A DNA stretch of 64,000 nucleotides from Podarcis melisellensis (lineage: Eukaryota): the NCBI GenBank assembly GCA_964234715.1, contig OZ174284.1; one strand, written 5' to 3'. This document shows, piece after piece, positions 1-64,000 of the stretch. Both the position numbers and the translations under genes were made by a program. Under the pieces are notes generated by a model that was not told the origin of the DNA, searched no databases, and worked only from the letters and a program-made list of their open reading frames with translations. Numbering within the stretch: position 1 is the first letter of the stretch; every line of letters begins with the position of its first letter.

Positions 1-136
1 GAGTGTGTGTGATTTAAAGAGGGGCTGCCTTTTCTCTCCCCATGACAGTTTTATGCTTGAAAAAGAAAATAGGTGGGAAACATGCCACAAAATTCAGCAC
101 AAAATAAACATTTAAAATCAACACTGCTGTTATTGC

Positions 137-142
137 TTTATT
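137..142 (-). promoter_or_regulatory. Candidate distal polyadenylation signal (AATAAA)
   Basis: AATAAA followed on the transcript by a GU/U-rich downstream element (GTGTTGATTTTAAATGTTTATTTTGTG). Confidence 0.5.
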
Positions 143-1357
143 AACGCAGACCAGTGGCTTATCTGAAGAGGTGGGGATTTCAGAACTCTTAGGGGATCCC
201 AGAGCATTAGACACACTGCTCAGTTCAGCTTCTTCACTCGCTAAGGAACATGTATTACTTTCCGAGATGTGATGTCATTGTCATTCCATCTCCATTTGGT
301 ATTTACTGCCTCATCAAATATAAAGAACAAAACAACTTTTTGACATACAGACCAGCAGTGCCCTTGCTTCTTACGTTACAGGGGGGCTACAATCATGGCT
401 CTTTAAAGGGCCTTGACCCTTGGCGCAAGCCCCAAAATTGCAGAAGGGGTCCACAGAGGTAGGTGTGGTCCACTCTATGCAGCAGAGGAAAGGTTTGCCC
501 AGCTCTGAAAGCAAGCTCTCCTCCCTATGCACCTCTCCCCCTCCACCCCGATGGCATGTGCCTTTCAGCGAAGAGAAACATGGTAGCAGGAAAGGGGATC
601 GTTTCCTACTGTTGTTTTCCCAAAGCCCTTTAAGTTGGCTGCCAACTTTTCCACCAGTACCTGTAGATGTGCCATGAAACAGTGCTTCGATCTGCAGCTG
701 TAAGCGAGAGAGAGATTCCATCTCCATGATGGGAAAAGCTTCACCTGCTGATTTCTGTGGATCATGCTTCTGCCAAAGGAGCCTTCCAGGTTGCTCCCAC
801 CCCTGGGTCAGTTGGCAACACTAAGTTGCATCGCTGAATGTCCTGCCCTAAAACTGAATAATAATAATAATATATCCTTTCCAGAAATCAGTCTTCCTAG
901 CAGAGGGCTTGGCTAGTGGTAGAAAAGCAAGACTGGATACAAAGGCACCCTGAAAGGGGGATTGAATCACTGGGAATGAGTTACATGATAGAGAAAGAAA
1001 CGGACCTCTCTGTTTTTTTGAGAACGATCCCTATGACTGAGCAGATTTCGTCTAACCAGCCACTATATCTAACCAGCAAAGGGCCACCACCCTGATGATC
1101 AATCCACCCTGTTTGCAAAGCACAGAAAAGGCAAGCAACAATCCTTTCAAACATTCACTGGTGAATAAATAACCCACTGTATTGCATATACACATACATT
1201 TACACACATGTACACAAACATACACACACTCACTCAAGGCCAAACTACATGTGACATTATACATGCAGTTTGGTGTTGTGTGTAACTTTTAAAGACCATA
1301 AATAGCTGATGTGGGGCCAAATCACGATGACTGACATTGCAGCACCTGGGGAAGCAG

Positions 1358-1503
1358 TTTAACTCTTTCCTCCTGCCCCCCTCAAGTTGCTATTTGGCAT
1401 CAGAGGGAAGTGCTCATTGGAGCCAGTGGGGGGCTTCCTTCCTGTGGCAAAAAGCAGCTTGAGTGGGGCTGTCAGGGTTATGAAACAAGGGGAAAGGGTT
1501 AAA
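1358..1503. repeat. Degenerate palindromic element (MITE-like hairpin) in the 3' UTR region
   Basis: Nested inverted arms: tttaactctttcc / ggaaagggttaaa and 1375-1410 / 1434-1469. Confidence 0.6.
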
Positions 1504-1891
1504 GCCGCCCTGCATGCATCGTGGTCCCAATCCATCCTGCTTCCTGCCTTTCAGCAGCAGCAGCTATTTAAAGTTTTTAAAAGATACATGCAATGCCAAC
1601 CACAGCTACTGTTTGGCCCTCTCCATCAACTTCTGCTGTCGTGGCCCAGAAAGGTGCAGACTGTTTTGAATTCTTATCTCATCTGACACAGTCCAAGAGC
1701 CACCACACTGAATTAGCATAGAAGGCCATAAAAAAGCATTAGGGAGGAACAAGGCTCACCTATCTTCCCTAGGATTATTCGGCGATAAATCCCCGTGTGT
1801 CAAAGTTATGAGTCCCAAACTGGAGACAACTAATGGCGCTTTACGCTTGAGGTTCGGCCTGCTCCTCTTACTCATTCTCTCACGTTTCATT

Positions 1892-1897
1892 TTTATT
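1892..1897 (-). promoter_or_regulatory. Candidate proximal polyadenylation signal (AATAAA)
   Basis: tttatt on the + strand, about 1.1 kb after the stop codon, preceded on the transcript by U-rich sequence. Confidence 0.45.
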
Positions 1898-2989
1898 CTT
1901 TCAATATATTTGTAAAAAATAACATACCTTTCTCTAGAGATGGTTTTTGCACCTTTGGGCTTCTAAAATAGACTCTTCAAAAGTACTGAGTGATAAAGAA
2001 AATAAACTCTACACCCCAAACCCCTTAACAGTACAGAGTAGTTCCCCCCCAAGCAGCTTTCTTTCTTAGATTTTTTTTTTTGCAAAAAGAAAAAAAAAGA
2101 TCAGTGAGAATCGGAGCATCCAGTAGTTGACCTGTGACGTCTCGTTGTCACACGCACCCCTTTAAAAAAAGCAAACCTGAATAGCCTCCAGTGCTCCATG
2201 GCCCCACAGTTGGTGCCGCAAGACCCTCAGAGTTCACATTTAAGAAATGGAGCCTTCATTGTCCTTGCCTGAGGAGCTCAGCTACACTGAGAGGGCACAA
2301 CCCCAGCTGAAGATTTAATGAGCATTTTCACATAGTCAGCTGTCCTTTGCTGCCCCGTCTCCCCCAAACAGCTGGACAATAGCTTTTGCACTATTACTAT
2401 TTCCCAAATAGAAACATAGAGCAATATGATTTTCCTCAAAAGAGATTCCCAAACCCTTAAAACACAGCTTGGTTGCTGATTTCAGTCTGAAACAATCCCT
2501 CCCCCCAAAGACCCTGCCCTTTTCACGCTTAGCACTTTTCTGGAAGTCCTAAGCTCTCTGTAAAAAAAATAAATAAATCATTCTCTATATCTGTACATAT
2601 ATATTTGTCTATGTAGAGGAGTAAACGGCTGCCCCCCAGGCTACTCCTTGGGCCAGAGGCTCTTCAGCCTCATCACCCAGAATTCTCTGGATTCCTATGC
2701 CCCACTGTCATCTTTGCAGAGGTGGTGGTCCCGTGCATGGGTAGGTGGGTGGGGGGGTCCACATATTGCTTTCGCTCTCTCGTGTCTCTGAGGTATGGTA
2801 CAAAAGTCTTTGTTTTCCACACATACACATACACACGCACACGCACGCACACACACACATATTTATATTTTGCGTGTCTGCTTGTTTCCTTCTCCACAGC
2901 TCCTGCGTTTGGAACTGTTTCGGAAATGGCAGCCAGCACACGCTCCCTTGTTCACACGACGCTCTTCCTCCCTGTCTTAGGGAGCTGCC

Positions 2990-3700
2990 TCATCTATTCC
3001 TCTTGCTGACTCCGCTCCCCAGCTGCAACTCGGAAGGAATTGGAGAGCTGTGGCCTGCAGTCTCAATCCTGTCTGAGCCCTCTGGTACGTTGCCCTCCCG
3101 CGGAGAGGGGCTGTTCTTGCAGAAGTCCGTCACCCACGAGGGCATGGATAAAAAACCCCTGGGGTCAACAGAGTAGAACTGCTTGCCGTCGGTTGCTGCA
3201 GAGCCCCGGGAGGAAGGGTTGGCATGGAGACTGCTGGTGCTGTTGCACTTCTTCACAAGCGCCAGACCTTGGGGCGGAGGGGGCGGCGAGAAGAGGGACG
3301 TCAGAGAGAGACTGCTGAGGGTCTCTGACTGCTCGCTGTTGTTGCCTCCGCCTCTCAGGCTGCTCCCTGCGCCCTCCTCGTCCGAAGGGTCCATGGAGTC
3401 ATGGTAAGTGCAGCCGGGGCTGGTGCTCCCGCCGCTGCTGTGGCTCCGCTGGTGCCGGCTGATGTTCCGGAGAGTGAAGATCCCACGGCCCCTCAAGCTC
3501 TGCCTGCGGGAGGCAGGGGAAAGAGGCGCCACCAAGGCTTTTTTGGTGGCTGTGGCTGGCACTGGGCACAGTGCAACTGGGAGGTCCAGGGTGCACTGGG
3601 GCGAGTCACTGAGGTTTAAGCTGTCCTCCAGTGTGGTCTGCAAGCTGCCTTCCGAACTGTTGCTCCTGCAGTCTTCCAGGGAGGTGTCGCTCTCTGTGGT
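2990..3700 (-). CDS. CACNA1I: CACNA1I terminal coding exon
   Basis: ctgcag|[10 protein letters not shown]...[11 protein letters not shown]...[15 protein letters not shown]...SKRNR, TGA at 2990-2992. Confidence 0.95.
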   Translation of the reverse strand, partial: TTESDTSLEDCRSNSSEGSLQTTLEDSLNLSDSPQCTLDLPVALCPVPATATKKALVAPLSPASRRQSLRGRGIFTLRNISRHQRSHSSGGSTSPGCTYHDSMDPSDEEGAGSSLRGGGNNSEQSETLSSLSLTSLFSPPPPPQGLALVKKCNSTSSLHANPSSRGSAATDGKQFYSVDPRGFLSMPSWVTDFCKNSPSPREGNVPEGSDRIETAGHSSPIPSELQLGSGVSKRNR

Positions 3701-6700
3701 CTGCAGGGTCAAGAATCAACAACAGAAACAAAGTGGTTGATGAGCAGTGATGCCTGCATTCCAGGGGGTTGGACTGGTGAACCCTCTGGGTTCCTTCCAA
3801 CTCTACTGTCCTATGATTTCTCAGTTGTCATGCTATTGGGTGAGGGAGAGACTGGGGCATCAGCTGCAACTGGGGCATCAGTGGGAAGGTTAACAGGCAG
3901 TTCAATGCTGCCTGCCCCCAATTCACGTCTCACCACCCTGAAGAAGGCACACTGGACACGGTTCCAGTTCTTAGCTGTCAATCAGCAGTATCTCCAGAAA
4001 ACAGCAATGTGCAGCACCATCACAAGGACCACTGTTGGCCAAACATTAGGTAAAGGTAAAGGGACCACTGACGATTAGGTCCAGTCATGGCCGACTCTGG
4101 GGTTGCGGCGCTCATCTCGCTTTACTGGCCGAGGGAGCCGGCGTACAGCTTCCAGGTCATGTGGCCAGCATGACTAAGCCGCTTCTGGCAAACCAGAGCA
4201 GTGCACGGAAATGCCGTTTACCTTCCCGCCAGAGCGGTACCTATTCATCTACTTGCACTTTGACGTGCTTTCGAACTGCTAGGTTGGCAGGAGCAGGGAC
4301 TGAACAACGGGAGCTCACCCCGTCGCAGGGATTCGAACCGCCAACCTTCTGATCAGCAAGTCCTAGGCTCTGTGGTTTAACCCACAGTGCCACCCATGTG
4401 GATCAGACCAAATGCCATTAATGTCAGCACCCTAATTAAGCTATGTTTAATTAGAGCAGACCCACTGAAATTAATGAATGTGACCAAGTTAGATCCATTA
4501 ATTACAATTGGTCTCCTCTGAGTAGAATGTAGTTGAGTGCCACCCACTGTCTCTAGCAGTGGACATCTACACGACAGGTGTTTTCTTGCTTGTTTCCAGA
4601 ACCTGAGAGAGGGACACTACTTCTGAACATGGATGTCTATGTCTTTTCAGTCCTGCCTAGAAGACATTTGATGAATCTGTCTCCAGTTAATTAGCCTTTC
4701 ATTTGAAAAAGCTATCAGAGATGGTGGCCAACATCACAAGTTGTGGTAATGAATGGTATTAATTTTGCGCTTTGTGAAGAGATATTTCATTTTGACTCTA
4801 GTGCCAATCAATATCATTAGATGCCCTGCAGTTCTATTATTATATAAGAGAGATACTTTTTTCTTTCCATGCTCTCTCTCAATTCTCCCCACACTGCTTT
4901 TAATTTTACACATCTCTTTCAGGCCATCCCCTTTTAATTATTGTTGTTTAGCTGGTCTGCCAACATGTCAATGCTATGTAAAAAGGGACTCTGGAGTGCT
5001 CTTGGCACATGTGTCCTTCATGTGCTCAAGACCAAAATTGTACATCCTCCAGCAATTGATTTCCATCTTAGAATGTGGGCTGCAACCAAGCGGCTGTAAA
5101 ATAGCAGGACCTGGAAGAGAGGAGCCATGTCTGGGAGCAGGTCTCTCTTCCCCCCTTCACACAACCCTTCATTCCATAGCATATGAAGTGACTCCAATGT
5201 ACATTAATTGTCCACAGCATTAGAATCAGGACAACAACAAGGCAGGTATGGGTTTAGTAGCAAAGTAAGGGAAGCACACATAATCTTGGGGGATTATTTA
5301 TGTCACTCAAGCACCCAGATAACTGGGGTCCATGTGGGGCATGGAAGTGATGCCAAGTGGGCACATCAATGTGCCCAATCGCTGCTGATCAAGAAAGACT
5401 CCTCCAGGCTAAAAAGAAAGGTACCCTGCCTCTCTCCAGGCCTCTTGCACATAGGGAATTTATACTCTCTGTGGGATTAGTTTACATCTGAGAGCCTGTA
5501 GGGGAATAGGCCCCTGGTTAAAACTATGTGAGATGTGGACATGTCCTCCCTTGATTGGTAATGGACACACACCTTGATGTTTCCCCAACAGTACCTATAA
5601 TAAAGGAGGAGGAGGACTCAGAAGATCCTGTATGGATATTCCTGCACCTTGTTTGCAAGGTGTGGATGTGAGGTGGTTCGATCTTGGTATAAATATAGGG
5701 GGAAATAGGGAAGAGCATAGATGCTGCTGGATCTAGCCTAGTTCTCACAGTGGCCAACCATATGCTCATGGGAAGTTCACAAGCAGAACCTGAGTGCAAG
5801 GGCACTCTCCCCACCTGTGGCTCCCAGCAACTTGCACTGAGAGCCTCTCATAGTGGTGGCTGAAAATTGCTATCATAGCTGGTAGCTGTTGATAGCTTTA
5901 TCCTTCACGACATTGCAAAATGGAAATTTTCCCTGATCGGGACAGGAGAGGACTATTATCCAGTCTGGGGCTGCAAAGTAAGGTTGGAATTCCACATTTC
6001 ACTTCTGTGTCCTCAAAGTCAGGACCAAGAGTCCAGTTTGCAGCGTTAAAGCTTTGGGCCTTGAGAATAGCCTGGAAAGTCACAATCTTAATGTATAAAT
6101 TAAGTAAACAAAAAACTCTTTTCCTTATCCACCTGCAGCTTTCCACTGCTCATCTTTCCCCCAGACTTGTTCTTCATTCACAGGTCTGGGCCATTGGAAG
6201 TTAGAGAGAAAAACACCTGAAATGAGGTGTGGCCAAGCTAGGGAAAAGCCTTTATACTAGGTTTATCTAATATTCAACCCCAATAATGTATATTTAGTTC
6301 TGAGGATCTCATCATTGCGTGGATACCTAGTTTTATTAACCCCCCCACCCCAAGATAAAGACAATTCACAATACAGTGTGGAATTGTGACTATATCACAG
6401 TCCTTGCGTCTGTGATGGAGCTGACACTAACTTCAAACATGAGCTCATTTTCCTTGAAGCTTTGCTCTGTGTCACTGATGAGATGCTAAAACAAGCAAAT
6501 GGAAGAAGCCTGTCTTTCAGCAAATTCCTATAGAACGAAGTTGTTTGTGCAGAACAACCCCCCCCCCCACACACTTCCAGGTCAGAGTGCAAAATCTAAA
6601 TGTGGCAGTCACCTCTTTTCCCACACAACATCTAACCCCCTCTACCTTAAGTCTATGAGAAGCTAAAATGTCTGGCAATGGACAGATGGAGGAATGGTGG

Positions 6701-9700
6701 TTGTAGGAGCCCTTACCTGGTGGATAAGTGAGCAGTGGACACCTGGAGATTGCAGGGACGCCCAGGAAGCTTGCAAAGAGATTTTTGGGAGGCTCTCTGG
6801 GCAGGAAGCTTTCTCCTGACTTGGTGGATTGGCAGAAACAGCTGGGACGAAAAACTCTGCTCGCAATGGTAACAGGGGATTGGATGCATCTGGAGAGAAG
6901 GGGGTGGGAGGACCTGACAGAGTCAAGGAGGAAAAAAATCAGCACTGTTCAAATCCGTTTCTACCCATGTCAGAAATCTGCAGGGTACATCCACATGTCA
7001 CTTCTTTAATGAGGAAACACAGGCAATCAAACTTGATTTTTCTTGTAATGCTTTCTTCCTCCTTGCCATCTATTCGCTCTTTCTTCCCGGGTAGCCAGTA
7101 CTGGAAGTACTCAGCCTGCACTTCACCCTCAGCCAGTACTTCCAGCAAGGACAGTAGCTAGCAGCCCTTTTGGATGGGTGAATATGTCACTTTCATTTTG
7201 TCTCATTTTTCCAATCTTTCCCAAAGTTCAGTTCTCTACATTTCTACATCAATTTGAGATTTTCTTTTTAAAAGTCCCGATGAAAATTCACGAGCTTCTT
7301 GTGTGAACTTCTAATACACACACTTTTATATACAATCTTTTGCAAGGCAATTCCCCCTAATATACTGCATTTTTCTATGTTTTTTTTAAACTAATATATG
7401 CATTTTTATGAACACTTTACCCTAGTGTATACATTTTTGCACACATTACTTGGTTGGAGGACTGTACTGCAGAATTTGGAGGAGCACAAATTTTGAAGGC
7501 TTGAGTTTCAGCTCATGCATGGTTTCTGAAAAGTGTGAATTCAATATGTTCACTTTTAAATGCAAACTGAATTGAATGCATTCTCTTATTCTAGCAGTAC
7601 CTCTGTTCCAGCCATGTTTCTTCTCCCATTGCCCAATCTTCCCTGAGTAATCCATCAAGGGCAGATCAGCCAACACCAAGAAAGAACAGAGCTGGTGATG
7701 TGAACAAGGCCTAATTCAGTACCCATTGGTGTGTCAGCATGAGAGACTGTGGCAATGGTCCAGGACTGATCTTTACTTACAGGTTGGGCTTTACTTTGAA
7801 ATCTTTTTGGCTTTAAAGGAGAGAGAAAGCCAGAGACAATTCTAGGATGACTAATCTCTGCTTTGCCATGAAGCTCACTGAGTGACCTTGGAAGAGTCAG
7901 TCTCTCTCACCCTAAACTACTGCATAGATCTGTTGGGAAAAACGTACTACGTATGGTGCCCTGAGGTCATTGGAGAAAGGGTGGAACATAGAAATGAAAC
8001 AATGAATTAAAAAACAAATAGTATTGCCAAGGCCAGGAGGCTGAATTTGCAAACTGAAGTTAAAAGATGTGCAGCTCACAGATGATGTTGGGAAGAAACA
8101 GTTTATACGCTTAGATTTATGCAGCCAATCTTGCGATATATTTTGTCCTTGGCAACTGATGAAGTGGATTACATTGGCATTTCCCCCCTTCGGAATGGAT
8201 GGAATGGGAAAGAGGATTGGGAAAATCAGTTAATTTATTTCCAAGTATGCAATTTGGAATTGATGAAACAGTCCATGCATTTGTAGTCAGCTTTCTGTAG
8301 CTGAGTACAATATGTATCTTAAAAAGTGGCCCTCGGAAGAACAAGGTATCTCTGCGTGGCACCATGGGATTGTCCAAAGGAGCACTAGGATATTGCCCAC
8401 CTGGGTTGCTCTCGTTCTTCAGCCAAGACTGGACTGGACTGAAAGAGATTTTCTCCACTTCACACAAGTAGCTTTCTGGAGTTGGAGAAGCTTCCATATT
8501 TGTTAAAGGGAAGAGACATTCCTCCAAACCCACAATCCCTGTGGAGTTAGGACTGTCTTCACCATCCTAGATAAAAGAAAGACGTTTGCCTTATAAAATT
8601 TCAAATTTATCCAAAAAATAGAAGAATAAAATCATCGTCAAATCCATTATTTGATCAATAAGAACATTTACAGCTTTATTCAAATACCTGCAGAATATGC
8701 CTGGGACACTAGAGCCTAGTTGCAAGAGGCATTAGCCACTGGGTTTGTGGGTAGCAAAAGGGATAATTATTTCCTACTTTCATCAAACAGTTCATCTCCC
8801 TACGCTACCCTGTCCTTGGGAATTTGCCTCCCCTTAACATCTCTAGTGCACTGACACTTATCCTACAATGATCACTAACTGGTAATCAATCAATCAATCA
8901 ATCAATCACATCCATATCCCATTACGATATGCGTCATCTGCATCCAGACAAGTTATAGCTAGCAGAAAAAGAAATGTATGAACATTTGCAATAACTTCTC
9001 TATACCTATTTCCTCTTAGAAACCCACACCACTTGCTCTAGTCACACAAACACAGCTTACTAGCTTCATTTTCTGTCACACATATACCACTCCCTTCTAT
9101 TGCTCTAGGTGCTCATATTCCAGACCCCAGGAAGACGCTTCAGTTTAAGGAAGGGTTGTATAAGTGCCTGTATACCTTAGTTATTATGAGAAGGTGGAGG
9201 GAGTGGAGGTCTCCCATCCAACTAAGTTTGTTGGCCATCACAGCCTCCTGCAAGTTTCCTAGCTTAATTACGTGTTGTATGAAGAAGTACTTTCTCTTAT
9301 CTGGCCTGAAGCCCAGTGATTGTTTCAAAAGGGAATATATATCCACACAAACTCTTGGAAAGTTTTACCTTGGCCTCCTCCTCCTTAGGGCTTGGCTGAT
9401 CGACACTGTTGTTGTCTCCATCGTCCCCAAGCAGGATGGAAGACTTATCAGAGTTGAGTGATAAGCCTTCCATTTCGGCCAGCTGAACCTGCAGTCAGAG
9501 GGGGTGGGGGAAAGCTATCACACATCACAGATAGATTCTATCGCTCAACCAGTCACATTGCTTTAAGAAATGGTTCGATGACAAGGAGGAAGACCACACA
9601 TGAGGTTTATGGAGTCCTAACCCAATTCTGCATACAATGAAATAAATTGTTTCTGGAGAGAAAAGAACAGAAAAAGAGAGAACAAAGTAGTCACTGGCAT

Positions 9701-12700
9701 TTCTCATGGACCATTTTAGCTGCAGTACATTCACTATCAACATCTTCTTGGGTTGGAATGCAGAGAGAAGGTGTTTTGTTCAGCCCTAACGATTTTGGCT
9801 CCGTGATTCTGGATGCAACTGATTCCATACCGGTGGAGGAAAGACAGGGGGATTCTCCAGACAGAGCCTATCCCAGAGACCAGTTGAGGAAAGGACACCC
9901 TTGTTTGAGGATAGAAGAACCTGTTCCAGTCAAACAGGATGATAATAGGGACGCCTTCATTCCAGCAACAGTAACCATGTTTCATGCAATCCATATCAAT
10001 ATCATGCAGCTGAGCAACTCCTCCAGCTATTTCCTTCTGGATTCCCTGCTTATTTTTCTTATTTTTCTTTTTCTAATTCCAGAATACTAAGATGGAACTA
10101 AAAAAAATCACCCTACTCTCTTTTCTCATTCTACCCCCTCTCCTGTTTTCCCACTTGTTGCTTTTATTTAACTTTATAAAGGAATCTTCCTTGTTTTCAA
10201 GTCTTTGCTCCTATGTCTTTAGCTCTTGTTTCTTTCCACCATAACTTTCCACCTTGACATCTTCTCCCCATCTTCTCCCATTTCATTCATTGAATTAGTT
10301 TTTCCTCGTTATTTTCCCTCTGATTCAGCCTACATAGCTCTATCTTCAAATTCAAAAGGCAGCACTGGCCTCTAGAGAACTTCTACTAATCTAGTATGGC
10401 ATTTGATCTTTTCTGGTTGCGTATCATCTCCGTGATCTTGACCTAGTTTGCAGGGCTCCTCGGGCAAGGTCTTTGCTATCCTGTGTTTGTGTAGAACTGC
10501 GTGTGCATGTTGTGTTTGTAAATAGTGACGAATGATGATATGGAGAGCTGATGGCTTTGGACAGGAAGTATAGCAGAATCAGTGGCAGTGCCATGTTAGG
10601 ACTCCTTCAGACCAATACCTCATTGGGAATGAATGGAAGATATGCCTGAAGTAGATTTCCAAAAAGGTAATCCACCATCATGATGTAATCCAGCAAACGG
10701 ACACAATGACGGCAATCTTCGTAGCACTAACACAACGGTACTTCCATGGAAGCTATCTACTGAACTACTCAGGTTAGAGCATTGTGGGCACAATCCAGTG
10801 CATCATCTTGTGTGCTTAAATCCTGCGGTGTCAGTGTGATTTATGCATTGCGTGCTGGATTGTGCCCAATGCTATGCAAAATGTAGTATAACCACCACCA
10901 ATGATCCAAACATTGAGAAAAGAAAAGAAAGGAAAGGAAAACCACAATTACACCACGTCAACACACAACACAACTATCTACACACAATATCTACACACAA
11001 AAAGGAAACACAGCCTTTGTTTGAACTGTTCATCTAATGAGTTTCATCAACTATCACACACATAACTGAAGTTCATATCAAAACACCCTCAACTCTGCAC
11101 CTCTGGGAACACTGATATATTACATCTGCAAAAGACTGTAAAAGTAACCCTTCCTGATTTGTGGCTTTCAAAAATACCCTGGGATTACAAATGCTAGAAC
11201 AGTTAATATTTGCTGTACTGCTGCTTTGCAAGAAGTGACAATCTTTTCCACTGAAATCCAGCACAAAAAGAAGCACCTAACAAATTCATAAAGAGGAAAA
11301 ACATTCTGCTCAGAGCTTCAATTCTCCATTATGTGTTGACAGATCATGTGATGCCAATTAAATACTCAATGAGTCTATGATTCTATGTGCCACCAGTACA
11401 AATTGCTAGATATATGCAAACCTCATAGAGACAGATAATGAAATTAGACTAATGTCATGAAAGGAGCAATGATGTTAGTATGGTGAGAAAATGTCTTACA
11501 TTTTAAAATTCTAGCCTAGACTACAGAATACTTACACATTATTTTAAAAAGAAAAGAGTTACTGCAACATCCCCATATGCTTTTCTATCTGTTTTTTTTA
11601 ATGGTGTGGGAATAAAAATATTGTTTCTATTTATTTACAGTGTGAGTTTCTGAAATACTTAAGTTCAATACTACAATTTATACACATTACAGTTGTTGGG
11701 AGGAATCTATTTAAAACTAGAGTTAGGATTTTCATGCTATACTCTCAAATGTTTATATGTTTTGAACAATAAAAATATCTTAGTGCTTTGAGAATTAAAA
11801 TATTAGTTTGATTTTAAGGTGGACAAACCCTGCAATAATTTCTGTTATTTCTCTCTCTGTATTATCTTTTATCGCCTAAAAAATGTATTGGACTAAAATG
11901 CGACATAATTTGATTATGATTCTATGAAAAGGAAACATCATAATTAAAATATTCTATTGTAAACAGGGCTTCTTAAAATAATAAAAATTAGGGTTTCATG
12001 CATCAATCCTACAAGATGCCCAGCCTTTTGACCACAGCAAATGAAAAATGCAATGGCCACCATCATCCATGTAGCTCATTTAGCTGGCAAAGTCTAGTGG
12101 TTTATGGAACATAAAGGGGAGATTTGGGCACAATCCATTCAGCCAGTCACTCTGAAACAAATGGAAGGGACACAAGAGTGCTACTTTGCTCTTATGGAGT
12201 TCTGAGTCATTTCAAATTTGTGTCTTGCCCAGGAGAGCTTCCCAGTCTATTTTGCCCTTGATCAGGAGGATCCCATTCAACTTTGCTTAGAGCCATTCCT
12301 GACATCACACTTTTATAATGTTTTGAAAATGCTTGCAGGGGAATGGCTGGAACGATATGCATCTCTAATGTGGAAGTGGTCAGACGCAGGTTTAAAATTT
12401 ATGAATGGCCAAGCAGGTCCCAGGAATATTGCCAGGTATTTCTCAGATTTACATCTGTTTCCAGAGCGTAAAACATCACTTTCCTGGAAATTTTCAGGCC
12501 GCTTTCCTTTATGCATAGTTGAAATACATCTAAGGAATGGGTTGTGCATTTGTGGAAGCAATCCACAGACTTCCCTAGTTCAGTTACAGTGGTACCTTGG
12601 GTTGCATACGCTTCAGGTTACATACGCTTCAGGTTACAGACTCCGCTAACCCAGAAATAGTACCTCGGGTTAAGAACTTTGCTTCAGGATGAGAACAGAA

Positions 12701-15700
12701 ATCATGCAGCAGCGGGAGGCCCCATTAGCTAAAGTGGTGCTTCAGGTTAAGAACAGTTTCAGGTTAAGTACGGACCTCCGGAACGAATTAAGTACTTAAC
12801 CCAAGGTACTACTGTACTTGTTTTCAGATGGTGCCCCAGAGCAACAGAAATTCTAATCCACAGTTTCTGGGACTACGTCAAGCTCCTTACTGGGGTCAAA
12901 TAACCTAATGGATGTGGTTCATTAATTGTAAGCTTCTGGGTCATTCTGAAGCATCCACTGGACTAAACATTGTAGCTGAGAGTTAAAGGGATACTTATGA
13001 ACTTTGCTAGGTCAGCATGACTACTTATAGCACAATCCTAAACATGCTTAGGACAAGACATGCCTTACAAGTCCTATTAAAATTCAATTTGGCTTACAGA
13101 TACCTGAATGTTTCAGGAGGCTTTTGGGTTCTCAGATGGTTCACCATTTAAAAAATATTACTACCCCAGGCAACTGCTGATTTGTTTGTGCAACTCAGGC
13201 CAGCACTTGATTTCAAATATTTGACTGGAAATATGTGGGAATAAGCCAGATAATGTTAAGGAATGCCCCTTATGCTTCACTTTTCTTACATGAAGATGAT
13301 CTCCTTGGAGGAAATATGGATGTGAAATGTGGTGCACATTATCATTACTATTGGCCACAAGTACAATGATTTGGTGCCTGTGCATTTGCTTCTTTTCTCT
13401 ATGAAATACTCTCTGAATACATGTAAAACTTTTTAGTGCACACACATTTCCCTACATAGAGATTAGCAGGAAACAAATAATGCTAAAAAAAAAAGACACT
13501 GAGTTATATAGAAATCAAACTAAATGCACAGTTAAACATTTTATAACTACGGGACTTGAGAGTGCAGAGTTTTCTCTGGCTTGTGTGCTATTCTGTAGTT
13601 ATTATCAATGTCTTGAATAGGCACATTAAAGTTTGTATATATGTATATGATTTCCCCTCTCCCCTTTTTACTCCAGCAGCAGTGCACTAACAAATTGAAG
13701 GGGATGGATTACTGGAGCTAAAATTAAAGGATGCATATTTTTTTGTTTACAGTCTCAGGGGCTCACTCAATCCAGACCTAGGATACTGAGTTCTATGATT
13801 CTCTGTAAACTTGATTATTCATTTTATGGTGTTTATGGTAATGTACTTATTCATTTTATGGTTTTGTTGTAATGTACTTTTTAATACAAAACAAAAGTTT
13901 TGGCCGCTAATGATCAAGAAGATACAAATGTAGTGCGTTGTTAATATATATATAAAATCTAGTATGTATATCTAGCATATGGAGCCAATCTGACTTCTTA
14001 GATATGATAGTAAACTACTACTGATAATCTTTGTTCACAGGTCAAAGACTTCTCAAACTCTTTGAAATCAATGCAACTAAGACATTTAAATTAAATGGAG
14101 AGAAATGACAGTGGATGGATATGGTACCTGCAAGAATGACATGAGTTTCTTGACATCTCCCTGACCATTTCTGTAGCAGCTACCTACAACAGTTGCTAAC
14201 ACCTAGAGTCAAAATCTTATTTCTCTCATTGTAGCCTCTTTCTATGTCTTCCAGCAGCAATTTTAATCATACACCAAAGGGTCCACAATCAGCCATTTGC
14301 CAACAAGATGAACAGACAAAGTGAGGATTAACCAATATCTTCATGTTTTAAAAATGGATTTTACTTATGAACTACACTTTCATTGGAAATTTTGCTCCAC
14401 AGAAACCAGAAGATATTTAATACTGAACAACATGCCTAAGTCTCATCAGCTTAAATGGAAAACTGAAGAGTAGAACTGGGCTTAAAACTGATCAGGCAAA
14501 TGCCTTGTTGAACTGATAGCTGATCCTTGAAAACAGTGAGACAATACAGCGTCTACAACCTATTTTCTCCTAGTGAAAAATTGAACTCTGCCTCCATGAT
14601 TTCTCCTTGCTCTGTCTATCTACCTATACTTTTCTGCCAGCCTCATTGGTCCAGCTGTCTCTTCATTCAGCCTTCTGCTGATACAAATATGCATTTCCTC
14701 CTGACAAGGACTTCACTTCAAGAACGCACTTCAGTAACAAAACTCAAAGCTTCAAGTCTAAGTCACCTATCACCAGGAGACCATCCCAGGGAGATCTCAA
14801 AGGCCTCAGGGTGTGCGGGTGTGTTCTCGCACGTGTGGGGGGGTCCCCCTCCCATATCCTCGCACGCAGGTTACCTCTTGCTTGTCATGGTTACACTTCT
14901 CGCACATGGCCGGCGAGGAGTAATGATGGAAGACGGAGCCCGATAGGTTATCGATGATCATTAACTCCCCGTCGAAGGAGTCCTTAATAATTAAAGAGAC
15001 ACTGTCCAGCCATAAGTTCTCCTAGGGGACAAGAAAGGGGGAGGATGGGAGAAATAATTTTAAGAATTCCAAGTTTTTGTTTGTTTCAGTGTTCTTCTGT
15101 GTGAGTATATCCAGAAGGCTAAAAGAGGTTGTATGGTCTTACAAAATGAAAGTAAAGTAGGCAGAATGTGGCCCTGCTTGATGATGTAAAAGGGAGGGGC
15201 TCATATGACTAACTGGCCATGTGTAGAGAGGCACCACAGAAGCTTCATGTCCAAGGCTGCAAGTGTTCCTCAACCTTGCCCTGCAGTACCCCTTGTGCTT
15301 TGCTAACACACCTCCACACACACACTTAAATCCCTTCTCAATCCAGTTTGAACTCCTCAAAGAACTCTGGTCTCAGTTCTACAGAGCACCCTTTGCTGTT
15401 CCATGTTCTGGCTCCATGTGACTGCCAATTCGTCCAAACACCCATCCTAGAACTGAATGCCAGCCGGCCATATAGTTATAGACACACCTTTTTCCACCAT
15501 CAGGTTCTGCAACCACCTAAGCTGCCCTTCTCCTACCCACATCAATGTGCCAAAGTCTTGCAATTAAGCAACACAACAACAACCAAACACCGCCACCTAC
15601 CTGTGCAGGAGAGTAACATGCCATGCACAGCTGTCCTCCAGGATCCAATCTCCCACCTCCTCCATCGTGTCCAGCACTCGGTGAACCACAGTTACGGGAG

Positions 15701-18700
15701 CAGAGGCCGTGGGCCATCTCCAGCTCAATCTCAGCATCCATTTCTGCATCTTCTTGTGCTTCCTTGTTGCTGTCGTCCAGGTGTTTCATAAGCACAGCTA
15801 CTACTACATTGATGAGGACAAACTGGGCGGTGAGCACGAAGCTGACAAAGTAGAGTGGCGAGATGAACTGCAGGTTGCTGAGACAGCTCCGGTCGTCATG
15901 AGTGCATTCACGCAGTGTGTCCTTGAGGAACATGTTAGGCCACAAATGAGGAAGAAAACACCCTCAAAGAAAACCAAACAGAAACCCCACAACACATAGA
16001 CATACACATACAGAGAGAAAGAAGAGAGAAAAGGCTGAAGTAATGAATGCAAATGTGGTTGCTCTCTCAGACAAAGTATACAGACAAAGATGGCAAGATG
16101 GCAGCTTCTGGACACAGAACTCTCCTCTCTTTTCCAATTCCAAAGTTTCCTGGAATCACAGGAAATCGGTCGAGTGGGCTGGCGTTTTCTAGCAAGCCAA
16201 TGAAATGTCAGTTCCAGTTTACTCCTAATGGGCTGTCCGTCTGTCTATCTACTTACATGATTTCTATGCCACCCGATGACACAGTTTTCTAGACTGCTTA
16301 CGATAAAACATTAAATGGCAATGGCATCAGTCATCAATAAAACAACAAAAAAGTCAGTGGTAGCAAGTAAAACACCAGAAGGTGTAAAGCATCACTAAAG
16401 GCAGATCTAAGATTCAGTGGATTAAAAGTACAAAGATCTAAAAAACCCAGGGAGATAAGAATGTCTTCACCTGGCACTGAAAAGAATATAAACAAAGCAC
16501 CAGGCGAGCATCTCTGGAGTGGCCATTCCATAACCAGGTGCCACCACTGAAAAGGCCCTTTCCACAGTAGTCAACAACTGCAGCTCATTTGCTGAGGGCA
16601 GCTGGAGAAGGGCTTATTTATTTCAGCACATATAAACAGGAACACTGCTGTCAGGCCCATGCAGAGGGTTGGGGGCAGCCAGGTACACTTGCCCCGGGGG
16701 CCCCTGCCAGGGACCAGCTGCCTTTTCGTTTGAGTTTATAACTTTATTCCAACAAGACTCTCGCCCCAGGCCTCAGGCAAGCTCTGCACAAGCCTAACTG
16801 GTGTTAATATGTTTGCTCTTGCAAAATAAATTTTATAGAGTTAGGGATTTGGCGTCGAATGTTATTTGTTTAAGTGACTAGAAACCATGCGCAGGGTTAC
16901 GAAGGTAAGGAGGATTCTTGCACTGCTTGCTCTGGAGAGTTTACTCATGGGCCTTACTGCCGCAGTTCTGATTTATCTCTTGTCAAGGCAGGAGGACATG
17001 GGTCAAAACTAGAGCAGGCATATGGTGGAGTGTCTTTCATGGGGCCTTATCTGATTTCATATTCATAGGTAAAGGTAAAGGGAGCCCTGACCATTAGGTC
17101 CAGCTGTGGCCGACTCTGGGGTTGCGGCACTCATCTCACTTTACTGGCCGAGGAAGCAAGGCGTACAGCTTCTGGGCCATGTGGCCAGCATAACTAAGCC
17201 GCTTCTGGTGAACCAGAGGAGCACACGGAACGCCGTTTACCTTCCCGCCGGAGCGGCACCTATTTATCTACTTGCACTTTGACGTGCTTTCGAACTGCTA
17301 AGTTGGCAGGAGCAGGGACCGATCAACGGGAGCTCACCCCATCGCGGGGATTCGAACCGCCGACCTTCTGATCAGCAAGTCCTGATCAGCAAGTCTGATC
17401 ACCCATCCCTTCATATTCATACATTACTCTAAAACCAGCTTTTTATATTTTTTAGCTTTTACATCTTAATGAAAGAACCCCATTCCACACAGGGAGAGGT
17501 TGCATTGCTACAGACAATTTTTATAAAATACTAGAGAATGGCAGTTTGTGTAATATGGTGAGAAGGACTTGTGCCAATTTCTCAATTCTCTTTCCTTTCT
17601 TCTTGTCAGCTTCTGGTTCAGAAAACCAGATTCTACACAAGCTCTGATAATACTATGAAAATTCACCACCTTTCCTGAGGTGAACTCTATGTGCCAAACT
17701 GTGATCTGTTCAGGTTCCTTCCTCCCAGGAAGCGCCAACACTTCTACACCCAGCCACAGATTAGATGTTTGCAACATTATTCAATCCTACTCTTTTCTCT
17801 ATCCTCTCACACACACAACTAAGTGCCGGTCTGTTTCCATTTCAGGATGTAATTCATTGGGACCAAAGACATATTTCCAACAGTGGCCCAAGTTACCTTC
17901 ATGATTCCATTCCAGTTATCACCAGTGGAGACCTGGAAAAGTGTGAGGAAGGCCATCCCAAAGTTCTCAAAGGTGGCATGACGGCTCATACCCTCACAGG
18001 GATTCTCATCGTTGCAAACTGGAAAGAAGTAATTTATAGGAGAAAAAGTGAACCATTGGCTATATTCCAGTGAAAGGCAAGAGATGAAAAAGCAGTTCTT
18101 TGTAATATTAATTGTAACTTTATATCTAAGTCCACATAAAAATAGCTTTTGCATACTGTTACTGGCCAACAAGCTGGAATGGCCAAAATGACAAAAATCT
18201 GATGAGTTCCCATATTTATCAGGTTGCACACATGCATATTGTTCTTGCAATATTTTATGTCAAGCTACTTTCCAAATGTCTGCCTTCCATTATTACATTT
18301 GGAAGATCCAAACTATATTCCTACATTACTTCTGGATGCTACTGTGCAAAAATGCTGTGTTTGCATTGCTCATTAAAACTGATGGCCTATTAGGATGCAT
18401 AAGCTTCAGTCAGCAAATGTATTGGAGCCAGATGTTAGAGCCAGTGAGAGTGACAAAGTAAATGACTGAATTTCTAATTCACTTAGTGATAACAGCTACA
18501 ACTTCATCTAATGGTTGTTCAAGTGTTACATCCTCAAGAACTTAAATTTTGAGGAACTCCATGATTCAGCCCAATAATTCCAAAAGGACTGGTCACAGTA
18601 TATGGCAGGTGGTTAAATATAAAAATAATATCTATCAATCCATCATTTTGGGATCAGAGGTCATGTCTCCAAGATTCCTGTGTGTACAGGAATCATCTAT

Positions 18701-21700
18701 AATTTCTTCTTAAATAACAGAATAATGTATACAAGCTCATTTTCTGTATATGAATGTAGGGCTGTGCCCTGGATTCAGCCAAAGTCCAAATCCTAAAACA
18801 GATTGGGTCAACTTGGGCACAGCTGGGCTTCAGTCGAGTTGGGCTGAGATAGTCCTTGATCAACCCCAAGTGGGCATACCCAGGTACTGGTTTTTTTTAA
18901 ACAATTCACTGGGGTAACTGTATGGAAAGCAACAGCCACCCATCTTTGAAATAGACTAACTGCGGGCAACAAACCATGCAAGAGAAATTCCCTGTCATGA
19001 TAGATTCTTGGAGATACTCAGAAATTCTGCTAATTGCTGTGGAAAAAATAACCCTAAAGCATGATGGGAATCTTCCATGCATCTTGTAACCCACCTCTGT
19101 GCTAGAAACTTACTGAGTTTCCCAAAGAGCTCCACTCCTAGAGCAGCATAGATGAAAAAAAGGAGCATGAAGAGCAGTCCAAGATTCCCCACCTAAGAAA
19201 AAAATCAAACATACAAACCAAAGTCAAGCCAAACTAATGCGTATGATACAAGCGTCACCAAGCTGAGACCTCAATCCCCATTAGAGTAGCATGGAGAAAA
19301 CATACACACACACACACCTCTGCATTTGTGCTTCTTACAAATGATTCAGATAATCTATTCAATTTATTGGAGGGATGATGGCAGCCCCAAGTAGAGTGTG
19401 TTACAGTAGTCCAACTGGGATGTATCTAAGACATGTATTATTATGGCCAGATCCGACATCTCATAGTAGAACCCCAAAGGTGGCTTAACAAATACGCAGC
19501 AGCAAATTAGAGAGTCTGAAAAATGCTACCAGATTGAACATGAGAAAAGGAGGCGGCAATTTCAATTGTGGTGTATACTAAAAACACTTTGGAAATGAAT
19601 AGTCTGAACCAGAAGTGGACAGTCTGAATTGGAAGTTGAAATGTCAACAGAGAGCTTCAAGAAAGCACACCCATCTTCTACTTGTTCTCCCTAAACTGAA
19701 TTTGACTCAGAAGGTGTGACTGAAGGGCTGGATTCCTGGGTTGCTCCTCCTAAGCCGGGAGCATAAACAGTTCCTCCAAACAAGGTATGATGCAGGGAGC
19801 AGAGAGCACCACAATTGCATACCCAGGCACATGATGTCAGTAGCCTAGTGAGGGGCCAACCTTCAAAATAACAAACACAACATTGATATTGGGTTGAAAT
19901 AGTCTGAAACCTTTATTGCAAGTATGCTTATGCCAAGGCATTGGGTATGTATCTGGTATCAAGCAGTGAGTCTGCTGGTTGTTAAGGGGGGGAGTGCTGA
20001 ACCTAACCAGAGGGTCATCCCCTGACATGCACCAGGTGTTACAATCCTGCCATGGCCACCACTAGGAAGGGTGCTATGGTCCATTAGCCCCCATGAGAAC
20101 TCTTGGACAAAACACCCTTCCCGGACCCCTTTAATGGAGTACCTGAACAGCTAAGGATCCAACCTGGAGAGGTGCTGAGCATTTCCCCATGGCCACACGG
20201 GGCAGGGAATGAGATCACGCCGTGGCCAGGCTGGGCAGCAAATGCCCAATTAGTAGAGACTCCCTATCTGCCCACCCCTTCCCCAGCCAAAATCAGGCAC
20301 TTCAATTCCACACTTCTGTAGTACACCTGGCTCACAGCATGGAAGGTTGACTACTACATGGTTTGCTAAGATTGTGTCTGAAAAACAAGAGGAGGAAAAA
20401 GGAAAGACATAAAGCAAAAGGTTATCAGGATGGAAAGGATTTAATTTTGAAGTACTTGTTCTGCCAGAGTTCATAGATCTTTGAGAATAATAATGTTATG
20501 GATAATTTGGTTGTCCCCTGAAGAGTCAATGTGCAGAATATGGAAACTCAACCCAATCACTTAAGTGCTGAAAATTTTATTACTGCCTCAAGTGAAACCC
20601 CCCATGCACTACGGCTTAAACTATGGCTTAATCTTTGCAGCCTCCACCATGCAACATTATTAAATGAAGCTGCCTTCTAAAGAAATAATGAACTATTGTG
20701 CTTTCTAGGCTTTGCCGGTGCTTGAAGAACAACGCAGCACAAGTTCTTCAGATAGGGAAACATGCCTTCAGATGCAGATAACCTGAAGACACTGTTTTGC
20801 AATGATTCTCATCCTGCCTGAGAAGGCAGGTGCAGAGGGCAGCCTTGGGTGGATGCTACTCTTTCGGCCTGGAATGCTGTAAGGTGCCACCTTGTCCCCA
20901 ATGCTTTTAAATATCTATATGCAGCCACAGGCAGAGAACATTAATCATTCTGGAGTGCAGTGTCACTGGAGTGCTGATGGCCCCTGGCTAACATCAAACC
21001 TAATGCCAGCAGTCAAGAGTCCTAACTTGGATGCAGTTATTATCTGAACAAACTGAAGTTGAATCCTGAAAAGATAGGGCGATGATGGCAGGCAGTCCAA
21101 GGGACCCAAACACAGGGAGTATGTGTGCCTGTTCTGGATAGTGTTGCACTCACCTGGAAAAAGTAAATGTACTGCCTGGTGCTGCTCATGGCTGCCCAAG
21201 TGGTGGCAGTGGTTAGGAAAGCCTTTAACTGATTAAGCTGGTTGCATCCCCTCCTTGATGACAGAGACTTGGCCACACTCATCTATGTCCTAATAATTTC
21301 AATGATAGATTACTGCAAAATGTTATATATGGTAAAAAAATAAATATATCTGATTTTGAACCCCCCCACCTCACAATGTGGAAACTTCAGTATTTTTATG
21401 AAGAGCAATAGTTTCACACAAGTGGGGTTTAAAACACCACTGATGAGCCCTTTCCTCCTGAAGGCTGTACTCTTGGGGGAGGGTGATGCTGCCCTCTGAA
21501 CATCTAAAACTCATAGCCTCTGTAGCATAACTCCCTCATTTGTAAATGATAAAAAGTGGGTACGTGTTCTCAGTGTAAGAAAACAAGGGATTCTTGTTTG
21601 CGCAGACAGAGCAGCAAACAGAAAGCAAGAATTCCACAGAATTGTAGAGTTGTAATCCGGAGTACAATTAAAAAAGTTGCATCAGATAGCAGTGCACTGG

Positions 21701-23531
21701 AGGCAAGAATGTGATATCACGCACAAGTCTCATGTGTAACAATTTGAGATAAAGTTTCAGGCTCACCTCATTCACACAAAGAGATTATCAAATAACCAGC
21801 CAACAGACAAACACATGCTCATATTTTTTTATAGACAAGATAGAAGATAGCCCTCTTGGATGCCATTATTCATTCTTTGGCAATTATCTCCTAAGAACCA
21901 AAGTGTATGTGTAATCCCTGTTTCCCAAGCCACTTATCCATCAAGTGGAATTCTGTCAGTTTGCTCCTGGCTTGATACCCATGGGAATCGAGTGGTGGGC
22001 AGTGGAAACATCAATACTGAGTATTTCTCTTGAGCAGCTGCCTTTTGCAAGTCATGCAAATCCCCCTATCCAGCTGCTGCCTTTCAGGTGACATTTCACT
22101 ACATGCAAAGATGGAGGAGGCATTATTTCTCATGGGACAGGAGACTTGATAAACGATCAGGCATTCGACAGGAGAATGGAAAATGGAGAAGGAAGAGTGA
22201 GAGCCAGACTTAGTCAGGCCCATTTTTAGTCTTTCTTTTAAAACAACAACAACAACCCCAAGCACATTATTTTTATTTGATGTTCCCACTTTACAGTTAC
22301 ATGAAAAAAAATAAAAGAGAAATAAGAAAGGAATTATTTATATATTTAAAAAATGGAACCACTGCTCATAGTGTTTAAACGTTCTTAACATCCTCTGGCA
22401 CTTGAGTTCAAAGAGGAGAGGAGATTTTGTGCTTTTTGTAGATTAAGAACATGAGAATGTAAGATGAGCCTGCTGGATCAAGCCAATGGCCCGTCTAGTT
22501 CAACATCCTGTTCTTGCAGTGGCCAACCAGATGCCTGTGGAAAACCCCTAAGCAGGACCTGAGCACAACAGCACTTGGCCTTCCTGTGGTTTCTTGCAAC
22601 AGGTATTCATTGCTGCCTCTAACTATGGAGGCAGAGCATAGCCATCATGGCAAGAAGCCATCAACAACCTTCTCTCTCTCATGCATTTAAGTTGGTGGCA
22701 GATACTGCCTCCTATAGGATCAAGGTCTATAGTCTAGCCATGTGAGATGCATAGTTGGCAATCTGGGGAACCATTCTAGCTCCCCAGCAGCTTCCTAGCT
22801 GGCCTTCAAAACAGTCACAGATCCAATCCACCCTTGATGACTATTTATTTATTACATGTTATGTCTTGCCTTTTCCCATCATGAAACTCAAGGCAGGGTA
22901 CATGAGGTTCCAAACTGGCCTCCCATACAGGGACCACTGACCAGACCTAGACCTTCTCACTCCATACATGAGCTAAAGGAAATGGAAGTAAAGGACTGAA
23001 GTGTCCCTTGCCGTCAATTTGAGAGTGTGTTATGCCACACTTAAACTCCCATGGAGGAGATGAGAAACAAGCAGCCTGAAGCATCTTTCTGAGGTAGGAA
23101 AAGGGCTAAGACCTCCTTGCCTTGCCAGTTCTCTCAGTCTTGTTTGCCTCTCTGAATATTGGACATGGCCTTCCCTATTACAAATGGGACGTCCAGGTGA
23201 TGTAACATGAAGGGTCTATTTTGGCCCCAGTAATATCATTTTTCAAAATCTGGTTTTCAGCCCTTATGGTTGGAGAACAATGTCTGACAATGTGGTGGTA
23301 GATATTGCCAAAGGTCCTGAAAACAAAAATGGCCATAGGCAGTGTCTTTTGACACACCAGTCACTGCCAAAATATTTCCAGTTCTGAGAATAGTGAAATC
23401 AGAAAGAATGATGCCAAATTAAATACAATTCTGCATTTTTGCATTATTTACTTTGAGCACCAAAAGCATGCATTGTTAATACAGAGTACATCTAGCCAAG
23501 GGCATAGTGAGATAAACAAAAAAAGAAACGA

Positions 23532-23575
<44 letters not shown>

Positions 23576-26500
23576 AGAAAGGAAAAGGAAAATAGGAATA
23601 AGATCATTTAACACTGTGTAAAAGCACTGTGTTCAATGAGGCTAAAAAGGGATAAAAGTATCTAAGGGGATAAAGAGCTAATTACCTGAATATTGTTTCT
23701 TTTCCTGAAGTGTGAAATGAAAGTCAGTGGAGCTAATGGACGGAAGCATAGCTGAGCAATTGTAGTGTTTTGGCAAGTGGCAAGCCTACTGAATCAGTGT
23801 GATTGAAACTTACAATCTGCACAGGGCTGAAGCAGATCGTTGCTGATCCAAGGGTTCTCTGCTGTCATGGGTATTTGGAGTTACCATCATTATTTTTACA
23901 CAATTGTTGCTGTCTCCTTCCTGCCTCATGTAGTGATTCAGTGAGAGTGCCTGGACTAATGGTAATGATCACAGCTGACCAATGGGTGTGAGAGTTGCAG
24001 GCATGTCAGTCTCCCACAAAAGCACTATGATTTGCCAGACAAAGCTGACAGGTGGAAGTGTATATAAGATACAAAATGGAGAATATGATATCAGACCCCA
24101 TTTGCTGATAAAGAGCTCTAAGAAAGTTTGCAAACTTACTGTTTCAGATATTTGTTTTTAATTAGTGAACTTGAATCTTAAGTCTTATTATTTTTGGTTA
24201 GTAAACTTACAAATGCATATATAAGTTGGCCAGTAGAAAATATCACTTCATCAGTCTTGGGCTTCTAACCTTCCTTTTTAAAACAAGTATCGGATATCTT
24301 ATTTGTAGAAAAGAATGTGGGAGCGGCGATACCAACCGCTTATCCAAAAGGCAGAAGATAAAATAACTGTGCTTTCAAAATTTCAGAATTTGTAACATGT
24401 ACAATGCAGTCACAGGAAGGCTTACTCAGAAGGAAGTCCCACTGTGCCTGGTGGAGCTTACTCCTCAGTAAGTATGTTTGGGAGTTCAGCCTTGGGCTGC
24501 ACAATTCTACACTCCCATACTTGGGAGCAAGTCCTCTTGAATGCAACAGAATTTACTTCTGAATAAATAAGCCTAGGGTTGAGCTGTTGGCAGCCAAGGC
24601 CTACTTTCTTTTCCCCTCAGGAATGGCAGCCTCAGCCCATCTCATAATTAAATGTTTTGACTCTTAAATGAAAACAAAAAACTAGTGCAAAATCCTCTGT
24701 AAAAAGATATGGCTTCATTTACCTGTGGCAGTGCTTGCACGACTGTGTCCAGTAATGCTCGCATTCCAGTCGCCATCTTCAGGAGCTTCAAAACTGTCAT
24801 GGGGGGAAAAGCAAAGTGGGTGGCTTTTCACACAGGATCAGCAAACCAAGCAATGGTCCTGTTGCTGGTTTTTCTCCCTAATGTGTCTGATTAGAGAACA
24901 CTCCTGCCAACATCTCATCTTTTTCTCCCCACCACCCAGTCTCTTTTTCTCAGCCACTCGCCTCCTCTCCATTTAACCCCTTCTGTTTCTGAAATGATAG
25001 TTCCCAGTAATTATGGTGCCCTCGCCACTATACAGATGAGCATACTCTCTTGGGTACCAGAATTCAGAGGATTCTTACCAAGGACCAAAATTGCAAGGAC
25101 CAAAAATGCCCTTGGCATTCTCAGTGGTCCTGTGCAGCCTAACAAAGGTTGCAGCAGCACAGCCGTACTTCTCATTGATTTGGGTGTCACCAGGTAAATG
25201 TCAGAGGAAATAGGTCCCCACACTAATTACTATAGGGGCCTGGGTTCTGGAGATGTTTGGCTCAACTCGTAATTAGCCCATACATGGCTAACTGGGGAAG
25301 TTCATGCTCTAAACACCTCCAGTTCTGAACTCTGGCAGCATCACTTGCACAGGTACATGTGAATGTCTGGCAATATGTCTGGCAAAGTCCCAGTTAGTTG
25401 AGTGTTACTCAGTTGTCAGTCAGAAAGCAGCCCTGCTCAAGTTCATAGTTCTGTGGAAAATTCAGAGCACTGGAAACCTGCATGGTGTTAAGAAGAGCCC
25501 TGCTACGCATGCTGAAGAGTCACATTGGATAAGCATGGTAGGAGAAAGATGCCAGAATGACTGCATCTGTGTGGCTCTTGCACACACACAGAAGATGACA
25601 AATTTCACAAGCATCAAGGGCATGTGAGGCCCAATATGTGATTTAGCAGAGACTCCAAGTTGCTTAGTCTTCCTCAGTCTAGTCTCCTACTAATACATTA
25701 GGAACATAGGAATATAGGAAGACCATTGGCACATCTAGCTCAATACTGTCTACTGACTGGACATGGCTCTCCAGGGTTTTAGGCAAGGAGTCCTTCTCAA
25801 CCTTGTTGGGGGGTGCCAAGCATAGAAACTGGGGCCTTTGGCATTCAAAGTGTATGCTCTACCTCTGAGCCACAGCCCTTCCTCGTCCTTCTCGAAACAT
25901 GCCTATTGGTCAGTCTGTGCTCTGTAGCTCCCTCTGTAGCTCACCTCGGGCAATACGCAGCACTCTCATGATACGGATGATGGTGGGGTTGATGGGAAGG
26001 GCAGCATTTATTTCAATCTCCTCAAGTGTGATGCCCATGACTGAGAGCAGAACAATGGCCAGGTCCAGTTGGTTCCACCTTTAAGAGATGGGAATCAATT
26101 TATTCCTTTGACAATTTTCATAAATGACACACTTTCAAACTAGGCACAGCTTATCAACAAGTTATTTGTAATGCTGTACTTATCAAAGGTTCCTTTTTTT
26201 AAAAAAAAATGGAACAAAACATGGAAATCTGTGTTTGCTAATTAAATAAATGAGCATGCCAATTAAGCAAACGGACATCCTTTATTTTGGCTGTTCTGTT
26301 TGCTTGGATGAGAATTTATATTTGCATGGTATTTGATTATTATTTGGCAGGTGGGGAGGCACATTTTTTAAATATGATACATCAAAATGCTTTATACTGA
26401 TTCAATATTGTTCACTTTGATTGGCAGCAGCATTTCCCGCCCCAATATCTTAGATTCTTTAACTGGACTGAATTTGGGACATGGTAAGTGTGTCCCTGAG

Positions 26501-29500
26501 GAATGGTGATTAGGGAAGGAGCTAAGAGATAAATAGAAGACAAACAGTTTATAAAGGCAAAGTGGTGGCCAAGCTGGTGGGAAATGACTGGAGAGTTTCA
26601 CTGAGTGAAGGAATGCCTTGATATCCATGTCACCTGTATTTCCTTCCAAGGAAAGAGGCTTCCTTCTAAGCCAACCTCCTCCAACCTGGCACCCTCCAGC
26701 TGTTTTAGACTACTGCTCCCATCAGCCCCAACCAGCATGACCAATGGTCATGGATGATGGGAGGCAGAAACTAAAATTCCCGGAGGGTACCAAGTGAGGA
26801 AGGGTGCCCTAAGCATTACTTTGTAAAAATGTCTGTGGTCAGAGTCCCCTCTCCCCAAATTCATGCTAATTCAAATACAGTAGGTCAGGTAGTGAATGGC
26901 ATTCCAAACACAGAATGTGTCACCTCTGATCTTCTGTGTGCCACAGGGTATGACTCACGTTCTTTCCGGCTCACCTGTCTTTGAAGAAACGTCTCAGCCC
27001 AAAGGCTACAAGCTTCAAAACTGCTTCCAGGACAAACACAGTGGTGAACATGTAGTTGCAGTACTTGAGGGCAGTCTCCAGAGACTAGGAATTGAAAGAA
27101 AAGGGAACATTAATGTCATCAAGTTCCCTGACCGGTCTGTGAGAATCAAAAGGAAGAAGGTGTGGAAGCATACTTACTGATTTTGAGCACATGCACAATC
27201 TTTTCTCCTAGACTGAGTTCAGGAAAGCTGTTTGCAACAAACCCACCAGTTTGTAGCAAACGCTAATGACTAGTCCCTGTGTCAGTGATAACACCCCTTT
27301 CCTCAGAGCAATTTTTCAAAAGTAACCTCTCCCACTTTAAAACACAAAACAAAATGCTGGACAAATGACTACCCCAAGATACACTGGAAATCACATTTGG
27401 GGTAGAAAACTACCCCATAAAAAGGGCTCAACGGACACCGTCTGCCCTCTGAGGAAGAAAAAGAGAGTGATGGAGCAGGGAAAGACAACATCTGGCGGGG
27501 GAAACAAAATAATTATAACATCAGGGCTTGCTGAGTCTGACTGTCTCCTCCACTGCAGTGCTGATTTTACATTTTACATATTGACTGCTTTAATATTTCA
27601 AAATTGTAAACCGTCTTGGGTGCCTTGGCAGAAAGGCGGTATATAAATGCAACAAATAAACAAATAGTAAGCATCCAATAATATAACATGCATTTAAAAC
27701 ATGTTCCCCACCCCAAAGATTCCTGAGAACTGGAGTTTGTTAAGGATGCTGAGAATCGTAGCTCTGTGAGGGGTAAACTACAGTTTCCAGGATTCTTGGG
27801 GGGGGGAGGAGTCATGTGTTTTAAGTGTATTGTGGGTGTGCAGGCAAAGTGGACATCCCACCTGGTTCATGGGGTGTCAAGGAAGACACACCTAGAATTT
27901 AATTTGGCAGCTGAACGTATGTGAGGTCTAGTGAAGGCAGGAGAAAGCAGTGTTCCTTGTAGGAGAAAACCCACCTCTGCTACTTTTTACAAATATATCT
28001 ACATATTTCTAGGATTCTTGAATACTGAGCTATCAAAAGGCTATGTCTGCAGTGGTATACAGTACCTCAAGTATCTTAACATTTAGTTCCTTTCTGTTTT
28101 GTTTCTTGCTGAGATTTGCCTGTTTCAACCTTGCTTACAGTTCATACATGATTCATTCTTCCATGATGACTGGCTGGTCTTTTATTGTTTTGTAGCAGCT
28201 TTCCATGGCTTAAAAAACCCCAAATGCCAAATTTTGCACAGCCAAGTAAATGCCTCTTACCTACATTGCTGCTATGTGAACCCCCCTTCTTTTGTGTGAG
28301 AGGGGAATCTTTGAGGACATGTCTTTTGAAGGGGCTGCAAAACAAATAGTCTGCACAATATCTCCCCAGATCTGAAGAGGAAGCCCTAGCAACTACCATG
28401 GCTCCTGATGTGGTGACCTAGGAAAGGGTTTGTGGTGGCCTTCTTGGTTATAAAGTTCCCTCCCTGTGGAAATGCTGTGGTCCTCTTAATGGATGACTTC
28501 TTGCCAACATCTCTCTTTGGGCAGGCATTCAGGAGAAGAGTGCTAAAGCTCACTTAATGCACCTGGATTCTGTTAGGATTTTTATCCACCAAGCTGTCCA
28601 GCAAGTAGCACTATGTTGTTTATATCAAGTGAGTGTCTGAGAGCGTGAGACTGGAAGCCTCAGTACTGTTGGAAGTTAGTTTCACTTCTCTGTGTTAGGC
28701 TGTTCTGTACTGATGCTGAGAGAGCACAGACGTGCTGATGGATTCTTTGTATATAGACTGTAAATAAAGTAGTTTTAGAGCTACTAATTGGCTCTTTCTT
28801 CTGTTATGAGATGCCAGAAAATGAGCGTGCTCCTCTCAGGAGGGAGGGGTCGCTTATCACCGGTCTCTCTGGACTGAGGAAGATTTACAGCCAGAGGGTG
28901 ACCACTGGAGAGACGCGCCGGTGTCTTGGGAAGGTGGTGGCCTTCCCAGGCATTTTTCCAACAGATTCCCCCAAAGAATCCTGGGGACACTAATTTACAC
29001 CTCACCGTGCTACAATTCCTAGCACACTTAACAAACTACAGTTCCCTGGATTTTCTGATGGAAGCCATGTGCTTTAAACGTATGGTCTGGATGAACTGTT
29101 AAGAGAGTTGATTTGCTATACCGTGGTACCTCAGGTTAAGTATTTAATTCGTTCTGGAGGTCTGTTCTTAACCTGAAACTGTTCTTAACCTGAAGCACCA
29201 CTTTAGCTAATGGGGCCTCCAGCTGCCACTGCGCCACCAGAGCATGATTTCTGTTCTCATCCTGAAGTAAAATTCTTAACCCAAGGTATTATTTCTGGGT
29301 TAGCGGAGTCTGTAACCTGAAGCGTATGTAACCCGAGGTACCACTGTACATGTACTTGGTTTAATCCTTTTGCTTATTGGTTCGATGTATTTGTGATATG
29401 TTTATTTCATTGTTGTCTACTGCTCTGTGATCTTGCAGGGTGAAAGCTGGGTTAGAAGTATTAATGATGGTGATGATGGTGATTATTTCGGGGGGGAAAC

Positions 29501-32500
29501 AGTAGTACTGAAAACAACACTGGAGAAGGGGGCGCAGAGGCACTTGAGAGAAGAAACAGGTTGGCCAGGGCAATGGCTGTAGCTCTAAGGGCTTGCTCTA
29601 AGGGATGCTGTGGTAAGACTGCACCCTTGTTTCTGAAGTATTAATCTCATCACAAATATGTTGTAGTAGAGTTTAAACCAGGACAGGACTTGGTATTAGA
29701 TGCAGGCTTATGAGTCATACTGCATTCCATGGAAATGAGTCACGTTGCATTCTGTGCCACAGGGCTATCAAGCTATGCTTCTGCTCTGAACAATCTCTGT
29801 TCATCTGAACGATTGTATCGTTGGAAGGTGGGTGGTATGAAAGGAATCCAAACATCATTACATGCCACTTCTGGCATCAGTACAGTGGGACAACTTTCAC
29901 AAATTAACTGATCAGTAAATAAATGAGGGGTCTCCAAAGAGAACAATCTATGGGCAACAGCTCTTCATCTTTTTTGAGGAAGCGGGAAACTAAGTTTTCT
30001 GAAGAAGTGGTATCTGAAGAAGTGTGCATGCACACGAAAGCTCATACCAAGAACTGACTTAGTTGGTCTTTAAGGTGCTACTGGAAGGATTTTTTTTTTT
30101 GTTTTTTTCTGAAGAAGTTAGCAGACTTTTTCAAAATTGTATGAAGCTCCTGCAACTCACTAGAAAGAGTTCGGATAATTATGTCTGGCATATCTGGAGT
30201 TCCATATGCTTGAGCCACCTTAAAGCATTTTATTGGCATTCCATTATGCCAGAATAATTAACAGGTTGGGAAAGTGACATACAAGGAGGCGAAGAGAGAT
30301 GTCTCCTACTTGAAGATTTGACGGGTGTAACAAGGAGGGAGGGAGGAGATAGGATGATGAGCTTATAAGCAAAACCCAAAAGAAACTGGGATGCAGGAGG
30401 AGAAACAAGGTATAAACCATAGGAATCCTGACAAAAATTGTTCTTGAAGCCTAACAGAAAGAGAAGGTGAGTTAATGACTGCAGTTCTGCCCACTTCAGA
30501 TCTTAGAAATTAAAGACCCTGCCTCTTGAAGATAGCAGGCTCTGGAGGCAGAGGTTTCCTGGCACGCATGAATACAGAACTGAGCAGGATGTACTTACCC
30601 AGAGGGAAAAGACCTTTTAATCTTATGTCATATATATTTGATTCTGAGAGCCAAGAATTCATTTCTTCAACTAAGCCACACTAGTACTGTGTGTGTTTTG
30701 GTAACAGCATCATTTTGGTTTAGGAGAAATAGACAGGAAGGATTCTCTCTCTAGGATCATGCCATCCCCCACCCCACTAGATGACAAACTCCTTTGGACA
30801 TGAAGCGAAATGGGAAACAAGGAGTAGCAAACAGGTTGGATTAAGAAATACACATCTCATCTGGCAAACTGCACTTTGAAAGCGGAAAAAATAAGGGTTG
30901 CATGCCACCCCAATCTCCATGAGTAGTGCAAAAGTCCTGGGGTTGCAGACATGCTTACCAGGGTCTGTGCTCCCTTTTGAGACACAACAGAGACTGTGGT
31001 CGCCCACTAGCACCCAGAAAAGAAGGGCCCCCACTCCCTCTTGTCTGGCAATCTTGCCCTCTGATGGTTTCCTGGATGGGCCATTACTGACCTTTGACCT
31101 CTGCTAATGGCCCATCCAGCTAGCTCTGCAAAGCTGGCTTGGCTTGTTAGCATAATTAAAGTCAGGGGTTTTCCATGTTTGGTGAAGTTTAATCGAACAT
31201 TGATTAATTCTAACTTTTACTGACTCCAGAAATTATGGGGAGTATCTAGCATGCAGGAATTTAGGGGATTCTGCCCCCCCACAAACCTATAACATCAGAC
31301 ATGAGCTCCTCACCATTAGGCAGCCCTGTTCAGGGAAGTTTTTAATCTGTGATATTTTAGTGTATTTCTGGTTTTTGTGGAAGCCGCCCAGAGTGGCTGG
31401 GGAAACCCAGCCAGATGGGCGGGGTACAAATAATAAATTATTATTATTATTATTATTATTAGTTTGTACCTATTTGCTGTACTTATCCTGTTAGATCTGG
31501 CTCAATTTATGGACAATTTTGCACAGTGATATTTATCACGGAACTTTTCAACTGGCAAGGTGGACAATCATATAGCACGTGGCTCTAGTGAAACTATATA
31601 GTGACCAGACACAGGCCCTAATAAAGCAAGTTTTGTAATAAAGGGGACCTGCTGTTCTTTGCTTTGTGAGTGTAGTGGTACCTCTGTTTAAGAACTTAAT
31701 TCGTTCCGGAGGTCCGTTCTTAACCTGAAACTGTTCTTAACCTGAGGTACCACTTTAGCTAACGGGGCCTCCCGCTGCTGCCGCGCCGCTGGAGCACAAT
31801 TTCTGTTCTCATCCTGAAGCAAAGTTCTTAACCCGAGGTACTATTTCTGGGTTAGCGGAGTCTGTAACCTGAAGCGTCTGTAACCCGAGGTACCACTGTA
31901 GTTCTCTCTGTAGCCTGTTCCCAACTCATCTTCTAATACCATTTTACTCCTAATTGCTAGACACCTATTCTCTACTTTATGTAAAAAGCAGCTCTTTGTG
32001 AAAAGGGGAGGAGAACAAGGAAGGAGGAGGAAGGCATAAAGGTGGGATTTAGTCCCTTGAACTCACTCACCATTGGCTGGTTGTAGTGCTCCAGGGACAT
32101 AGTGACAACGTTGAGGCAAATTATGAAAGTGATGAAGATGTCCAAGTAGTGGCTGGTGCAGACTGAATGGATGAGGAGGCGGACAGAGCAGTAGGTGGCA
32201 TAATACGGCAAGCGCTGTGCTTCTGCCATGGGAGTGGCAAGGGGAGCAATCCAGGGAGGGAGGGAGGGAAGAGGAAGAACAGAGAAGAGGCAAGGAAAGG
32301 AAAGAATGGAAATGGAGGAAGGGGAGCGAGGTGAAAGGAAAGGAAAAAAAGAATGTAATAAAAGGGAACCAGAAGACGGGGAAGAAAACAGAAATGAGAG
32401 TGAGTAAGTGAAAGGGAAGAGGGGAGGAGAGGGGAGAGGGGAGGGACAGAAAGAATCTGTTAGTCCTGTGTTTGTAGAAATGATACTAAACCAGCATTTC

Positions 32501-33399
32501 ATGCTCCAACAAATTGAGTTTTCAAATGAGCACAGGAAGCAAACATCTCCAGAAAAGGAAAATCTGAAGTAAGGAGAAGTTACAGGGACTTCCATGGTTC
32601 TGGGACAGAGGTGCATTCAAAGGGGTTTAAGGAGCAGACAAGGGGAGAGGAAAGGCTGGACTAATTCACATCCAGGTGCATTTGGGGGTATGTGTGTTTT
32701 TCTCATTAAATCATGTACACACAAAACTACCCGCACAAATAAGAGGCACATTGAAACGGGATTCTCTTGGTTCCAAGCCTGTCTTAGAATATGATGACTG
32801 AAAGAGATAGAGATAGCCATGGGCGCCATCTACCCAAAGAACAGGTGATGTTAACAGGTTTTTGGGGGCAGATGCTCAATGACATTTGACCAAGCGGCAA
32901 ACAGCTCTCACAGTTTTGCCACCCACATACACATTAAGAACATAAGCACCTGCTGGGTCAGGCCAATGGACTCTCTAGTCTGGCACCCTGTTCTCACAGT
33001 GGCCTGTGAGAAGCCCAAGAGCAACAGCTCTCTCTCCCTTTTCACATGGTTTCCTCTGACTGTGGAGGTAAAATGCAGTCACCTGGGTTAGCGATGTTGT
33101 ATTCGTTGTTGTTGTTTTTAATAAAAAATGATAAGTTTTTTTTCTCAGAAAACTTCAGCCTACGAACCAACAAAACACTTAGGTTGTTCCTTACTCCTAC
33201 GCTTCTTCTCCAGGCGCCTCAGGCGCTTCTCTTCCCGCCGCCGGGCCTCTTCTGCCTCTTGGTGTTGCCGACATTTGTGGAAGTTCTCCACCACCACCCC
33301 TACAAACATGTTGAGGACGAAGAAGCTGACGATGAGCAAGAAAGAAATGAAGTAAAGGAGCATCCAAGGGTTGTTGTTGGTCACTGGCTGGAATTAAAA

Positions 33400-33446
<47 letters not shown>

Positions 33447-36103
33447 GACTGTAGTTAGCACGTTATGAGAGGAAAGACCAAGAAGATGATTTTGTTGAAG
33501 GAAATCAGAGATTTCTGGAAATCAAGGAAGACGGCAATAATTTATGTTTTTTATGACCAATGGGAGACCCAAACTTCATGGAAATGTGGCGCAGGACACA
33601 TCCTCCCTCCCCTCAAGCAGTGGAGAGTGATATTTGTGATTTATTGAGGAGAGTTTACAGGCAATCCTTCCTTGACTGCCGGTTCTTTTCTTTCCTGCTA
33701 CTAGGGAAGGCATGGTGCATGAACAAAAGTACTGCCATCACAGTGACATTCATCCATTCTGTCCATCATGAGGATGGTTTTAATTAATAGGGCAGCAATA
33801 AAAAAACTAGAGCAGTGTCATGTTGAGGAGAATGAATATTGAGCTGGGAAGGTTCCTGCTTCTCTGAGTGGTCAGGTCAAGCTACTGTATTTCATCCTCA
33901 GTCCTACCCTTGTAATCTACAATAAGGGGATAATAATAGTGTTATATCTTGCAGGTTTGTTGCATGGAATATTCATAATTTATATGAAGTACAGAGGAAA
34001 AGCAAAACAATCAGTCCAACTAATTTTTAAACTCTCCCACTCAATTAAAAAGTGCTTTAAATTATTTTTTTAAAGCTCTCAGATTTATTGGGCTATTGCA
34101 CACGATGATCTTGATCAAATTCCAAAACAGTATCATTTTTTCCTGCACTCTAAACTTTTGGGGGGAATACAAACCAGGAGTGCAGTGTTAAGAGCTTATT
34201 GAAACAGTGTCCGAAAAGGATTTGACATGCGTGTCTTTCTGTGTGGGGGTGGCATTAGTATTTAGATTAATAATATTGGTAGCTGGAATACAAGAATAAT
34301 AATTACAGTATCAGAGAAGAAGACTAGGATAATTACAATAATTCTCTGAAGAACTCATTTAGCAATGTATACACAAATTATTAATGTTTGATCACTATTA
34401 TCAAGTCATTAAATATCAGAAATTAGTACAGGCACAACAGCATTTTTCAGTGAAGTAATTTTGCAGCCCTGTGTGTATATTTGCTGCCTGAGATGCCAAA
34501 GAGAATATCCAGATGGGTAATGAAGCTAAGCTAGAGAAATGGAACGGTCAAATCCTATGCATGTCTACTCTGAATAAGTAATTCCCAAGTTTCAGGTAAG
34601 TGGGTCGAGGTCAACAGTCTAAGGATTTTCCAGATTATTTTAAAAACAAAGCCCTGTTTTTGTTTTTGTTTTAAAGTGTTTTACTCATTGTAGAACAAAT
34701 CCAGCATGGAATTTAATTCTATGTACTGGAAAGGGGGAGAAACCTTGTTTGTGGTGGGAGTCATTCTGCATATGTAGCAGGAGAGTGAAGAACTCTCACA
34801 AGAATTAATAAGGAGAAGGCGGCGTCATTGGTAAGTAATTTATGTCACAGGCACTGTTCAATAGGAGAAATCCACACTAAAATGCTGGTGAATTTTTATA
34901 TGGATCTTTAAAAGAAAACTCACGAATCGCTGCACAGGTGTGGAGAACTGAAATTCAGTTTGGAAAAATGCAGAACTGAGAGAACAAAAATTGACAGATT
35001 CTTCTTGTCCTTATTCCCATGTAGGTAAAAACCATTTTGTACACATATTTTGGCTGCCCTAGAACTGTTGTGAGGTTGTGCTAGAAATGGTTCTCTCCAA
35101 ACAAGACCAGCTGAAAACCATTCTGCTATACTGAGAAAACAAGTTGCGTTCACAGTGTGGGTGTAATATATCACCGTCACTGTTTAGGTCCTGTGCAACT
35201 GCCATCTGCATTAGGGAAGTGATCTTGCATTATTAAAGTGAACAGGAACAGCAGCAGATTTTAGCTGCCAGCCGTGAAAAGCCCTGCCTAGGGTGGGAAT
35301 TGCCGCAAGTGATCATCAATCTGAAGAGTCTGCCATCATGCCCCAAAGGACACATGATACTACTGCAAAGCCATTAAGAGATAAAGAAGACGACGACAGT
35401 GATTGGCAGAAGTTTATGCAAAAAGAATAAACGTGGGAGCATTAAAACAATTTTCTCCATGCTAGTTACCTGAGAGATATGCCATGTCTGCACGCACAGA
35501 AAACAAAAGCTACACCCACTACAAATTAGATGAGGACAAACTGCAGTAAAAACGGAATGGCCCGGCATGAAAATAGTACCAATCAATCTGAGAAATCTCT
35601 GAGGGAAGCAATGTGCTTTCAATGCAAGGTGTATATACAATCCTAGTACAGTTAAATAAGGAACTTATACTCTAAGGGCGCCTCCAGACTGTGGCAAATT
35701 CGTGGAAGGGATTCGAGCATATACTTGCACTGTTGGTTTGTGCAATGAAAGTGGATTAAAGCATGCTGTTGACCTAGAGCAACAAATCTGCTTTTAAAAA
35801 TGCAAATCAATGGTTAACAGAAAGATGCACAAACATCTCACAAAGCAACCGCGGATGAATTCTCATTGCATAACTGTTGCATTAAAAAGTCAGAATAAAT
35901 GCTCAATGAAGAGTTTGTTTGGAGGGGGCTGAAAACAGGAGAGAAACAGCAGTGAGAGGGAGTGATAGAGAAGAGAAGGAGAGAGGACTGCGGGCAAATG
36001 TCTTGATGCGCATTTAAAGCCTATTTACACTTGGGAATGAGGATCAAGAGTATCCACTAAAGGCCATGGGGAAAATGCAAGTTTTGAGGAGAGAATAGAG
36101 AAC

Positions 36104-36146
<43 letters not shown>

Positions 36147-39100
36147 CATTGCAGAGGTACTCAGAAAGGCAGTTCAATGCATACAGCAAGAGGACATATT
36201 AGAAGGGAGGGTCACCTGAGAAATCTGTTATTCCCAAATTCTGCTACAATCTGACCTGATCTCTAATACTAAAATGCAGGTCAGAAATGGGTAATCTTTT
36301 GGAGTTTGCACTTCTAATTTTGCAATGCAGCTCCCGCACTCAAAAAAAGTACTAAAATGCATCTAGAAATGCATGTTTTCATGATGACATAAATTTAGAA
36401 AAATGCACTTTGCGAGAAAATACCATTAGGAAAATATGTTCAAACATATATATTTTAAATTGCAGGGTCTTTTTTTATGCAGAAACAGGGAGGATTGGCT
36501 TTATGAATGAACACATGCAAAACAGACATTGACCAGAAAAAGAGTGCTCTGTCTATGCTCACTCAATGTCTTTTGTCATAGAGAATTCATGAAAAATGGC
36601 CTGCTGCACTATGTTATCCAGAAGAAACTTAACCACTCCCCCTATAACTTCCTAGTACTTGGGGAGGTACATAGCAAAACAATTAGGAGTCATCAAAGAT
36701 GGCTCATCGAGCCTATTTAACAACCCAGCTGAAAGCAACATGAATGATCATTTTGTAAAGCAAGTTCCATACCTGCTGATCAACAGCCACAGCATCCAGT
36801 CCATTGTACATAATGTTGACCCAGCCATCTTTGGAAGCCAGTACAAAGAGTGACATCAAAGCCTGCAACACATGAAAGTGAGTCAGCTTTTGACTGGTTC
36901 AGGGGTTGACTATTTGATGCACACAAATGAATAGCAAAAAAACAGAGAGCTCCTTTCCTTCCTTCTTCCTCCACCACCCTGCCAAAGTTCTCCAGGAAAA
37001 GTTGATGGGAGAGGGAAAAGAATTTGCCTGTGAAAAGGGGGAAGAGAGAGAAGGAAGTGCTGCCAGACAGCTGTCCTCTGAGAAATTCGTCCCTAGAGAA
37101 ACACCAGATCAGCTCAGTCACACTGTTAGTTTAGAAAATAACTCCTCACAATACACGCCATTCCTTGCTAAAATGTCACAAATCTATCAAATCCAAGGGG
37201 TTGCAAAAAAGGGAAACATGAAAAGTATCAGGAAGGACTGTGGCATGCATCTGATTATAATTTTTTAAGAACCCACTTATCTCCCTTTAGAACTGGCTCT
37301 GAACTCTTCCCTGCCACGTCTCACTCCAGCATGGAAAATTTGCACTCCATGCAAAAGTTGACCCTTCAAAAAAGATTCCAAGACACTTCAAGAGGCCTCC
37401 CTCCACCAACACTGGGAGAATATTATGGGAGAAGTATGGAGCATCCATTAAGAAAACATACAGATTAGAGAGTGAATTTCAACTGGATGCAAACAGGGAA
37501 AGAAGCTAGAATATTTTAATCAGAAATGTAAAGCATCCTCCATAAACACTCGCTCTGCTTGCTCCCTTAAGAGCCTCCAGAGGCTGAGACTCGGCAGTTT
37601 CCCTAGGCAACCATTTTCATTTCCCCAACAGTTCTTTTTGCAAGGAGATCTTCTCTAATGTCCGGCCTGAACATGCTTTACTGGAATCTAAACACACTAT
37701 TTGTAGTCCTTTTTTCTTTGTCCCTTGTAAACACCGTCCCCCCGATTGATTTCTTTCCATTTAAAACTTGCCACCAGGTCTCTTAAGATAGCATACAACG
37801 TAAACCGCATGAAAATGATATCCCTGTTCACACAACTAAACAGAGCATACTGAACATGTGCTGCTGCAAGGCAGGATTGTGGTGGCAGGCCTCATCTCCA
37901 CCCTCCATGCAGTGCAGGGTCTGTAGGATCCTGCCTTCCTGTCCTACATGCCCAGTAAATCCTGATTAGCACCATCAACAGCGTTGGAATTAGAGTTAAA
38001 ATTCTGACTTTTGAAAAGATATTTGAAAATATTTTCAATTAATTATTACAGTTTAATCCCTCATAATGCATAGCTGTTTATCCTTTCCACATAAATCATG
38101 TGCACATGTCCTATGGTGGGAAGGGCCACAGCTCAACAGTAGGGTGTCTGCTTTGCATCTAAAGGTTCAATTCCTGTCGTGTCCAGGTGGTAGGGCTGGA
38201 AGGGAAGCCTGGAGGGCAACTTCTAGTCAGTGCAGACAATGCTGAGCTAGATGGACTGATGGTCTTGTGTTACCATCAAACTTCTGACACCGTGTGTTGG
38301 CTTCAGCTGTTTATCTAGAAACTCACTATAAGCCAAGTTAATGAACTTTATTTCTGAAAAGGTCTGGGAGCCTACATAAAGTAGTAACAAACTTCTGCAG
38401 TCAGGCCACTTCTCTGAGTCAGCTCTGCAGCAGCTGGCCTCCTAGGCTATGCCTGTTTCTCTTAAAGGGGCCATGTGCCAGTTACTTAACTACACAATTC
38501 ATACAGGTGTGACTCAATAGAAGGCAGCTTTCTACGTGTTCTAGAACCTCAACATGCTATTTCTCGTTCTTTTTTCTTTTAGGTCTCAGAGGTCTTCAGC
38601 TTTCTCTTATATTTGAGACCACTTGAAAGATTCCTGGATACCGTAATTGAGATACGCTGCTTTTATTGAATTTTTTAAAGCAGCTTCTGAATTGCTGCTT
38701 TGCATTAATCATTTATTGTACAGTACGCCAACTTGATATTATTCCAATAAGATGAGGTATATCAGTATTTTAAACCAACCAACCAACCAAACCAAAGCAA
38801 ACCAGACCTTGAGGCATTATCTGAACCAAAGTTAAGCACTGAAATTAGTAATGGAGTAAAGGCTACAGTTCTTTAACCCACTTACCTGGGAGCCAACCCC
38901 ATTAAACAATGGTATTTACTTCTCAATAGACATGTAAGTGCATGCTTAACTGAAGCTTTAATTGCCGTTTTTATTAAAACGTGATTGGTTTAGTTTAGTT
39001 TCAATGTGCTGATTTTACTGCTGAAACCAAGGAGACTTAGAAGCGCTTAATGTTGGATGGACTGTGCCATTTGCAATTCTGATTCTTAAGATATATCTAT

Positions 39101-42100
39101 CTTACAATGTGGTAATGAAAAACTGGATACGCTTCTGAAGATGAAGGCTCTCAACAGCAGTACTACAACCTCCCATCCTTCAATGTAAGGATCCATGTCT
39201 GAGGTTACAGTCCTTCCTTTTGGGATGAAGACACCAGGGAGACTAAAGTGAGTCTAAGGAAACTTGGAGGGTTCCACATTTACCTGGCCCAGATTGTCGA
39301 AGTTGTATTTGTGATGGACCCACTTGTAATTGGCAGCCATGCAGTCAGACCTATTGGTGATGTTTCGGGTGTCCACGCCCAGACAGTGGTAGAACTTCCC
39401 CTTGAACAGCTGCAAGAAGAAACCACTTTGTCAGAGATTTTGCTGTTAGGAATGGAGGGTGGTCTCCTGAGTTTGGTTACGAGTCAAGGCAACTTGCTCC
39501 TCTCGGTCACTGACTGCCACCTGGTTTAAGGCCCATTGTGAACTGAGAGTCATTAACCCCCTGACACCCATTTGGAAGTAGGTAAATGAGAAAGTAGCTG
39601 AATGGGGACTAGCAGAAGCAAAATGCCCCCAATTCTATTCCCCAGGCCAGTCTAGAGTTATTCTGTTCCAAATTGTTACTGGGTTTGCTGAATGCGAGCA
39701 TACTGCTCCCATGAATTAAATACTCGGAAAATATCCCCTACTTCTCAGACATTTCAACATAAATTTACTCGGTGGTGACTTAAAAAAAATCTGTTGCCCC
39801 AGTTCCCTTTCCCATATGGCAGGGATTGGATTGTGCATTTGGAAAATCTCAGGGTGACTTCACACGTTACAGGAAGCTCATCTGCTTTCTAGCACTTCCC
39901 GTACATGATGAAACTGCCATCCCTACATACAGATTAAGTATAGCACATTCTTCCAAATGATAGAAGCACTACCCACTCCAGCAGACCTCTGCAGTAGGAG
40001 CCTAAAATAAAAGAGAACGTCACTACTTTCTTCTTCAAATAGTCGTGGGTGGATCCAGTGCTTGGAATGTGGGGGAAAGTCAGGAATTAACGGAAAACAC
40101 TTTTTTGTAATAAAACAGCAGGTAGATATCTGCGCTCTCAAGCATTTCAGTTTGGACCAGCAGCCAACATGCCATTTCAGCATTGGGTCCTGAGGTCCAG
40201 CTGAATCTTACTGTAGCCCTGAACACCAGCCTTGCACTCTTATTATTTTGAAATGCATTCCTTCCAGCTATCACATTAGAACTGGACCAAAGTGGGAGTG
40301 TGAAACAGTGAATATGACCCCTCCTCTATTTTTTTATTAAATCTCGAAAAATATTCCAAAATATTTATTCTCATAAACAAAATGTTTTTCCCTAATATAA
40401 ATTCCTTCTTGACTTCCCACCCCTCCTTTCCTGATGTTTGTTTTTTACTTCTTTTTAGTAGTGAAAATGACATCTCAAGCTCATCCAAATAGGTTCTTGC
40501 TTTCTCTGTGCCTGCATTCTCAGGGATGAGCTGGGAGCCTGCCTAACATTCCTCTTCTTCCAGACCTTTGGCCAATTAAACAAATTATGGCCTTTTAAAC
40601 TGTGTAGGATATTATTTTTTGTTTGTTTGAAAGACACAGGAACCAGAGTGGTGTAGTAGCTGCAATGTTGGACTAGGACCTAGGCGACGCGGGTTCAAAT
40701 CCCTCCTCAACCATAAAACTCAATTGGGTGACCTTGGGCCAGTCACACTCTCTCAGCCTGACCTACCTCACAGGGTTGCTGTGAGGGTAAAATGGGGAAG
40801 AAGAGAACCATGTATTAACAACAGTACCTGCACACCAAGAATGCCGAAGATGATGAAGAAAGCACAGCAAATGAGGACGATGTTTCCAATGGGCTTGAGT
40901 GATGAAATGAGTGTCTCGACCACAAGCTTCAGGCCCGGCGCACGACTTATAACCCTGAAAAAGAAGCACTGTGAGGAGCAACAATAAGGGAGACGTAGAA
41001 CAGAGAAGCTTTTCTCAATGCTTTACGAAGAGCTTCTCTAAAAAGTATCACGGCACAGCTGCTTGCCCCATAAAGCAACACGGCAGATTTCCAGCAAGGG
41101 CATCAATTCATCCCCATATATGTATTTTTGTACACATTACATGGCTGGACAATTGCATTACAACATTAAGAGCAATGAAAATTTCGAAGAACAGCTGTGC
41201 TTTGGTTTGCATATTGCTTTTGAAAGTGCAAATTAGGTACCTAAATGCAAACTCAAGTCTAAATTCTCCCCCATCGCTACTGTCAAAACTGACTCTGGAT
41301 ACATATACACCCATTCCCTGCCTCTATGCTTTTTTTTTTTAATTAATTTTTATTCAAATTTCCAATAACCATTCCATTTATAATTTAACATCCAATTTAA
41401 CTTATACATCTTTTAGACTTCCATCAGCCTATCTGACAATTTTCATATTTATCACAACTTCTCACATTTCCTAAATTTATGTTGCACTTTAACAATCCTT
41501 ATTTTATCTTCTCTTTTAAGCGACATTCCTATCTATTCTTTTCACAGAGCTTCCTGAAATCCAACAAGCGTTATTTCCTGATCACACACAGTTTAGATAC
41601 ACTCTGTAAATTTATTCCAGTCCTCGGTGAATCTCTGATCGCCTTGGTTTCGAATTTTCCCCGTTAATTTGTCCATTTCTGCATATTCCATCAGTTTCAT
41701 TCTCCATTCTTCCCTCGTTGGCATTTCTTCCTGTTTCCTGCTTGTTCTTTCCTATTTTGATCGGCCTTGTCATCACAGACTGTATCTAAGATGCCCTGAG
41801 CTCTTGACCCTTCTTATTGCCCTTTCCAAAACCTTTATCATGGCAAAACATCTGGGAGTCCACACAAGCTTTCCCTGGGTGTTCAGAAGCAGGGTCCTTA
41901 CAAAAGAAAGGAGGAGGGAGACTAGCCTTTTGGATCTCACCTAAGAGGGCGTAAAGTACGCAGCAGCCGGAGGACTCGCAGCACGCCCAGAATTTTGGCT
42001 CCACCAGCAGAGGCTACCGAAACCACAATATCAATGATGGACACGAACACCAAGAAGCCATCCAGGATATTCCAGCTACTGCGGAGATAGGCCTGCTCCC

Positions 42101-45100
42101 CAAAATATAAGCCAAGGGAGACTACCTAGGGGAGATGAGAGAATGTATGAGTGTGGAGAATGTGATAGTCAAGCAGTAACGCTGAGCTACACTCCTGGAA
42201 CTACTACACAGTGCAGATACTTGAGGGTTTCACCTGGGTACAGAATTCTTGATGGGAACAGGCATGGGGTTAATGCAAAGCTGATCACAGACGCTGATAT
42301 AATGCTTGGCTCTCTTCTAATAAAAACAAGAACAACCAAAACTCTGGGGAATAAAAAATGGACAGGAGGGCCTGATTTCACCTCTAACAAATATCTTTTT
42401 TAAAAAGCTGCTAATAGCCACCAAGGCCCTGATGATCTCCTTGCTGCTGCTGCTTATACTATATACAAATCCCTTCATCACCACAGAGATAATTTCAAGT
42501 TTTGGAGTTCTGAGATTTGGAAATGAAAGGGTTTTAATCAGTGCTTTTTTCTGGGGGTATGCATACCCCTAAACATTTTATGAAACTTTGTACTTTTGTC
42601 CATTTAATGTATTCATTTTCCCCAATTTGAACTATAAAATGGTGATTTTCTTGAGTCAAAATGAGAGTACCCCTAAGCATTTTTTTAAAGAAAAAAAAAA
42701 GCACTGGTTTTAATTCTCCGTACTCCCTATCATGCCAGCCTGTGGGAAGCAATTGTACAAATATGACCAGCAAGAAATATGGCCACACTGAATATTTACT
42801 CATTTGGGGTGTGTGTGTGTGTGTGAATGTACTGGATCCTTTCTTTGGAGGAGGGAAGAAATGTTTATTTGGAAAAAAAACACAACCCCTGAAATCACTT
42901 TCAAAGTGCTGCCATTATTTGCCCCACCGTCTGTCTCTTGGGTGCTATTCTCATTGCTCCCCACCCTGGGTTCTCTCTTTTCTAAAGTTACCCTAGCCAG
43001 CCAGGGGTCATGCAGTGACATTGATGCTGAAATGCTTCACAGCTCATCAGATTCTGCTAAGTGCTGATATCATCATAGGCAAACAAAGCCTATTGGATGG
43101 TGCTCTGAATAGACAAAGAACTGCTGCCCTATTTGCAGCAATATATGTACATTCACCAAAAGGGCGTCTGCTCTCTTTCAACTCTGACAAATATATTTGT
43201 GAAAATGGCACCCCTTTGTACCTTACCCGTCGCCCCCCTCCCAAATGGTATGTTTGCCTCCCTGGCAGACTTGGAAGGGGCTAGTTGGGTCAGTGAAATG
43301 GGGACGGCTTGGTAGCTGTCAATGAGTGACTTACTTTCAGCGTCATCTCAGCAACGAAGATCGCTGTGAAGATGTAATTGGATACCGTAAGGAAGATTCT
43401 CTCCTGGAATAATCAAAGGCAGCCTCAGAATATATCTAGCAAGAGCTCTGCAGTTTGAGTCATTGCAACGAGCTTGGCAAATCCTACTTGGTTGCTAAGA
43501 GTCAGGTGGATCTAAAAGTCTAGGGTACTTTAAGGTCAGCTGCCAAAAGCATCCCCCTACCCAACATCTCAAGTACATTATAATATGCTGCCGTCCTTCC
43601 TAGTCTACTGTTGTGGCCCAATCATTTCCTAGTGGATGTGGTAGAAATAAAAAATTAATGTGAACAGGCCAGCGACTGAGGTTTTCTTTTCATTTACATT
43701 CACAAATACCTAAAAAAAGAGATACAAACACAGCTAAGGGCATGGTCACATAGCCAGTTACACTGCACCCAGTGCACTCCCACTGCTAGTTTTAGAAGTC
43801 ACATTCCCATGACATGAGCCACAATCCATGCTGACCCTATACTTTGTTGACAAATACTGCTATTTGATGCGTCTCCTCCTCAAAGCAGCTTCAATTTGAC
43901 TAGAAAACTAGATGCAGAGTTAGCAGTCATGTGACCACGCCCTAATAGCCATTGTGCATGCACAGATAACAGCTTCATAAATGGGAGTTCTGGGGGAGGG
44001 GGGTTGCAGGGGTGAGGAAACCAAACAGGTTGTGCCCCATCCTGTCTCTGTGCAAATGCAGCTTAAAACGCAGCAGGGGGGAAATGAAGCTGCTGCATTC
44101 TGAGCCACAGTTGTGAACATGCCCCCCACTTGTGAACTGTTACACCACTGAATAGAATCCTCATGTAGATGGTGCTCATAGCAATCACATCAAGTATGTG
44201 GCTCTTCTGTGGTTGTGGCAAACTGTTCACAGAACATAGGAAACTGCCTTATAACAGCAACATATATAGATGTTCATTTGGCCCAGCAGCAGCTCTCCCA
44301 GGTCTCAAGCAGAAGACCTTCTCATTACTTGCCAGGTGAGCCTTTTAACTAGAGATGTCAAGAATTGAGTTTGGAGCCTTCTGCATTCAAAGTGTGTCCT
44401 CTGTCACTAAGCTATGGTTCCCCCCACGACCGGGCACAACACTGGACTGTCCCTGCAAACCCACCTAGACCTACATTTGCAGAAGGGAGGCTTGTTCACA
44501 CAGTTTGCCATGAGCTGGAAAGTGCTGCCTGCTATGTGCCCAAGGTTCATAAGTGGAATTTCGCAAGCCTCGTCTCAGGAATGTGAAAACAGTCTTCAGT
44601 GTGCATGTTCTCCTGATTATACATTTAAAAGCTAATCCCCAAAGCACACAGATAAATCATCTTATCTAACTTTCATCTTCAGTGTTGTCATGTACACAAT
44701 GAGCTTCCCTCTTATTGGCAGGTGTATAGATTTCCAATACATGAGAAAGATATGTGTTTTCCTCATTTTTCACTATCATTGGCTGCTGTTCTAGTAATGT
44801 ACCGTATTTTTCGCCCTATAGGACGCACTTTTTCCCCTCCAAAAATGAAGGGGAAATGTGTATGCATCCTATGGGGCGAATGCAGGCTTTCGCTGAAGCC
44901 TGGAGAGCAAGAGGGGTTGGTGCGCACCAACCCCTCTCGCTCTCCAGGCTTCAGGAAGCTATCCACAAGCCTTGGGAGCTCCACGGGAGTTCCCGTGGGG
45001 CTCCCAAGGCTTGCGGTTAGCAGCCTCCAAACCTGACCTGGTTTGGAGGCTGGCGGTGGGGAAAGCAGCGCTTCTCCCCACCGCCAGCCCCACAAGCTCG

Positions 45101-48100
45101 GGGGACAGTGGGGAGGTGGAGAGCGCCTTCCCGCTGTTCCCCGACCTGGTTTGGAGGCTAGCAGTGGGGAAAGCAGCGCTTTTCCCCACCGCCAGCCCCA
45201 CAAGCTCGGGGGACAGCAGGGAGGCAGAGCGCGCCTTCCCGCTGTTCCCCGACCTGGTTTGGAGGTTGGCGGTGGGAGCTGCCTGCATCCCGAAGCCTGG
45301 AGCGCGCTGAGCCACGCGCCCCGGGCTTCGGGAAGATATCCACAAGCCTGGGGAGACCAGCGCGACTTCCCACCGGGCTCCCTAGGCTTGCGGATAGCAG
45401 CCTGTTCTGGGGGCTAGGGTCGGGGGAAGCCCGGGTTTCACCCGCTCCAGCCCTGCGCCTGGGGGGGGTGTAATTTTTTTTCTTTATTCCCCCCCCCCCA
45501 AAATGAGGTGCGCCCTATGGGCCGGCGCGCCCTATGGGGCGAAAAATACAGTAAGGAAGTACCATTCTGAAGTTTTAGATAGGAAGCGTTTTCTTCACAT
45601 AGAATATATTGTCAAGGATTTCATCTGAATGGCTAAAGTATTTTACAAGCATATGCTCTTTTATGTCACACACATTTATCTAAAATAGATATTCTGACAC
45701 TTACTAACACAGATAAGAAACATCATCACTCTAACTCAGGACAGGGGGCCCTTTTCAGGCAGAGTGCCAAATTACCCTGGTAAAAAGGTGTTTAGGGCTG
45801 CATACTAGTAGTGGCAGGCCCAAGCTCACACATGCAATCACACATATACAAAGCTGCTTCCACTGGAAACAGAGGCATACATTTAATTCTTAGTAAAACT
45901 AGTCAAGTTCCATTTTCCATTTCCTCCATAGACTTGTTTTACCAAGTTTGTAAAACAAAAAAACAAAAAACAAAAAACCCCACACTCTCCAACATCCTTT
46001 CTATGTCCTAATTGTGCAAAAGGTAAAAAGAACTCTGCTCCCCTAAGATTCTATGGTCCATCTGAACAGGTTATAGTACTCACTGTGCTTCTCTGTTCAA
46101 TCTGTGGTCTCTCCAGGGCAATAGTGATGCAGTTCAGGAAAATGAAGGCCAGGACAATGTAATCAAACAACTTATGGGCGATGATAGTTTGACAGAGGAT
46201 ACGAAATCTGAAAGACAGTTCACTTGTTTGTGAAGTGCATATGTTTCTAAGGGATGATAGGGGTAGTGAGAAGGTTTGGGGGAATTGGAAGATGATAAAA
46301 TTACTCCCTGAAACTTTAGCTGTTAAACCTCCTGTTCAAAATTCGTTTGGTTCCACTTGAAGACTGTGCAACTGATTTAATTAGTATTGCCTCATGGCAA
46401 ACTTTTAGAATCTCTCATTTTATTAATAATAAATAGTAGTAAATTTTAGAGCTGGGATAACTTCCTCTGCTGCTATAAGCTTTGCAAAATAATGCAGAAT
46501 GTATTGTGAAAAGAAGATACAGTAGTGCAACATTGCTAAAAAAAATACATCATGGTGTATGTCTGATAATGTAATGCAGGCATCAGCAAACTTTTTCCGC
46601 AGGGGGCCGGTCCACTGTCCCTCAGATCTTGTGGGGGGCCGGACTATATTTTTTTTGGGGGGGGGGGGATGAAGGAATTCCTATGCCTCACAAATAACCC
46701 AGAGAGGCATTTTAAATAAAAGCACACATTTTACTCATGTAAAAACACGCTAATTCCCAGACCGTCCGTGGGCCGGATTTAGAATGCGATTGGGCCAGAT
46801 CCGGCCCACGGGCCTTAGTTTGCCTACCCATGATGTTATTCATAAACCAACCATGTGCTCTAAAAGATGTGCAGGTGTGACTGAAGGTAAATGCAAAAAA
46901 TTCAAGGCAGCGTGGTAGTATCACACCCCAATTTGCCCATCCCTCACAAACATAAGCAAAAGTAAAGGACACATACCTGTTTTGTGGTGAGAAAAGGTAG
47001 ATGGACCAGTCTTCACGCAACTCACACCAGTCTGGCTTGTAGGCCTCTATCATCTTTTTGATACGGAAACACAGGCTCTGTGAAAAGCGAGGCAGAGCAT
47101 CAGAAGTTGCCGCCTTCTTCACTTTCCCCATATGAGCAAGACTCCTTTAACGCCTTGCATACCAAAAACTGAGACACCTTACAGGTTCTTCATCTATATG
47201 GATCATTCACTACCCACCATGCCCCATGCAGGGTAAGAAAATGACTTGAAATCACAGCTGTGGGAGACGATGATGGCATGGTCAGAGCGTTCAGAAGTTT
47301 CTCTCTGATCTGACATAAAACTGAAGGGCTGAAAAGAGAACTTCAAGGTCATCAGAGCCAACTGCAAGCACCATGGCAGGATTAATGAACTAATTTACCT
47401 CCTAGAAAGTAGAGAATCAGCACTGCCATTCTTACTTAGACTGAAAGCTTTGCTGATTGGGCAACACTTAAAATTACTAACAGCCATGGGCTACTGAAAC
47501 AGCTCAGAGCATTGCCTTCTACCGAGAAAACCCCCAAATGCCCCTTATTGATACTGACATTTCACACCTGGTGAAATCCAGTGAGTTCCTTAGAGAGAGA
47601 ATTTTATGTAGCAGAGACTGAATCCTGAGCACCCTTACTTGGGTGTTGGGAGTAAGTCTCGGGGAATCAGACTCAATTTGAAGTAACATTGCATAAAGTT
47701 CACAGTATTTTTTCAAACATTGGCTACATCAGAGGTTTGTGCATTCTTACTAATATTGCCTATTCCATAAGTAATAGAGAGACACAGTTAGAGGCATGCA
47801 GGTATCCATGGGGATGTTCCTAATGCCAAAAATATAAAGGAGAGTCTGAGATGTAGTATAAGAGGAAATATTCTACTAACACATCTGGAATTTCAGACAA
47901 GACTCAGGCTAAGGACAGGGCTTCAGATAGATACACGTAAAGCCTAATCACTGCTGATCTTTAAAAAACAAGAAAACCTATGAAGATTGATAGGATTCTG
48001 CTGTACTTGTGGGTGGGATTTTTAGCTGTTCTTGGTGTATGACAGAGATTGAATTTTCATGTCTTGTAAGCTGCCTTGCGTGGGCAGTGTGCCCTGAAAG

Positions 48101-51100
48101 GTGGTAGAAGCACTCTGAAACCAATTAAATAATGCCAGAAGAGTCTATGGCTTGGGAAATCTGGGGAACCATAGAGTTCTATAGAGTTCTTCAAAAGCTG
48201 ATCACTCTTCAATGAGATCAGAATGGGCAAATCTTCCTGGAAGATAGCTCACTCACCACTAGGGAAGGGCAAATGTCTCAATTTTTGTCTCTCTGTTTCT
48301 ATTTTTTTCTGTTGTCAAATTCAGTTCTCCACATTTCTGTATCAGTTTGTGATTTTTGTAAAAAATATATATATCGTGAAAACTGATCAGCATTCTAATG
48401 CAAATTTCTCCTAACATACATGTGCTGGTATAAAATTTTGCCTGATATACACATTCCAATAGGCAATTTTCCTGAGTAGAATGCGTTTTCATACGGTATT
48501 TTCACTAATATATGCATTCTTATGCACATCTTTACCTACTATTTCCTTCCTTGGTATGCATTATTTAATTGAAGAAGTGCAACACAAAGTCACAGAACAC
48601 AGTGTTCTTTTCAGAGAACATGACATGAAAAGCATTTCATGGGAGGAGAAGTTTTGGAAAGGGTTCTCTTAGAGCTTCACTGTGATCTCTCTTTGCACAG
48701 TACAGGCAGGAAGTTCTGGGCTGGTCCAGCTCACCCTCTGCTATGATGGCTCTCCTCAACTTTACAAAGCCCTAGTGCCCCTTTAGTGGAGGAAGCAACT
48801 ACTTACATAGTCTATCTCCTCCTCGTCTTCTCCATGGTCTTTGCGGTTGTTCATTTCTGGGAACATATCCTTAGCAATGTTGGGCATTTTGCCATTGCAG
48901 TTTTGGTGCTCACTGGGCCCTGTGGTCACACCCATTTTCCGCAAAGGCCTGTGATTGGATAGGACCGTGGGTGCCAACTCCACCAGTTCAGAGGAGCCTT
49001 TGGTGTCCAAGGAGAGGGTTCGCCGATGGTGGTGAACTCTTACTAGCCCTTCCTGTTCACCCTCTGATGCCCTGTGTCGTTCCCCGGATAAGAGGGACTC
49101 GTGCTCAGCTGAAGGAGGCTTGTGCTTGAGGCTGTGTCCCCGGGCGAGGCTGTTCCAGCTGGAGCGGCGGCTCCCCCAGCCCCCAGTCCGGCTCCAGGCA
49201 CCGTAATGAGAACTACGAGAGCTAGACTGCAATAAATCCAAGAAGAGGGTTCAGCGCCCCCACCCAAATAGGAAAGCAGCACAAGTCAACATCCTCAGCC
49301 ATTTATTTATTCAGAATGTTTTCATTAGGAAAATCACATGAGGCAGTTCAGAATCAGCACAGATCATTAAAATTACAATGGAACAATAACTTACTTCAGA
49401 CTAGTTGCTTTTACTTCAAGCTCTTTTAACTGTAAATTAGAGGTATATGGTTTTGGCTTGGTCATCGTAATAACTAAATCACACCCAACCACCCAGCACT
49501 ACTCTTATCCATTTCCATAGGGCTGGAAGGGAAATGGATCTTGCACATTCTAACAGTGGGGACAACGAGTTCTGGAAAACCATGGGTGATGTGGAGCAGA
49601 AATTCATGGAAGATACAGCTTTCAATGGCTACTAGTTAGGATGGCTATAGATTATCTACAGGACCAGATGCAACATGTCTCTGGATGCCAGTCACTAGGG
49701 AACAGCAGGAGAATAGGGCTATCACTCCCTCAATCTGCTTATGGGCTTCTCAAAGACACCTGACTGGCCTCTGAAGGTAACAGGATGTTTTGGTCTGATC
49801 CAGCAGTGCTCTTCTTACATTTGAACTGAAGCTGGAGTTGGGATTAAGGTTTGAATTAAGAGAGATGTTGATTAAGCTATAGTACACATGCTCTGAATGT
49901 AGAAGAACTTATTCTCTGGTCCCATAAAGTAAACTATCTTATTCTCAGGTGTTAGGACTGGAAATCATTGTAGTATGTTGGCTTTAGGTAACATGTGCTA
50001 CACCTAGATTTAAATTCACCCACCAGAGACATCACACTGCTTTTCCTGGATTCGAGGGCCATGAGGACTTGGTCTGGCTGCAGAGTATTGCGGGAAGGGT
50101 TGGGAATTCCAGCAGCTGCTCCAGGCTGGTTGAGACATGGAAGGCTGGGGTCAAGATGTCCATTTGGGGTCATGGGAATTGCACAAAGCTTTGGATCTAA
50201 GCAGAAAAATGCAAAGGAAAGAGAGCAAAGGACATTCCGTTTTCCACCCAGAGAGCCCTTCGATAAATGCATTCACGTGCTTTCAGATATATAGTGAACT
50301 CGAAGGAACTGTGCTCATACATAAATTCCACATACATAGATTCAGACTTTGGCACTATCTCCATAGCAATGCCTCTAGGAAATAGGGAGAACAATATGGG
50401 AGAACAAAAAGTATCCTTCTTCTCCATCATCCAATAGCTTCTGCACTGACAGTGCTTCATACTTTTCCCATTAAATCTGGGAAACGTTCTCCTTGGGAGA
50501 AAGTAAAGCTTATTCTTTATTGCCCAAATGCTTAGCAAAGAAGATTCTTGCAGTAGGCACTCCACTACAGCAGCAGGAGAACTGATGCAGTAGCAATAGC
50601 TATCCTTAGTGTGAGCAGCTTAATATTCACATACATGGAAAGAAGCAAAACGGCAATGACTGATGATACCCCCCCTTCCTGCTTTCAAATCGAAGGCAGC
50701 TGTAGCTTTGTTCCTGCAGCAGGCACACATTACAAAAGGAGAATATAGTAAAAATGAGAGAAACCGATGAAGACATTAACCAATCTGTGACAAGCTGTTT
50801 TGTACCCTATGTTTGAGAGCCACCTCTGCGTCCCCAGACCAACACCAGCAAGTCTCTTTTCATTTGTATCTGGGAATCTATCTACTACCAGACATGTCTT
50901 GACTTCCCTGGAAGCAGAGCGCCTATTGAGCCATTTGGCCTTGGAAACCCGTCAGCAATATTAGGGGCTTTGAGGTTCTGAAGCAAGCAGACAACCAGTG
51001 AAGTTCCCTCCAGGTTGGGCACCCTACAAACCAACAGCAAATAAAAACTGAAGTCCAGAAGGAAAGGCAGAGATGTATCTTTAGAATGGTACACACTATT

Positions 51101-54100
51101 GGGTGCTGCCATATGGTAAAGAGAAAAGATCATTGCTCACAACACAAAGGTAAAATGCAATTTCTCTCTTCAAGTACCACTCCAATGTAGTAAGGGTGTC
51201 TGACTGGCGTGAATTTCCATGGTACGTTGCCCCCATCACTTTCTTTAAACCCCGGACTCCCAGCGAACTTCCCCCTCTTCACTGTGGTCCTTAGTAAGAA
51301 TACGCAGGCTTGTAACCGGCATTTACAGCTGTTTGTGTTGAGGGCAATTTGCAGTATTCTCAAAGAAGTGCAGAGGGCATTGCTTTGGCTATCACACAAA
51401 CAAAATTCTGCCATCCTGTCTTTTGGCTGATTTTACAGATGTTTGAATCCAACCTTTTGTCAAGTCAAATCAGTACCCACGGGGTATTTTACACAGATTT
51501 TTTATTTCCGTCTGATGTGCTTTGTGTGATTTGAACACTAGGGGTTTGATTGAAACTCAGTGTGGGAGCCCTGTTCCATCAGCAGCTTGAACATCTTCAT
51601 CATTGTTATCCTAGTTCCTATGAGGTCGAGTAGAAAAGCCAAGTATCCTGATTTCGCCAAGCCTGCCTAGGACATCACTGTTGCCTTTCAAAGAGAAATG
51701 GCAGGATCTGGGCCACAGCGTGTCCAAAAGGCATCAAAATCCTTTAGTAAAACATTGCAATAGCTTTGCCTTTTACTATTAGAAATGCAAATGCATTCAA
51801 ATTGTCCATTGCTGTGGACTCAGAGCACATTTGGGGTAGAGGAAGATGAAAAGGGAAAGCTGTAGCTCAGTGGTAGAGAAACTGCTTTGCATGCAGAAAG
51901 TCCTAGTTTGATCCCCAGTGTCTCCAGATATGGCTAAGACAGAGAATCCTGCCTGCAACTCTGGAGAGCCACTGTCAATCCAGTGTAGACATTACTGAAC
52001 TAAATGGACCAATGGTCTCACTCAGTATAAGGCAGCTTCTTATGTTCCTAAGGAGGGAACTTTCCAAGATGTTATGTTTTCACATATAAAAGCAGAGACC
52101 AACACAACTGTAAGTAGGATCCAAGATTATTCCGCTTTTACAAGGCAATCAAAAGTAAGACCTACTGAGATCAATGGGGATTACTCCCAGGTAAGTCACT
52201 ACGATTGCAGCCTAATTCAAAGTTGCAAGGTAGTTATGCTAATAAGCCAGAATTGCAGCCAATCTTGAGAAATAGGGAAAATGGGCAATATTAAGTAATA
52301 GACTTTATTTCGCTACTCTCATGAAAACCAATATGTTCACAAATTAGATTTCATGCAGCGGTTCTCACTGCAGTTATAGTCATGCAGAATTCCTATACCA
52401 CCTTCTCTTACCCGAGCCATCTTGGAATTTGTCAAACTCCTCATTGTTTGATGAACTCTGATCGTCATCTGAATATGACCGGTTAGCATCACCCTGCATT
52501 GGGAAAATAAAATCAAAGACCTGGGAATTGTGAGCATCCTGAGAGCAAAGGAGGTGCTTCCCTGTGATTCCAGCATTTTGTGGCTTCAGCTTGGTAGGGG
52601 ATTTCCAAGGCAAGGCAAACTACTTTATGGAAATCATTAGCTGACATGCCACTGCACAGAAGAGGCAACACCTTAGTGTCCAGGCCATGTAATGGCACAT
52701 GTCCTTGCTTTTCTTGCAGTTGCTTTGAAACCCACCCTCCGCAAACACGTTCCTTGGAAGATCACTGGACATGGGATGCCTCGCCACCCTTTCTAAGCCC
52801 TTCAGGCTATGTCCCCAACCAGCTATAGATGTGTGCCATACCCTCCCTGAAAGCAGCTACTGTAGCAACTCACCTCGGCCTGGAATCCCTCCACCAAGAT
52901 GGCCACCAGCAGATTGAACAGAACATAATTGCCAAATGTCATGAGAGCCACAAAGTAAAGAGATGCCCATGGAGAAGTTGAGGCCATGCCATTGTAGAGC
53001 ACAACATTCCAGTCCTCCTGAGTCAAGATCTGTAACACAGAACCCAAGCTTGCAAAGTCAAATCAAGAACAAAACATGCAGGCTGGAAAATACATTAACT
53101 GACAGGTAAAAAGTATCTAATTGGTTTTATCCTTTTCAGCCCGCTCATATGCATTAACTTTTTTCTGTTTTGGTCATGATATATCTTTTTTCCTGAGGAG
53201 ATGCATTGGCTGTGTTGTGCTGTTCCAATGCCACAAGCACTCTCTGAAATGTAGTGGGTTGTCATTTACAGTTTACTGTAGAGTAGCAGAAACACTGTGG
53301 ATCCCTTACCAGTGGGCCGAGCTGAGCTCACAATCATTAGTGGGTTGCAACTGATGGCATGGTGTTAAGCATAGCAGCAGGCCCACAAGCCTGATGGTTC
53401 AAATCCTATCCTTTCCCTTAATCACTCCTTGTTTCTTGGAAGACATGTCTCCTTCCCCTCCCCTTATTCCCTTTTCCTATTTCTTGGTCTCACCTGGAAC
53501 ACTGTGACAATAGCCCAAAGTAGGGAGTCAAAATTCTTCCGGTCAGGGACTGTGTCTCCTGTGTCAGTCCTGAGGCTGAATTTGCACCCAAAGATGTGCA
53601 TTCCCAGGATGCTGTTGGAAAGAACAGTTTTTTAATTTTTAAATCAACACATTTCTGATGTAATTTTCATTATTAAAATGTTCTTATTTATTTACCACAT
53701 ATGTATCCTATCCTTCTACTAAAGAAACTAGGGCAATACATATATGGCTTGTCACAGGACCCAGAGCTCTGCCTCCTCACCCCCAGAAGAAGAGGTCACG
53801 GATATAGGGGACAGAAGGATTTGCCCTCAGAACCAGCCTTTGGTGTCCCTACCTCACTGGGAATTCTAGCACCAGGAGAACCTGTCATGCCAGTGCCTCT
53901 CTGGCTGGAAGAGGCTGCCCTGCCTTCCTCAGACTCGTTTGGAGGCTGTAGCAGAATCCCAGACTCCACCATATTGCTGGGTCATGGGCCATTTGCAACT
54001 TAGATTACTAGTTCTAATCCCATTTATCCCAGGCTCGTTCACCGTGAATTTGTTTTCCTTATTATTCAGGGGGAAAATGCTCTGTCTGTTGTTAACCCTG

Positions 54101-54890
54101 GGTAACTGTCAGCAAAACCCATACTTAAAGGGTTTGAACGTCTGTTCCTCTACCTGCACATTTCTGTTAGCGCAGCAGTTCAGGGTTTCCTGACTAGCTA
54201 CTTTGCATTTATCTTGATTTTGTGAACTGTCATTTTAATTGGTGATTTCCTGAATTGTTCAGATCCCGGCATTATTGCACATTGTTTTCCATTAAGGGCA
54301 CAGAAACAGTGTTTAATTGCACATGACTCCCAAAAGGAAGGCACAGAGAGCAGAGAGAGTTCACAACAATTTTCTCCCTTTAAACACAGCCTGGACTTGG
54401 TGCTTTTGGTTGTGATGTTGGTTGCCAAGGGTGTTTTTTATCAGTTTAGGTTAGTTTGGCAGCTGTGGCTTAAACTCTTAATAAATATCATTTAAAAAAA
54501 TAAAAATAAAGACTGTTTGGAAAATGCTGCTGGCACAGAATGTGGCTGCTAAGACATCCAGATCGTATTACACCTATGCTGCATCAGTTACATTGGCTAC
54601 TTTTTCATTTCCAGGCCCAATTCAAGGTGCTTATTTTAGCATATACCGTAAAACCCTAACTAGTTTGGGACTATGTTATCTGAAAGACAGCTAATACATC
54701 AACATCAGCACCTGAGACCTTGCTCACCAGCCCACCAGTGAGACCCATTAGGCTGGTGGTGATGGGCAGGGGCTTTGTTAGTGGTGACCCCACACTTTTG
54801 GAATTCCCTTCCCATGGCATTATCACTGCTGAGCAAAACAAAACTCTGAAGACAGAAGTCTGCATTTAGCTGATTTGCACTGCTGCTGCT

Positions 54891-54927
<37 letters not shown>

Positions 54928-57283
54928 TGTAATAATAATTTCCTGTGTTTTGAGTTTTGCAAAGCTGCCTTGAAAAGTGTTTTCCCCCTTAACACAGCAA
55001 GTTTTAACAAACAAACATACATCCTTTCTTGTGACTGAACAAGTAAAATGGATCTCATTCTGGATAGTGTCTCTGCACCCTGGAATTCCTCTTTTCACCT
55101 GAATATAAAGATAAACAGCATGAGGAGCATGCAGAAGGTAGCGACATTGTCCATGGTCTTCATGAGCACCACCAGCTGACGCCGCAAGGCAGGCATGAAC
55201 CTCACCAGCTTCAACACCCTCAGTAGCCGGAATGTCCTCAACACGGACAGGCCACCATCAGCTTGGCCTATGATCTCCCAGATGCTACAAAACAGGGACA
55301 AAAGCAACAAGAGACAAGGGAGGGCCAGAGTGAGACCTTGAGAAAAGTAATAGAAAGGAATCCCAAAGGATGATGAATGACAGTGTGAATATTATAAATA
55401 GAAGCAACTTTTATTTGAGTGATCTTTAACTGAGATCCAGGTAGACTGTGTTTGCCAGAGAGCGGGAAGGAGGGAGATAATTTTGGTTGTCAATTGCACT
55501 GGTGTCTATAAACCAAATATCCCTATGTGTAAGAAATACAAAGTTTGTCTGAATTAATTTGGTGAGAACAAAATACACTTGCTTATAACTCCTGAGTTAT
55601 TCTTTGTTCTTTGGAGTTAATGTTCCCCTTATATCCTTCCCTTAGTCAATTTCAACAGGTTCCTTCAGGATCTCTCCTGAAAGCATTTTATACAAAGATG
55701 TTATGATGCTCCACAGAAGCGAAAGCTTGTTTCCAGCCTCAAGAACCAGAAGGGAAGAAACAAAGGGTGAAAACTACAGCTTAGCCAAAACGGCAGCCCC
55801 AGTTCACTGCTCTGCCCCCCCCCCCCATGTTTGCAGGTGGCAACTGTTTTGGTAACCTTCAATGGAGCCATAATTCAAAAAACATACACAAACACCGTAA
55901 ATGGTTTTGGAGGTGCTTTGCTCAAGGGTGAAAGCAGGGGCTCTTTCCTTTCCTTTTCTTAGTCCTGCTCATAAATTTCAGCAGGTCTACACTGAGTAAA
56001 ACCTAGTTGAATAATATCTTCTGGCTACCACTACCAAGCTCCCCTCTTCTCAGGTGCACTGCACCCTGGCAAGTAGGAAGTAGGGAGGTCCTGGTGGCCA
56101 ATCTCTCTCCCTGCTGCCAAAACCTCTTGCAGAGCGAGCGGCTTTTAGAGTGCTAAGACTGAAGTAGGAAGCTGCAGCTGCCAACCTGCATGATGAAGGG
56201 CCTGTTTTGACCCCAGAGTCCAGCAGTGAGGGAGCCAGAGAAGATTCCTGGGTCTGAGTCTGAAGCTGGTGATCAGGGGACCACCAAACTGGAAACTGGC
56301 AAGGAGGAGCTGACTGAAGCAGATGCCACAGCACCAGGATTCTTAAAACTAGAGTCAGGAACTTCCTGGATAATTTCCTCTAGATGTGAGGAAGCAAAGC
56401 TTTGTGCCCCTGTAGAGTTGTCAAAAGTCAGAGTAGATTCATCTGAGCTAAATGAACCTGATAGAAGTCAGCTTCCTCTGTTCCTGTATAAATGGTACTC
56501 TGAACAGGGTGGGTGTTTAGAAACTGATGGACAGTTGCAGTGAATGGCGAATCTAGGCATAAGGTTCTCTTACAGTTATAAGGCTGCACGTGGACCTATA
56601 TGATCGGACAGTGGGTGGTATTTAACACCAGTCCTACTCAGGGAATGTCCATTGAAGTTAATGGACCTGAATAACTTTGGTTCATTAGTTTCAGTGGGTC
56701 TCTTCTGGGTAGGACACAGTTGAATACTAACCCCCCCCCATGTTTAACGGATTTATGCAAGCAGAACCATGATACTCATGGTTTTATATATAGCAAAATG
56801 GATCACAATTACAAAGTTAATAGGAATTGTCCTGAATCCAAAGGAAAGCTGGTGGAAAGGCTGAGAACAGACTCCAGAATGGCAAGTTCCTTGGTCCTGT
56901 GCACTACCTTTTCAAGTGGCTCTCACATTTTATTGATTAAAATGTTTAATATAAAGTAGTGGCGTCACCAAAGGCTAGAATGGCTTGAGATGTGCTGTCC
57001 CAACACAACATTGCTCAGAACACTGCTTGGAATGAGTTTCATTTACTTCTTGGGCAGCCCCAAAACTGACCCTCACCCATCTTTCTTACACTACTTCTCA
57101 TACATTGATGCATAGCTTTGATTATCATTACCTGATGATGACGATGATGCTGTCATAGATGTTGTAAGGATTGCGAAGATAATCAAAGAGGCCAAAGGCA
57201 GCAAGTTTCAAGATCATCTCTAGGGCAAACATGCTGGTAAACACAACATTGCAGATTTCCAAAATATTAGTCAGCTCTTCTGG
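2990..57283 (-). CDS. CACNA1I: T-type voltage-gated calcium channel alpha-1I (Cav3.3), 5'-partial multi-exon gene (27 exons in window, 1543 aa)
   Basis: 27 GT-AG exons join in phase (4632 nt including stop). S4 segments [26 protein letters not shown] and [13 protein letters not shown]; pore motifs QEDW, SKDGW, TGDNW. The C-terminus ([43 protein letters not shown]) and the IIS1-S2 sequence [11 protein letters not shown] match Cav3.3 rather than Cav3.1/3.2 (from recall of the family). Confidence 0.96.
4049..4399 (-). mobile_element. Sauria SINE
   Basis: (ACCTTT)n-type tail read as ggtaaaggtaaaggg; tRNA-like B box GGTTCGAATCCC on the minus strand; near-identical second copy at 17068. Confidence 0.9.
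6717..6913 (-). CDS. CACNA1I: CACNA1I window exon 26 (C-terminus)
   Basis: [28 protein letters not shown]...[25 protein letters not shown]; 197 nt; |gtaagg. Confidence 0.92.
8401..8566 (-). CDS. CACNA1I: CACNA1I window exon 25 (C-terminus)
   Basis: [55 protein letters not shown]; 166 nt, ends in phase 1. Confidence 0.88.
9369..9488 (-). CDS. CACNA1I: CACNA1I window exon 24 (C-terminus)
   Basis: [40 protein letters not shown]; ctgcag| and AAG|gtaaaa; 120 nt; read manually. Confidence 0.9.
12587..12814 (+). mobile_element. Tc1/mariner-pogo-type MITE, copy 1
   Basis: Terminal inverted repeats (TIRs) CAGTGGTACCT...AGGTACTACTG, TA on both sides; two more copies in the window; strand is relative orientation. 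Confidence 0.88.
14875..15021 (-). CDS. CACNA1I: CACNA1I window exon 23 (C-terminus)
   Basis: [49 protein letters not shown]; 147 nt; not in the ORF track, read manually. Confidence 0.92.
15601..15921 (-). CDS. CACNA1I: CACNA1I window exon 22 (IVS6 and proximal C-terminus)
   Basis: [69 protein letters not shown]...CYSPAQ; 321 nt. Confidence 0.95.
17068..17409 (-). mobile_element. Sauria SINE with 12-bp target site duplication (TSD)
   Basis: Same family as 4049-4399; TSD ttcatattcata at 17056-17067 and 17410-17421. Confidence 0.92.
17897..18018 (-). CDS. CACNA1I: CACNA1I window exon 21 (IV selectivity filter)
   Basis: [41 protein letters not shown]; 122 nt. Confidence 0.96.
19114..19192 (-). 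CDS. CACNA1I: CACNA1I window exon 20 (IVS5)
   Basis: [26 protein letters not shown]; 79 nt; |gtaagt. Confidence 0.96.
22445..22755. mobile_element. CR1-like LINE 3' fragment (related pieces near 5735-5897, 32935-33095 and 49590-49820)
   Basis: Recurrent motif aagaac..aag..gcctgctggatca.gcca.tgg.cc..ctagt...catcctgttct..cagtggccaacca; family assignment from recall. Confidence 0.5.
23530..23580. repeat. (GAAA)n microsatellite
   Basis: Direct reading. Confidence 0.95.
24723..24793 (-). CDS. CACNA1I: CACNA1I window exon 19 (IV S4-S5 linker)
   Basis: [24 protein letters not shown]; 71 nt. Confidence 0.95.
25699..25882 (-). mobile_element. tRNA-derived squamate SINE (Squam3-like), degenerate
   Basis: Reverse-complement similarity to 51853-52050 (taggaacatagg...ctctacctctgagccacagcccttcc); another degenerate copy near 44230-44420. 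Confidence 0.6.
25945..26078 (-). CDS. CACNA1I: CACNA1I window exon 18 (IVS3-S4)
   Basis: [44 protein letters not shown]; 134 nt; AAG-type acceptor. Confidence 0.96.
26975..27084 (-). CDS. CACNA1I: CACNA1I window exon 17 (IVS2)
   Basis: [37 protein letters not shown]; 110 nt. Confidence 0.96.
28571..28963 (+). mobile_element. Solo LTR (393 bp)
   Basis: TGTTAGGA...TTCCAACA termini, perfect 5-bp TSD gattc (28566-28570 and 28964-28968), internal AATAAA near 28764. Confidence 0.8.
29121..29346 (-). mobile_element. Tc1/mariner-pogo-type MITE, copy 2 (inverted relative to copy 1)
   Basis: ta|CCGTGGTACCTC...GAGGTACCACTG|ta. Confidence 0.88.
31319..31461 (+). mobile_element. L2-clade LINE extreme 3' end with (ATT)n tail
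   Basis: ggaagccgcccagagtggctggggaaacccagcc shared with the 58651 copy. Confidence 0.75.
31673..31898 (-). mobile_element. Tc1/mariner-pogo-type MITE, copy 3 (inverted relative to copy 1)
   Basis: TAGTGGTACCTC...GAGGTACCACTG|ta; internal sequence nearly identical to copies 1 and 2. Confidence 0.88.
32071..32222 (-). CDS. CACNA1I: CACNA1I window exon 16 (IVS1)
   Basis: [51 protein letters not shown]; 152 nt; |gtgagt. Confidence 0.95.
33195..33387 (-). CDS. CACNA1I: CACNA1I window exon 15 (IIIS6 and III-IV linker)
   Basis: [64 protein letters not shown]; 193 nt. Confidence 0.96.
33401..33446. repeat. (GACA)11 microsatellite next to a splice acceptor
   Basis: Direct reading. Confidence 0.95.
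36107..36141. repeat. (GA)n microsatellite
   Basis: Direct reading. Confidence 0.95.
36773..36862 (-). CDS. CACNA1I: CACNA1I window exon 14 (III selectivity filter)
   Basis: [30 protein letters not shown]; 90 nt. Confidence 0.96.
38118..38543 (+). mobile_element. tRNA-derived squamate SINE (Squam3-like), split by an insertion
   Basis: Colinear with the intact copy at 51853-52050 once 38266-38505 is removed. Confidence 0.65.
38266..38505 (-). mobile_element. Probable short solo LTR nested in a SINE
   Basis: TG...CA ends; flanks ggtct/ggtgt (4/5 TSD); AATAAA on the minus strand; interrupts a SINE whose halves rejoin. Confidence 0.6.
39284..39409 (-). CDS. CACNA1I: CACNA1I window exon 13 (III extracellular loop)
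   Basis: [42 protein letters not shown]; 126 nt. Confidence 0.96.
40640..40812 (+). mobile_element. tRNA-derived MIR-like SINE
   Basis: A-box-like GTGGTGTAGTAG, B box GGTTCAAATCC, core GTGACCTTGGGCCAGTCAC..CTCTCAGCC; related fragments near 7860-7990, 33810-33970 and 63045-63130. Confidence 0.7.
40828..40954 (-). CDS. CACNA1I: CACNA1I window exon 12 (IIIS5)
   Basis: [42 protein letters not shown]; 127 nt. Confidence 0.96.
41330..41738 (-). mobile_element. L1-type LINE 3' fragment
   Basis: Minus strand encodes [43 protein letters not shown] (typical non-mammalian L1 ORF2 C-terminus), then an AT-rich 3' UTR, AATAAA and a poly(A) tail (poly-T at 41330-41340). Confidence 0.75.
41941..42125 (-). 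CDS. CACNA1I: CACNA1I window exon 11 (IIIS3-S4)
   Basis: [62 protein letters not shown]; 185 nt. Confidence 0.96.
43335..43403 (-). CDS. CACNA1I: CACNA1I window exon 10 (IIIS2)
   Basis: [23 protein letters not shown]; 69 nt; |gtaagt. Confidence 0.95.
44802..45551. mobile_element. Non-autonomous Tc1/pogo-type DNA transposon with internal GC-rich 108-bp tandem repeat
   Basis: TIRs CCGTATTTTTCGCCCTATAGG / CCTATGGGGCGAAAAATACAG, TA on both sides; repeat units start at 45035, 45143 and 45251. Confidence 0.85.
46084..46207 (-). CDS. CACNA1I: CACNA1I window exon 9 (IIIS1)
   Basis: [41 protein letters not shown]; 124 nt; |gtgagt. Confidence 0.95.
46577..46832. mobile_element. hAT-type MITE
   Basis: Degenerate TIRs CAGGCATCAGCAAAC / GTTTGCCTACCCATG; 8-bp flanks atgtaatg / atgttatt (6/8); internal GGGCCGG motifs. 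Confidence 0.7.
46977..47077 (-). CDS. CACNA1I: CACNA1I window exon 8
   Basis: [34 protein letters not shown]; 101 nt. Confidence 0.95.
48230..48600. repeat. Old dispersed AT-rich repeat of unknown class (related to about 7160-7530 and about 36225-36540)
   Basis: Shared motifs ttcagttctc.acatttct..atca.tttg.gatttt and actaatata.gcatt.ttatg.acac. Confidence 0.45.
48807..49226 (-). CDS. CACNA1I: CACNA1I window exon 7 (II-III linker)
   Basis: [11 protein letters not shown]...SRRSSWNSL...[16 protein letters not shown]...HQNCNGKMP...GEDEEEIDY; 420 nt; |gtaagt. Confidence 0.93.
50024..50196 (-). CDS. CACNA1I: CACNA1I window exon 6 (II-III linker)
   Basis: [19 protein letters not shown]...[10 protein letters not shown]; the donor CTG|gtgggt is phase-compatible with the next exon; 173 nt. 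Confidence 0.85.
51853..52050 (+). mobile_element. tRNA-derived squamate SINE (Squam3-like)
   Basis: A box TAGCTCAGTGG, degenerate B box GTTTGATCC, tail ATAAGGCAGCTTCTTATGTTCCTA; family name from recall. Confidence 0.7.
52412..52493 (-). CDS. CACNA1I: CACNA1I window exon 5 (II-III linker)
   Basis: [27 protein letters not shown]; atgcag| and G|gtaaga; 82 nt, ends in phase 1. Confidence 0.9.
52874..53029 (-). CDS. CACNA1I: CACNA1I window exon 4 (II selectivity filter and S6)
   Basis: [52 protein letters not shown]; 156 nt. Confidence 0.96.
53494..53611 (-). CDS. CACNA1I: CACNA1I window exon 3 (II pore loop)
   Basis: [39 protein letters not shown]; 118 nt. Confidence 0.95.
54892..54926. repeat. 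(GT)n microsatellite
   Basis: Direct reading. Confidence 0.95.
55099..55284 (-). CDS. CACNA1I: CACNA1I window exon 2 (IIS4-S5)
   Basis: [62 protein letters not shown]; 186 nt, AG/GT boundaries. Confidence 0.96.
57132..57283 (-). CDS. CACNA1I: CACNA1I window exon 1 (IIS2-S3)
   Basis: [51 protein letters not shown]; ctgcag| acceptor, |gtaatg donor; 152 nt. Confidence 0.95.
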
Positions 57284-57292
57284 CTGCAGGAG

Positions 57293-57333
57293 AAATAAAA
57301 TAAAATAAAATAAAATAAAATAAAATAAAATAA
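57293..57333. repeat. (TAAAA)n microsatellite forming an acceptor pyrimidine tract
   Basis: Direct reading. Confidence 0.95.
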
Positions 57334-58107
57334 TCAGAAGCCATTTAGGAAACTTTCTATCACACACTGTTCCGCCTAGTGTGCAAGAAATGGGGACTCT
57401 GGGTAGAGAAGAGACTCTTGCAACTTTTTCATTTTATTATTTATTTTTTAAATTGCATGTTAAATGTCTGTCTGTAAAACCACCATCTCCCAGTGATGTC
57501 CCAATATTTCATGATGTTTCACTTGTTATCCCCGAGTTTTTACCTTAAATCCTTTATGTTCTGTTTTGGTTCTGTCTCCAGGACTGCAGGTTGTTGCTGT
57601 TTTTTTAAATTGTAGCTGTTTTAGGGTGAAGAACAGCTTCACCCTATGAAATGAAGAAATGAGATTGCAGGAAGCTTAATGTGCCAATTTGGTGTTCCAA
57701 AGAAGATTGAGGATTACTGTGATGTTCCATAGAGATTTACAATATACCATGTATATTGTACTGAATGCTGGTTCCTTACGAATAAGGATATGCGATACAG
57801 ATTATGGACCAGCATACCAACTGGGAACTTGAAATTGTTTTGAAGATCCTCAGGGCATTTGCACTGAGGCCGTTATATGCATGTTGAAAAACCTTATCTG
57901 TAAAATTTGCATCTCAGTACTGAGAAAGGTATAAGTTATTTCTGCAAGTTTCATGTTCTCATTTTAATGTATGCATATTTGGGACTTAACCGTACTAGTG
58001 CCCTCTTCTGCCTCCTATAGAATTACATTACTATGTTACTAATGTTGATCTTAGACTATAAAAATTTAGAGTGAATTCACTGCTGGATTGCCAGACATAG
58101 CTCTATT

Positions 58108-58276
58108 CAGTGGCATAGCGTGGGGGGTGCAGGGGGGGCCGGCCGCACCGGGCGCAACATCTGGGGGTTAGAGTTAGGGGGCACAAATCCACGGATTATG
58201 GGGCGCAAATCCACGGGTTAGGGGGTGCAAATTACTTGCCTTGCCCCGGGTGCTGACAACCCACGCTACGCCACTG
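58108..58276. mobile_element. hAT-type MITE (169 bp)
   Basis: TIRs CAGTGGCATAGCGTGGG / CCCACGCTACGCCACTG; perfect 8-bp TSD gctctatt (58100-58107 and 58277-58284). Confidence 0.9.
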
Positions 58277-58454
58277 GCTCTATTATGGACTTGGTTGTAT
58301 TCAAACAACAGAAGCACACAATTTCATTTTTGTGGTCTTTCACTGACTATTTCTATAAATAATTTTGTTTTGCATCAAACTTTGTTGTTCTTTATGATCA
58401 TTGGATATATATTTTTTCATCTGCTTAATTGGCACAAACTATTTCAATCCCCTT

Positions 58455-58516
58455 CTTTTCTTTTCTTTTCTTTTCTTTTCTTTTCTTTTCTTTTCTTTTC
58501 TTTTCTTTTCTTTTTT
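58455..58516. repeat. (CTTTT)n microsatellite
   Basis: Direct reading. Confidence 0.95.
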
Positions 58517-58650
58517 AAACCATCAACAAGGTATGCTTATCATTTCCACCATCCATGGCATGTGCTGGAGCACTAGCACCAGACTATGATGGTATACTAG
58601 AGCTGTTTTCTAAAACGAATTAGCACATTTCTTTTAAAAATTGTTTTGTA

Positions 58651-59000
58651 TTAAACCCTAAATGGCCTCAGTCCAGTATACCTGAAGGAGCATCTCCACC
58701 CCCATCATTCTGCCTGGACACTGAGGTCCAACACCAAGGGCCTTCTGGGAGTTCCCTCCCTGCGAGAAGCAAAGTTACAGGGAACCAGGCAGAGGGCCTT
58801 CTCAGTAGTGGTGCCCACCCTGTGGAACGCCCTCCCACCAGATGTCAAAGGAAAAAACAACTACCAGACTTTTAGAAAACATCTGAAGGGCAGCCCTGTT
58901 TAGGGAAGCTTTTAATAACTGAAGGACTATTGTATTTTAATATTTTGTTGGAAGCCGCCCAGAGTGGCTGGGGAAACCCAGCCAAATGGGCGGGGTATAA

Positions 59001-59048
<48 letters not shown>
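58651..59048 (+). mobile_element. L2-clade LINE 3' fragment with (ATT)n tail
   Basis: Encodes RQRAFSVVVPTLWNALP...FRKHLK (L2-type ORF2 C-terminus); shares its 3' UTR with the copies at 60376 and 31319. Confidence 0.8.
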
Positions 59049-59051
<3 letters not shown>

Positions 59052-60375
59052 ATTTCCCTTAATGCAAAAGTCAATCAATCAATCAATTTTTGGAAACAAA
59101 AAATAACACTCACCCCAGTTATTTTGAGATTTCCTCTCCATTTGCAATAATGCATATTTTCGAACAAAACTTTCCTCTATCCTTCCTTTCTTCTTTTCTC
59201 GGTGTTTTCAGCTTCCCACCCCCAGTCCCTTTTTATACCCATATTCTTCTAGTAGCAGCTTGCTAGGCCTTGTTCTGCTAATCTTCTCACATAACTCTCT
59301 CTCTTGGCTGCTGTCTCATTAATTACCCAATGGAATATGTAGATATCTTGGAATGTATTTTATCGAAGAGGAGCTTGTTATGCTTTGCGCTCAAGCACAC
59401 ACTTAGGCTATAACACAATTCCATAAACAGAGTATGCAGCCAATCATGTCACTTCTATGTTGCATACAGAACAAGCGTGTCAAGAAAACTGGTGGCATGA
59501 TGCTATTACCCCCTGGGATGTTTGTGGTGAAAAAAAGGCTTGAATCAAATGATTCAGCCTTGGATGCATGCGGTATCAGGGTTTCACTCGGGTCCTTTGT
59601 GGTCTTCTTGGAACTTGCAAATAACATCCACTCACTAAGCCAGAAAAATACAGTTCTGCTTAGTTTGTGTGTGTGTACAACAAATAAGTGATTGAATGAA
59701 TAGACTTCAACCACCTGCCCTCCGATGCTTTCTCCTGAGTTCCCATTCCAGTTCCTGAGCGCTTTGTCCCACATAATCATCTGTTCACTCACACCAAGTG
59801 GTTTTGACAACTGCTGTCCAAAAAAATCCCCTCCCTCCTGTATTCTGAAAAAGCAAAACCCTTCTCTCTCCACAGCCTACTAATTCATCCCCACACTTTC
59901 TCGGGATCAGTGACTTCACGCTAATTTCAACACAATGAGAAGGGGAAAACAACAACAACTGCACACCTTTCCCATGCCAGATGATTCTTTATTAAAGCTG
60001 CCAGTTTCCCTAAGTGAAAAAGTAAAGACAGAATGGGAAACAAGGCCTCTATTTCCACCCATAATTATGTTTGACTAATAATGCAAGTGCTAAAAGGCAA
60101 AAGATGGAACGTAAAAACTAACAGAGTGATCTTGTACATTGTCACACAGAAGGAAGAGTAAGTGTTTGTAGGGTAAGACTATGCACACTGTAGTAAGCCC
60201 CAGGGAAGCAGAATTTACTTTGGAGTCAATCTGCATAGGATTAACTTCTAAGGGTCGTCCCTCATAACTTAAAAACCTGTATTGTAGGGTGAAGAAAAGA
60301 CAGACGGTAATTTCAGAAGGAAGTGGAAATCCCTCCCCTTATTTATCTCTACTTTTACCATCTCTACCATATAAC

Positions 60376-60825
60376 ACTGGTCCTGAGATCTGCATTGGCT
60401 CCCAGTACGTTTCCAAGCACAATTCAAAGTGTTGGTGCTGACCTTTAAAGCCCTAAACAGCCTTGGTCCTGTATACCTGAAGGAGCATCTCCACCCTGAT
60501 TGTTTAGCCCAGACAGTGAGGTCCAGTGCCAAGGGGCTTCTGGCGGTTCCATCACTGCGAGAAGTGAGGTTATAGGGAACCAGGCAGAGGGCCTTCTCGG
60601 TAGTGGCGCCTGCCCTGTGGAACGCCCTGCCATCAGATTTCAAGGAAATTAGTTTCAAGGAAATTTCAAGGAGATTTCAAGGAAATCAGATGTCTTTTAA
60701 AAGACATCTGAAGGCAGCCCTGTTTAGGGAAAATTTTAATGTTTAATGCTGTATTGTTTTTAATATTTGAATGGGAGCCACCCAGAGTGGCTGGGGAAAC
60801 TCTGCCAGATGGGTGGGGTATAAAT

Positions 60826-60857
<32 letters not shown>
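60376..60857 (+). mobile_element. L2-clade LINE 3' fragment with (ATC)n tail
   Basis: Encodes [34 protein letters not shown]...[15 protein letters not shown]; same family as the 58651 copy. Confidence 0.82.
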
Positions 60858-62087
60858 TACTTTTCATTTCCTGAGCTGAAGAATCAGGCAGAACAAGAAC
60901 ATTTTGGCTCATTCAATAAGCCTCTGTGTAAAACTCCCGCAAGCTGGTGTGAAAGATAGCAGCTTTTTGCAATATGTGTTCTGAGGCAGGTTGAAAATAG
61001 GATGCTGTCCTAAAATTTGTATGTTTATCCTGGACATGAAGGAACGCCAACTGTAATTTCACCCTATCACTCTCCAAGGCAGATATCACATTAGAATATA
61101 TTTTGCATTTTACTACCACTACCCACTTCTGAAAATGTTGAGTTGCGGGGAGGAGACGCTAGAAGAAAATACGAGTGAGGACTGAGCAGGACAAAAACTT
61201 GTTTTGTAAAAATAGACATAACCTGCCTCACTGTGAACGCTTTAATTTCTAAATCGCATTGTGGTGTGTTTTTCATTTTTCCTTGCCTTTCTGAGAAGAG
61301 GTCTATGGGGCTTGCATTTTCCTCCCCCTTCATCTGAAATAGATGAGAGATGTGAAACCCGAGGCACGGAATTGTGCCCTGAATATGACTAGCATATTTC
61401 ATTCTGATCTCAATGTTCAAATGGAGTATCTCACAAACAAATAAAATGCTGAGTGTGTGGGAGAGTGAAACTAAAGACCTCACCTTGTTTCACAAAAAGT
61501 AGTGGTTTTTGACATGGCAGGGCAGTGGTAGAGAGAGGTGGGGAGCAGCTTTTCTAATATCCATCTACTTCAATTATTCCTGCACATGGTACTAGAGTTG
61601 CACGTGGTGGAATTCCCGCATACAGTCATTCAATAAACACACCCCAGTGTTCAAGCAATGACACTAAAAATGTCAAAGATATCACACGGAACCACTCCGA
61701 CAAGTCTCCCAAATAGAAATAGCAATGGAGGTGCTGTATGGGGAACTTATTGCAAGCACAAAATATAGCACACAGACCAAGTCTGGGAAATGCAGTCTCC
61801 ACCCCACAGAAGGGGTATTGAGGAGAGAAGTGTGGCTTGCATAAGACAAATATGTAACATTAACAAGTGCATATTTACTTTGCTGAAAATGTATTCTGCA
61901 GAAAGGTTATAGGGGGGAACTTCTATTTGTAGTCTAATGCTCATTTCCATGAAGCTCCCCACCACAGAGACGAGCGCACATCCAAGTGGATTAAAGATAC
62001 GCCTATTTTTGGCAAGGCGTTTTCAGATACCAGGCCTGTCCTATTTAGATGTGCGCTTGTCTGTATGGGGGCAAGCACAACCGTGAT

Positions 62088-62175
62088 GAAAATAAGCTCA
62101 GAGCTGCACAAGCAAATCTGCACAAGAAAAGAGCTGCACAAGAAAATAAGCTCAGAGCTGCACAAGCAAATCTGC
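62088..62175. repeat. 54-bp-period tandem duplication
   Basis: gaaaataagctcagagctgcacaagcaaatctgc at 62088 and 62142. Confidence 0.85.
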
Positions 62176-64000
62176 CCGAAGAGTCTTTGGCAGAAACTAG
62201 AAAAAGCAAAAATACCAATTCCAGCCCAAACCGAACAGATTATGTCAGTGATAATGAGAAATGTAATGTAGCATCATGATATACTGGTGAATTGTCTTCC
62301 TTGCTCCTGCTGACGTGTTCTCTCTCTCACGCCTTCTGTGCCTTCGTGAGGAACTGATGTTTTAAAAGTCATCCTTGTCTGTCTCTTACCGAAAAGGTCA
62401 CCTGTTCCCGCTCACTCTCCTTTCCTCCCTGACATCTGTTTCACTAGTCAAGTGCACATCTGCTAATCTTTTTCTAATGGGCCATCACTCACCCCAGGGA
62501 ATGGTTCTACCTAGGGAGCTGGGTAAGAAAAGAAGAGCGTAGGAGAGGGAGACAGGAGAGGAACGGCTGGGGAAAGGCAAAACTTCTAACAATTCCACAT
62601 TCCAGAGTGGAAGGGAAAATACAAAACAGAACACGGAGAGCCAGAGACACAATGAAAAAGCAAAGCAAAGAGGAAGCCAGAAGCAAATTATTAGGATGGG
62701 AAAATAATGAGGGGAGGGGAGGCTGAAGACATGCAATACAACTAAAGCACATGACTTCCCTCAAAGAACCCTGGCATACAAAACAAACAACGATGAGGAT
62801 AATATATGAAGCCCAAACTAGACGCTTTGTTGGGGGTGTTTAACAAAGTTGCAGGAGTGGGAGGAATGATGGTCAGCACACACTTGGCTGTTTCACACCA
62901 GCTGTTGGACCAACCTATCTCACAAGGTTTCTATGAAGGAAGGAAACAGGTGGTGGTGAGGGAGATTCAGTTTTCCTGCTCAACCACAGATCTCACTTAC
63001 AGTGCAATCAAGAGCTAGCTCAACTGAGTTCAGTAGAATTGACTCACTTTGGATCTTGAGCCAGCTGTCAGCCTAACCAATCCCACAAGGTTGCTGTGAG
63101 ATTAGAAACGGGGAGGCGAACCATGTACAATGGCAGGCATAAAATGTAAGCAATATTCAGAGGCATACTTAGCTGCTATGAAGTTAATTCATTGATAGAC
63201 CTATGCTCCATAAATTTGTCCTAAAGAAAGTGGCCATCACTATTCCCAGTGACAAGGAGGTTGACAAACCTATTATGTGTTGTATAAAGAAGTACTTTCT
63301 TTTGGCTATTGTGATAGGGCAGGTTAATCTAAGACAGGAGTGGGGAACCTGCGATTCTGCAGAAGTTGTTTGACTCCCATCAACCACAGCAAGCATAGCC
63401 AATGGTCAGGGATGATGGGAGTTGGAGTCCAACAACATATGGAAGGCCACAAGTTCCTCACATCTGACCTAAAAAGAGAGTAAAGTCTTATCTACACTAC
63501 ACTAGCTCATCTTTATTATTACTTCATACTTTCCAGGGCTGAGTCACGGCACTGATTTTAAAAATGTTCTGAAGTTAAGCTGTGGCAATACTGGTTCAAA
63601 TTAAACCCTTTCCAGAGGTCTTAGCACATACTGTTGTTATGTTCTGATGGTTATTCTATAAATAGTCCTAAACAGTACATTAACTCAAGCTTATGTAAAA
63701 TTTAAATGAAGTAACTCACGCCAAAATCTCCCTTTAGCTACATGGCTCTTGGATAACCTCTCCATCATATAAGTCATGTGTTTATAATATTTGAATACTA
63801 GTAGATGATTATACTGATTGTTCTTTGCCCTTAGTCGTTGCCAATCAAAATGATAACTACTCAGCTCCTTTAATTTTTCTTTTATGTCAGAGCTTTCTTT
63901 TTAAAAAATGATTTATGTTTTTATACAGGCCTCCTCTGAGCTGGGCATCATTATTTTTTAAGAATGAGGTGGCTACATTAGTGCTTATTATACAAAGCAG

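What the first reader, a model, noticed from the sequence alone, without database searches (positions are those of the whole stretch)
62485..62740. Candidate unannotated microexon with a dual acceptor: 18-nt VEPFPG insert or 26-nt poison exon
Seen on the minus strand: a long CU-rich tract (CCGTTCCTCTCCTGTCTCCCTCTCCTACGCTCTTCTTTTCTTACCCAG), then CTCCCTAG|GTAGAACCATTCCCTGGG|GTGAGT with a perfect donor at 62492. The intron is phase 0. The TAG acceptor gives 18 nt (62493-62510) encoding VEPFPG, inserted just before PEEL in the extracellular IIS1-S2 loop of voltage sensor II. The CAG acceptor 8 nt upstream gives 26 nt (62493-62518) reading L-P-R-stop, an NMD poison exon. Pyrimidine-rich sequence extends about 200 nt upstream, with an RBFOX TGCATG at 62730-62735. 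Established: neural microexons have this architecture and are often missed by annotation. I do not recall such an exon in Cav3 genes. Inclusion is inference.
Basis: partly seen in the sequence, partly recalled or inferred. Interest (0 to 1): 0.75.

Follow-up and report, generated by a model that had tools for sequence, protein, structure and literature searches.

The report
Unproven tiny exon in lizard Cav3.3
An intron of a lizard T-type calcium-channel gene (CACNA1I) holds unusually strong splice signals around an 18- or 26-base stretch, but it is likely a normally skipped cryptic exon, because none of 413 related channel proteins carries the six extra amino acids and no RNA evidence was obtained.

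Summary
The sequence is as described. It lies on the minus strand of a wall-lizard-type CACNA1I (Cav3.3), in the intron before the PEEL exon: pyrimidine tract, CAG and TAG acceptors 8 nt apart, donor GTGAGT; 18 nt = VEPFPG, 26 nt = L-P-R-stop. It is the best exon-like site in 54 kb of intron once pyrimidine content is counted; chance gives such a site in roughly 2-11% of windows, with thresholds set afterwards. Against a protein-coding neural microexon: 0 of 413 junction-spanning homologues carry the insert (68 of 68 squamate, 8 of 8 lacertid join directly). The CAG (stop-codon) acceptor outscores the TAG. There is no UGC near the acceptor, and the TGCATG is upstream only, one of 41 in the window. 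Of 11 AGs that could pair with this donor, 10 shift frame or add a stop. The exon starts with GT, so recursive removal is a further option. No RNA reads and no orthologous DNA were obtained, so inclusion and conservation are untested. Verdict: likely skipped cryptic exon (0.5); poison exon 0.22; VEPFPG microexon 0.15; recursive exon 0.1.

The parts
62493..62510 (-). 18-nt candidate exon (TAG acceptor), in frame, VEPFPG; begins with GT
   Evidence: acceptor score 9.0, above 17 of 27 real acceptors
62493..62518 (-). 26-nt candidate exon (CAG acceptor), stop at codon 4
   Evidence: acceptor score 11.8, above 26 of 27 real acceptors
62487..62492 (-). donor GTGAGT (exonic side GGG)
   Evidence: score 8.1, above 9 of 26 real donors
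62513..62577 (-). CU-rich polypyrimidine tract (88% pyrimidine over 50 nt)
   Evidence: the 27 real acceptors range 0.48-0.82
62513..62731 (-). extended pyrimidine-rich, A-poor region (76% over 200 nt), not a simple repeat
   Evidence: 3 such segments on the sense strand, 2 on the antisense strand
62523..62527 (-). nearest yUnAy branch-point match (A at 62524; -14 from TAG, -6 from CAG)
   Evidence: use inferred
62587..62724 (-). 135-nt AG-free stretch with three further yUnAy matches (A at -198, -181, -143)
   Evidence: second longest on the sense strand, but 3 longer ones lie on the antisense strand
62730..62735 (-). TGCATG (RBFOX motif), about 224 nt upstream
   Evidence: 1 of 41 on the sense strand; no GCATG within 1500 nt downstream
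62493..62566 (-). alternative 74-nt form (CAG acceptor, score 7.3), stop at codon 20
62493..62770 (-). alternative 278-nt form (CAG acceptor, score 9.8), stop at codon 88
57132..57283 (-). downstream constitutive CACNA1I exon (PEEL..., S2-S3 of repeat II)
2993..64000 (-). host gene CACNA1I (Cav3.3), 27 exons mapped in the window; 5' part lies outside
   Evidence: 1546 of 1552 residues of a Podarcis raffonei protein covered by exact 7-mers

Best explanation
This is likely a cryptic (pseudo-) exon that is normally skipped: strong splice signals sit in a CACNA1I intron, but the channel mRNA would join the HHEQ exon straight to the PEEL exon. Shown: the signals, their frames, and the direct join in homologous proteins. 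Inferred: 18-26 nt is too short for ordinary exon definition without a dedicated enhancer, and the usual ones (UGC before the AG, downstream TGCATG) are missing; the little leak that occurs would mostly use the higher-scoring CAG, add a stop at codon 4 with 27 junctions downstream and be degraded by nonsense-mediated decay, or use the TAG and be cut out again at the regenerated AG|GT donor, so no VEPFPG channel would accumulate.
For: 408 of 413 junction-spanning homologues join directly and 0 carry VEPFPG; 68 of 68 squamate and 8 of 8 lacertid proteins join directly, although the same lacertid records do resolve a 27-nt alternative acceptor elsewhere in the gene. Loop length is the same in all 408. 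Nearest TGC is at -69; no GCATG within 1500 nt downstream; 41 TGCATG in the window; the downstream YCAY cluster is 1 of 47 (46 antisense). Long pyrimidine patches and AG-free stretches also occur on the antisense strand. 10 of 11 AGs give a frameshift or stop. Chance expectation is low but not negligible for a scan of many windows. No mention found in print.
Against: It ranks first of 209 sense and 186 antisense candidate pairs when pyrimidine content is added; only 2 of 100 simulations give such a pair. The 220-nt tract is non-repetitive and A-poor (0.2% of windows), and the only comparable sense-strand complex tract precedes a real exon. Extended tracts are typical of neural microexons and about a quarter lack UGC (PMC12871342; 10.1101/2024.09.17.613571). 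Protein records are largely automated gene models, are not independent, miss microexons and cannot show poison forms; two of the three searches favoured insert-free sequences.
Confidence: 0.5

Rival explanations
1. A regulated poison exon: the 26-nt form (or the 74- or 278-nt form) is included in some cells, likely under control of pyrimidine-tract-binding proteins, and lowers Cav3.3 by nonsense-mediated decay.
For: The CAG acceptor is the strongest (11.8) and the first AG after the main tract; stop at codon 4; CU-rich tract with 12 TCTT/CTCT motifs in 250 nt, top 1.2% of windows; would be invisible in protein data; cryptic NMD exons regulate another voltage-gated channel, Scn9a (PMC3552424, passages).
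Against: No RNA or conservation evidence; the best branch-point match lies only 6 nt before the CAG, too close to serve it (spacing rule recalled); similar tracts occur on the antisense strand.
Confidence: 0.22
2. A true neural microexon: the TAG acceptor is used with the branch point at -14, and VEPFPG is inserted into the short S1-S2 loop of repeat II, which would alter gating or ligand access of a Cav3.3 subpopulation.
For: 18 nt is the only clean in-frame form of 11; a yUnAy match at -14 would bypass the CAG; extended pyrimidine tract fits neural microexons; exons of 6-21 nt are the class most often unannotated, with a 6-nt calcium-channel example (PMC4317164); the junction lies in a hydrophilic dip between two hydrophobic segments; a real exon of this gene also starts tag|GTAG.
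Against: 0 of 413 homologues carry it; no UGC nearer than -69, whereas 74-79% of SRRM3/4 microexons have one; branch point near rather than far (median 45-47 nt in neural microexons); TGCATG enrichment is downstream, not upstream; a stronger AG sits 8 nt upstream.
Confidence: 0.15
3. A recursive-splicing exon: the TAG form is first joined to the upstream exon, which would regenerate a donor (upstream exon end plus GTAGAA), and is then removed with the downstream intron, leaving normal mRNA.
For: The 18-nt form starts with GT; with a CAG exon end the rebuilt donor scores 7.1, above 5 of 26 real donors; the mechanism is described for vertebrate exons (PMC6224609, passages); it predicts exactly the direct join seen in all proteins.
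Against: The upstream exon's last bases are outside the window (CAG assumed); the rebuilt donor is weaker than the downstream one (7.1 vs 8.1); GT is the commonest exon start, so AG|GT is unremarkable; the downstream intron part is only 5.2 kb.
Confidence: 0.1

Closest known systems
SRRM3/4-dependent neural microexons (3-27 nt)
   Same: Size, multiple of three (18-nt form), extended pyrimidine tract, consensus GTRAGT donor, neural host gene.
   Different: No UGC between branch point and AG, nearest branch match close (-14), a stronger AG 8 nt upstream; neural inclusion and conservation not shown.
RBFOX/PTBP1-regulated alternative micro-exons (PMC4317164)
   Same: Pyrimidine-rich upstream flank; a TGCATG nearby; length class often unannotated.
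   Different: The reported TGCATG enrichment is downstream; here the only one is 224 nt upstream and none lies within 1500 nt downstream.
Poison (NMD) exons of voltage-gated channels: Scn9a E17a (PMC3552424); SCN1A 20N (recalled)
   Same: Cryptic intronic exon with a premature stop far from the last junction.
   Different: Those are conserved and seen in RNA; this one is very short, and neither property is shown.
Recursive-splicing exons (PMC6224609)
   Same: AG|GT at the exon start plus a downstream donor that could define the exon.
   Different: Rebuilt donor only moderate; no intermediate shown.
Known small inserts in calcium channels: Cav2.1 NP and Cav2.2 ET/SFVG in S3-S4 loops, Cav3.2 exon 26 in the III-IV linker (all recalled); Cav3.1 and Cav3.3 events listed in PMC2696442
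   Same: Short cassette inserts that tune a calcium channel.
   Different: None of the events in the passages read lies in the repeat II S1-S2 loop; Cav3.3 events named there are exon 9 and exon 33.

Membership tests
CACNA1I (Cav3.3) host gene | Orthology of flanking exons | tested here: met
Neural microexon | 3-27 nt between AG and GT | tested here: met
   18 and 26 nt
Neural microexon | Frame-preserving, no stop | tested here: met
   18-nt form only; 10 of 11 forms fail
Neural microexon | Extended polypyrimidine tract | tested here: met
   0.88 over 50 nt, above all 27 real acceptors
SRRM3/4-dependent microexon | UGC between branch point and AG (present in 74-79%, not strictly required) | tested here: not met
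   nearest TGC at -69; figures
Neural microexon | Distant branch point (median about 45 nt) | tested here: inconclusive
   yUnAy matches at -14, then -143 and beyond with AGs in between; no trained predictor available
RBFOX-enhanced micro-exon | TGCATG in the downstream flank | tested here: not met
   none within 1500 nt downstream
Neural microexon | Insert present in protein isoforms of relatives | tested here: not met
   0 of 413; gene models often miss microexons
Neural microexon | Conservation of exon, splice sites and flanks | not testable with these tools
   no eukaryote genome collection; metagenome scans gave 0 loci; no own genome
Neural microexon | Inclusion in neural RNA | not tested
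   no run on record as RNA held the stretch; no reads were laid
Poison exon | Premature stop well upstream of the last junction | tested here: met
   stop at codon 4; 27 exons follow
Poison exon | Inclusion rises when NMD is blocked | not testable with these tools
   needs RNA experiments
Recursive-splicing exon | Donor rebuilt at the exon-exon junction | tested here: inconclusive
   7.1 on a gene-trained matrix if the upstream exon ends in CAG; that exon is outside the window
Recursive-splicing exon | Splicing intermediate or lariat | not testable with these tools
   needs nascent or total RNA

The most novel reading that the evidence does not exclude
An undescribed dual-acceptor microexon in reptile Cav3.3 acts as a switch: branch-point choice selects either the TAG acceptor, inserting VEPFPG into a loop of voltage sensor II whose length is fixed in 408 homologues from fish to mammals, or the CAG acceptor, sending the mRNA to decay.
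Probability: 0.12. Interest if true: 0.6.

Novelty: new member of a known kind. Interest (0 to 1): 0.22.

Why it matters
If it is skipped, it is ordinary: introns hold many exon-like sites. If the 18-nt form is included, it would be the first small insert found (in the searches run here) in the repeat II S1-S2 loop of a Cav3 channel, a loop of constant length in all 408 directly joined homologues, and a testable way to tune T-type currents. If the 26-nt form is regulated, it gives a dose-control point for CACNA1I and a reason to look at the same intron in mammals. All three mechanisms are known kinds.

Tried and rejected
Own genome: none held. Sequencing runs: no RNA holder listed among 9 rows, which is no evidence on expression; no reads were laid, so inclusion stays open. 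Orthologous DNA: exact 28-nt pattern, 0 matches in metagenome contigs; PEEL-exon search, 588 pattern hits, 0 confirmed; both uninformative for a lizard gene. RNA structure: a stem between the CU tract and the purine-rich downstream flank is predicted but not significant (z 0.64 and -1.39). Rfam: 0 matches. Repeat origin: self-BLAST and tandem-repeat search found nothing over 62513-62731. NOVA cluster: 1 of 47, rejected. Distal branch point with 90/93-nt exon: those AGs score -3.6 and -2.9 and longer AG-free stretches occur antisense. Single-sequence fold of a homologous repeat II (P0331): mean pLDDT 46, not used. Supplement searches for CACNA1I and paralogues gave 0 hits in PMC7821500 (8 files), PMC12868881 (1 file), PMC8355340 (9 of 20 files not searched), PMC4317164 (1 file not searched), PMC12626424 (12 files); since paralogues were absent too, these are uninformative; the supplement of PMC12871342 could not be read and may list chicken microexons. 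Earlier scan notes: nothing.

Full report
Observation. On the minus strand, 62493-62510 reads VEPFPG, 62493-62518 reads L-P-R-stop, the donor GTGAGT is at 62487-62492 and TGCATG at 62730-62735. The next exon starts at 57283 with P-E-E-L. The stretch occurs once in the window and the tract is not a tandem repeat or an Rfam family.

Host gene. The PEEL exon matches Cav3.3 best among solved structures (7wli) and CACNA1I proteins among 500 hits (best 120 listed). A Podarcis raffonei protein is covered by exact 7-mers over 1546 of 1552 residues, Lacerta agilis 1533 of 1552, gecko and anole about 1210-1280, so the window is from a wall-lizard-type lacertid. 27 exons were mapped from 57283 to 2993. 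The upstream HHEQ exon is outside the window; phase 0 is inferred from homologues. The junction falls in a hydrophilic dip between two hydrophobic segments at the start of an Ion_trans repeat; that this S1-S2 loop is extracellular is established topology (recalled). The fold prediction was too poor to use (pLDDT 46).

Is it more than chance? With matrices trained on the gene's own 27 acceptors and 26 donors (so real sites are scored in-sample), the CAG acceptor scores 11.8 (above 26 of 27), the TAG 9.0 (above 17 of 27), the donor 8.1 (above 9 of 26). Pyrimidine content is 0.88 over 50 nt (real exons 0.48-0.82) and 0.76 over 200 nt. Among 209 sense and 186 antisense AG-(3-30 nt)-GT pairs the two forms rank first and second when pyrimidine content is added; on splice score alone 7 sense pairs (two of them this site) and 1 antisense pair equal or beat the 18-nt form. 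With thresholds taken from the candidate itself, 0.11 pairs are expected on the sense strand and 0.03 antisense, and 2 of 100 order-5 Markov simulations contain one. The site is therefore unusual for one window, but not rare enough to stand alone in a scan of many windows. 200-nt tracts of this richness occur 3 times on the sense strand and 2 times antisense; the 135-nt AG-free stretch is second on the sense strand but exceeded 3 times antisense.

Regulatory anatomy. Extended pyrimidine tracts and distant branch points (median 45-47 nt) mark neural microexons, and about a quarter lack UGC (PMC12871342, passages); UGC lies between branch point and AG in 74-79% of SRRM3/4 targets and is not strictly required (10.1101/2024.09.17.613571, passages). 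Here the tract fits, but the nearest TGC is at -69 and the nearest yUnAy match has its A at -14 from the TAG and -6 from the CAG. TGCATG is enriched downstream of alternative micro-exons (PMC4317164, passages); here it is 224 nt upstream, one of 41, with none in 1500 nt downstream. TCTT/CTCT motifs are dense (12 in 250 nt, top 1.2%). A downstream YCAY cluster is 1 of 47. Predicted pairing of the tract with the downstream flank is not significant. Of 11 AGs within 300 nt that could pair with the donor, only the TAG at 62510 gives a clean in-frame exon; the others shift frame or contain a stop. The 18-nt form begins with GT; joined to an exon ending in CAG it would rebuild a donor scoring 7.1, the layout of recursive-splicing exons (PMC6224609, passages), though GT is the commonest exon start and a real exon of this gene also starts tag|GTAG.

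Relatives. Three protein searches (best 120 listed of 500, 1427 and 388) and three cluster look-ups (at most 15 members per cluster) gave 524 proteins. 111 do not span the junction (fragments or mis-modelled) and were dropped. Of 413 that do, 408 join directly, 5 carry unrelated inserts that look like intron read-through, and 0 carry VEPFPG or a look-alike; 68 of 68 squamate and 8 of 8 lacertid proteins join directly. The lacertid records do resolve a 27-nt alternative acceptor elsewhere in the gene. Limits: these are mostly automated, non-independent gene models that miss microexons; searches used junction-spanning queries that rank insert-bearing forms lower; poison and recursive forms leave no protein. 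No orthologous intron was obtained. No listed run is on record as RNA and no reads were laid, so inclusion and conservation, the two decisive tests, are open.

Literature. Searches for CACNA1I with microexon (5 papers), poison exon (1), splice variants and novel exon, Cav3.3 with S1-S2 or exon 9/33, and the peptide itself (0) showed no such exon; most hits were seen as listings only. Passages read: PMC11953252 (an unrelated CACNA1I acceptor variant), PMC2696442 (Cav3.1 events; Cav3.3 exon 9 and 33), PMC12149502, PMC3552424 (Scn9a NMD exon), PMC7821500. Supplement searches were blank even for paralogues and are uninformative; one supplement could not be read. The library lacks most subscription papers and splicing databases.

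Mechanism and verdict. Most likely (0.5) a normally skipped cryptic exon: shown are the signals and the direct join in proteins; inferred are poor exon definition without the usual enhancers, and loss of any leak by decay or recursive removal. Rivals: regulated poison exon (0.22), in-frame VEPFPG microexon (0.15), recursive-splicing exon (0.1). These odds are judgement, not computed. It looks like a microexon in size and tract, but membership is unproven: two motif features and the protein test were not met, and inclusion and conservation were not tested. Each reading is a known kind of element. Interest 0.22; the boldest open reading, a dual-acceptor switch between a loop insert and decay, has probability about 0.12 and would merit 0.6.

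Noticed in passing
window 33168-33194 (minus): Reading on past the donor of the exon ending at 33195 gives SKEQPKCFV, close to the 9-residue insert SKAQPKCLV in a chicken CACNA1I isoform: a likely conserved 27-nt alternative donor in the III-IV linker.
   Followed up: partly
window 52494-52520 (minus): 27-nt alternative acceptor adding VFDFIFPMQ in the II-III linker; annotated as X1 versus X2 in lacertids and present in snakes.
   Followed up: partly
window 32224-32458 (minus): 232-nt AG-free, 89% pyrimidine tract before the exon at 32222, the longest in the window; suggests a distant branch point in the III-IV linker region.
   Followed up: no
window 35470-35487 (minus): Another 18-nt exon-like site with good acceptor (9.5) and donor (9.8) scores but an ordinary tract; further pyrimidine patches at 35931-36148.
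   Followed up: no
window 57132-57283 (minus): The PEEL exon reads NIYDS where human Cav3.3 has NIFDS; Podarcis and Lerista proteins match the window 100%.
   Followed up: no
proteins P0013, P0114, P0116, P0380, P0388 versus P0359, P0382, P0417, P0422: Read-through after HHEQ starts with Ala in primate and rodent records but Val in several unnamed ones, hinting that the upstream donor of this intron is GC in some mammals and GT elsewhere; inference from protein only.
   Followed up: no
window 14875-15021 (minus): 147-nt cassette exon (49 residues, C-terminal region) present in some and absent in other squamate isoforms.
   Followed up: partly
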